DNA of 58,796 nucleotides, the filler included, from Asterionella formosa (Eukaryota): assembly GCA_002256025.1 (NCBI GenBank). It is 8 parts of 8 records of this genome, joined end to end, with 100 filler letters (N's around TTAATTAATTAA, not from the genome) between each part and the next. Parts side by side here need not be neighbours in the genome. Positions count along the whole stretch, not along the records: positions 7,384 to 14,661 come from NKIB01012486.1; 7 more parts are not named here. The stretch is one strand, 5' to 3'. Made by a program: the position numbers and the translations under genes. Each line of letters begins with the position of its first letter. Within the stretch, counting starts at the first letter, position 1. Shown here piece by piece: positions 1-58,796 of the stretch. Below the pieces are notes generated by a model that did not search any database, was not told the DNA's origin, and saw only the letters and a program-made list of their open reading frames with translations.

Positions 1-300
1 ACCAGGTACCCTGGTACATGCCGGTACAGATATACAGTATTCGTCATTTCACGCACACAGTTTGAAATCCTTTTAGTCGTGTATTATAATACCGGGTACC
101 GGTAGATAAGTATTTACCGGTGCATGGTCTACCGGTACATTCTTTGGAAGCTTACAGACGAGGTAAAAATTGGAGTACGCGGTGTCCTGATATTTGATAT
201 CTGAATGAAGGCATTACGCCTCCTCCTCGGCCGACAATATAAAATAGCTTACCCGGTATTCAGAACGAGTTTATGTGCGGTACCTATGAAAGCATAAGCA

Positions 301-1875
301 ATGCAACTGAATGCTGCGTCAACAAATGAAGAGGAGCGCGTCGTGGTCGCAGTGACCATTCCACTGCCTGCGACTCCATTGATCCGAAGTGTCGATCACA
401 GCATTGGGAATCTGCAACGAGTGGTTGTTTTGTTGATCCTTTGCTTGATACTTACGTGGGCGAGAATATTTCACAGAATGAATGTTATCCATGCCATGAA
501 TAACGCAGATCTACTCTTTGATACCGCCAAGCAGTTTCAGGGATCACCAACGGCTAGCTTAGACGGCCCCCTTCGCATCTTGTACATTGTGACTACGTCT
601 ATGGAATACAACACTGGCAGGAAGGCGCGCATATTGGGTACAGATAGACTCATGAAAATTGTTGTTCCTGTGATTCAAGATTCGGTGGAAAGTATGATAG
701 ATAAGGGCTATGACGTAGACGTATTTCTTTTGACAGCCTACAACTTGACGGAGGAGCGAGAGCAAACGATCTTGTCCTTACTACCGGACGGTACTGGTTT
801 GGAAGTTTGGAGCGATGCGATTCCCTATGATTATGATTTGTTGGGAAGAGTTGGTTCAAAGTTTAGTGATCGTCTCTATCCCGTCGGGCGAACCCTCGCA
901 AGGCAACATCGGTTTGTTGTTAGGGATAAATTGTTTCATTACGATTTATTTCTTGCATTTGAAGATGATATGAGAATCACTGGAGATCACATAGAACACC
1001 ATTTGTGGCTTAATTCAGAACTGGATCGACTACGGCAAGAAGCGCCAGATACCTTTCCTTCCAGACAAGATAATTTCTTTGGTCAAATGACCAAGTCACA
1101 ACTAAAACGATTCAAACCTGGTTTCCTAAGGGTCGAAGTTATGTTGGACGAATTCAAATATCCGTTCCAAAAGTTCACAGCACCTGTGGCTGTCGACTTG
1201 GACTTTTCCGACCTTGGATTAAATGCTTCCGAGTCATTATTGGATCCCACCATTTGTTGTCATACCAAACACGTTGGTCTTCCCGGTGTTCCGAGGAAGC
1301 CGAATGACAATAGTATCATGCTTTGGGAGACTACTATCGCTGGCATAACTTTGCGCGAAATGCCACCATCTAGCTCGTTGGGGTGGGTTGGACTTTTGAG
1401 TGGTCCCCTGGAGACAAATCGTGCAGAAGCCTTTGCCAAGTATACTGGAAACACCTCTAGCTTTGTTAGTAGGGATCCGAGATTACTCGCTCAATCTGCT
1501 GGTTGGATTCTAACAAGAAAAGAAATCCTGAACTATCATGTGGAACTTTGCATGGGAGGTTTCCTTCCTCCCTTCAATACGCCAACCTTTGAAAAGGATG
1601 GACTGTACCTAAACAATGTGGAGTACTGGTCTGGAGGAATTCAAATGTGGTGTCCTAAGAATGGGTGCAATATTCGACGGATCATTACTTTGAGTCCATC
1701 CAACTTTTCAAAGCATCTTCTTTATCACACGGCAAACAACAAACAGATTATGATTGAGAAGAATCGTCGTGTCAAGGCTAACACTTTGCTCGGGCAGTTG
1801 AATACCTATCGAAAGGACGCCACAGCCTCCAAGCTCAAGATTCTTAAGGGTAATGTGAAGTCTAGCTTGCGATAG
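301..1875 (+). CDS. Uncharacterised probable type II membrane protein, possibly glycosyltransferase-like
   Basis: 524-aa intact ORF; N-terminal hydrophobic segment (VVVLLILCLILTW); acidic motif YDLFLAFEDDM resembling a GT-A DxD site. Exact start codon and function uncertain. Confidence 0.7.
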   Translation: MQLNAASTNEEERVVVAVTIPLPATPLIRSVDHSIGNLQRVVVLLILCLILTWARIFHRMNVIHAMNNADLLFDTAKQFQGSPTASLDGPLRILYIVTTSMEYNTGRKARILGTDRLMKIVVPVIQDSVESMIDKGYDVDVFLLTAYNLTEEREQTILSLLPDGTGLEVWSDAIPYDYDLLGRVGSKFSDRLYPVGRTLARQHRFVVRDKLFHYDLFLAFEDDMRITGDHIEHHLWLNSELDRLRQEAPDTFPSRQDNFFGQMTKSQLKRFKPGFLRVEVMLDEFKYPFQKFTAPVAVDLDFSDLGLNASESLLDPTICCHTKHVGLPGVPRKPNDNSIMLWETTIAGITLREMPPSSSLGWVGLLSGPLETNRAEAFAKYTGNTSSFVSRDPRLLAQSAGWILTRKEILNYHVELCMGGFLPPFNTPTFEKDGLYLNNVEYWSGGIQMWCPKNGCNIRRIITLSPSNFSKHLLYHTANNKQIMIEKNRRVKANTLLGQLNTYRKDATASKLKILKGNVKSSLR

Positions 1876-2753
1876 TATGTCCATTTTATTGGACTGAGTT
1901 GTATGCCCAATTGTGATGTTTAATAAATTTAGCACAAGCAAAGTAAACTTCATTATATCAGATCATGGTGTTTGCATTTTTGCTCCTGCATTTTCTCAAC
2001 CAACCTCTGACCATCATACAGTATGAGTAGTTTGATAAAATGATCATTGTTTATTCACAGCCATCTGATGGCTGACATCACTGGCTGTACATATGAAGGC
2101 CTGTCTTACGTTCTACAAATCAATGACACTGCCTTGAAACAGTATGACTTGTGCATGGTACTCAACTCCCTCAAAAGCATTGCAGTGATTTGCAATTGAG
2201 TTTAAATTTTCAATCCTATGTACAACTGTACAATTTTCTCCAATTCAATTGCCCTACATAATATGCGCCACCACATGAGGTACTGATCTATGATGTAAGA
2301 TGAAGGATTTAACTTTAGAACAATAATGGCAAATTGCCTTTGATTATGGACCGCAAAAGCGGCTGGAAATAATGGAGAGAAATTAAATAATTGTATGCTT
2401 GTTTTGTTGATGGGAGCAATTAAATATATTATGTACATATATCAACCCTAGAAAGAATATGTTATAATTATCTTTGTGTCAACTTTTATTTGCTTTCATG
2501 CTAATATTTGAGCAGCTGGTCAGCTCTGCAAAACAGCATTAGGCAGTACATATGTATACTCATTGAAATGTACATGTTCAATCGTTTCAATTGATTTATA
2601 CACAAGGAATTGCTCTGATTAGCAATTGAGACTGTATACTCACCTCTATATAAATCATGATCAAAAAAGCATGTTTTCGTACAAGCAGATCCTTGCCCGA
2701 TTGTCAGGATTAAAGTAGGTGCTTCTTGACCTTCGTTGTACTCCATGTTTTGT

Positions 2754-2990
2754 ACCAGGTACCTGTACGAATACTAACAGATTGTACAGGTAGACGACTA
2801 CCTGGTTGGTACCTACCTGGTACATGGTACCAGTTCAGCAGTTACATGTTTGCACCAAGGAGCTGGTACCTAGTACCTAGTACCTGGTACCGTTGCCCCA
2901 TACATCCATTGCTTGCTATCAAGAGTTGTATGCATATTACCAGTACTCTGGTACCAGGGTACCAGGTACCGTCCCGTACCCTGGTACCAT
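2754..2990. repeat. Cluster of TACCAGG/TACCTGG/GGTACC units
   Basis: Dense GGTACC-containing units upstream of the GrpE gene; they produce spurious YQVPGTW-type ORFs. Confidence 0.8.
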
Positions 2991-3286
2991 GAATGCCCTA
3001 AAATTCTCGCACATATGCATACACATGTAAGAATATTCATTGGCTCGGGCGGTGGATGACCATACAGGAATGATGTGTACCGGTACACCACATTAAGACT
3101 GATGGTTACTCCTACGACCATTTCCAATGTTATTTTGTAGCGTGGTGACTTTCCATGCAGCTCTTCGCGAGTCCCAATTTCCACATCATCATGATATATA
3201 GTACAAGGTAACAGTTTCATTTGTGGCTCGTCATAAACACTTGCTATTGTAGCGATACCAAGCAAAACGGAGGAAGAGACATCACC

Positions 3287-4006
3287 ATGACAAGCCGACT
3301 TGTCCAACAGAGCACTAGACATGTTCTTCAACGTATCCGATGTACTTCCGTGTCTGTTTCAAGGAAAGAGGTCCACTTTTGGGCTCCCCTTTCTGCCACC
3401 ACATTTACTTCCCAACAGCGAATGTTCAGCGACAACAAGGGAACAGCAGAAAAAGAGGTCAATGAAGAAACCGCCGCTGAGGAAAATGCTGCTGACGCTG
3501 CTGCGGAAGAAGAAAGTTCCCCCGAGGAAGATTCCCGCGAAATTCAACTGGAACGGCAAGTCATTGAGTTGAAGGACCAGCTCCTTCGTTCCTTGGCGGA
3601 ACAGGAAAATACTCGTCGGATTGCAAAACGAGATGTGGAAGCCGCTCGGAACTTTGCCATCAAGTCATTTGCCAAGTCCTTGTTGGATACGAGTGACAAT
3701 TTATCATTAGCTCTCGACGCGGTCCCCGAAGAGCTCAGAGCTGACAAGGATGGGCATCCTGTGCTGGCAAATCTATATGAAGGAATCAAAATGACGCAAT
3801 TGGGATTAAACAAAGCATTTGAACAGAACGGTTTGGCTGGGTATGGAGAGGTTGGAGACTTGTTCGATCCCTCTCATCATGACGCTCTCTTTCAATACTC
3901 GGATCCCAACTTAGAGAATGGAACTATTGGACAAGTTATGAAGAAAGGATTCTTCCTCAATAAGCGAGTTCTACGCCCTGCCGAAGTCGGGGTCGTGAAG
4001 AAATAG
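3287..4006 (+). CDS. grpE: Mitochondrial GrpE nucleotide-exchange factor (Mge1-like co-chaperone)
   Basis: Motifs LRSLAEQENTRR, FAIKSFAKSLLD, FDPSHHDAL, KKGFFLNKRVLRPAEVGV; Arg/Ser-rich presequence from ATG 3287. Confidence 0.93.
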   Translation: MTSRLVQQSTRHVLQRIRCTSVSVSRKEVHFWAPLSATTFTSQQRMFSDNKGTAEKEVNEETAAEENAADAAAEEESSPEEDSREIQLERQVIELKDQLLRSLAEQENTRRIAKRDVEAARNFAIKSFAKSLLDTSDNLSLALDAVPEELRADKDGHPVLANLYEGIKMTQLGLNKAFEQNGLAGYGEVGDLFDPSHHDALFQYSDPNLENGTIGQVMKKGFFLNKRVLRPAEVGVVKK

Positions 4007-4769
4007 ACTTTTTCTGTGAAAAATGATAATCTAAATCCATAAAAGCAGTATAGGATTACGATTTAGTATAGGATTACGATTTAGTGTCAACTCTGGTTTA
4101 GATGCTAATATTTTAATTAGCCTCCCACCCCTTGCAAGTTGGAAACACTTTTTGTCTGCTCGAAACTTGTCGATATCCATCGACAGCAAGGACTAGCCAG
4201 AACAGTTGGAGATATACAGTCCATTGACATTTTCACTCAGTTTCACTCAGCTATGCACACTTTCAACCTGATTTTAACCATCACAGCCTCGGTTACTCTA
4301 TAGTTGGCCAATTGTAGGCAGTTTTTTCGGTCAACCGATGGAAGTCGATTTTTTATTGTGCTAGAGATTAGGAGCAGCCGTTTAAACCAATTTGTTGCAC
4401 CTCATTCTGCGCAGAGGGAAAATGTTGCTATGCTGCAATATGCGTCTACTTTCTTGCATTCTCGACGGACTTGAAGACAGGCAGGGAGGCAGTTCCCAGT
4501 GGGCTAGTAGCGAAATAATTGTAAGGGAAAAGCATAGAACTAATGCTTTACACACCATTATGAGTATAAATGAGTGTCTAGAACAAAAGTAGGTACTCCA
4601 TCCTTGTCAAAGGAACACAGTCACCTTGAGGCACCCCTTATATTTTGAGCAAATTAGATCTGCATGTCAAAGGTGTCCAGCTTGAATCAATCAATGTTTA
4701 TATTGACACCCAGGAGAAAGAAAGTCCATCTCGAAAACTAGCATCCCCTTTCTGACGTGCCGGTGTGGA

Positions 4770-5182
4770 TTATGCATAGGAGAGGACTTCAATTTCGAAA
4801 ATCAATTCCGAGTTGGGCATGATCCCCCATGCTGGGAAACCACCGGCGCCGTACGCGTAATCAGGCGTGCAGTGGATCGTGGCGATTTCACCGATGCTCA
4901 TCCCAATAACGCTCTCATCCCAACCTACATGTTGAGAAAAAACTGGTTAGTTCGCCCTTTTTCATGGAAATCGCGAGGACTATAATATCAATTCTTACCC
5001 TTGATCACTTGGCCCAGGCCAACCTTGAACTTGAACGGCTCTTGACCTGGATCTTTTGTGCTCCAGAACTTTTCATTCATATTGCGGTTCTTTCCATAGC
5101 CAGTGCAGTGAACAGTGACGCTTTGACCGCGCTTGGGCATGACGCCGTTGCCTGCTTTGATTAGAGTCTTGACGAATCCCAT
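4770..5182 (-). CDS. FKBP12: FKBP12-type peptidyl-prolyl cis-trans isomerase, 2 exons (5182-4999, 4924-4770), 112 aa
   Basis: Splicing a GT-AG intron (4998-4925) gives [13 protein letters not shown]...[58 protein letters not shown]. Confidence 0.93.
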
Positions 5183-5479
5183 GGTGAAGATAAAAAGCAA
5201 ATTATTATTGCATTTGATCACCTACTACCGGTAGTACCGGTACTCAATCCATTTGCAAGTGAAAAGCGTGTCAGGACGGAATAGCACCGGTACCGGTATA
5301 TATCAGCTGGACATATGCCAAAGTGCTTACCGTACTACATGTCTACATTTGGTGACTACAGGTAAAATTTATGCCGGTAAAAACATACCGGTATGTACCG
5401 GTATGGACTTTACTGTGGCGGCTCCAGATTGTATGTAGTCCGGTACATCCGAGGGGCACCAGGAACCAGGGTACAAGTA

Positions 5480-5577
5480 CCAGGCAAGTTGCGGTCATTT
5501 TGCTTAAACTAACATTTTAATCTGGGATAAAGAAAGCTAAATCTTTAGTTTGAGCAAAATTACCGCAACTTGCCTGG
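5480..5577. mobile_element. 98-bp hairpin MITE, TA-flanked, copy 1
   Basis: TA|CCAGGCAAGTTGCGGTCATTTTGCTTAAACTA ... TAGTTTGAGCAAAATTACCGCAACTTGCCTGG|TA; near-identical copy at 6604-6699. Confidence 0.75.
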
Positions 5578-6603
5578 TACCGGTACCGTAGTCCGTCCAT
5601 AATGTCTGTCTGTCTGTGTCAGACACTGATGGTTGCCTCTACCCGTGTTGCTGTTCCTCTCTATTCCAATTTACCTACTTTTACTTTACTATAATCACTC
5701 TTTTAACATACCCCCTTCCATACTACTATTGAGCTTGTCAGGTTAGTTAATTGACTCACATTTGTCCTTGCCATTGTTCGCTAACATTCCCTCTTTCACT
5801 GCATCATCACAGTCAATATATCACTTGATGATAAATAGGAAAGATTGAGTCTTAAAATGATAGGTAGTAGACTCAGGTAGGAAACAGGTAGATGAATAGA
5901 GAGGACAAGAAGATGACAGATTGTAGAGGGATCCAAGGTTGTGTAGAACTTAAGTAACAAATTGTGTGGGAAGGTCAATTAGGGTGGATCTTGTATAGAT
6001 CCAAGGTGGTAGCTAGTAGACAGATCTTGCAGGGATCTAAGATGCTAGATCTTGTAGGGATCCAAGGTGGTAGAGTAGCAAGCTAGTAGCTAGATTATGT
6101 AGGAATCAAGTGCTGGCAAGCAGTAATGAATTTATGGGATTAAAGGTTGAAAGAAAGGAATGAATGTAAATTTGGTTGAAGAACCTTATGTTTTCAATTA
6201 TATGAGCTTAATTCTAGTTGACACAATGAGGAAGGTGAGGAAATGCCGGAAGCAACGACTAATGAATTGCTGGCACCATAGACTGGTGAGTAGTGAATCT
6301 ACAGACTCCTAAGGGAAAGGTAGAGAAATGCCAGAAGCAAGACCAGAGGTGCTGGCAGTAGACTGTTTATGAATGTACACCCTGGTACCATAGCTAGACC
6401 TGTCTGCTCAGCATTGTGCTGTCATTCCAGTACTATGCATAAAACCTGGTACACAGTCTAGTAGCATCACTAAATTCCTGCCGGCAGTATCAGCATGGTA
6501 CAGAACCACCTAATGGATTGTAATAAATACTAGGTACACAGCCTGGTACTGCTAAGATCAATAAATTCCTGCCGGCAGCCAGTATGCAAACCAGTAATAG
6601 CTA

Positions 6604-6699
6604 CCTGCAAGTTGTGGTCATTTTGTTTAAACTAACATTTTAATCTGGGATAAAGATAGCTAAATCTTTAGTTTCAGCAAAATTACCGCAACTTGCTGG
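6604..6699. mobile_element. 96-bp hairpin MITE, TA-flanked, copy 2
   Basis: TA|CCTGCAAGTTGTGGTCATTTTG ... CAAAATTACCGCAACTTGCTGG|TA; core nearly identical to 5484-5573. Confidence 0.75.
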
Positions 6700-7283
6700 T
6701 AGTAAAGTGCTGCTCCGACAGTATGGTGCTGCCGTTGACAGGGCAGAAGTTACATAGTGCTACTGTTGGTAATATACTGGCATTACTCTTAGTAGCTACT
6801 AGTATACAAAATGACCAGGAAGGTAGCTACGGTAAATCAGCGAATTGCGTGCACTATATACAAAAAATTCCACGTAGCGGTTTCAAGCAACCTACTTCAT
6901 TGGAAGTCTGTCCGGCTCACCAATTCCGAAATGATGAACACCTCAAATTATTTCAAATCAATTTATTTACCGGTAGATTACTTGTAACTGTTATAAACTT
7001 TCAAACAGAAAAGCGCTGCCGCCTTTCAACGCAGCATCGCTGACTACCAACTCAACTTGCTGATTGCGGACTTCTTGTTGCTAACTGCTGACTTGACTTG
7101 CTGAAAATTTGAAATATTCGCTGACTGCTGACTTCGTTTGCTGTTTGCTAACTTCAACGTGTTGACGTCAAAGAAGCTACTTTGTACATAGGAAGAGACC
7201 GACTACCATTACTAGTGTACGAATCGTGTCTACTTTTCATATTAGAATAACAATGGAAACGCATCATCTTTTTGTTGTTGGGA

Positions 7284-7383
7284 NNNNNNNNNNNNNNNNN
7301 NNNNNNNNNNNNNNNNNNNNNNNNNNNTTAATTAATTAANNNNNNNNNNNNNNNNNNNNNNNNNNNNNNNNNNNNNNNNNNNN
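7284..7383. other. Artificial contig linker
   Basis: 100 nt of N with central TTAATTAATTAA (stops in all six frames). Confidence 0.97.
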
Positions 7384-8171
7384 GCTGTTTCCTTACTCAT
7401 GACTCTCCTTTCGTCATTGTTAGTGCCATGAAGAAGTTTAGAAATATCATCGACATTTAGAGCCGAGAGGGAATGTAGTCTCCCAATTGGAGATTCTTGG
7501 CGAGTCTCTAGCTCGCAACTAGTAATCTTCTCTTCACAGCAGGGATTCATGATTGATTCTGAGGATTCATGCCTTTCCTTCATGCCTTGAATGTCGTCGT
7601 TGCTTTCAAAATTATTATTCTCTTTCTTGTAATCCTCACCGAGCAAGTCCAAGAGAGCAGTCGTGAATTCGTGGCAGTCTTGTTGACGATAACCGACAAA
7701 AAGATGAGACCGACTGTCGAGAAATGTCTTGAAGGCTTCCGGACGAACTGTTGCCTGTGATTGGAGCTGCTCCATAAGAGTCAGGTATTCTTGCCTTAAC
7801 CCGAGCTTTTCTTCTTTTAGTTCTTCAAGTGCCATTTCGCGCAAATATGCATTAAACTTGTCTAGACTGGCCAACATTTGTAGACCTGAGTTCATATAGC
7901 AAGTGTTTCCCAGATTCCTCAGACCACCATAGCACAGAGAAACAGCGATACCCTCGCGAGTCAGTGTCGCGTCGTGTTCAACATCCTCCATTTCGACATC
8001 ATTATCATCAGATAAGGACGGGACTGAAACTGACAAGTCGTCGATTGACGGCGAGACCAGAGCGGCATCAGCATGCCCTAAATTTGAAATTGCATTTACA
8101 AAGTCGTCATCGTCATCGCAATAGCAATTTAATTCCATCATGTTCAGAGGAGAAAGGATAGCAGTAGACAT
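7384..8171 (-). CDS. Ubiquitin carboxyl-terminal hydrolase (USP, peptidase C19), 3'-truncated by contig end
   Basis: Cys box GLRNLGNTCYMNSGLQML and QQDCHEF motif; ORF runs into the linker. Confidence 0.88.
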
Positions 8172-8499
8172 CTTGGATAACTATTTAGCAATATATGAGA
8201 TTACGTTTTGGTGAGGTGAGGAGCAACGTGGTGCAATCCTTAGGTCGTTGCTCGTTGGAAATTATAACACGAAATTAATCCAGTCTCTTTATCGGCGAAT
8301 TATATGTCTACCACTGAACTGGGTTTACTGTACCTGGTACCAGGTACCAGTTTACCTAATTGTGTGTAAATGTAGTTTTGGTCTTGTATGATGAACAAAA
8401 TGTGAATTTTGTGGACAGGATAGGGCCACGGTGGTCTTTGCATGTCGTAAATGCCCCTAATCCGATCCCTCGGCATGACCGTTGGTGTTATGCTGTCTT

Positions 8500-9042
8500 T
8501 TCGGTACCAGGGGTACCTGGTAGCCTGGTACTTCCTACTAGGTACACCCTGCGCTGGTGCATATGTAGGGAACCTGTACCAGGTAACTTGTGCCGGATTA
8601 CCGGTATCTAGTGCACCACGTCGTACTTGGGACCGTCCAGTATCGAGCTACGTACGAGATACCATACCCTGGTACCAGGGTACCTGGTACCCTGGTACCA
8701 GTGGACGTATCCCATACACACTAAATGCCGGTAGTTTACTGGTACCTGGTAAGTACCAGTTACCGGTAATGATTTTGTTGATGAATCATTTTTTACAACG
8801 AGGACAAGCAAAGATTCGTCTTCTTTTCAGATCGATTTGCTTCGTCAGCCATCCTCGAAGTGATTCCCGATTGTGCGCACTTTTTGTACTAACGGTATGT
8901 AGCAGCAATACTGGTACCAGGTGTGCTCTGACTCGAGCGAGGAACAACACCGGTACCAGGTACCTGGTACAAGGGTACCAGTAGCTGGTACCTGGTACCA
9001 CCAGTATATGGATAGTACTTTGTACCAGGGTACCGGTACCGG
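8500..9042. repeat. Cluster of TACCAGG/TACCTGG/TACCGG units
   Basis: Many GGTACC-containing units between the divergent USP gene and tRNA, densest at 8670-8766 and 8950-9042. Confidence 0.8.
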
Positions 9043-9149
9043 TGTTCGTTCGATCGACAACTGTATAGCTAATTTTTTTAAGGAATGTTATTGACAGGGT
9101 TTAAGAACTTACTTTCACAAACAAGTGGTGACGCATCTGTTGTGTCCTT

Positions 9150-9221
9150 GCGACTGTGGCGCAATGGCAGCGCGTTGCACTCCTAATGCAGAAGTTGCGG
9201 GTTCGACTCCCGCCTGTCGTT
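9150..9221 (+). tRNA. tRNA-Arg(CCT)
   Basis: A box TGGCGCAATGG, anticodon arm TTGCA-CT-CCT-AA-TGCAG, T arm GCGGG-TTCGACT-CCCGC, acceptor GCGACTG/CTGTCGT (one T-T mismatch), T5 run just downstream. Confidence 0.88.
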
Positions 9222-12096
9222 ATACATTTTTAATGAAAATAGATGTTCTACTGCAGATGTTGAGAAAGACAAGTATTGAAATGCTTGATCAGTTTTTTTC
9301 ATCATGATTGCTGTTTTGTAACTTGTTTTGAGATTAGTTCTTATCACCAAAATGTTAACCAGTTCCTTTTATTCCCTTGTTCTTTATGATGATAACGAAG
9401 TAGGATTAGAATAAATGTAGATGGTTTAAAATCAAAGAGTGAAACAATATCAATAAAAGGTTTACTGGTATAATACTTTCATTTTTGGTGCGCCAATAAA
9501 AGTCAGTTGTGTTATTCATGAAGAATTATAAATAAATCATTCTTTTGCGTTTCTTCCTTCGAAGATGTCATCCAAGTATATAACCATATAAAGTGTTAGA
9601 TCATGATCAAATACCTACCGGAATTGATCATTCATTCAAATATCTTCAATAGCGGTGACGTACTGCCTGTATTCTCTGTATCATGTAAGTACCGGTATAC
9701 TTTGAAGGTATGTATAATAGGTACCAAAAATACTTGTCTTACTCCGTACCAGGGATGTGATTAGCTACCGGAAGTACGTTCGAGGTTCTTCCAAGAAGTC
9801 TTGAAAAGTTTATCTTATCATTCATACTTAAAAAAATAGGGTATAGACATAAAGAAATATAAATGAAACTTAATTTTGTTTTCGACATTGATAATATCTC
9901 TCTTCCCTACATGCAGATGTGAGAAGGAGGATTGATTCTCTCCTGTCACCTATCAATCAACCATGAAAGCAGAGGTACCGGTAAGTTATGTGCTCATTTG
10001 CTGCTCATATGTCTATTGGAGCGCAAAGTTTTATGATTGTTTTGCTTCTCATATGTTTATAAAAGAAACCAGGCTTGTTAATGATTCTTTCGTTTCAAGT
10101 TTGTGTATAGAAAAGTGCTTCTGTACAGAAGTCACGACGTCGTCTTGGTGCACATGCGTGTAAAGAATCGCGCTTTTGATCATAAATTATGTGATTCTTT
10201 CGTTGCGCATCTGTGGAGATGGTTTACACATTTCAAAAATTTCGCTAAAATTGTTCTTATCTCCTACAGGAAAATTATACAAGAAGGTTAGAGAATTTGA
10301 GTTTGCTCTCATTCTTAATGGTGGAATTTTGAATGTAACATCAATAATTTCGCTGACTCTTTCATTTCATCTTGAAGAAAAACATGTCAAAGTAAATGAT
10401 ACATGTCAAAGCAAACGATAAAAACAGACGTAACTACCATAACTGGATAGAGGGTATTAAAGAGGATAATTTGCTCATTCTGTTAAAAGATGTACAGTGG
10501 AAAGGATGTGGACCAGAAGCATAAAATGTATATTATTAAATATCAATCCATTTTTGTTTATCATTGATTGAACATGATAATAATTATGTTAGGTCGAAAT
10601 CTGGAATAGCATTTGATAAAAGCACTCCAAACATTAGTGCAAAAGATCAATTGTCTTGATCGAACGATTTCTATCTTTAGATTGTAGATTGACTAATTGA
10701 TGCAATATAAGAAACTGTTTGACATGATGACAATATGTCTAAAATCATGCATGTCTATATGTTTATGATCTAACACGCACGCAAAAAGTTAATGATCAAT
10801 ATCTTTTTATGTATGATCAATAAAAACCGTCATAATGCGATAATTTTGGGGCGTTCGATAATAGAGAAATTTTGGGGCATTCGATAATAGAGCGAAATGT
10901 TAGGCCTACCACTTTTTTCATTCACAGACGTTGCTATTATTTATATGATTATCCATTCCAATGATCTCCTCCTCCTTAACAGCATCTTCAATATTGACCA
11001 TTTCATCAAGAAACGTAAATACCGTAACTCAATGACCTCGTATATTCATTCTTCTTTCTTTCGTTCCTTAGAGTCTTTGAGCAGTTCAACAGCTACTGCA
11101 GTACGATCAACATACTGCACTGCCTCAATTTTCTTGTTCGCAATTCTCCTTGAAAGATATCCAACTCTGCATTTTTGACGTTCTGGATGGAGTTCCTCAC
11201 AGTCCATCGTCTCCCGGATTGCATCCTCGAGTTCTTGTAGGACCTCGTCCAGCACTGTACACCAATGCAAGAAGACCATTGATCCAACTTTCCGAGTTGA
11301 TTTTCAACAATGATGATGGGCATAGCTGCGCCCATTATTCTTTGCCATCAGCCAATGACCTGGCAATCAGGAATGGGCGCGTCGTCAATTCAACATCCAT
11401 TTTGACAATAACTGTAATGATGATGGTGATGGATAAAAATATTTACGAAAAATCAAGGCATTAGCATCGCTTGATACATACATGTACCAATGTTTATATG
11501 TATGGTAATTGGTTTTCGATAAATTTATTTAAATGCTTCATATTTAATTATAAAAACGGAGTTTATGTTCATGTCTATGTAACTCATAATAACGCATTTT
11601 TTTCGAGTAAGCTGACCTTCACGTAGGAAAATGGTATGTAGTCTACATAATCCGTGCTAAAATAAGCTGCTTGGCAATGACGGTTCCGATAATCGAGGAT
11701 GCAACTATTATCGGACAGAGGGAGTACCATGTAGCAGTCAACAAAGCAAGGAGAGGGTGGACGAGTCGCCCTTTATTTGTCCCAGGGACTGGATCAGTGG
11801 TCCCAGATGCTTGCTGCAGATGCTCCTTCTGAGAACTGATACCGGTACTTGTGGTTTCCTTTCCTTTTGCTCTTCTCTGTTTTCAGACATTTCACCTTTC
11901 TTAAGGATTCGCATAAGTAACTGGGCCAATCACGTCGTTTCCCACAAGGGTTGTTGGCACTGCGGGTTTCTTCAGATCTTTGCCATTCCCTTCTGACATT
12001 TCTTGGCCATACCTGCGCTTGATGTATCATTTATTTACTGTTCTCCGAAGTAGCAGGCACCACGTACCTGGTACCTGCTTCCACCAGTCAAGAGTA

Positions 12097-12671
12097 CCAC
12101 CTAAAAACTGAGAGTCATCCTTTAAAACAGGGTAATCACACGTTTTGGGACGAATATTAGAGATACATTGATTCTGTTTCAGACAAACTTGTTTCTTGGC
12201 ATGCATGGAGGGGCAATGTCCATAAATGTAAGTTGAGCTTTCGTGGCCGTTCTTGCGATAAATAGGTCGAAAGGTAGCTGTCGCCAAAATTTGGGTCAAA
12301 TCAGTTTTCCCTACTGAGCCGGCAATACATTTTTGAAACTTGGAGCACATTTCAGCTAATTTAATGTTTTAGTGATTCTTTGTTAATAATTTAATGTCTT
12401 TTGTTTCTATACTTATTGGCTTCGATTGATCATCAATGTCACATGGAGTGATGTTGCTCCGCCCTGTTCACCATGCATAAATACGATCAGTTTGCTTAGT
12501 GTACTATTATAAATCACGGTGGCTGGTGATGATGAACAAACAGGACTCGGTACCTGAGAGAACGAGCTGCAATAACCTTCGTACTTGCTTCAACATTACC
12601 ATCCAATCGGACTGAAATAATTTGAGTCGTAACATGGGATTAAATAAGGATGACTCTCAGTTTTTAGGTGG
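12097..12671. mobile_element. Non-autonomous TIR element (575 bp) with TA target duplication
   Basis: Perfect 26-bp TIRs CCACCTAAAAACTGAGAGTCATCCTT / AAGGATGACTCTCAGTTTTTAGGTGG, TA on both sides. Confidence 0.85.
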
Positions 12672-12702
12672 TACCTGCTACTCGGAGTATCAGGTACCGG
12701 TA

Positions 12703-13970
12703 CCACTTAATAACTGTAAGCCACCGCTATGGCGACTTTGAAGTGTAAGCCACCGCTAAACAGAGTAAACGCACAGTTTGAACTTAGTTTGCAAGATACT
12801 AAGCTGTTCATTGTCACAAACGATTTGTCCAGATTTATATAGCAAGTAAAAAATTATGTACTTGTATTGTTGCATGGTGTACGTTGTTAATTAGGCATTA
12901 TCGCCCAAAGGGTGCGGTCGACGCGAAATTGCGAAAATTGGATATTTTCACGTTTACCAGTACTCTATTGAGCAAGCATCACCTTTTATGTATGTATACA
13001 AGTATGAGAATGTTCCTCTGCCAGGAAACTAGTTTAGTATCCCCAAAAATGTATCTACCGGTAATATGGCAACGACATCATTGCACTTTCGCTCGTGTGC
13101 CATAATAAAGAGAAAAATTCACTTAGGAAAATGTAAATTAGGAATTCCTGGCGCGCCCAAACTAATAGTACAAAATTTAAATGCAAATACAACAATCACG
13201 CATCACAATACGAATCATCATGACCTGGAAAGCATGGCACCTTGACAACAAGGCAAAGCCTTGCCTCGAAAGAAGCTGTCTCCTGAAGAGCTTCACAGCG
13301 TTCAGATTCGCCTTAACAACGTGATTAGGGAGCTAGAATCTAAGAAGGCTAACAATGCTGGAAAATGCCTTATGGTGCTATTTCTGGGACAGTATTAGCT
13401 ACGTAATCAACACATTTTCCCTTGGATATCTTTTAACCACCAAGTGAAGAATGAATTAAAACGAAGTGCTAAACTAGAAGTTAAGTCTATACTACTTCTC
13501 TTTCCCTCATTCAATCATCAACTGCAACCATGTCTACATTGACACCTGACCTTTGTGGGCCTACCAAACCTATTTTCTTGAATGCTGATGGCAGCTTTGC
13601 CTTTTTATTTCCCAGCATCCTCAGTCATTATTCATATGAAGTTGTCAAGGAGGAAGAGGATGACAACAATGAAGGGTTTGAGTGACACTGAGATTCAATT
13701 AACCAAACCACAAAGAACATTGATGCACCCATAGAAGCTAGTACTACTGCCGCTCTCCCTCCTGATGAGTTAAACCTCCATACTGGCTTTCTGCAACAAT
13801 TGTTGCCTTTGGAAAAATTATATCCTCATGGCTTGATACACTGAATCAAAACTGATTACCTGGTACTTAATGGTATAGCAGAGAGCATCGTCTAGCATAC
13901 ACTTGCACATGCATCAAGTTTTAACATAAATATTTTCAGTCTGGAGATGGAGTATTACAGTTTTAAGTGG
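12703..13970. mobile_element. Non-autonomous TIR element (about 1.27 kb) with TA target duplication
   Basis: TA|CCACTTAATAACTGTAA ... TTACAGTTTTAAGTGG|TA; its ends recur at 29844-30044 on another contig. Confidence 0.75.
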
Positions 13971-14079
13971 TACCTGGTACATACTATATAGTAGGAGTAC
14001 CAGGTTACCTCTTCGAGAAAATGAGGCGACCGTATACTATCTTAGTATCAGGTACCGTTAGTACCCCTTTCATTGTATG

Positions 14080-14415
14080 TACCAGTGTACCAGTATGCCG
14101 GGACCAGGGACCAGTACCAGGTACCTACCACGTAGCATACTAGCCATACAGGAACTGGTGTTCCTGGTCCCAGGTGCAGCGAATTCTTCAGAAGGGGATA
14201 CCAGGTACCAGGTACCTGGTACCTGGTACCAGGTACCTGGTACCTGGTACCTGGTACCTGGTACCCGGTACTACCAGGTACCAGGATAACCCCTGTAGTA
14301 AGTAGCTGGACGCACCCTATTAATGTTTTTCTGGTGGTACCGTACCAGGTACCAGGGTACCAGGCACCAGCGGGTAGTAGAGCACGGATGTGTTTTGGTA
14401 CCAGGTACCAGGTGC
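14080..14415. repeat. TACCWGG heptamer array (about 12 adjacent units at 14199-14285) plus scattered units
   Basis: TACCAGG-TACCAGG-TACCTGG-TACCTGG-TACCAGG-TACCTGG... seen directly. Confidence 0.9.
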
Positions 14416-14549
14416 CGGTATGTATTTATTACCTGCATGGAATTGTAAACTGCATGCACGCATGACTGCTACATGTACAATATAAAGAGAATTACCGAAA
14501 ATGCATCTTACGATCACATCTGCAAACAAAACATCGTGCGTTATCCATC

Positions 14550-14657
14550 ATGAAGCTATCTACGGTTGCCGTTGCCCTTGCTCTTGCCGTCTCCGCCAGG
14601 GCCGCTGATGTCCCCAGCTTGACCCCTGAAAACTACGATGAGCTTACTGCTGGGAAG
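14550..14657 (+). CDS. First exon of a secreted thioredoxin/protein disulfide isomerase-like protein (truncated by contig end)
   Basis: MKLSTVAVALALAVSARAADVPSLTPENYDELTAGK followed by GT donor; signal peptide plus LTxxNYDE start typical of PDI thioredoxin domains. Active site not present in the window. Confidence 0.65.
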
Positions 14658-14661
14658 GTAC

Positions 14662-14761
14662 NNNNNNNNNNNNNNNNNNNNNNNNNNNNNNNNNNNNNNN
14701 NNNNNTTAATTAATTAANNNNNNNNNNNNNNNNNNNNNNNNNNNNNNNNNNNNNNNNNNNN
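14662..14761. other. Artificial contig linker
   Basis: 100 nt of N with central TTAATTAATTAA. Confidence 0.97.
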
Positions 14762-15060
14762 AGTTAACACAGTCACCAATTTACCAGAAATTTCACATAT
14801 CAATAATAAGACATCAGAATATATTGCGATGAAATTTAAAAAATGATTGGTTGGACGGATATCTCCATCCAGAAGGTTGTATACATGACAATGGAGGTCA
14901 ATTTACTGGTATTCCTTTCATACACATTAAAAGCCTATGTACAAGTCATGTTAAAGGCTCATCCTCCAATCAAGGAATTTCAAGTTCAGAATATTGTGGA
15001 TACCAGTTGCTGCATCATATGCAGCTCGAGCTACTATTTATAGTACATTGTGTATTTTCA
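14762..15060 (+). pseudogene. Degenerate Ty3/Gypsy-type integrase fragment
   Basis: Frameshifted VTNLPEISHINNKTSEYIAMKF / WLDGYLHPEGCIHDNGGQFTG matches the integrase core around the second catalytic Asp. Confidence 0.65.
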
Positions 15061-15389
15061 CCAGGAACATGGGTTTTACAACATGATTTGATTATAGATA
15101 TGTAATTGATATTGGGATATCAATGTCGATAAGTGATAATTGACAAATGACTACGTCGTGATACTTTCCGTCGTCGTTCTTGCGATTACAAGGTTGTTGA
15201 TGAGGTTTTAATCCTATCGGATAATCCTACTACCTTGGATAACCATGGACGAGGTCCTTATTCTATTTATTCAAGTATATGCCAATGGTCCAGTTACTTT
15301 TCAACAAACTATGCATACTACGGACTGAATTAATATCCATTACATCAAACCTTTTCAAAGGTAAAAGGTTTTCCCTTGGTGTGGGAGAG

Positions 15390-15586
15390 TGAGCGATCTT
15401 GCGCATCAATACAGATGTATATAGGGTTAGTGTTATATCATGTATGTATAAGAACTCAATAATGAGAGAACTCGACTAACCCTCATTGTATACTTTGGTG
15501 TCGACTTGGAGAACGAGTTACACACAAGGATTAACAAATAAGCTCATATATTCAACAAATACTACTACTTCTAGTTAGATACTTCA
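15390..15586 (+). repeat. LTR-like repeat (TG...CA, about 197 bp), probable 3' LTR
   Basis: Near-identical to 39878-40082; starts TGAG, ends TTCA, preceded by purine run GGGAGAG, downstream of the integrase remnant. Confidence 0.7.
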
Positions 15587-16214
15587 CCAGGTACCTTAGT
15601 ACCGGTACTACCGGTACAGCTATTAGCACTTGATATCATGCATGTACTGTCAATCTGAATCCTACGATGGTACAAAATTGAACGCTGTTTCTACATGTTT
15701 TTGGGGAGAAAAGTCTCCCCAAAAAGCCGCTGCTGACGGGGCCGCAGAAAATATACGTGTTAAAAGCTAGAGGGGAATAAATGTCAGCGCGGAAAAAAGG
15801 GGAGAATTTCTCCCCAAAAATGTAGGAGTATCTCCTACATTCTCCCCATTTTTCCACGCTTCTGGAGCTTCCACGCCGTCTTAACAACCCTAGCGATATA
15901 TTCTCCAAACTAGGGTTAAGCCGCCTACTGTGTAGATTGAAGTACATCATAGAAATATTTTGGAAAAAACAGACCTCGCGATGTGTAACTGCGGCGTCGC
16001 AATATTTTGCATTATAAAAAATTGATGCTGCCATGACTCATTGCATCGCAGTTGCATTACCGGTATTTTATTTTCATTCATGAATCCCAACACTTTCACG
16101 AGGAGCAGATCAAAAATATTTCACCTCACGAATCCACCTGCCAAGTCATGTTTTTTCCTGAATCTCATGTCAGTACATATCTTGACACTCCAATCATATT
16201 ACACCTCATGAATC

Positions 16215-16280
16215 CAAGTCATACTTCTCAAGTCATACTTCTCAAGTCATACTTCTCAAGTCATACTTCTCAAGTCATAC
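16215..16280. repeat. 14-bp tandem repeat CAAGTCATACTTCT, about 4.7 copies
   Basis: Perfect units seen directly, about 160 bp upstream of the chitinase ATG. Confidence 0.9.
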
Positions 16281-16440
16281 ATCGGTAGACCATTACTGGT
16301 ATGAAAATCTACATCCTTTATCTTTGTCTCACAAATGTAGAACCATCATCATCAGTGGACTACTGATATAAGTTGTTCTTCGTTACTTCATAACTTCATA
16401 AAATCGAAATATTCAACAGTGAAACTGCCATCAAGAAACA

Positions 16441-18036
16441 ATGATTTTTAGACACCTTTTCATCAAAGCAGCAGCATTGGCTTTGCTGTTCTCGGTTCCA
16501 ACTACAGGACAGGAAGTCGAGGAAATCACTCATAAGAACCTCCGCAGTACCAGAACTGATGCTACTCTTCCCGTTGATGAGGAGGGCTGGGAGAACAATT
16601 CCCGGACGCTTCAGACAGCAGGGTCGGACAGTCGCCTAGTTGCATATGTGCCAAACTGGAAGCCATGCCCAACCGCTGCGCAAACAGCCAAGTATACTCA
16701 TATAAACATTGCATTTGCCGTTACATACACTTGGAACCCAAATGGTCCAGTCACGTGCAGCAACACTTGCACAATCCAACCTATCGCTGTTTGTAACAAT
16801 GCCCCTAACCCAGGCCTTGTTTCAGCATGGAAGGCCGCTGGGAAGAAGGTCATTATATCTTTTGGTGGGGCAACCATGGGAGGCCACTGGGATCCACCCC
16901 CCAATGGATGCTGGGAACAATGCTTTGGCAAGGAGGATTCGGTTGTCAGCCAGCTCAACAATATTGTGAGGAATCAAGGTTTCGATGGAGTGGACATCGA
17001 TTATGAATATTATTATGAGACGGCAGCACAGCAGAACTTTCTCACGAAGGTCACAACTGGCCTCCGTTCTAGTCTTCCTGCCGGAAGTATTGTTTCACAT
17101 GCGCCAATTGATGGAGACCTTGTGCCAGGTAAAGGCTATTATGAAGCTCTCAAGAGAGTTTCATCCTCGGTCAGTTTCCTCAATGTTCAGTATTACAATG
17201 GTATCACAAGGCCTATCATGAATGGACTCAGTGGAACTGGAAATGGAGCATCGCAATCTGCTATTTCGCACTTTAGAACCGTGGTGGACAACTTGTTTGG
17301 TGGCAATCCGACAAAGGTAGTGTTTGGGTTTTGCCTGAATGACTGTGCAAGCCTTAACAGTAATTCAAATGGAAACCAAGCAGCAGCAGTAATGAGCAGT
17401 TTGAAGAGTGCCTATCCCTGCAATGGTGGAGCTATGTTTTGGGAGTCTGCCAGTGTAAACGAACAAAACACTGCCTGGTCAACTCCAGTTAGTGTGGTAA
17501 CGAGCTCATCTACTGGTTGCTCGATCAATCAACCACCAATCAATCAACCACCAATCAATCAACCACCAATCAATCAACCACCCCTTGTCCCCAACTGGAG
17601 CACCTGTACTAAAGGAGTGTCAACTTGTGCTAATAATTGGGTTTGCTGTGTTGCACCTGCTGATGTTTCCACTAGCAAGGCCACTTGTCGACCAGACTCT
17701 AGTAGCCAAAACTGTGCTACTTCTACACCTAATACTCCTGGTACATGTGGCAATGCGCAGAGGGGCAATGGAAAGTGCCCAAATCCCAGCATGTGTTGCA
17801 GCCCATATGGTTGGTGTGGCACTGGTTCTGCCTATTGTGTTCCTACTTCTACGCCTAATACTCCTGGTACATGTGGCAATGCTCAGAGGGGCAATGGAAA
17901 ATGCCCAAATCCCAGTTTGTGTTGCAGCCAATATGGTTGGTGTGGCACTGGTTCTGCCTATTGTGGGAGACGACGCTCCCTTCTTGGAGGAAACCACAAC
18001 TCCACAATTGTGGTTGATGCCACTGAAGCAAACTAA
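16441..18036 (+). CDS. Secreted GH18 chitinase with Pro-rich linker, Cys-rich module and two hevein-like (CBM18) domains
   Basis: Signal peptide; ISFGG and catalytic FDGVDIDYE (DxxDxDxE); QYYN; (INQPP)4 linker; two CCSxYGWCGTGSAYC repeats with 126-bp period. Confidence 0.93.
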   Translation: MIFRHLFIKAAALALLFSVPTTGQEVEEITHKNLRSTRTDATLPVDEEGWENNSRTLQTAGSDSRLVAYVPNWKPCPTAAQTAKYTHINIAFAVTYTWNPNGPVTCSNTCTIQPIAVCNNAPNPGLVSAWKAAGKKVIISFGGATMGGHWDPPPNGCWEQCFGKEDSVVSQLNNIVRNQGFDGVDIDYEYYYETAAQQNFLTKVTTGLRSSLPAGSIVSHAPIDGDLVPGKGYYEALKRVSSSVSFLNVQYYNGITRPIMNGLSGTGNGASQSAISHFRTVVDNLFGGNPTKVVFGFCLNDCASLNSNSNGNQAAAVMSSLKSAYPCNGGAMFWESASVNEQNTAWSTPVSVVTSSSTGCSINQPPINQPPINQPPINQPPLVPNWSTCTKGVSTCANNWVCCVAPADVSTSKATCRPDSSSQNCATSTPNTPGTCGNAQRGNGKCPNPSMCCSPYGWCGTGSAYCVPTSTPNTPGTCGNAQRGNGKCPNPSLCCSQYGWCGTGSAYCGRRRSLLGGNHNSTIVVDATEAN

Positions 18037-19096
18037 ACTAGATTTTCAATTCATTTGACAATGTCAATGACAGCAAGAATGCATGAGAGCAAGAATGCAT
18101 GCTAACTAGACTGAAATGCAGCATTCAAGAGCCATTAGATGAGAATAGTAAAGCCAATAGGTATTATTCTTTTGTGATCATTAAATAGATGTTATTAGTT
18201 ATGTTATTCTTTGTAGGGGTGTCTTCAAGTGCACATATTGTCATTGTAATATCTGATAGTTCCCCACATGCACAACAAGATTGAAGCATCATATTTAATA
18301 GCAGACTATATCCTGCTAGCAGTGTTGGAGGTTACAGAAACTATGGGTGACATTGAGAGTATAATGATTCAAATTGTGAAATGGCTTATGAGATAAAAAG
18401 TGGGATCGAAATTAGTTGGAGTAGAAGCATTCTTGAATTGTTTTTGGTAAGATTGAATTTGGCAGGAGCAGGTTGGCAATATTGATATAGTTTATGGCTG
18501 GGTGCACAAAGACTAAAGTTTGGGTAGCCATAGTAGAGCTGGTATGTTATTTTTTTAGCTTTCGGTTGGATGCAGAATCTATCATGTCATTACAATTGCT
18601 TCATTACCTCTGACAATGGTGGTGAATATCTCCAGATTTTCTTTGTCTGCCATGTGCACTGCTAGCTGTATCTGACCATTTTGACCATCATGAGCCAAAG
18701 AGACATCTGTGCACACAGCAAACAATGCATCCATCCGTTTATATTGACTTGTTTCAAGGCTGTCTTAAGCGAACATGCGCTTCATGATTGAGGATGCAGC
18801 ACAGTTTAATTTAGCTTCGATGATAAGGGTGTTCAACAAGGTGCTCCCTCTCATGAGTTCTGCACCAAACATTCTAGAGATTCAATGTGGCCAACAAGTC
18901 CAAGTATACAGGCATTCCTTCCAAAATCGGAAATGTTGCTATTTCTTCTTTGTCACCACCAAATTGAAATTCGTTCCTGTCCTCCCTTCACAGTTGAAAG
19001 CGTCATCATGGGAGAAAGATTGTGTATTGACAAGGCTTTTAGCAGTCAGTCAGAGTAAGCCATTGTCAACGAAAATGTCTGAACAAGAAATTAGTG

Positions 19097-21661
19097 ATGG
19101 ATGATGCTATCAACAATGGCAACGGAGATGGATTGGAACAACCAAAAAAGCGAAAGAGGGGCAAGAGCAATGAATCAGAACCAATTATAATTAGTCCTGC
19201 TGAACATCATCAGATGAGAACAGATGCTGATGTATGGTGGCATTCTGGAGATGCTCGAAAGTTATTTGCTCCAACAAATGTATATGGGAATGGTGCGGAT
19301 GTCCGGAAAATTGTTCTTGAGAGAATAGGCATTATGGAGGATGTGAACAATCATTGGGACAGCTGGAGAAAGGTGGTGTATGGTGGTGACTCAAATAATA
19401 CCTGCTCCTGTTCAGATATCTTCACAATTCGCTTTCGAAGTCTGTCATTGGCACATGCAAAGAAGAATTTTGTGGAAAATGTTACAGGACACATTGGAAG
19501 TCAATCGACATGGATGCAGTCACTGATAAATTCAATACATCACATGAATGACATGGAAATTGAGGTTTACTTTAACTTTGAGACTTTGTCCCGATTGCAT
19601 CGCAAAATTGCATTGAATAGAACATTTTTCAGCAAGCCACCGGATCCAAAGGATGCCAGGCTTTGTCGCTGCTTTCTTGACAACCTGGATGCAATGGAAG
19701 CATTCAAGTCGCATGGCATCCAGAATATCAAAGATTTGCGGGTTGTATTAATGCATGAGTTTGTTGTGGATCAACTTGTCCCAGAGTTAGTTTCAAGACT
19801 TAAGATTGAAGTTGATGATTGGGTAACTATAACTTTGACAAATGAAGATTTAGCTGCTTTTTTATCATCATATGGTCTAACAACTCTTAGCATTACTACT
19901 ATATCTAGATGGATGCATGCTGTTGGATTTAGGTGCAAAAAAGTGAGAAGCATTACTTTGTGGATGGTCATGAGAGACCTGAAACAATAGCATACATGCC
20001 TATTTTTACAAACAAATCCCTTTCAATTGAGTTGCGCACACACAGATGGATTTAAATTACAAAGGTAGATTCTAAGCTATTAGAAAGCAATGGTGACATT
20101 GCAGAGAATTGTGGCTTTTACTATAACACTGATGATGGAGTTGAGATGGTTGAGTACCATGTTGATGCAAGCTATAAATTTCAAGACAAGATCAATGAGC
20201 TCCCATTTGGAGGCAACCTTAGTGTGAGGAAAAATTTGGAATCTAGACCTGTAATGTTCATTGGACAAGATGAGGCTATATATAAACAGTTTCTATTTTT
20301 ATCCAAGATGTGGGTTGGGCCTAAGGGCAAGCGGCCACTACTTACAAAGGATGAAGGTACAGGATCAATGATTTCTGCATTTGTCTGTCGTGAGCATGGG
20401 CTACTCCAACAGATACCAATAAATATCCTTGTAGAGATAAACCTCAGTCGCCTTGGGAAGAACTACACAGACGAGGAAGCTGCAATTGAAGTGTATGGTG
20501 GAAGACAAAAGAAGCCATTAGCAGCAGAAAAGTCTCCATTTCTTGTTGTGTTTGAATATGGAGAAAAACGAGAGGGATACTGGAACTATGCCCACATGGT
20601 GCTCCAGTTCGAAGATGCTGTTGATGTCCTGCAGGTGCTCTAGTACCCCACATTCGATTTTGTCTTTCTATGTGATCACAGTGCTGGTCACTCCAAGTAA
20701 CGAATTGATGGCCTCAATCAGCTCGATATGAATAAATTTTTTGGTGGAAGGTACTCTGCAATGAGAGAAACGGTCATTGAAAGGGAGCAAGGATTTTTGG
20801 GCCCATTCCCACAGACACTGAATGTTGGGGACACACAGCAAATGAATTTCGAAAATGGCCATGTTGGTCCATTCTGGATGTCACCGACACAAAAGGAATC
20901 AACACGACATGACATTCAATTAGGGACCACTCTACCAATGAAAGAAATCGTTCCGCCTTGGAATTAGACCTGAATCAACACCAAGGGAAAGAACAAGAAG
21001 GAGTTAGTTCAACGTGCGTTTTGCATGAAATTCCTACAGTCATAACTGTTGAAAATTTTCGTGAAGGATGGGAACGAAGAGCGAAGGGTTTGCTGCAAGT
21101 TCTTTGGGAAAGAGGATTCATTGACAGCACAAACCTAAACAAATATACACTTACTGGGAAGAAAGAACTCGGAATAGTCAACAATGTCAACAGCTTGAGA
21201 CACATAATGGGAATGTGTGCTGCTTTTTAAATGAAGAGGGAATGCTACAATATATTGCAACCAAGATTGGCGTCACGGTCCTCCTGACACCAAAATGTCA
21301 TGCTGAACTTGCAGGGGAAGGGATAGAGCACTACATATGGGCTTGTTCCAAGGGTGCATACAGAAATTTGAGCTTGAAAGAGAAGAAGGGGAAGGAAAAC
21401 TTCAATGCAAGTGTGCTCCATCGTCTTTCAGAACAAATCGTCACAATTCGAAGAATACGAAAGTTCGCACGGCGTGTTTGTCAGTACCTAATGGCTTACC
21501 ATGCCATTGATTCTGGTCAAGTTGACCAACAGACTCAACAAGGCTATTCCAAATATGGCCCTGTTGCCTTAACACGGCTCATCAATGACGAGTTCAAGAC
21601 ACATCGATGGGCCTTTGACTTTGACTACAAGTTCGTTCGGAGTGTGATGAATGATGATTGA
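19097..21661 (+). pseudogene. Decayed DDE transposase, IS630/Tc1/mariner-like
   Basis: Consecutive broken ORFs with HTH-like TTISRWMHAVGF, then FIGQDEAIY, FVFLCDHSAGH, KGLLQVLWERG and LTPKCHAELAGEGIE; several stops and frameshifts. Confidence 0.75.
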
Positions 21662-21864
21662 TGGTCTTGAGTTTCCTGTTGCATCAATCCTTTTACCTAC
21701 TAGCTACATAGCTGTATATCTTATTATAGAAATTTCATTTAGACTAAAAACGTCGCATACTAGATCTACGGTGGCTACCCAATCGAGTCCAAGCGTGCAC
21801 CTAGCCATAAAAAATTCAACAATTAGTTCACAATATAAGAAACATTGACTGGAGAACCGGAACT

Positions 21865-22035
21865 GGGCGCGCTCTGATAATAAAAAATTATTATATCATG
21901 TGTATTATAACACAAATTTTTTACAGTTATAAATAACAGTGCATTATATAAAAAGATGTTTAGACATGAATGACTATAAAGAATTTCCCGGAATATTTCA
22001 AGACTTGCTTGCTCATACTCAAAATGGCTTGCTCT
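21865..22035 (+). mobile_element. Left end of PIF/Harbinger element (truncated by contig end)
   Basis: ACT|GGGCGCGCTCTGATAATAAAAAATTATTATATCATGTG, same terminus as 46212. Confidence 0.8.
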
Positions 22036-22135
22036 NNNNNNNNNNNNNNNNNNNNNNNNNNNNNNNNNNNNNNNNNNNNTTAATTAATTAANNNNNNNNN
22101 NNNNNNNNNNNNNNNNNNNNNNNNNNNNNNNNNNN
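22036..22135. other. Artificial contig linker
   Basis: 100 nt of N with central TTAATTAATTAA. Confidence 0.97.
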
Positions 22136-23590
22136 TAGCATCTAAAGAAATTTATTCGAAACCAATTTAATCTACATATATTGATAGCATACATGTACAT
22201 ATCGCCAGATGCTGTTTTACATTGGCCGGCCACTCAAATATTGCGGGAAACAGAATGCAAGATGTCACTATGATAATTATAACATGAATAGAGCACCTAC
22301 TGGGTGGTTGCTCACCACAGCTACAATGGACAGTTCTCAAGTTTTACATTTGCTTCTCTAGCAATTGTGGACTCGTCACTGAGTATGACAAACAGTTGCT
22401 GTCAGTTGCTAGTACAAGTCCCAAATCTTCATGTCTCAAGTCATTGCGGGAGAATATATGCAGCTGCTTGTCAACAAATAGAGGAGGCATATACTACCTC
22501 AAACTTGCACCATGGCCCCCATCCATCATAATTAAATTTTTCCTATAAGACTTCATTCTGTTACCTCCATTAATTTCACAATGGTCAGGCCGTTAAGGTA
22601 TCAGCAAGGTACAGAGGAATGACAATCCAGTTAATATATGAAATATAATTCCACAGAGGTGCTGTCTAACATATTTTACTCAAATTTCACAAGGAAAGTC
22701 TCTTGTGTTGTATTCATTTGTTTTTGTTCAGTAATACCGGTACTCGGTAATAATTACCCTTATTAGCAGAGAAATATTACAACGTACCCCAGGTAAGCAA
22801 AGTCATTCAATAGTGAACAAGCACAGTATGGTGGAAATGTGTATGACCAATACATATGTATGTTGAACGACCATGCATGGATTTATACCGGGCAGCCAAC
22901 AGCTACCTTGCTGGTACGTGGCACCAGACAGCAGTAAAACCAACAGGGTATGAAATTAATTATATACCGCACAATAGTAGAATACTATTTGGTAAATAGT
23001 TTCTCTGTGTCCGGCGGCATATGGTATCGTCGTGATTGTGTCTAGTGTCAACAGGTGTTTCATATTTTGCTTGCTACTTAAAATATTTTCCTTTACTATA
23101 CGAAGCTTCTATTAAACAATATTATATACCACATCGGTAAATTAATGTTTTAATTTTGATCTAGCCAGGTAATAGCTGTAGTCTACCGTACTTTTCGAGG
23201 GACCATGCTGCCTAATGCGAGACAATGTACCGGTAGTACCAGGTACCGGTAATTAAAATGTGCTTCACATGATCCGCCAAAAAAGCAAAATGTAGTGTGT
23301 TCGCTCAAGCAAAGCACAGCAAGGCACGGCAGAACAAGTATGTCTTGAAAAATTCACATCTCAAGATTTCGTTTTGAGACTTTATTGTAGTCTATTGATT
23401 ATCGACAGTTGTTGTTGGAAACGCCACCATTCCAATCCACGATTTGATTCCGACGAAGGAACAGTTAATAACAAGCCTACAACACAGTCTGGATTGTTCG
23501 ACGAAGAACCAAAGCTATTGAAACGCCCAGAAAGATCTTTCCGAACGCATTCAAGTCGTGCGCAGCACCTATCGTCATTACAAACGAACC

Positions 23591-25734
23591 ATGAGACAAC
23601 CGATCAAGACCTCGTGGACTATATCGGCTTTTTCGTTACTAGCGATGAGTCTTTTGACTTTTTCTGTGGCAATATGGACTGGCTCCTTTCAAGATGGTCA
23701 GCCCAGGACAGTCCTCAATCCTCGAAAGCTTCAAAGCAAGGAAAAAATCTCTGACGTACCCAACGATGACGCCAAGCGAGATGGAATCTGCAAGGAATAC
23801 CTTTATAACTTTCTCAATGGCACTACTGATGCCAAGGACGAGTGCGATGGGATGTTGAATGCCTTTCAAGCAGCAGATTGTGTCGATGACAAGAACATCT
23901 TCAAGTTTTATTTCGGGAAGAAGCACCGCGCGCATGTCTTGGATGACGACAATACCACTCAGGACGATGTGTTGATTGACGACTACGTGGAAAACTTTGA
24001 GTGCTGTTCGTCTATTTATTCGTTTTATTCCAAAAATTGCCGTCCGCCACAGTTGGCGTCATTTCGCTTGCTTGGAATTATGGGCATCTTGGTCATTTGC
24101 GGAATTGTCAAATCATTGATACGCACATTTCAACTAGAATGGATGCCTGATGCAGGCGCCTGCATACTTGTGGGTGCATTTGTGGGGGGTATTGTTACTC
24201 TCATTAATCCTCATTGTGAGTACTCTTCTTTTTGTGATGAGGTCTGTTGCTGTCGTTGCCTCGTGAGCTCACGTGTTAAGTTCGTTTTGAAGTAATCAAC
24301 GAGAAACTTACTTTTGATAATGACCTATTTCTGCACATTATGTTGCCTCCAATCATTTTTCAGTCGTCTCTGAACATTGATAAGCGGGCATTTCGACGCG
24401 ATCTATTCCCAATTCTTACCTTTGCTATTCTCGGAACTGTGTTTAGCGCTGTTGTGATAGGATTATTAACACACACTATCACATCTTGGGGACATGGAAC
24501 TACATTACCCTTGTTAGACTCACTGTTGTTTGGGTCTCTGATATCTTCCATTGATCCTGTTGCGACCTTGGGAATTCTCAGTGGTGTGGGACTTGGGCAG
24601 TCAGATACACTGTACACTTTGGTATTTGGTGAATCATTGCTTAATGACGGTGTTGCGATTGTTATGTTTGATACTTTGGTGAAACACTTGGGAGACGCAA
24701 CTGTAGTGAATAAGGCCACAATTCATGAATGCTTGACGTCGTTCTTAATGGTGACATTTTGCTCCATTGGTATTGGTCTGGCATGCGGCATCGTTTGTAC
24801 AGCCTACTTTTGGGCCCTAAGGAAGCGACACACTGCCGTGACTGAAGTTGCCATATTTTTTTGTTGGGCGCTGATTCCATTCTACATCAGTGACGGCGTT
24901 GGCTTCTCTGGTATTATTTCTATCATGACTATGGGTTTCTTTGTCGATTATTTTGTGATTGGAGGTTCACAATCAGAAGAAGAACAGTGGATGGCATACA
25001 TGGCCTTAAGAGATGCTAGTGAAGGATCGCAAACAAGAGGCAACTTCTCAAGAGCTTTCTCGGGTCGGGGGCACTTGTCATCTACATCGAAACACCATGT
25101 GGGATTTGTGGCAGAGGTGGTTGCATCCATAATGGAAACGGCCATATTTGCGTACCTCGGTGTCTTTCTTTTCAGCGACAAACACTTTTGGGACATGAGA
25201 TTGAATGCGACGGCTGTCTTTGGGTGTTTCGCAAGTCGTGGAGTCATGGTCATGATGTTCAGTATGGTTGTTAATTTCTTTGTGTGGCTTGATATCGAGA
25301 ACAGAATCTCGCGAGTTTGCTTCCCCCAAAGGTGGGTAAACGAAGATCGAGATTCGGCCGATTCCATGGGATCAACAGCCCCTCATGCATATTTAGACAG
25401 AGATACGCAGAAAATATTACTACTTGCTGGTGTGAGGGGAGCAGTGAGTTTTGCATTGGTCGAAAACATTCCTGTCTACGATGCTGTTCGGAAAACAGGA
25501 TCGCAAGTAAAAGCGGAACTGAAAGGAATGGCAGGCGCTTCGATTCTATTCACTGTTTTCGTATTTGGGGCCTTGACTCATTACGTCGTCAAGAAGATAA
25601 AGGAGGACGAAAGCGGAGCCAGAACAGGGACTCTTATACACCGACTTTTGGACACTCCGCTTGATTCAGACAACGAAGATGAAGTTAATGGTTCCTTCTT
25701 ACAGCTTGAGTCAACTGTATCAAATCAGAGCTAA
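23591..25734 (+). CDS. Na+/H+ exchanger (CPA1, NHX/NHE8-like), 2 exons (23591-24215, 24293-25734)
   Basis: Splice gives NPHLINEKLTFDNDLFLHIMLPPIIF; motifs ISSIDPVATL, FGESLLNDGVAIV, AGVRGAVSFAL; many TM segments. Confidence 0.92.
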
Positions 25735-25989
25735 GCGCAGATGGATCGATTACACTGCTGACGTTGGTATTTGACGCCTTTGACTCTGGGAGAAACAACA
25801 GTTCCTGTCACTCTACTTGACAAAGTCAGCGTAGGCGAAGCACATCTGAAGATAATTCTTACAACTTAGTGGTCGACTAAATTATTTGAGATGGTGAGTA
25901 TAATATGCGTAATTAAAGTAAAACAGAGGAAGATGCATTTTCTTTTGCAACGTGCTTTAATCCTTGATTAGTGTTCCATTATTACTGCG

Positions 25990-28373
25990 TTATTTGGGGT
26001 CATCCTTGCCATCACCGAGATTCTCAAATCCTGGCATAACTTTCCCCATTGGAACCAACAAAATTTTGCGCATTCCAGGCACATCGCCTTTCTTCTTGCA
26101 TTTCTCAAAGTTTCGAATTTCTTTCTTGGCCAAGGCTTTGCCCCAGAAGTTAGTTGCGGCATCCTTGTATTTGTCTCCGTTCGCGTTGGCATTTCCACCA
26201 GCAACGTCGAGAAGCTCAGAACCTTCCAACTCCTTTTCAAATGTCTTCTTTCTCGCAACAGCCTTCATTTCACGTTCAGAAGAGACACCCTGAACCGTGA
26301 CAACACCGTTAACAACATCCCATTCTTCTTTGCAAACGGACGAGTAGAATTCTTTGTTGTGGGAAATCATCAAGACAGACCCGCCCCACTCATTCAAAGC
26401 AGCGGACAGGGCTCCAAGAGCTTCTCGATCCAAATAGTTCGTCTGTATGCGAGAATTGCATAAGTAAGTCGGGTGAGTGTACATGTTTCGCGCATCAGTG
26501 TGGCACATGGAAATTGATACGTACAGGTTCATCCAACACCAACAGGTGGGGACAGTTCCACATGGCGGCAGCCAATACAAGCTTAACCTTTTGGCCTCCA
26601 GACAAACCGCGAATCTTTCCGTACGTTCCAAATTCCTGAGCCAAACCAAAGTCATCTAAATGCTTTTGAATTTCAGTGGTAGTTACAGGACGCAAGTCAA
26701 GTCCAGCTTCCTTGGCGGCAATTTTCTCATCCGTTTGCTTCAAGAGCTTCTCAAAACCCATGGCCAACAGTTCGTCGCGCGAGTAGTAACGATTGTCCTT
26801 TTCACGTGTATTCTTCTTGTGAATTTCGTACTCCATCACTCCACCCCGCATACGACGAGACCAGATGCCTGATAAATTAAACTCATCAATGGCACGCTGC
26901 TCCTGTTCATCAATTCTGAACCCTTCCGATTCCATCTTTTCACGGTCAAAGCCATCCTTAAAACGCCACTGTATATAATTGGCAGGACTGTCGTTAATGT
27001 GTTGTTCAACGTGATGGAAGGCATGTTGGGCGACATAGGCGACACGCAAGTTCGGGTGGATGTAGAATTTGGAGGCACCGCCAAGATTTGAAGGCTGAGT
27101 CTCGCCAACAATCATCTTGACCAAGGTAGTCTTTCCAGCGCCATTTGCACCTAGGACAGCAACACGGGACGAGAGGGACATTTTTAAGTTGACACCGGTC
27201 AACTGATTTTTAGTTGCGCCTTCATACCGAAAGTCAACATTTTCCATTTCCATAAATTTTTGCGTCGATGTCTTGACACCTTCCAAACGTCCTGGCTCAG
27301 GGAACTTGAATTTCAAGTCCGTGGTGGCCAATTCGAAGTAATGCTTGGCTTGGGGCTGCTTCTCAACAAATGCAGACATCGTACCCTTGTAGTTGACGAG
27401 CTTTCGGTGAGGACCCCATACATCACGTTGTTCATAGTGGATAATATCGGTACAAATGTTCTCCATGAATGGAACATCGTGACTGACAGTGATCACAGTG
27501 GTCCCAGTGAGGCCACACAGATAGTCTGTCAGCCACTTGACAGTCACTTTGTCGAGGTGATTTGTCTGTGAAAACGAAATGAATGAGCAATTGGATAAGT
27601 CTAATCTTTCTGTGACTTTGCACAGTCAGTGATGTGGAAAGTTTCTCGTTACTTACGGGTTCATCAAGCAAAAGAATGTCAGCTTGCAGTAATACGGCGC
27701 CAATGAGGCGCAGCTTCATTTGCCATCCTCCAGAAAGAGCCCCTATGGTACCGTCTTGCATATCAGGAGTGAATTTGAGGGTTTCCAGCATGGCTTTGCA
27801 ATCTGCCTCGTTTCTCTTCGTAGTTTGAATTAGGTACTCCAAGACGGGCTTGGCTTCGTGTACTGGATCGACGTTGGATCCTGAATCCACGTATGCTGTG
27901 ATCAAGTGGTTGGGCCATCCATCGAGCTTACCTGCGCAAATGGCAGTCATGAGAGTAGTTTTCCCAGCACCATTCTGGCCAATGAGACCGTATCGATGAC
28001 CACGAAGCAAGCGAAGCTTGGTCTGATGCAATAGAATTTTGCCTCCATAGGCGAGGTTGAATCTAATGTTCGTGAGCTCCTCCGCACCATCATCGTTGTC
28101 GCCATATGACTCGGCGTCGTCATCCTCAACCGTGGAAGCCTGCGTGGCCGCTCGCATGCCCTCCACCAAATCAGTTGTGTCGCCGACAACATCCATCAAG
28201 TACGGAGCCAGCGCTGCTTCCCAGACTTGGGCGTCGAATTGAAATGAATCTGCCAAGCCCGCAGCCAAGAATGCGACGTATCCGAGAACTTCTGGGCCCA
28301 TTTCTTCTTCCGAGACACCATCGCAGTTGCGAAGAATGGAGAGAATGCCTTGGGGTGGTTCGAGCAACGACAT
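25990..28373 (-). CDS. ABC-F ATPase of the eEF3/New1 type, 3 exons (28373-27657, 27565-26525, 26442-25990), about 736 aa
   Basis: Two ABC domains (GQNGAGKTT/LSGGWQMK/LLLDEP; GANGAGKTT/LSGGQKVKL/LVLDEP); YVAQHAFHH and a chromodomain-like insert (WSRRMRGGVMEYEI) in ABC2; no TM segments. Confidence 0.9.
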
Positions 28374-29391
28374 GGTGGAAACCTAAAGTGCAATGAAAAG
28401 GACAACTGCCAGAAGGCGGATGTTAGTGAGAACCATTCCATTGCCAGCACGGGCGACAAGGCCCTCTGGACCCGAGCTGCAATCTCATCTACCTACCGGT
28501 AAGTCAAAGGGAGATCGAGAGTCTGAGATGGCTGAGTGATGTACGATATACAGAAAACAACGATGAATCCTGTCGACCCGATCGAATCTCAGCCATAAAT
28601 TGGCCAGCACGCACACGGCGTCAAAACTGATGTGAGAAAGCGAACAAAACCAGCAAGTCGCCGTCATTCCCGCCGAATGACGAATGGCCTTGGTGCATCG
28701 TTGACTAACTACCGGTAGTACCTGGTACCGTAAGGGGATGAAATAATGCTACACACACACAATACCGGTATATCACTACGGATATGATACATTTGCTTTT
28801 ATGCATGATTGTTACATATTACCGGTACACCAGGTAGAGGTACATGTATAAAATCGAGCCCTTGCCTCGTTCTATTTAGAGGATAGCAACAATTTTGCCT
28901 TGCTTTCCCACAAATAGAGGACTGGTCAACATTAAAAATTTATTTGTGACAATGTGATTGCAGGTATAAAGGATATGCTTTCCAGGAGCGCACTACGTAT
29001 CATAAGCTAGTGTCAGCACTTAATTTGCCAACAGGCTTTTAAGATCAGGTTCACCATGTCGATGAAAAATGGTTATATGTTCACAAGGTCAAACAGCAAT
29101 TCTACTTGACTGAGGGAGAGAGGGGATCCATTCTTAGAACTAAACACAAGGATCACATTGAAAATTTGATTTTTCTCTCCGCCATTGCTCACTCCAGATA
29201 GTATGACGAAAATCGAGTGTGCACGTTCTATGCACGGCAAGATTGGTATATGGCCCTTCATTCAGCAGACTCCAGCGCTTAGGAAGCCGATAAACGACCA
29301 GCAGGGACAATGATAATGACGAATTTACAGGTTACAAAGCAAGCAGAGCTATGCAGACACAATCATCAACAATGCAATTCCAGTGATTTGG

Positions 29392-29491
29392 NNNNNNNNN
29401 NNNNNNNNNNNNNNNNNNNNNNNNNNNNNNNNNNNTTAATTAATTAANNNNNNNNNNNNNNNNNNNNNNNNNNNNNNNNNNNNNNNNNNNN
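29392..29491. other. Artificial contig linker
   Basis: 100 nt of N with central TTAATTAATTAA. Confidence 0.97.
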
Positions 29492-29843
29492 ACGACACCA
29501 ATCACCGTGGTGACCAGCAGCCGCCATTCCCTCTCCATGCACCTCCTATTGCTGTGGTTGTTGTTACTGCACCTCCTCCTGTTGCTATTCCCTCTCCTTC
29601 TACAACTGCTACTGCCGAGGATCCACCATTCCGTGATGAAGTTTGAGACTCCGCCAGCAAGTAATTGGATGCAAAGAAGCTCGAGATTTATATAATGCAT
29701 CAGAAGAATTCTCCGACGATGATGCTGCCCTGCAAAAGTGTAAAACGTAAAGTAATAAGAAAATAATTTTTGTAGTATTAACGGAGTAAAAATAAACACG
29801 GTTTGGGGGTAAAATATATACATGTACAGATAGAAAAATATGC

Positions 29844-30044
29844 ACTGTAAGCCACCGCTATGCAATAATCTTAGTGACTTTGGAAAAATTATTTCTTCAT
29901 CGCTAGATACACTGAATCAAAACTGATTCCTTAATAGTATAGCAGAGAGCATTGTCTAACATAAGCTTTGTACTTGCGTCAAGTTTTGATCGTTGAATTA
30001 CATAAATATTTTTAGTCGAAAGATAGAGTACAGTTTTTAAGTGG
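29844..30044. mobile_element. Internally deleted relative of the 12703-13970 TIR element
   Basis: ACTGTAAGCCACCGCTATG matches 12713-12731; 29880-30044 aligns with 13810-13970 and ends CAGTTTTTAAGTGG|TA. Confidence 0.7.
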
Positions 30045-30262
30045 TACCCAAATATCAGCATTTGGGGTTATCTCGTTTTCAGTGATGATGGACAATCGTC
30101 AACCTCAACCAGCCATCAACTTATATATTTTTTCTGCGTGATGGTGTAATGAAAATTTCGTGGTGCATTTGTTGATGCTTGACTTAGAGATCTCTTGTAC
30201 ATACTTTATTTATTATTGTCTATCAAAGAAAGGTCTATCTACTGTCATCTCATAATAGTACC

Positions 30263-31801
30263 ATGGCCGGCTACAACAAAATCCTTCAGAGAATCTCCGC
30301 TATGCTATTCGCCATCATTGCCTGCGTATCAACAAGCGCCTTGAGTGTCTCCTCGATCATGTTGCCTGATGATACTTGGCCATCATCCTCGCCCACTGTT
30401 ACTGCCACTACCACTGCCACTGCAACTGCTGCTATTCAAAGAAACAAAGCCTACTATGCGACAGCCATCATACTTAATACGAACGCTCGATCTGTCACAA
30501 AGGAAATGGAACCATTGGCGCAATCTATTTTCGGACGAGAACATGTGTTTTTAACAGCTACTCCAGAGGAAGCACGACGTGCTGCCAAGGCAACGCTGCC
30601 TTATAAATTAGTCATTCCAGTAGGTGGCGATGGAACACTGAGCAGTCTTGTCAATGAAATGTGTCAAGAATTGGTGTCATCATCGTCACCACCATTAACG
30701 ATGGGTGACGCGATGAAACAATTGCCACTTTTTGGTTACATTCCAATGGGAACTGGGAATGGCGTTGGATCTGTTGTTGGGTGTCGACTTGGACGAAGAA
30801 AAGGATTGTCAATATTCTTTCGTTCTAAAAAGCGACACCGATTGCGTCAATTGAAGCAGGTTATGGAATTGCTCCATGAGGTGGGGCAAACGTTGGTACG
30901 GAGCGAAAACAACAACACCAAAACAGAAGCGCCGGTTGTTGACAATTATTCAATTGTCAACATGCCAATGATACAAATACAATCGCATTATAAGGATGAA
31001 TTACTCGCATCATCAGCAGCAGCAACGACTGCATCTAACAATTCTTCCGGTGCATTGTGTTTCTTTGCTGGAGTTGGTTTTGATTCGCTCATGTTGAATG
31101 ATTTTAAAACACTCAAGGCGTGGTCACAACGAACGGGGATACTCAAACGAGCTTTGGGCTCAGTGACGGGGTATTGTATTGCATTAGTTACCATGACTCT
31201 ACCTCAATGTGTGCTACAAAATAAACACAAGATTCATGTCCAACTTACCACGAGATGCCAACAAGGTACACTGTGGATTGATCACCGTCGTGGCGATTTC
31301 GCTGAAGCTGTTGGCAGCGGCACCAGCGGCACCAGCAGCTGTGACATAAATGGCGGTGATACCTCTGGCGACAAAGAAAACACAGCAACACAAGCAACAC
31401 TGTTATATCAAGGGCCAGCAGGTATTTTGGCAGCAGGAACGTCTCCCTTTTATGGTGGCGGGTTGCGTCTCTTCCCATTTGCTAGACTGTATCAAGATAA
31501 GATGCACTTGAGATTGGGACGTATCCATCCAATCAAGGGCTTCCTTAATATTCCCAAAATATTTGAAGGGAGCTACAGAGATGAAGACTTTGGCTGCTTG
31601 GACTTTGTTGGAAATGACTTCGACATTGAAGTCAGACAGGATAATGAGATCCAGAAGAAGGGTGGGTATCCATTTCAGCACTCTGGAGAGAGTGCAGGTC
31701 ATTTTGAACGATTCCGACTACGCCTGGAGAATGAGCCTGTACGATTCGTCAGCTTTCTACCAAGGCGAGTGATCAACGCTGACAAAACAATAATTTCTTG
31801 A
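30263..31801 (+). CDS. Diacylglycerol kinase catalytic-domain (DAGKc/YegS-like) lipid kinase
   Basis: Intact 512-aa ORF with ILNTNA, VGGDGT, IPMGTGN, FAGVGFD and PFYGGG motifs; N-terminal signal peptide. Confidence 0.88.
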   Translation: MAGYNKILQRISAMLFAIIACVSTSALSVSSIMLPDDTWPSSSPTVTATTTATATAAIQRNKAYYATAIILNTNARSVTKEMEPLAQSIFGREHVFLTATPEEARRAAKATLPYKLVIPVGGDGTLSSLVNEMCQELVSSSSPPLTMGDAMKQLPLFGYIPMGTGNGVGSVVGCRLGRRKGLSIFFRSKKRHRLRQLKQVMELLHEVGQTLVRSENNNTKTEAPVVDNYSIVNMPMIQIQSHYKDELLASSAAATTASNNSSGALCFFAGVGFDSLMLNDFKTLKAWSQRTGILKRALGSVTGYCIALVTMTLPQCVLQNKHKIHVQLTTRCQQGTLWIDHRRGDFAEAVGSGTSGTSSCDINGGDTSGDKENTATQATLLYQGPAGILAAGTSPFYGGGLRLFPFARLYQDKMHLRLGRIHPIKGFLNIPKIFEGSYRDEDFGCLDFVGNDFDIEVRQDNEIQKKGGYPFQHSGESAGHFERFRLRLENEPVRFVSFLPRRVINADKTIIS

Positions 31802-31900
31802 ATGATGCTCGATAAAGTAATAAGGTAGCTATAGAACTTGATGCTATGTATCTGTTGTGGTCTTCTAGAAGATGGGGGGGGTGTGGGGGANNNNNNNNNN

Positions 31901-31916
31901 CCCTCCCTTCCCCTCG

Positions 31917-31960
<44 letters not shown>
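31901..31960. repeat. Poly-C run beside a 10-N scaffold gap
   Basis: About 44 consecutive C next to Ns; probably a sequencing or assembly artefact. Confidence 0.7.
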
Positions 31961-31985
31961 TTCCATTCATCAGTTTTAGAATCGA

Positions 31986-34900
31986 TGAAAGAATCATTCT
32001 CCAGCACCAATACCCCGCACCAAAACTATCTATTGGAGATGGTGTTGTTGCAATTGTGGACTCAGCAACTCTTTCCTCCCAAGCTAATATTTGAGTATTC
32101 AGTACTGATTAATCCAGTCGAAACAGCTCTTGACTTGATAAAGTCATTGTGATTACTGAAATCCTGAAATCAAGATGTATGTTCGTCTTCATTAACATTA
32201 GTTCAAATATTTCTTCACTGGAAATAGTCTTTCTCTGTATAATATTGATGACTTGTACATTGATGGAATGCTGTTAACCCTAACTCAAATCATCCTAGAT
32301 TTTGTCACTCTCCTCATTCCAGCAATCCATTGTCCCATTGAGCATTTTATGTGCATGGGAATCATGGATTTTCTAAGTTATGTTCTTTGACAGCAGTTCT
32401 GCAGGGTTTTTCAATGTATTTACATATTGAACAAGGATGTTACCATCTTCAATTTTCTCTCTGATAAAATGGTACATATTGAACAAGGATGTTACCATCT
32501 TCAATTTTTTCTCTGATAAAATGGTACCTGACATCAATATGTTTGGTTCTTGCACCAACTTGTTTGTTTCTTGAGAGAAAAATCGCTCCAGTATTATCCT
32601 CCAAAATTATGCTTGGTAAGACAACATGATCGATCTCATTCAACAAGTTGGATGTAAAAGTCGTTTCTTTAGATCCATCGCTGAGACCCACGTATTCAGC
32701 TTCAGTGCTCGAAACAGTAACGATGTTCTGCCCTTTTGAAATCCAATTGATCAATGCAGTTCCACCAATTTTACCCAAGTAGGCACTAGTGCTCTTTTTT
32801 ATGTCCTTATTGTCGCCAAATGACGTGTCAACAAAATCCTGTGGACGTAACTCAATTGAAGTTCTCAATTTTAATTTCCTGTTTATGATATCCGCACGTA
32901 GATATCCCAAAAGACGTTCTATGGCCATCCAGTGTGGCTTGTTGGGACTCTCCAAATTTTGAGACAATTCTCTGCATGCATTTGCACAAACCGGAGAGAC
33001 TTTCTTGACAAAGTAGAATATTTTCCCAACCATTGAGCGGTACTCTGAGTGTAGGACAATTTCTCCATCTGTATTCTTTCTTAGCTAGGCTTGATCCAGG
33101 TACTGCCGGTGTGCTTGCACTCTTGGGGAGGCGTCCAAATAGATCTTTAAAATTTTCAAACATTCCCTGGACGAAATCTTCCATGTTCGATTCCAGGTAG
33201 CGTCCATCTCTATCATGTCCCCATTTATACCAGACACCAAGGTGTTTATTTAGCTGTCCAAGTTCCTTAATTGTAAAATAATCCTTTATTTCTCTCTTGA
33301 AGGCAAGAATGTCTGATGGCTTTCCGGCAATCGCGCAATCATCAACATGTGTCCCAACCAATAAAATTAATTTATTGTCCCTTTTGAGGTAGAACACACA
33401 AGGATCCACCTTACTCTGGGTCATTCCCATATTCAGCAGACATTGGACAAGCTTCTTGATCCATTGCAAAGCAGCTTGGACAGTACCATACATAGCTTTG
33501 TCCAATAGGATGCAGAAGGTCTGCAATTCTTGTTCAATGACTTATCCAAATTCTTTAACTCCCTCAGGCCATTCAATGTAGATATATTCATCCATATCTG
33601 CTTCAAGGAATGCTGCTTCCACATCAATGACTTCACAAATCCAGCATTCTTCAGGTTTGTTGTGTCCATCATGGTATAGTGTGATAGCAGAAATGGTTTG
33701 CATAGCAGAATCCATGGCAACAGGTGCAAAGGAGTCTGTGAAGTCAACTCCAGGAATCTGGACATAGCCTTTGACCACAACTCTTCCTTTGAATCTGGTT
33801 GATAAATCTTGTTCTTGATTCTTTTTAAATACCCAACGTGTTCCCAGAGGTTTCCTTCCAGTTTGTTCCTGGGGAATTTCTTCCACACCCCTTTTTTGTA
33901 GAAGTTGTCAATTTCCGCCGTTTTGATCGCAATAATACATTTTTCACGTTCTGGATCGTTCATTGCAGCTTTGTAGGATTTCGGTTCTCCAGGACCAGAG
34001 GCTAGTGTTGTGCTGTAGATTAGATGGACTTACATTGGTGCATCTTCTTCATCTGCAACTTCATTTTCGTCCTCAGGGTGGCCGGCAGTTTTAGGAGTTT
34101 GGTCAGAGGAAAGTTTTAAAGCTCTCCCAGCTCCTTTAGGTAGGAAATCGTTCCATGCAATGCGTTTGAATTCACGCTCAAGTTTTGTGGTTGAAGTTTT
34201 AGAAATATCACTTCCTTGCCCACCTGTTTCTGAAACATCAAAGGTAACTTGTTGATGTCTGGGTGCCAATAGTGGCATTTCTTCATTAGGTGCGGCGTTT
34301 GTAGGAGTGTTTATGACATCCTCAGACGCATCATCATTATGCAGTTCATAGTCTTGTGCATCTTCCATTTGGGATTCATCAATAGCGAGTGCGTCTGCAT
34401 TACTGGTAAATGTGGACATATTGGCTGTTGGATTGCATATTCCATACCAGGTGACCCATCGGATATTTCTGCTGTTAATTACCTTTTTTGTCACAGGGTT
34501 GTACATCCGGTAGGTATCGCCAGCATGATCATCGGAGTATCCAATCATGACACATTTAAATGCCTTGGGGTCTAGTTTCTTTTGTTTTTGTCCAAGGGTG
34601 ACATATCCGATGCGACCAAATTCAATAAGATTCCTGTAGATCATAGGTTGTTTGTTGTAGAATTTCCAGTCAGGACATTTTGAGCCACTGGAATTGGACA
34701 CAATATTTGTGAGTCTTGTGTGTGTGTTGGCAGCTTCCGCCCAGAGTGTTCCTTGAGCCTTTTCGGAGAATTTCGCTTTTATCATCATGGCGGCAGAGCT
34801 GCAGTCATGTATGGTCACAAATTTACGTTCAACAATACCGTTCTGCTGAGGTGTGTAGGGGGCAGTTATTTCGATAGCAAGTCCATGTTTCTCGCATAGC

Positions 34901-36243
34901 TCAGTTTATGCCTTAACATTTTCGCCACCATTGTCACATCGAAGTTTCTTGAGGATATAATTAGCACTCTTCAACTTGATGACAAGGTTTTCGACAATTT
35001 TCGACATTTCACTTTTCTTCTTAACAAAGAAGCTCCATGCTTTGCTCCCATAGTCATCTACAACAAGGACCCAATAATTGCTTCCAATGATAGACTTTTT
35101 GTAGGGCCCGCTGATGTCAGTACACAAATGCTCACCTGCATGAGTTGCTCTTGTTGTAGAGAACTTTGGTACTGCTTTGGCGTTAGCCTTGGCGAGTGCG
35201 CACCCTTCACAAGGTGTGAGACTGCCTGTGGCTTCGATATTCAGCATCTTCAATGTAGCTCGTAGTGCCACCTCACCAATGTGTCCGAATTTATCATGTG
35301 CCTCATTGATATCAATTTTGATTTTCTTAGCAGGTGTGATAAGTGGTGGTGGTTGCATGGTAGTTGTACTAGTCATGACGGTTTCAGTAGTACCAAGGTC
35401 ACGTGTGCCTTCAAAGTAGTACAGGAGCTCGTTGCCTTCTGATTTAAATTCAATGTTCTCGAGTTCATTTGTCTTACTTAGACGGAGCGTCTGTCCTTTT
35501 ATACTGACTTCGTAGTCTGATTTCTGTACAAAGACTCCGATACTCACAATATTCTTGTGGAAAAGCGGAGTATATAGGACTTTTTTCAAATGAAGGGTCT
35601 TTCCATTGCTCGATGTCACCAAAACGTCACCTCGTTTTGTGCATAGCACTTCCTTTCCATCACCAGCAATCATGCGCACCTTGAACTTTTCAACGTTTGT
35701 CATACCAAGTTCACTGGATGTAATATGACTGGTGGCTCCAGTGTTGGCCAACCATTGTTCTTCTCCTCCACACGATACACAATACTCAAAATCATTATTA
35801 TTATTATTATTATTATTATCAGAAATAAATTTCGAAACGATGGATCTCTTCCTCTTCAGCTTCGACAGCACAACCGACACAAAACGACTTCTCCTTCTTG
35901 TCAGCAGTCTTCTTCTTTTTCTCCTCAGGGCAGTCGTTGGCGATGTGACCAGCAAATTTTTTGCAGTTGAAACACTTTATGCCTTTTCCGGTCTTCTCTC
36001 CATCCGCTTTTGATCCTTTAGAACGACAATCCGCCGATTTGTGTACTTGCTTTCCGCAGTTGCGACAAAGACCTTTGAACTTTCCTCCTGCAAATAGGGC
36101 TATCTCGTTAGATGACTTTTCAGTTTTGAACTTGCGCTTGTAGAAAGCCCGGATTTTGGCCTTCAATTCTGTTAGAGTGATTGCCGTCATTCCTTCCACA
36201 ACTGTGATCACCTCACTTAACTCAGAAGGAAGCTTGTCAATTA
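31986..36243 (-). mobile_element. Degenerate Ty1/Copia LTR retrotransposon (partial gag, PR, INT, RT, RNase H, PPT, probable 3' LTR)
   Basis: Two CCHC knuckles, WLANTGATSH protease site, AHDKFGH, LCTDISGP, LRCDNGGE, GTRWVF, DVEAAFL, HVDDC, SSTEAEY, RTKHIDVRYHFIRE in Copia order; purine tract GGAATGAGGAGAG then TGACA at 32307. Frameshifts present; distal LTR end approximate. Confidence 0.92.
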
Positions 36244-36438
36244 CATCTAAGCCGCGTATTACGTGAAGTGACCATCACGTAAATAAGCCTAGTTGATTTT
36301 GAATGGATCACATGAATTAGTTGAATACATCAAAATGCTTACTTGAATATATCTATATATTATCTGAATACATCACGTTAATTGTTCGATCAGTGTATCA
36401 TGCATGCATTCCTGATCATCACTATATTACGTGATCAC

Positions 36439-36509
36439 CTTCACATAATTATTTGAAATACTTCACATAATTATTTGAAATACTTCACATAATTATTTGA
36501 AATACTTCA
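36439..36509. repeat. 22-bp tandem repeat CTTCACATAATTATTTGAAATA x3
   Basis: Perfect units inside an AT-rich tract rich in TCACRTAAT motifs. Confidence 0.88.
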
Positions 36510-36747
36510 ATTAATTCTGTAATTCAGTTCACATTGCCTTAAATTTTTGTTCACGTAATTCTATAATATGGTTCACGTAATTTATTAAATTTTTTTACGT
36601 ATTTTATAAGTACTATCAAATAATGTTGATTACTAATTCAACAACCGGTATATCACATTACATGGGAAACAAATCTCGATATGCAATCAAACGAAGCAGT
36701 TTTTTCAGAATGGCATCTTCAGTCTTGAGAAGGCAGGCATTATGAGA

Positions 36748-36847
36748 NNNNNNNNNNNNNNNNNNNNNNNNNNNNNNNNNNNNNNNNNNNNTTAATTAAT
36801 TAANNNNNNNNNNNNNNNNNNNNNNNNNNNNNNNNNNNNNNNNNNNN
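36748..36847. other. Artificial contig linker
   Basis: 100 nt of N with central TTAATTAATTAA. Confidence 0.97.
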
Positions 36848-37005
36848 ATGTGAACGATTACAAGATAGATCAAATAAGCTCACAATAAGGTGGGATTAGA
36901 ACAGAAGGTTTTAATACACTGAGCTTGTCTAGAAAGAGCTAGCATTGCAGTCAGACTGCAGAAGAATTTAACACGCTTGCAAGCGGATCAACTTCGTTTT
37001 GCAAC

Positions 37006-37869
37006 ATGACTGAAGACAAAGGTGAGACCATTCGCCTTGTGAAGTTTGATGGCGAGGACGCCAATTGGCATGAGTGGAGTGTGAAGACACTTGCACTAGC
37101 CAAGACAAGAGGATTCAAGAATGCCTACATGAAGGATACCAATCCATGCAGCGATGCTGTCTACAAAACTACAGACAAAGACGATGTCAAGAAGATCTAC
37201 GAGATGAACGATCGCGCATACCAGCTCCTGATTATGAGTTGCACTGGGATTGCGTTTGGTTTGGTTAACCAAGCCAAGACAAAGAATCATCAAGACGGCG
37301 ATGCATTCCTTGCTTGGACCTACCTCAAGGCTCGCTATGTTCCTAATGCTACAAGCGACTTAATCCAACTTTCAGGACAGTTCAACAAGTGCATCTGTGA
37401 GGGGAAGACGCAAGACCCAGATGAGTGGTTCATCCAACTCGAGTTGTTGAGGAATCGAATGGCGACGATTGATTCTGCTTACGAAAAGAAGGATCTCGAG
37501 ATGATTGCCCACATACTTGACAAACTACCTGAGGAGTACTCAGAAGTGGTGACAATGGTTGAGGCTATGCCCTCCCTAACACTAGAAGACCTTAAGGCCA
37601 AGATACGTGCGTTCTTCAAACGCAAGTTTAAGAACGAAAAGTCGGATGGCGAACTTGCTCTTGCTGCCTTTGGAACTAAGTTCAAAGGACTCTGCCGCTC
37701 TTGCGGCAAGCAAGGACACAAGGCAGCCGATTGTCGAGTCAAGAACAAGACACACGGCGACGGAAACAGGCCTCCTCCGAAAGGCGTCAAGTGTTTCAAT
37801 TGCAACAAGCATGCCGGACATATCGCAAAAGATTGTAGTTTGATGGATGATGGGTTCTCTCTTCATTAA
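37006..37869 (+). mobile_element. Copia gag ORF, truncated after the second zinc knuckle
   Basis: KFDGEDANWHEW start, DPDEWFIQLE, ILDKLPEEYS, CRSCGKQGHKAADC and CFNCNKHAGHIAKDC; similar to the gag at 35819-36243; no pol follows. Confidence 0.87.
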
Positions 37870-37944
37870 GTAGTGGCTAAGAATTCAATAATTCCGTATT
37901 CACTTATAATCCAATCAAAGTATTCACATAGTAATTTAGGATGC

Positions 37945-39672
37945 TCATAAAAGTTTGAATTGTTTCCTCAGATTCAAAATCCGATAAGGAAATCTCACTA
38001 AACCTTTGAAAGGTTGTTTCATTTGGGACTGTCCTTTCCATTTGTCCCACCAAGGACCCCCTCCCACTTCCACAGCTGCTTGGGTGCTTTTGGCTTCATG
38101 AATAATGGTTCTTCCACGCACATACTGACCACATTCATCATCCCATATCAATTCCCATAGAGATAATGTGGTATTGGTGGAAAAAGAATCTCGACAAAAG
38201 TATACCATTCCATCTTTTTCTGTTGGTGCTCGTAAAAGGACCCCTGGCATGTCACAAGTTGAATAGAGTTGCACTTCAAAGGGTCTTTCTCCTTTTGTCG
38301 ATCGTCCTGTCATGTTCCACTGTCCCCATGGTGCAATGTCCCACTCCATTGTCCCAAGCCACGGTGTTGCTTCGTACATGATTCCATCATAGTGGACTGA
38401 CACCATACCCAAATCTTCTTTCTGTCCAAAAGGAATTTTGCGAGTTCCACCACCAGCTGTAACAGCCAATGGTTTTTCACCCTCATCTAAATAATAATAT
38501 CCATCAAAGGAATTGCATTGCGTCCAATACCATTTCAGTGGAAACGCTCCACCCCAGTTCTTTTCCGCATAAAAGGGAGCATCTTGAAATGTATATGTGG
38601 TGTTCTTCCATCGGATGGTCCCTGTTGCACGTGCATCTGCTAATGTAACTTGCCAATGTGGTTCAAAGACAGAGTATTTGGCCAACCATCCGGCTGTGGA
38701 CTTTTGAGGTTGATCTGTATCACCCCAACCAGATAGGGGAGTAATGGACATGTCAAAGTCACAAGATCCAACATTTGGATAAATGCTAGGAGTCCTCAAA
38801 GGGCCATCATTGCCTTCAATGATACCCTGGATTCGATGTGGTGTGATTTGAAATCCAGTCTTGACGATTGATTTGTATGTATCAGGATCAATAAAGGTTG
38901 TCGTTTTGGTACTACCGGGACTACTATTAGTAGCTTTAGTAGTAGTATCAGTATCAGTATCAGTCATTGCTGTTGTTGTGGTGTCATGGTGGTGAAATTC
39001 AAAGGTACATCCCAATCGTTGTTCTTGTTGCCATGCCCAAAATTTAGTAGGATCTGTATCTGCTTGGACTATGTATTCATCATTGGGACCCATAATTTGA
39101 CAGCAACTTAAACTTAATGGTGATGGTTGGGGATCTTCGATACTTACAATAATAGCAAATGATACATTCTGTTCTTTCAAAGTTAATCGATAATACCATC
39201 CTTCAAAAAAGCGTTTGGTTCGAGTATTATGATTGCGAAAGGCTCCACCAAATGTTGTTGATGACGATGATGATGATACTCCAGGATGAGTTGGACAAAA
39301 ATGGCACCCAGAATGAGGAGTTTGTTGTGGATACGCAAGAGTCGTTGGAGTAGTACTTTTCCTTTTCCTTTTGATATTGTTGATGTTGATAGCATTTTTG
39401 CTGTTGTTATTAATGTTGTCGTTTTGGAGTGATAATAATGTTGAGAGCCGTCCCGGCAATAGAAACGAAGGTGGCTGATGGTGTTGGAATGGACGTCGTT
39501 GTGATGGTCCACTATTACTATTAGCTTGATGCCGACAGTTTGTTTTCTCAAAGGCAGCAATACTTGTTGTGCACATGAAGAGGAGCCACATCAACGTAGC
39601 AGTACCAATGAGTTGTAACAACAACAACATTGTAATACTACCGAAACTCATAGTGCTCGTCCTCCTCAGCAT
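37945..39672 (-). CDS. VTE1: Tocopherol cyclase
   Basis: TPHSG, RFFEGWYYR, QKSTAGWL, FEPHWQV, YAEKNWGGAFP-KWYW-QCN, YFCRDSF, AAVEVGGGPW; N-terminal signal/transit-like extension. Start at 39672 or the next ATG. Confidence 0.93.
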   Translation of the reverse strand: MLRRTSTMSFGSITMLLLLQLIGTATLMWLLFMCTTSIAAFEKTNCRHQANSNSGPSQRRPFQHHQPPSFLLPGRLSTLLSLQNDNINNNSKNAININNIKRKRKSTTPTTLAYPQQTPHSGCHFCPTHPGVSSSSSSTTFGGAFRNHNTRTKRFFEGWYYRLTLKEQNVSFAIIVSIEDPQPSPLSLSCCQIMGPNDEYIVQADTDPTKFWAWQQEQRLGCTFEFHHHDTTTTAMTDTDTDTTTKATNSSPGSTKTTTFIDPDTYKSIVKTGFQITPHRIQGIIEGNDGPLRTPSIYPNVGSCDFDMSITPLSGWGDTDQPQKSTAGWLAKYSVFEPHWQVTLADARATGTIRWKNTTYTFQDAPFYAEKNWGGAFPLKWYWTQCNSFDGYYYLDEGEKPLAVTAGGGTRKIPFGQKEDLGMVSVHYDGIMYEATPWLGTMEWDIAPWGQWNMTGRSTKGERPFEVQLYSTCDMPGVLLRAPTEKDGMVYFCRDSFSTNTTLSLWELIWDDECGQYVRGRTIIHEAKSTQAAVEVGGGPWWDKWKGQSQMKQPFKGLVRFPYRILNLRKQFKLL

Positions 39673-39877
39673 TGCAGAATGTGGTATCTTTACCGTTAGT
39701 AGCAACAGGTTCGGACTGGAACGGTACGATAGTCATTGATAGTTTGTCGTTGTAGCAGCACCAGGTGATACCTGTGGTAACTACCGGTATAACCTACCAC
39801 GGTATGGTACCAGGGTACCAATATTATCATCATGGGATCTTCCACATTTGCTACTCCGAGTGCCTGGTATTGGTAGG

Positions 39878-40082
39878 TGAGTGATCTTGCGCATCAATAC
39901 AGATAGATGTATATAGGGTTAGTGCTAGTTATATCATATATGTATCAGAACTCAATAATGAGAGAACTCGACTAACCCTCATTGTATACTTTGGTGTCAA
40001 CTTAGGGAACGAGTTACACACAAGGATTAACAAATAAGCTCATATATTCAACAAATACTACTACTTCTAGTTAGATACTTCA
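39878..40082 (+). repeat. LTR-like repeat, second copy
   Basis: Near-identical to 15390-15586 with two small insertions; TG...CA ends; no clear target duplication. Confidence 0.7.
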
Positions 40083-43000
40083 CTTTGAATTCAAAAAGAG
40101 TCCAATTAGAATCAATAATGTTGATGTCCTCTCAAGTTCCAGTGGTCCCAAAGGATTACAACAGACTAAACATCAAGATTCAAACCTCTTTGTGTATCCT
40201 TACGAGCCAGGTCGACATTTGGAGTCTTACAGCAAAGATATGATCAATTGACACTCAGGGGAAGCTTGTTGATTGATTTCAGTAAATCATGTGACATGGC
40301 TGACACATATATCTTCAGTCCAGCAGATTGCTTGCTTGTTCTCCTATTGCTACAGAATATGCCTTATTGATATCGCCTTGTCTGAATGGATGAGCGTTGC
40401 AATGAATTCAGATGCTCAGTCCTATGACAGTCTATACAAAATCATGGTGAGGTGGCTGAAGCATTATTGTACTCATGACAGGCATGTTCCTTTGAAAGTC
40501 AGCATCAATGGCAGTGGATTTTCTGATAAAACTCGATAAAACCGTTCAATGTGCTGTTGATGAATGTCACTGCCTGTCTCAAGACCTTAAAGAATTTCCC
40601 AAAACTCATGATAACTCATCCAGAAGATCAAGAGGTTTCCTCCAAGGAAGATTTGAGGTTGATTGTCGTTTTGCTTGATTGACAATGCGTGGCAACAAGT
40701 GTTTGAATGGAACAATGAAAAGAACACAAAATAATTGATTCGCTTGGTTTTGACTTACTTCGAGAGTCAACAATTATTCAAAGATCAACTCAAGCACATC
40801 CTCAAGCATGAATTCTACCATAAGCCGAAATCGACTTCGCATCGCTGAAGGCAATAATGTTAGCTATGTCAAGAGAACGCGCGTGCCTGGTGTCAATTTT
40901 CTCACGCAAAATCGTCTATAAATAGTTGAAGTTAAAGACGATTCCATGACGCATCAAGAAAATAAGCGTGACTAGTGTCAATTTAACAAAAGATCGTCTT
41001 CGCACATAAGGTTCATGAATTTAACATTACTAACTCTACTAACCTTGTTCCTGTGTTCCTTTGGCGTAGAAAATCTACGCGGAGCAAATTTTCATACTAA
41101 CACAGCTAACTCTATTCATGTTTTCTTCCCTGCATGTTTTATACAAGAAAATCCATGGGTTAACCCTATGATGATGTCTGGTAAGAAGGGTACTGTGCCG
41201 AGGGCCATACCTGCCGACTATTATGAATCTGCCCAGGAAATTTTAGTGGTCATGAACCCTCCTGTTGGTCAGTTAGTGGCCGATGTGCCTAATAAAAAAC
41301 CAGCAGAATGCTGAACAGATCGCCTTCACAGAAGTATGTGCGACAATAGCAACAATGCTATGATTTTAATAATATACATGTATATATATACATATATATT
41401 TTTTTTGAGCGACAGCACATTGAATATGTCTTACCTCAATCATTACATGAATAACTTTTGTTATTTACAAGATAATTACAGGTTGGATATCACCGCTATT
41501 GTAACGCAGGATATTTTAAAATGAAAAGGTAGATTTAATACATCATTCCATATGCACATCTCAAGGCCTGATTTCGGTCTCATTCTTTCTTTGCCTAAGA
41601 ATGCATAAGCTTAATTACATTTCATTCTCATGTCATTAGCAACCCAAGGATTGGTGGCTACGTTGTATATACATGACATAAGATGAATATTAATTGATTG
41701 CGGTGGATCCTGATCTTTAACTTATGAATGGATTGTACTTCAGGACATTTCGTTGTAAAATCGAACATTTATAATTAATATATACCATGCATAGCAGGTA
41801 TGATCCCATCTTTTCTTCCTTTGCCAGTACTCAGCATGATGCTCCCAAAATTAAATCCGTCAGCTTGTATCTTGCAACAGAAGTACCTGGTCTTAGTACC
41901 GTCTGTGAGATTGCTCATTTGTCCAGCTGATCAATTTATGATGGATAACTTATAAATACCATGTCCTGTCTGTATGGTGGATATATCAGTGTTTTTCGGC
42001 ATGTCATGCATTCCTATAATGATACGCACAGAACATTTGCACAATAGTTTGTTATCATATTTTGATACACCTATCAAGGAATATGTTTACACATGGAACA
42101 TTCAAGCTCCTAACTATACAGATACAGAAAGATGCTGTTATCATGGCTGAAGTCCTCCAGCCCAATTCTAAATGAAATGGTCTGTTGAAGACGCTGACTC
42201 ATGGGATATCGATAAACTCCAACCGACTTAACAGGATTGAAATGGAACTAGTCCATTTGTATGGTTACCTACTATGAATACATCAACAAACTTCTGCATC
42301 AATGAAACCATTGTTAGTTGCAGATACTACACTCATGCGTTATCCTGATCGTAATTTTCCTTTCTATATTTTTCTTTTTAAGAATTTCGCTCTATGTCAT
42401 TGAATGCGGTTCTACATCTTCTGCAAAAAAAACTAACATATTTCCATGATGCATCATAGGATTGTGATCATCTGATCATAATATTTCGTTACATCATCTA
42501 ATAATTTTGATAAATGCCCTTGTAATTTAAATAGTAACCCTTTTGACTACATGTATTTAATTATTATATTTATTGTTTCTGTTACATTCCTGTATTCGAA
42601 TTTCTTGATAGGATAATGTACCAGCTAAAGTAATGTAATTTGGATCGTCATTTCCATCCGTCATCACTCGTCTGATTTTTGCAACAACAACGAAATTCTA
42701 GCGATGACAAGTGGAATGATTGTTTGCGATAACGACGTTTTCAATTTGTTGGTCAAGTGATCTTTATATCTTCGAGTAATCGTCATTTGCAGTGAACCTT
42801 TGTTCATAATCATTCAATTAAAAGTTTACAAGAGAGAAGAAATCATTCGAACTTGTAATGGTTCCGCACACAGTGCACAATCAAAGTAAATCCGTTTTGT
42901 CAACTTCAGCATGACGATTTCGCCAATCAACCCGAAAACAAACACATTCTACTTCTTCTCGTTGAAATTTTTAATTCTCGCATGATACTACATCAACTAT

Positions 43001-43112
43001 TGAGACTTCTGTCCACATAGCTATAGTTATAGAATGATTCTAATTAGAATGTATTTCATTTTCATATCGCTCGCTCGTTTCTGCATTTGGCATACTGTAC
43101 TTGAATAAACTA

Positions 43113-43548
43113 TTGAACTTGTCCGCATCTTTGATACCATCAAGAGAGCGAAAGCAAGTGGCACTTTTCATTGTTGTTTGCTCATAGGAAGAATTTGATA
43201 TCTGTATCGTCATTTGCTTGTTGGAATTGTCCGTTGCCTCAAACTTGCTTGGAGTGCTGTGCGTGCACACACTGTCGACTTGTTTTCAATGGTATGTTGT
43301 TCTTGTATTCACTGTTGAACTTGTCCGTATCTTTGTTAACATCAATAGAGCGACAAGTGGGTCTCTTCATTGTTGTTTGCTCCTGGAAAAGTCGGTGTCC
43401 GTGTCATCCTCATCAATAGAGAGACAGGTTCTTTCGTTGGAAAAATTGGTACCCGTGGTATCATCATTTGCTCGTTGGAACCACTGTCCGTTGCCTCAAA
43501 CCTGATTAGCGTTTGAGTACCGGTACCCAGTATGTGCACTGTCGACTT
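43113..43548. repeat. Diverged direct duplication (units start at 43113 and 43314)
   Basis: TTGAACTTGTCCG...CATTGTTGTTTGCTC...TGTCCGTTGCCTCAAAC...CACTGTCGACTT present twice. Confidence 0.7.
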
Positions 43549-44097
43549 TATTACATTACAGGCAGAGTGACTTCGCTACTAAATCGCGTGATATAATAAT
43601 ATACCCTGTAGCACGATGCAGAATACAGTTGCTTCCCAATCATCTCATCATGATTGATAAGATGATACTGTGATATCATGATAAGGTTACATCGATTCAT
43701 ACATCACCAAAGTATGATATGTAATATTGAATAAAGTACATCACAGAACTATGATACACTGATCATAAAATTGTGATGATTTTATGTAATGTTTATGATA
43801 TAATTTTGATCAAAATATGATTATGTTAAAAAAATGCAATGATAATAAAATACGATAAAATATATACGCAAGTGTTACCAAGACATCATAGAAAAAAAAT
43901 CAAACAATCATAAAGTATGTTAATTAATATATGTGTTTGTCGTTTAATGTATACAGTTAAAGTCAACAGTTAATATGATAGTATTATACAGTGGATAGCA
44001 AGTGTTGGTCGATCAATCGGCGAAATCACTGGAGAAACAGATGTAATAGGACCCTCTGTGATTGGGCTAGGAGAAACGACTGGAGATGCAGATGAAA

Positions 44098-44197
44098 NNN
44101 NNNNNNNNNNNNNNNNNNNNNNNNNNNNNNNNNNNNNNNNNTTAATTAATTAANNNNNNNNNNNNNNNNNNNNNNNNNNNNNNNNNNNNNNNNNNNN
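44098..44197. other. Artificial contig linker
   Basis: 100 nt of N with central TTAATTAATTAA. Confidence 0.97.
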
Positions 44198-45783
44198 AAG
44201 TCGGCATATGTCAGGAAACTGGAATTTAGACCTGGCGATGATCCAAGAATTAGAACTGGGATACTCTCTCTTGTACCTGCCAGTGATGCAGTTGTAGACT
44301 CGAGAATCAAATCAGCAGACAATCGAGACCTTGTCACCTACTCAGACATTGCCAATGCACAAGTCAAGGCCTTTGAAGAAAAGGCCATTTGGTTTCAAGA
44401 AACTTGCGCGAAATTGTGTGTCGAATGGAATGAAGGACACATGAGAATGAATGTCCGACGTGGATTCCTTTTGGGAGATTCTGTCGATGCTGTCATGTCA
44501 TTGTCCCGAAAGGATTTACGTAAATTGTGGAGATTCGAATTTATTGGTGAAATGGGAATTGATGCTGGTGGATTGGCGAGAGAATGGTTTCAACTTGTCA
44601 CGGAAAAAATATTTGATCCAGATATGGGATTGTGGCAAAGCAGTTCGGCCAATCAAATGTGTATGGAAGTCAATCCAGCATCTGGTACGTCTTTGAATTG
44701 TTGTTTGGTGTGTGTTTGTCTTTTAAATTATGCAATATCGTTTGGTTCGATATATTATATTTATTTCACTTTCGACTAACACTTGTTTTTATTCTTTCCA
44801 TTTTTTCTATTATGCATACATGCACACACAGAATATTGCTGTGAAGATCACTTGATTTATTATCGATTCTTGGGTCGGGTCATGGGCAAGGCACTCTTTG
44901 ACCAACAACTTGTTGCTGGTCACATGGTTGGATACATTTACAAACATATCTTAGGCTGGCCTGTCACTTTTGGTGATTTGGCAATGGTCGATGACGAATA
45001 TTACAACAATTTGAAGCAATTGCAGACCTTGGCCACGAGTGGGGAAGATTTGAGTATGCTGTGCTTGGACTTTACCACTACTCAAGATATCATGGGAGTC
45101 AAGGAAGAAATTGAACTCATTCCAAATGGTGCAAACATTAAAGTGGACTATGACAACTTTCCAGAATATTTGGAAGCATGTCTCAAATACAGAATGTTGG
45201 ATCGAGTCAAGCCACAATTGAATGAACTCTTGTTGGGATTCTTTGATGTTATTCCAGAACCACTCTTGACTATTTTCGACTTTCAAGAATTGGAACTACT
45301 CATGTGCGGGTTGCCTAACATTGACTTGGAAGATTGGAAAGAACATACAGAATATTCTGGTGAATGTGATCATTTCGGTGGTGATCATCAAGTTTGTATT
45401 TGGTTTTGGGAGGTTGTTGCTGAATTTGATCTGGAAACCAAGACACAATTGTTGCAATTTGTGACAGGAACCAGTGGTGTTCCAAGTCGAGGATTTGGAG
45501 TGTTGCAAGGAAATGATGGAAATGTTCGGAAATTTACCATTCATGGAGTAGGAGTTGATGTCTGTCTTTATCTTCGAGCTCAGTAAGTCTCTCATGTATT
45601 GTTGTTGCACTCGCCTTGCTGCTGAATGAATGTACCTTTTGCTCACCGCACTCTCCTCTTTTCTACTGCTGCAGCACTAGTTTCCATCGAATTGATTTAC
45701 CAATGTATGCGACACGACAGGATTTGAAGAAGAAGTTGAAGTTGGCAGTCACCATGGCTTCCACTGGATTTGATATTGAGTAA
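44198..45783 (+). CDS. HECT-domain E3 ubiquitin ligase-like protein, 5'-truncated; exons 44198-44684, 44832-45582, 45675-45783; catalytic Cys replaced by Ser
   Basis: FIGEMGIDAGGLAREWF, YRFLGRVMGKAL, ELELLMCG, LLQFVTGTS; spliced C-terminus RAHTSFHRIDLPMY...TGFDIE*. Confidence 0.88.
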
Positions 45784-46211
45784 GTAGTATGGCTGATGGA
45801 GGAGGAGGCAGGATGGATACATATATATATTTTTTAGCATGTCTTTAGGAACCTTGGTACACATAAATCCAGCAATGCTTGTTTAGTACCTGTGACTTTG
45901 AAATGTTTCATTAGTTTCTAGCATGGTACATTTGTAGATTGTAGTTTCTAAAAGTATACTTTGTGGGATGAAGAAGTCATCATATTCATCATCATGACAA
46001 GGAAAATGTTACATGGGGAAGTAGTCAAAGACCACACAGCTACAGCATATTGAGATACTTCCATAGCACTAGTACCCTTTATACTCATTAACCAATGCTA
46101 CATTCATTGCGTCACTTCATTTCCGGCATCCTTCAAAAACTAACTAGAGAATATACTAGGCTACTGGTATACCCCAATCCAGGTACCTGGAAATAGGTAG
46201 CATACCATAGT

Positions 46212-47549
46212 GGGCGCGCTCTGATAATAAAAAATTATTATATCATGTGTATTATAACACAAATCGTTGTACCCATAACCCCAAAATTTGTGTTTGTGTT
46301 GACCAAATTTGGTCAACACAAACACAAATTTTTTACAGTTATAAATAAAAGTGCATTATATAAAAAGATGTTTAGACATGAATGACTATAAAGAATTTCC
46401 CGGAATATTTCAAGACTTGCTTGCTTATACTCAAAATGGCTTGCTCTTGCCAAAATAGGTATGCATATACATATGCATATCGTTACATATCAATCAACCT
46501 CCTCAATAAATCGATCGTCATCGCTTTTAGATTTCGGCCATGTCTTCATCTTCTTCTGGTCAAAGGAGAGCAGCCAGGGAGGGCTTCCTTTCCTCTCCAA
46601 GGCTGCTTGAACGTCGCCGTCACCAGCAACAAGAACAACAAGAACAGACTCAACAAGAAGAAGAGGAGGAGGACGACAACGAGAATGAAAATGACACTGG
46701 TGCTGATGAGTTTGCCAGTGACGATGAGGACAGTAGGATGGGTGTCCCAGGTGTTTCTCAGATTGGTGTTTCTGGGGTTACTCAGTCCACATCAAGGAAC
46801 AACAACGATTTTTTACGTGCTCCTACTAGTTCAGTTTCAAGAACAGCAACTGCCAGGCGACCACCAACGTTTCCAAGAGCTCGCCGAAGCATGCAGAGTC
46901 GGGGTCAACAGTTCAGGATCAATGAGATTCTCTCATTGCTGGAAACCATTTCTACTCACCTGCCAATTGGGTCCCATGAATGGGAAGTTGTTGCATCACA
47001 GCACAACGAGAATTTCTGGTGTAGGAGCTCGAAAGAAGCATGGTCAAACCCACACAAGGTAATCAGAGCATCATCATGCTTGCTGCTGAACAAAGTCCAG
47101 AATGGACTCGATAATGGATGCTGTAGTGCGTGGCGACGGATTTTGCCACTTCTTCTTCAAACCTCATCAACAATCAAACTTTCCCTGAATGATGGCGTCC
47201 TATTTACTGGTGGATAGCACATTGCTAACAGTAGCGATGTGATCATAATGTCATCATCATCATCATCAGGAGATGAGATGAAAGTCGACATGGTCAGTGA
47301 CCGACGATGATCAATATATAGAACTCATGCATATAATGAACAAGAGGCGGCATAGCATACAAGAGGATGCATCGATATGAAAATTTAACTGTTGAAAATT
47401 AAAGTTAAAAATATATATAATGTCAGAGAAGTAATCTAAAATATCTCTATTATCAGAGCGCAAGGACGATATTATGTAGCAGATCACCAGAATAATTTGT
47501 GTTATAATACACACATGATATAATAATTTTTTATTATCAGAGCGCGCCC
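46212..47549. mobile_element. Internally deleted PIF/Harbinger element with both TIRs and 3-bp AGT target duplication
   Basis: About 50-bp TIRs starting GGGCGCGCTCTGATAATAAAAAATT; AGT on both sides; + strand Myb/SANT-like ORF (LPIGSHEWEVVASQHNENF) meets a - strand transposase N-terminus (LFSSKHDDALITLCGFDHASF). Confidence 0.87.
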
Positions 47550-49558
47550 AGTAGCTGTATTAGTTCGATTTATGCATAGGTCGAGACCACATTATCATAG
47601 AGTCATTTTTTAGGAACAACACCAGTTGGTAGTAGTACATGATGAAATTTTTGATGCATGGGTAATAAAAAAGTTGATGGAAACTCCAAAGTACAAAAAG
47701 TCACCTACTACCAAGACTGTGTTTTATCTAAAATTGACCTCACATCACGCCTTTCAAAATACTGTGTACGCAAAAGAACGCGGACTTCGCAAAAGAACGT
47801 AAAAAGACCATAAAAAGCCGGAGACGAATGCACAAAAAATCGCATATCTTGGTTTCCCGTTCTTTTGCGGTTTTATGCTGCGTTTTGCGGTTGTTGAGGT
47901 CTTTTGTGAATTTCGTGCTCTTTAAAGGTCTGTTTGTTCAATTTCTCTCAGTGTGATAAATTATACCTTTACACTGAGCTACTGGTAGATATATTTATGC
48001 TGCCCATGGATGTTTAATGCCTTATCAGACCTCAAACTCGCTTTGACGAAATGACAAGTGCGTGCACTTTTCAAAAAGTACGTGAATTTCGCGAACTTTG
48101 CAAAAAGTCCGCGAAGCATGAAGACTAGAATTTTACGAGATAATTGAAAATAATCAGCGAGGTCTGTGCACAATACACATAGCATAAAGCACTCGACATG
48201 TACAAATAGGTGACTAATAGCATGTTTTGACCTTCATACTGAAATTTTGAATGCTAATCCTCCCAACTTCGGCTGCTCCGAGAAATAAGGGGTATCAGTT
48301 TCCGTGCAGCGGGTAAGCACTTTCTGGGTGCCATAATCCAATATCAAAAATCACACGCACACAAAAATCGCTTACCAGCAAGTCGTTAGATTGAGGAAGT
48401 TCGTAAATTGGCTGCTCTGAGCAACCAAATTGCATATGTCACAATTTAAAAAATATTGACAAAACCGTGATGAAATATTCTTTTGTCTTAAATAGAAATT
48501 GTGAAAATTTGTAAAAATGCAAGATCTTGATGGGACAGCGAAATAACCAGCACAATTCACCAAATCCGATGCAAACACCTACCATTTTCAGGGAAGAATT
48601 TGGTAAATTCTAATGTTCTTCTATATCAGAAGTCCATCCGAAGCGCCATGGAAGCTACTCTTGTGCTAAATGTTATAAATTTAGACTATTTTTAGTGACC
48701 CACTGCTCTCATTTTCGTTTGATTAGTTCGACTTAATCTGTTCCATGCCCTGCGAGAATCAAACTTGCAGGCTTGTTAAGGTTGCAGCCACGGCTTCACC
48801 CTAGTTCTGAGAAAACATCGCTAGGGTTGTAAAAACGGCAGGAAATAGGGAGTTTTGTTTCGTAGTGTGATAGTAAACATACATTATATTTATACTTACA
48901 ATATTCTCTATGACGATAATTGTTAAACATGTTAGATGAATAATCGAATGTATACGATCATATGATTGTCATTATATAATGCATCACACGAACAAGATGT
49001 TTTCTATTTGCCGATGTAGTTGCTTCAACATAACCATGTAACTAAAATAATTGGAGTCGTAATATAAGGTAAATAAGAATGACTTTCAGTTTTTAGGTGA
49101 TTCTTCGTATCATATACAGTACTTTTGTCCACCATTCTAGACTATGGTGACAGGGTATTCTGCTTTTGCATAGTACAACAACTGTTATTGGGGTGCTTGA
49201 ATATTGCCTTGAACAGAATTAAGCAATTCTTTGATTGGGACTTAAATAAAGCAAATAAATCTTCGTACACTTTGTTAGCCATCCAGCCGTTGCACACATG
49301 TTTGCAAAATTTTCCAACACATCATGGTGATCCGGAGTATGTACCTGGACACCATTCACAATTCGGCCACACTTCCAGATCACAGCAATTGCAGGAAAAT
49401 GCTTTTTGTGGGGTATTTACATTCCATCCTTTTCCATGATTTTTGGCAACTCATTTGAGGGAAAGGACCCCTTGAAGGGAAACCAATGAGATCGGATTCG
49501 TTCAAAGGCAATCACTCCAAAGTATCATTTGATTGAAGGAATAGCGATTGATAATAGT

Positions 49559-51448
49559 GGGCGCGCTCTGATGATAATTTTTTTGTATCATGTGTATTAT
49601 AACATAAATTTTTTCACTCTTTTGCCAAGTATAAAGACCACAGAACTACAGTGCTGATCACAGAATTTAGGAACGTAAGCCACAGGGACCTCCGGGTCCC
49701 GATAGTTAATAATTCCTAAAAAGACCGACTCACCATGACGAAAGGCGCTATCCAAGCGGCCAACAAAGCAAAGAAAGAATAAATCACACATGTAATGAAA
49801 TCCAACAGAAATAGAATGCAGAAAGAGGAGGAGATGGAAAAGCAAACAAAGATTAATGCAGGGCGGAGAGTTGAAAAACAGCAATTGCATGGATGTCGAT
49901 TTGGCGTTTCACACAAACACTACGCACAGTTGGGGAATCCATGGCAATGATATCAAAAAAAACGCAAACAAAACAAGAACCAGGCAAAGTCAGCCCCAAG
50001 AGAAAGAAAAGAAGACGTTTAACTCCTTTTTCACTACAGTGAACGCTATTACAGTGAATGCAGCAAGAAGAATAGTACAAGAATGGCAATATGTTAAACA
50101 TCAACAAAAATTAAGAAGAAGACAGAGAAATAAGAAATCACTGATGAAGAAATTGCGCCAGAGCTGGATGTGCTGCTCAATGCAATAATTTTAGTGATAA
50201 AAAATTTAAAAACAATGCGTTGGAAGCCCTGGAATCACCAATTGTTATGGAGACTTAAAATTGAGAGTATCACCAGAAGTGGGGCAGAAATGGAAATCTT
50301 TAACCCAAACTGCACTAATCATCCCATTCTCTGGCTGACGAGAGAAATGCAACCTTTCCATCTCCCCACGTTATACTGGCCATGGAGCGCAATTACGGCA
50401 ACTCTAGAAATAGAATAGGAAGAATGCGCTAAAAATTGATAAATAAAAATAACATAAATTGTTGTAATCATAACCCCAAAATTTATGTTGCTTTGTGTTG
50501 ACCAAATTTGGTCAACACAAACACAAATTTTTTACAGTTAGAATTTATATGAACATGTCTTTTCATGAATGACTACATTTAATTTCCCGGGATATTTCGA
50601 GACTTGGATCCTCCATTTCCGAAATGGCATTTCAAGACTTGGTTTCTCATTTCCGAACTTGCGTGCTCTATGCATATTGTTACATATCAATCAACCTGCT
50701 CAATACATTGATCGTCATCCCTCTTGGATTTCGACGATGTCGTCGTCCTGTTTTGGTCAAAGGAAACTATCAAGCGAGGGTTTCCCTTCCTCTCAAAGGC
50801 TGCACGAGCGTCTCCGTCACCAATAAGAACAAATTTCAGAGTCAGAAGAAGAATGGAAGGAAGAGAAGAAGGAGGAGGAAGAGGTTAGAGATATCTCAGC
50901 CAGAAACAATGACAGCAGGTTTGGTGGTTCCGGTGTCTCTTGTATTGATTTCTCCCAGTCTTCCTCAACAGAAAACGGCAAGGAATCTTCACGCCACAAT
51001 AGCGTTTCTGCAAGCAGCCAAACAAACAGTTGCAAGAAGAACAAGTGGTGGCATCAACAGCAGAAGAATTCTTCGACCAGTTTTTCCAAGGGCACACTAC
51101 AACCTACAGAGTTGGGGTCGATATTTTTGACTTAATAAGGTTATGTCATTGTTAGATTCTGTTTTGAGTCATCTGCCAATTGGATCGCACGAATGGGAAT
51201 GTGTTGCTTCTGATCACAATGAAAAATTTCCGGACAAGGATCGAGCTAGAACTTCAATTCAAGGTCAAAAACCCAACAGGTGACCCAACTTGTCCTACCA
51301 AGGTCAGGTACACAAAACGAGTGATACTGAAGAGATACAATGTCAGCAGCAACAGCAACAAAACATGATGAATATGATGAACATGATTAACATTATATCG
51401 ATCATTTCATCCATGTTGAACCATGGGGCACCAGAAAAAACGCAAGCA
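49559..51448 (+). mobile_element. Diverged PIF/Harbinger copy with a nested insertion, truncated by contig end
   Basis: AGT|GGGCGCGCTCTGATGATAAT terminus; homology to 46260 onward resumes near 50450; Myb-like remnant HLPIGSHEWECVASDHNEKF and KNPTGDPTCP. Confidence 0.78.
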
Positions 51449-51548
51449 NNNNNNNNNNNNNNNNNNNNNNNNNNNNNNNNNNNNNNNNNNNNTTAATTAA
51501 TTAANNNNNNNNNNNNNNNNNNNNNNNNNNNNNNNNNNNNNNNNNNNN
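51449..51548. other. Artificial contig linker
   Basis: 100 nt of N with central TTAATTAATTAA. Confidence 0.97.
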
Positions 51549-54500
51549 TACGACGCCTGAAAGCACTATTGGGTTCAATCCCAATTATCTCACATCGTGC
51601 TAGGTCAGCATGGTAATGGAGAAGTAAGCCATGTGCCTCATCTGGTAATAGATCAGAAATTTCTGTTACGGACATGTCGTGATTTAGCCATGGTGAACAA
51701 CTTGGGATAAGATCAGAGATTGCTGTTTTCAAAGCGGCCGTGTGTGGTGAAACGGAAGCATCAACAGCTGAGTGATTCAGGAGAGCTTTTGCTGCTGGAG
51801 ACCGATCACTAGGAAGTCTGTGAACACAAAGTTCATCAACAACAGCATGATGAGCATATTGAACCCGGCCGGAATCCCCAATATATTGGTAGATATGCGC
51901 AGTCCCTTGGAAACCAACAAAAGTCCCAAGAAGTGTATTAGATTCAGGACGATGCCGACTGGCGCGTCGATTCTTGACATGGAGTGGAGAGCCAAAAATA
52001 AAGGCCATTGATAAATTAGGTGCATGTTTGTGGAACACTTCATGAGGGGTGCGACCATTATGGGCATCACTAGGCCGAACATTAAGAAGAAAAGTGGCAT
52101 ATGTGACAGCAAAACACCATAGTGAGGGATCCATTTGTGCTCCATATAAGAGACATTGAGCCGTGAGTCCAATAAGTTTAATGGAGACCTCAGCTTTTCC
52201 GTTTTGCAAGGATGAGTACGCGCCAGTCGGCTCCACTGAGATGTGCAGCAGAGACAACTCGGTCTTGAGCGTGTGGTTAGCAAATAATCCCCCATCCATA
52301 CAGATACGGCACACACGGTTGCAAGTACGGATCTGCAAGTGTTGGATGATCCAAAGGATGAGTTTTACTGGTGTAGTGCGTGATTGACGACAGAATGTCC
52401 AACGATGATTAGAGATTGCCTCTGTGACTACTAAAAAGCATTTGAATCCAAGGCAGGATTGTTTACCATAGAATCCAAAATCCATATGGATAAGACTTCC
52501 AAGAACCTTGAAAGGAGATTCAACAGTAGGACCTCTGGATAAGGAGGGCAGAATTTCTTTGAGACAGATTGGACAGGAGAATGTGTCTGGTATAGCGACA
52601 TTCAAAGGGAGACCCATAACGCTTGTTCCATTGAGCAATAATTCCATAGCACGCCGGCCTGGGCAGCCCATTCGAAGATGAATGAGATGATGAAATCCTG
52701 ATGGTTTCATGGTTTTGATAAGGTCAATAGCAGAGGTGGTAATCCCTAAAGACGGTTTATGTAAACGGAAAATGATGTAGTCTGCATCATCAAAGGTCAA
52801 TAACTTGAAAGAATATTCTTTCCCATTGGGAAGTTTTAACCATAACAGGTTACCTGTGTGACAAAGTTGATGATCAGCCTCATAGCCTAGGTGTTTGAGA
52901 GCATGAATACTGAGGGAGCGCCGCCAATAGTGTGGCATTTCACTGTGTTGGGAAGTGATACCTCCAGTTCAACAGTTCTATCTGATGAAATGAAACATGG
53001 ATAAAGTGTGCCCATGTATCCAACTTTATCGGCGTCACCAAGTTTAGCAGTCTGGCATAGAACAGTGGAGCTCACAACATTGTGTAATTCGTTGCTCATG
53101 CAAGTGACATTCCCATTTGCCCCAGTGTCCACATGCATCAAAGTTTCACCTTTGTGGAGGTTTGCAGCAAATTCCAGACCAGTGGTGGATGAGGAAGTGG
53201 AGAAGTGCGGTAGAGAGGAAGAGATATGTGTAAGAACTTCAGTGGGATCAGAGTTTATCAGAGCTAAGTCATCTACAACCTTGTGTGAATCACAAATATG
53301 AACAACAAAAGCGACCATGCCTGTGTGATGAACTGGGGAAGATGTGATAACCTGATCATTGTCAATATCACGAGGTCCAGGGGATCTAGGAGTGGGGACA
53401 TCCCAGCTGTATTGATGAGAAAATGGTGCAATGTTATACATGTTCTCTCTCAATGTGATATGTATATCATCTATGACAGACTGAAGGTGTGTAGGCTCCA
53501 CATTCTTGTCCTCAGGCATGGTGGAAATAGCCTGAACTGTAAAGAGTTGAGTATTTGCTGGAGTGGTGTCTTGTGGACCAGAGCAACCAAGAGAACCATG
53601 AGGAAGTCGAGCAGGGGTTGCATCAAACAGAGGGAGCCGAGCAATTTTAGCAGAATGTGCTTTGACAAGTAGTTCTTTTCGGTTGTCTGAGAGTCCATTG
53701 AGATGCCAACAATCGGGCGTTTTATGGTTACTACCAAAACAAATACAACAACAGAGAGGGTCATGTTTGACACCACACCAAGGAACGAGACATTTTTGGT
53801 GAGGATTAGGAACTCTCACGTGATTAATGGCCGAAATCATGAGCGCAGGAATGGGATTGTGGTCATGAGTAGTGGTATCAGGGTGGCCTTGAAGAGCACA
53901 TTCCAATGTGTGTGCAATGTCAAAAGTAGAGACTGAAACCACATCAGCATGAACAGGTAGAGTGATCCCATGAGTGGAACAATGGGTGCAAGGAGTAGGT
54001 AAATGTTGGAGGAGTGATTTGAGTTTGTTGTATAGACTTTCCACTTGTAATCTCTTGGGAATATTGTTTGCCGGAAGGTGCTCTGAATACAGTCGGAGAT
54101 CATTTGTTTTGATAACCCGGAGTGCAAATAATTCTTCTTGAAGATAGTGAGCGTTGACTCCTAAACCATTTAAATAATGCAAGGGAATGTCCACTTTACG
54201 AAAAGTTGAATGTTCAGGGTAGAGATGCAAGAGAGTGAGCCATCGCTTATATTGCGTATTGTAACGAGTGAGACCATCCATTGTGGTTTGATTTCCAGTA
54301 AGCGTGTATTGAGGCGCCTTTGCTGTATGATCAGGAAAACTAGGGGCTTGATTATCTCTAAGACCAGGGTGAAATAAGAGTAAAAAATCTTGAAGCACAC
54401 CAAATCCATCTCCAGTTGGGCTATATTTCTCAAGTATGTCCTTAGCTTGATCACCCTGGTGAAGTGGAAGTATGTCGCCATGGTTGAGAGCAGAATAGAG

Positions 54501-55791
54501 AATGTTGCTAAATCGACAATGTTCACCTTGAAAATACTGAGGAGTTGCTGTTATAACAAGTTTGGGACCAAATTTGATGCACATTCCTTCAAGAAGCTCA
54601 CCATCAATTGGAGAATCTCGGAGATCAGCATCATTGACCATGTCAATGACTTTTGGGAGCAAATCCATGTGAAATCCTTTGGAATTGAGGGTTGCGCGAA
54701 GTGTATTATACCATGCAAATGTTTTACTAATTTGGGCATATTGACCACCATAGGGACCAAGAAGAGTAGTGGTTGAACTTTGGAACCAGGCAACTTCAGG
54801 AGCATTAGAATTACAATGCAAGGAGTGGATGCGGAGATTTCTGAGATAGTTCGTGAGTTCTTCTTCTGTAGCTGGAATGGGGCGGAATCTTGTGAAGAAT
54901 GGATTATCTGCATTGTAGGCAGCAAGATGATCATTAAATGGAGGGTCAGCTTCACTGTTGGAATGAGACTGGTCAGATGAGGTGGATTCTGGTGGATCAT
55001 CACCTGGATCAGGATCATTATCGTTGTATGACTGGTGATGCTGGTGTGACAAAAGAAGGATGAAGTGTAGAGGACTGAAGTGGTGGCTGCATACCTTGGT
55101 GGACATGGTAATTTTCCACAGGGTGCATAGAATAACGGTCGTCGTGCATTATGGTATTTAAATTTAACCGTTCCTTTACATAAGACTGTATGCAGGATTC
55201 AATGTTTTTGAGTAGCTCCGCAGGTAACGTGGGCGTAGGGGAAGAGGGGAGAAGAACAGATGTACGAGTATCAACAGTATTCCCATCTGTAAGAGTATCA
55301 TACTACTGTTGGCCACTATAAGTAGAGCGGGAGTCCAAAGGTATGTTTTGAGTCGTAGAGACTCGACTGTGGGGGGCAGTATTGAATCGCTCTTCAAGAG
55401 ACATACGGTGGTAGGAATTACGGCGTCAACCACGTGTCCTGATGTGATCATGAAGCGGGTCAGATTGTATGCTGATTGTCGTGGGGTAAGGTACAACTTT
55501 ACGCATAGTAGGATTAGTAGGAGCCGCTGTGTGGACACGTGATGTTGCAGAAGGGGTTCCAAGTGTCTCGAGTAAAGATGCCAGCTGGCGATCCGAACCA
55601 CGGAAAAGATGCGGTCGGCTGGTAGGAGAAACGTCTGCAATACGTGGGTAAGTACCATGAAGGCGTGTGGAACGTCGGGGGTGCTCAGGGAGTGCAGATG
55701 GTGGTGTTGTTGTTCGTGTTGTACGAGCACGTTGGGTAGCACTGTCATGGTCGCTCATAGTTTGGGTGTATGTCGATTGTCGAGACGACAT
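51549..55791 (-). mobile_element. Copia-type retrotransposon of a second lineage: long gag-like region, protease, integrase; cut before RT by contig end
   Basis: CCICFGSNHKTPDC knuckle, HVDTGAN protease, IHLRMG...CPIC zinc-binding region, IHMDFGF, RICMDGG, LQNGKAE, GTFVGFQG; frameshifts between ORFs. Confidence 0.85.
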
Positions 55792-55937
55792 CCTGATAAG
55801 AAGAGTAAACTGAGAAAGAATGTGTAGAGACTATGATTCTTTGTGTAGAGACTATGATCCGTCACTTCCACTTATCAATGCTTCTGCAATGGTATCACCT
55901 GGTACTCGGAGTACAGCTAGTAATCAGTACCACGTCC

Positions 55938-56133
55938 CTGGTATGGAGTATATAACAGGTACTCTGATACTTCGGAGTACTTGAGGAAGTCTCGAGTACC
56001 AGTACAGCTGGTACGGCGGAATATGTACCTGATAGCTGGTACGGAGTATGTAACAGGTACTCTGATACTTCGGAGTACCGGTACTTGAGGAAGTCTCGAG
56101 TATCGGTACAGCTGGTACGGCGGAATATGTACC
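55938..56133. repeat. 98-bp tandem duplication, GTAC-rich
   Basis: CTGGTAYGGAGTATRTAACAGGTACTCTGATACTTCGGAGTAC... at 55938 and 56036; copy 2 carries an extra CCGGTA. Confidence 0.85.
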
Positions 56134-58060
56134 GGGTACCTGGTACCTTGTACGCAGTGATAATTAAGTAAGTACCGTAGTGTAGCCTATGCACTGTACG
56201 GAAGCTTGGTATGCTTACTGTACGTGGATGGTGCTGTGGATGGGACGATCAGCGATTCGGTTGTACAATTAAGTAGATTGCACTACGTAGGTTTGTACGG
56301 TCGAAATTGCTATGACGAAAACACAAGTGATAACTTGCTCAATATATTTGTCTGCCCCGCCCTAATATGTATCAATGAACGTGGATGGTCTATCCAGATA
56401 CCAAGGATGCCAGTCACAGTGAAATGATTGATTTTCGTATCACAATTTTGCTGTAGCAATAACAGTGACGAAACGAAAAGCGAAAAAGCAAGTACGATGA
56501 TTGTCCTTGGTGCTTCTGGTTCACAAGTGAACCGCACGACACCCAGTTAGATAAACCCCGTAGCCGGCAACTATCGATGTACTGTAGATCAATAGTGCAA
56601 CAAAGTAGTGCGTAGGTTTGCGATTACGAACGACGATCACCACGTAGTGTAATAATTCCGTAGCGGAAGATCTGACTCAACGAGAACGAACTACCGGAGT
56701 AGTGTATTGTGGTAACTGGTAAACAGTACTTATGAAACACTCGTGCACAGATGATCGTTTACAGTAGAGTATTTTCGTAGCCAAAAAAGTGTGAAGATAT
56801 GAAATCGATTCACAACGAAAAAAGAAAAACGCCGTTGACGATGTGTTGCGAATGAAAAGCAGGCAACCTTTGAATGCCAAATAGCACTCTTTTGATAAAG
56901 ATTACTCAATACACTTGTCTACTTCTGCTGTGTAGTGTAATATATAGATAGACAGATGTAGCAGCCAAATGAATGATGCGAAAACAATCGAAAGCGAACG
57001 AGATTTTTCGATCGGCGCCGACAGTGAGGAGATCGAATTAACAATCAACAATTTCGTTTCTTTCAAGGAAACAGCTTGGGCTCATAACCTGCAGTGAAAG
57101 AGGGGACGAGAGAGATCGACGAGGTCGATGAACGAGGAGACGATAGAGGAGGGGAGTCCGATAACTAACCTGACAAGCTCAAAAAGAGATTGGAGGGTGT
57201 GTTTGTTAAAAGAGTGATTAGATTAAGTTGAAATAGAAGAATGATGATTTAAATAAGATGCATAGCTACTGTCAGACAAACAGACACAGACATATACTGA
57301 CACGTCATGTAAAGAGGTGATTCACAACATTTACATCATTCCATGGAAGCAGTATTGAGTCCTTCCAGTCCAGACTGATATGTGTCTGTGGAACTTTTCA
57401 TGTTGTGACTGGCTTACGACTAAATATTACTAGTTCAAATTTCAATTCTTTGTATTTAACATATATAGCCCTTTTATTCGGGCGAAAAAGTACTATCAAG
57501 CGATGTATATAAAATTAAAGGAAGGAGATGTTAAGGCTTTCTTGTTGGGTCGCAAAGGGAGACTGATATCAGCCTGTCGAGCCGGAAAGAACCCGATAAT
57601 GAAAAAATATCCATAATTGCATGAACTAAAAAAATAAGACAAGATCCTACGGAAGTTCTACTGGGTTTGTACCACAAGGTCAAATCCAAAATTGGTCAGG
57701 GTGCCGGTTTGGTCAGGTCAACTCTAGTCATAAAACTTTAAAAAAGGAGCATGATTCAATGGTACATGCATATATCATGACTCAAACATTACACATTACT
57801 CAAGCATAACTCAACCATCACTCATCATTCGGTAGACCGTCGAAGTATACAAGAACAGGCTACGCATTACCAGGTACCGGTTCTGTACTGTGCTGTGCTA
57901 CTCAAGCACTGTGAAGATGAGTTAAGTCATGGCTTGGCTCATCTCAGAAGCAACCGACCGAATCTCACAAAATCAAGAACCGAAAACGAGCGAGTTGAAT
58001 CCGTATTAAGCATCCATTTTGATTCAACAGTTCATCAGTTCAACAGACTCTTAGACCAAC

Positions 58061-58796
58061 ATGGTAAACTTCGGCAAGAAATCAGTGCTTCTTTCTGTCC
58101 TCTTGGCATCGGTGTCAATCGTCTATGTCGAAGCAGGAAAAAATGTACGCATCTGTGTATTTTCTCCCGACTTTTGCATTTCACTACTTAACCTTCCTTC
58201 TGTTTGCTGCATTTCCGACTTGTCTGCAGGGCGAACTACGGGGACGAAGCTTTTCTCAGGAGGAGGCTACCACTATCATCGATGTAACCTCGCCTAAATC
58301 TGAGACACCTACAATGGAGGAGACAGCGATGAATGCAGCACAAGAAGGAGAAAGAGCCTTGAATGGCCGCGCTAAGGCAATGAAAGCAATGGTTACTGAG
58401 ACTACGTTTGAGGCTCCTTCCACAGAGGTGATGGATAATTTCATGACTGAACACCACATGATGAAGGGTGTATCCTTGCCCATGCAAAAGATTTCGAAAC
58501 GTAATACAATCAAGGTCAATGGTGTTGTGCACTCTCTAGACAATCTCGTTCCAATGAATGTGTTTTCGTCGGATGCCACATATTTGGATGAAGGAGTGCC
58601 AAAGTCACTTCCTATGGCAGCCACTTTTATGAAAATTGAGGGTGATAGTACCATGTTGGTCACCAAGGGGGGTCCAAGAGGAAATGTGAAAACAATTGAT
58701 ATTACCTACACAGATGGATCAAATATGTACATGGAAGAAGTTTCAAATGGAATGCTTGCTGTAATGCTCCCTGAGGCTCGTGACAAAGAGGCTATG
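58061..58796 (+). CDS. Secreted protein of unknown function, 3'-truncated; exons 58061-58144 and 58230 to end
   Basis: Signal peptide MVNFGKKSVLLSVLLASVSIVYVEA, GT-AG intron 58145-58229, then an open frame GELRGRSFSQEEATT... to the window end. Could be a protease pro-region; no catalytic motif visible. Confidence 0.75.

Follow-up and report, generated by a model that had tools for sequence, protein, structure and literature searches.

How does a run of short units come to lie head to tail in non-coding DNA: do transposons write it, one visit at a time, or does replication slippage grow it? The question is raised by an array of about 12 TA-CC(W)GG units that can be read directly at positions 14199-14285 of an Asterionella formosa sequence (the focal array), and which, in a preliminary description, was suggested to be possibly stacked excision footprints of transposons. 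We examined it within the window, that is, the whole 58,796-nt stretch of DNA that was analysed. The window consists of eight pieces (7283, 7278, 7274, 7256, 7256, 7250, 7251 and 7248 nt) parted by 100-nt spacers (N44, TTAATTAATTAA, N44) at 7284-7383, 14662-14761, 22036-22135, 29392-29491, 36748-36847, 44098-44197 and 51449-51548, so distances across spacers are meaningless and positions are informative within a piece only. The layout resembles contigs of similar size linked by a six-frame stop linker. One piece, 7384-14661, holds the focal array, two elements with terminal inverted repeats (TIRs; elements B and C) and a loose unit cluster at 8.3-9.0 kb (Table 1).

The DNA is that of a photosynthetic eukaryote. 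The genes of the window include a tocopherol cyclase of eukaryotic type, whose nearest clusters are plant-like, and a GH18 chitinase that bears chitin-binding repeats; copia-like fragments are present too. The chitinase ORF carries a 126-bp tandem duplication (95%) at 17717-17965 that doubles its chitin-binding (hevein-like) module. The copia-like retroelement fragments (RVT_2, integrase SH3-like, gag and zinc knuckle) lie at 32449-37869 and 51493-55754. A run of 44 Cs at 31917-31960 stands 16 nt past an N10 gap at 31891-31900, and the two (31891-31960) may mark an assembly join.

Table 1. Positions of units, unit clusters and TIR elements in the window.
Feature	Position	Strand	Description
Loose unit cluster	2753..2985	.	
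MITE-A copy 1	5480..5577	.	TA-CCAGGCAAGTTGCGG...CCGCAACTTGCCTGG-TA; right TA doubles as the left TA of a TACCGGTA unit
MITE-A copy 2	6604..6699	.	TA-CCTGCAAGTTG...CAACTTGCTGG-TA; 95% identity to copy 1
Element B	12097..12671	.	TIR element, TA-CCACCTAAAAACTGAGAGTCATCC...-TA; 31 bp upstream of element C
Element C	12703..13970	.	1268-bp non-autonomous TIR element, TA-CCACTTAA...TTAAGTGG-TA
TACCTGGTA inside element C	13857..13865	.	7 nt missing from paralog 29883-29963
Single and degenerate unit tract	13971..14198	.	between element C and the focal array
Focal array	14199..14285	.	central letters A A T T A T T T T C, TA-C-TA, A A
Downstream units	14286..14420	.	CCAGG then CCAGGG at 14343-14359; 14399-14407
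Heterogeneous stack	23228..23251	.	TA-CCGG-TA-G-TA-CCAGG-TA-CCGG-TA
TACCGGTA in second copy of a ~100-bp tandem duplication	56076..56083	.	first copy has a plain TA at 55978-55979

In TA phase, the focal array opens with ten consecutive 5-letter cores (CCAGG, CCAGG, CCTGG, CCTGG, CCAGG, CCTGG, CCTGG, CCTGG, CCTGG and CCCGG), although CCGG is the commonest single unit. These are followed by a TA-C-TA step, a CCAGG and a final CCAGG that runs into A-TA without a clean TA. Tandem Repeats Finder (TRF) reports a period of 7 with 10.4 copies, 93% matches and a score of 118 over 14199-14271; over this span the array does consist of head-to-tail copies of one unit, as expected of a slippage microsatellite. 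Across the first ten units all 60 of 60 non-central positions (six per unit) are invariant, while the central letter takes three states, with A and T mixed. Because GGTACC is palindromic, CCAGG and CCTGG are two orientations of one unit. The mixing of CCAGG and CCTGG and their relation as two orientations had been noted in the preliminary description, along with the count of about 12 adjacent units, and the sequence and TRF agree with it. The first seven units also form a perfect 51-nt palindrome, but this symmetry comes down to three mirrored pairs with many possible centres and is not significant. The tract between element C and the array contains TACCTGGTA at 13971 and TACCAGGTA at 14115 together with decayed GGGACCAGG-like copies, and the next ATG past the array is at ~14550.

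We next consider how common such units are and what bounds them. TACCWGGTA occurs 33 times in the window against 0.30 expected, and TACCGGTA 31 times against 0.26, each an excess of ~100-fold (0 of 100 shuffles reached 33 or 31, respectively); GGTACC is the commonest 6-mer of the window (n = 72). The 64 perfect units are divided among pieces 1-8 as 14, 33, 3, 9, 0, 2, 0 and 3. Their description as occurring throughout the window is only partly right: 47 of the 64 lie within 1-14661, and the pieces at 29492-36747 and 44198-51448 contain none. TA was found on both sides of CCGG in 31 of 102 occurrences and of CCWGG in 33 of 126 (26-30%), versus 0-2% for control palindromes (GGCC, 1/86; CGCG, 1/49; CTAG, 1/105; GATC, 1/201; GCWGC, 0/107; CATG, 7/337). 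Single units with unrelated flanks make up 47 of the 57 clusters in the window, and none of the 64 units (41 clusters) falls in a Pfam-supported ORF, though such ORFs cover 27% of the window.

The repertoire of cores is narrow. Counting every TA-X-TA word with at least four occurrences in the window, we found the enriched X to be CCGG (31), CCTGG (19), CCAGG (14), CTGG (8), CCAG (5), CCAGGG (5) and CCCTGG (4), all of which can be derived by joining CCAGG and CCTGG pieces. CCA...TGG ends joined simply as 3+3 would give TA-CCATGG-TA, of which the window has 0 copies, and cores such as CCACGG, specific to the CCAC-type ends found in elements B and C, total one; the repertoire thus needs CCAGG-type ends, plus either a 5-nt overlap or trimming. 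We know of no Tc1/mariner enzyme with a 5-nt stagger. Lengths and orientations are mixed in the loose cluster at 8331-9043, where ~15 units are separated by unique sequence and where CCCTGG-CCAGGG-CCTGG-CCCTGG stand side by side at 8665-8697. A single C or G between TAs (TA-S-TA) was also seen between full units at 5223-5242, 15597-15616, 23228-23251, 28710-27 and 14262-14280. Such TA-C-TA and TA-G-TA steps occur inside six unit chains, with window totals of 65 and 66, and could represent one-letter scars.

Contigs of four public runs from four studies (freshwater and algal metagenomes) were aligned to 7384-14661. The array is covered in contigs of all four runs, many of which continue into unrelated flanks, and the array motif is not an assembly artefact. 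Summed contig depth, which is not a copy number, was 1906, 49090, 524508 and 1157 in the array bin, versus ~5, 12-32, 650-1500 and 3-5 in nearby single-copy bins of the same runs. Among the places listed, 10-28 contigs per place leave into flanks with a consensus agreement of ~0.4. The depth of the array bin and the divergent flanks together indicate that many different loci carry such arrays. The short-read assemblies of the four runs break inside the focal array.

Present-day elements sit on the TAs that bound units. As had been described, the window contains three TIR element types with ends of the form TA-CC(A/T)...TGG-TA; all are TA-flanked, start with CCA or CCT and end with TGG. Duplicated TA flanks all four element copies in the window, and a third MITE-A copy, adjoining an array in metagenome locus L022, has the left TA only. 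The TIRs measure 30 nt in MITE-A, 29 nt in element B and ~20 nt, with mismatches, in element C, and the outermost 3-4 letters differ among the three MITE-A copies (CCAG, CCT/CCA and CCTT/CCA). Element C occupies the middle TA of TACCGG-TA-CCTGGTA, and with MITE-A copy 1 it brings the elements that abut a perfect unit to two of four, versus 3.7% of all TAs (P = 0.008). Element C has high summed contig depth, no ORF of at least 101 aa, and a deletion derivative at 29831-30050. Insertion of MITE-A into the centre of a CCWGG unit was considered and dropped, the implied duplications being inconsistent among the three copies. In a scan of genome contigs the end of element C had 0 matches; that of MITE-A had four bacterial matches of 23 nt only, with no units nearby, which we attribute to chance.

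Two other repeats of the window may be recorded here. A further TA-flanked TIR family of ~1.35 kb lies at 46208-47553, with 54-nt inverted ends starting (G/C)TGGGCGCGCTCTGAT and ORFs without a Pfam match; partial copies were found at 21862-22035, 49554-49614 and 50449-50880. A ~210-bp repeat is present at 15377-15593, at 39865-40083 (93% identity) and in metagenome locus L095 (185-332), and C(A/T)GGTA directly follows the right end in two of these three copies.

Paralogous copies provide filled and empty versions of the same site. In self-BLAST alignments of the window, only two gaps of 6-7 nt separate paralogs, and both are units (CCGGTA and a CCTGG unit), as the preliminary description would predict for unit-sized indels between paralogous repeats. 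The tandem duplication reads GAG-TA-CCGG-TA-CTTGAGG at 56076 and GAG-TA-CTTGAGG at 55975, a difference of the 6 nt CCGGTA at a G-TA-C site whose direction is unpolarised by an outgroup. The unit at 13857 is missing from its paralog and also from another genomic copy, which run X1 shows as a loose end. Copies that lack the unit have TC in place of TA, so one substitution is needed besides the insertion. Among isolated units (n = 35), G precedes the left TA in 21 and C follows the right TA in 22, and 15 of 35 have both, versus 8.4% of all TAs in GTAC (P = 2e-5 and 6e-6). Some of this G-TA...TA-C preference is owed to older, degenerate units alongside, which already amounts to stacking. These observations support the units being discrete TA-bounded insertions, not slippage products.

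Among the contigs of the four runs, none of the 12 listed of 32 insertion/deletion rows was a 6-7 nt unit. In two other runs the short arrays at 8952-9043 show no change; a diverged contig of run X4 over 8885-9406 had 3 other letters and 0 gaps, so the short arrays there are unchanged. Neither the window nor the joints listed from these contigs, which break at arrays, offered a site at which element, scar and empty TA are alleles. Contig joints at 9917/10385 and 10195/10330 were set aside: their sides are short (20-39 nt), and the intergenic tract in which they lie is disordered.

For the units, as for the short mixed clusters, a footprint origin is the best-supported reading. Specifically, we consider it somewhat probable that TA-CCGG-TA and TA-CC(W)GG-TA units are scars of TA-specific cut-and-paste transposition that pile into clusters and short arrays. 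A footprint would consist of TA, terminal letters and TA at a formerly plain TA, which is the structure displayed by the restricted repertoire and by the two filled/empty pairs; a transposase as the maker of these scars, GTAC as its favoured target and excision as their origin are what we infer. In such a scheme, an element with CCAGG...CCTGG termini, as in MITE-A, would insert at a TA and duplicate it, and on excision some of its terminal letters would stay behind, enclosed by two TAs. Where the two end remnants meet, their middle letter would be unpaired and would give rise to the central A or T, like in the TACWGTA scar of Sleeping Beauty. A scar in a G-TA-C site would yield two such sites, so that new insertions would tend to land beside old scars, building clusters and short arrays. 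The earlier proposal that the arrays are excision footprints thus gains from the discrete TA insertions, the matching repertoire, the paralog pairs and the element positions, but no DNA transposase was found among the 27 window ORFs scanned. Its further suggestion, that a GTAC target is regenerated, fits the G-TA...TA-C context of isolated units, from which a preference of the insertion for GTAC may be deduced. More tentatively, a family's scar might double its own G-TA-C target, so that cycles feed on scars and write GGTACC(W) arrays; we regard this as possible, if doubtful.

We also scanned metagenomes for the array pattern and found at least 123 stretches, corresponding to 121 loci from many organisms with GC of 0.30-0.73; viral contigs gave 0 matches. 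Among the loci listed, L022 and L095 alone have transposon families in common with the window, and both carry similar arrays. An all-against-all BLAST of the metagenome loci gave too few homologous pairs for an indel census. One group of eukaryote-like loci (L040/L041, L047/L048, L052, L023 and L046; GC ~0.43-0.46) has 11-24 TACCWGGTA per locus and almost no TACCGGTA; genes on these TACCWGGTA-rich contigs (L040, L047, L052, L023) include MutS, endonuclease V, PP2C and an ion channel. In another group (L068, L051, L012, L038 and L025) there are 7-16 TACCGGTA units, and TACCWGGTA is absent from four and present once in L025. CCWGG-only and CCGG-only contigs, which belong to other organisms, hint at lineage-specific versions of such scar formation. 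In locus L051, a unit-rich contig of another organism, non-coding stretches interrupt the ORF of a pogo-like DDE_1 transposase (902-1780), and the nine TACCGGTA units all lie outside its coding parts. Long mixed TAC/TAG triplet tracts (TA-S-TA, both orientations of one unit) were also observed in the eukaryote-like loci of the first group.

The array could alternatively be a slippage microsatellite, in which GGTACC(W) supplied by transposon ends or targets was grown by replication slippage or unequal exchange. Mutation, or strand switching within a palindromic repeat, would then account for the A/T mix, and single units would represent either arrays in decay or pieces of element ends. The focal array has the clean period of 7 that slippage would give, and it numbers 10 units against at most 4 in any other cluster of the window. 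It is also length-homogeneous (P ~7e-5 if the other units were the pool for random stacking). Its W order, with identical neighbours in 5 of 8 pairs and no excess, needs few block duplications: given a stacked seed, duplication of one ATT block and expansion of a T run would produce it, with at least two central-letter changes. Yet slippage offers no first unit, although 47 of 57 clusters are singles with unrelated flanks, and because it cannot make one, a separate insertional process exists. Two single units are moreover derived insertions in paralogs (with the direction at 56076 unpolarised), core positions in the focal array are invariant while the centre has three states, and loose clusters with unique sequence between units, as at 8331-9043, are unlike a slippage pattern. 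Outside the focal array, adjacent pairs are identical in 0 of 12 cases, versus ~2.5 expected from unit frequencies, and of the same length in 4 of 12 (for example, CCCTGG-CCAGGG-CCTGG-CCCTGG at 8665 and CCGG-G-CCAGG-CCGG at 23228). Neighbours there are thus no more alike than chance: units in small clusters are mutually independent, and the small clusters are stacked events rather than slippage.

The central letters were also compared across 119 metagenome loci among those listed, plus the window (L041 and L048 were omitted as duplicates of L040 and L047). In contigs with at least four unit clusters, a threshold chosen after the data were seen, 23 of 45 pairs of neighbours have the same W letter (6 of the 23 from one repeat family; L072, L097); where arrays are isolated in their contigs, 37 of 45 do (Fisher P = 0.003). 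The order of A and T therefore shows no neighbour excess in the focal array or in unit-rich contigs, but it is mostly uniform in isolated-array contigs, which indicates that slippage arrays of the motif exist elsewhere. As a general account of the units we find slippage unlikely. The earlier view that the arrays may be written by transposition and not by slippage gains support from the small clusters, but the focal array stands out in its size and in the uniform length of its units, and for these reasons block slippage may have added to a stacked seed. For the focal array, we put repeated visits by one family and block slippage on a stacked seed at about even odds.

The units might also be targets instead of scars, in which case GGTACC-type palindromes, made for example by templated break-repair insertion, would attract TA-specific elements and the CC...GG likeness would be a separate matter. 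Elements do adjoin units, units favour a GTAC context, the window ORFs yielded no transposase, and a possible template, TGGTACCTGGTAC, lies at 13968, ~110 bp from the 13857 insertion. However, the inserted letters are constant and equal to element termini, not copied from the local flank, and the 56076 insertion is without a nearby CCGG template except for other units. As this account also names no process that would create the palindromes, we hold it to be quite improbable. Hairpin-type scars (hAT-like palindromes copied from flanks) were likewise rejected, the inserted letters being constant while the flanks vary. A still less probable option is a cis-regulatory motif under selection, with factor-bound GGTACC-core sites kept in promoter arrays. 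Some algal and plant factors bind GTAC-core sites, all units are non-coding, and the focal array lies ~265 bp upstream of the ATG that opens a signal-peptide-like ORF. Against this, derived insertions of units are found within a non-autonomous transposon and in one of the two copies of a tandem duplication, units abut transposon ends, and their length and orientation vary within clusters; absence from coding sequence is equally expected of 6-7 nt insertions. Linker or adaptor concatemers, or misassembly, might be suspected since GGTACC is a common cloning site and the window is made of eight joined pieces, but coverage of the array in the contigs of four runs from four studies, and similar arrays beside the same MITE family in the independent metagenome contigs L022 and L095, make such an artefact hardly conceivable.

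Returning to the footprint origin, excision scars are usually taken as rare, heterogeneous by-products, but here they may outnumber their source elements. If they do, transposons would shape non-coding DNA beyond their own copies, through dispersed palindromes, new targets and tandem arrays. There would be an added mechanism for the birth of short tandem repeats, scars per kilobase would be a countable record of past transposition, and the genome would be a natural system for studying how end remnants are joined after excision. If scars indeed double their own target, the scar would end up as the most frequent 6-mer in non-coding DNA, microsatellite-like DNA would have a slippage-free route, and the A/T order of each array would record how the central letter was resolved at each visit. 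On the practical side, the arrays break short-read assemblies of this freshwater alga.

In the open-access literature searched we found no report of scars accumulating into arrays or of a scar as a dominant genome word; the motif itself returned primer-like matches only, and searches on footprint-derived microsatellites and diatom footprints gave no report describing scar arrays. Hyper-abundant dispersed short palindromes do have a precedent in HIP1 of cyanobacteria, an 8-letter palindrome that is vastly over-represented and dispersed. HIP1 is common in coding DNA too and is without TA-bounded insertion structure, whereas the units described here are TA-bounded and lie outside supported ORFs. 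Short tandem repeats have also been linked to small DNA transposons, as in the MITE-associated microsatellites covered by the available text of PMC8449440. There, as far as that text shows, the repeats travel with the element, whereas here the unit would be the element's leftover.

Footprints, and re-insertion at one TA, are already known. Mariner and Stowaway scars are described as keeping element letters plus the duplicated target (PMC4561436, in the portion available), and Stowaway footprints as TA plus 1-4 TIR letters (PMC1925063, likewise in part). In rice, where excisions of DNA transposons were inferred by genome comparison, the accessible part of PMC4423477 gives 8 of 94 as "perfect" and most as having deletions or filler DNA; the putative scars described here are, by contrast, uniform and accumulating. 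The consensus footprints of the Tc1-like element Sleeping Beauty, TACAGTA and TACTGTA, resemble ours in having a duplicated TA around an end remnant with a central A or T, both forms occurring, as far as the excerpted text of PMC4378557 goes. The core there is CWG rather than CCWGG or CCGG, and the present putative scars are natural, ~100-fold over chance and arranged in head-to-tail arrays. In intron 4 of the Triticeae beta-amylase gene, a full element has gone into the same TA again, next to an older footprint, and the available part of that account (PMC1925063) follows one locus through a plant tribe, where it shows five distinct footprints but no array. In A. formosa, by contrast, units are spread across non-coding DNA, draw on a narrow repertoire and reach stacks of 10-12 units.
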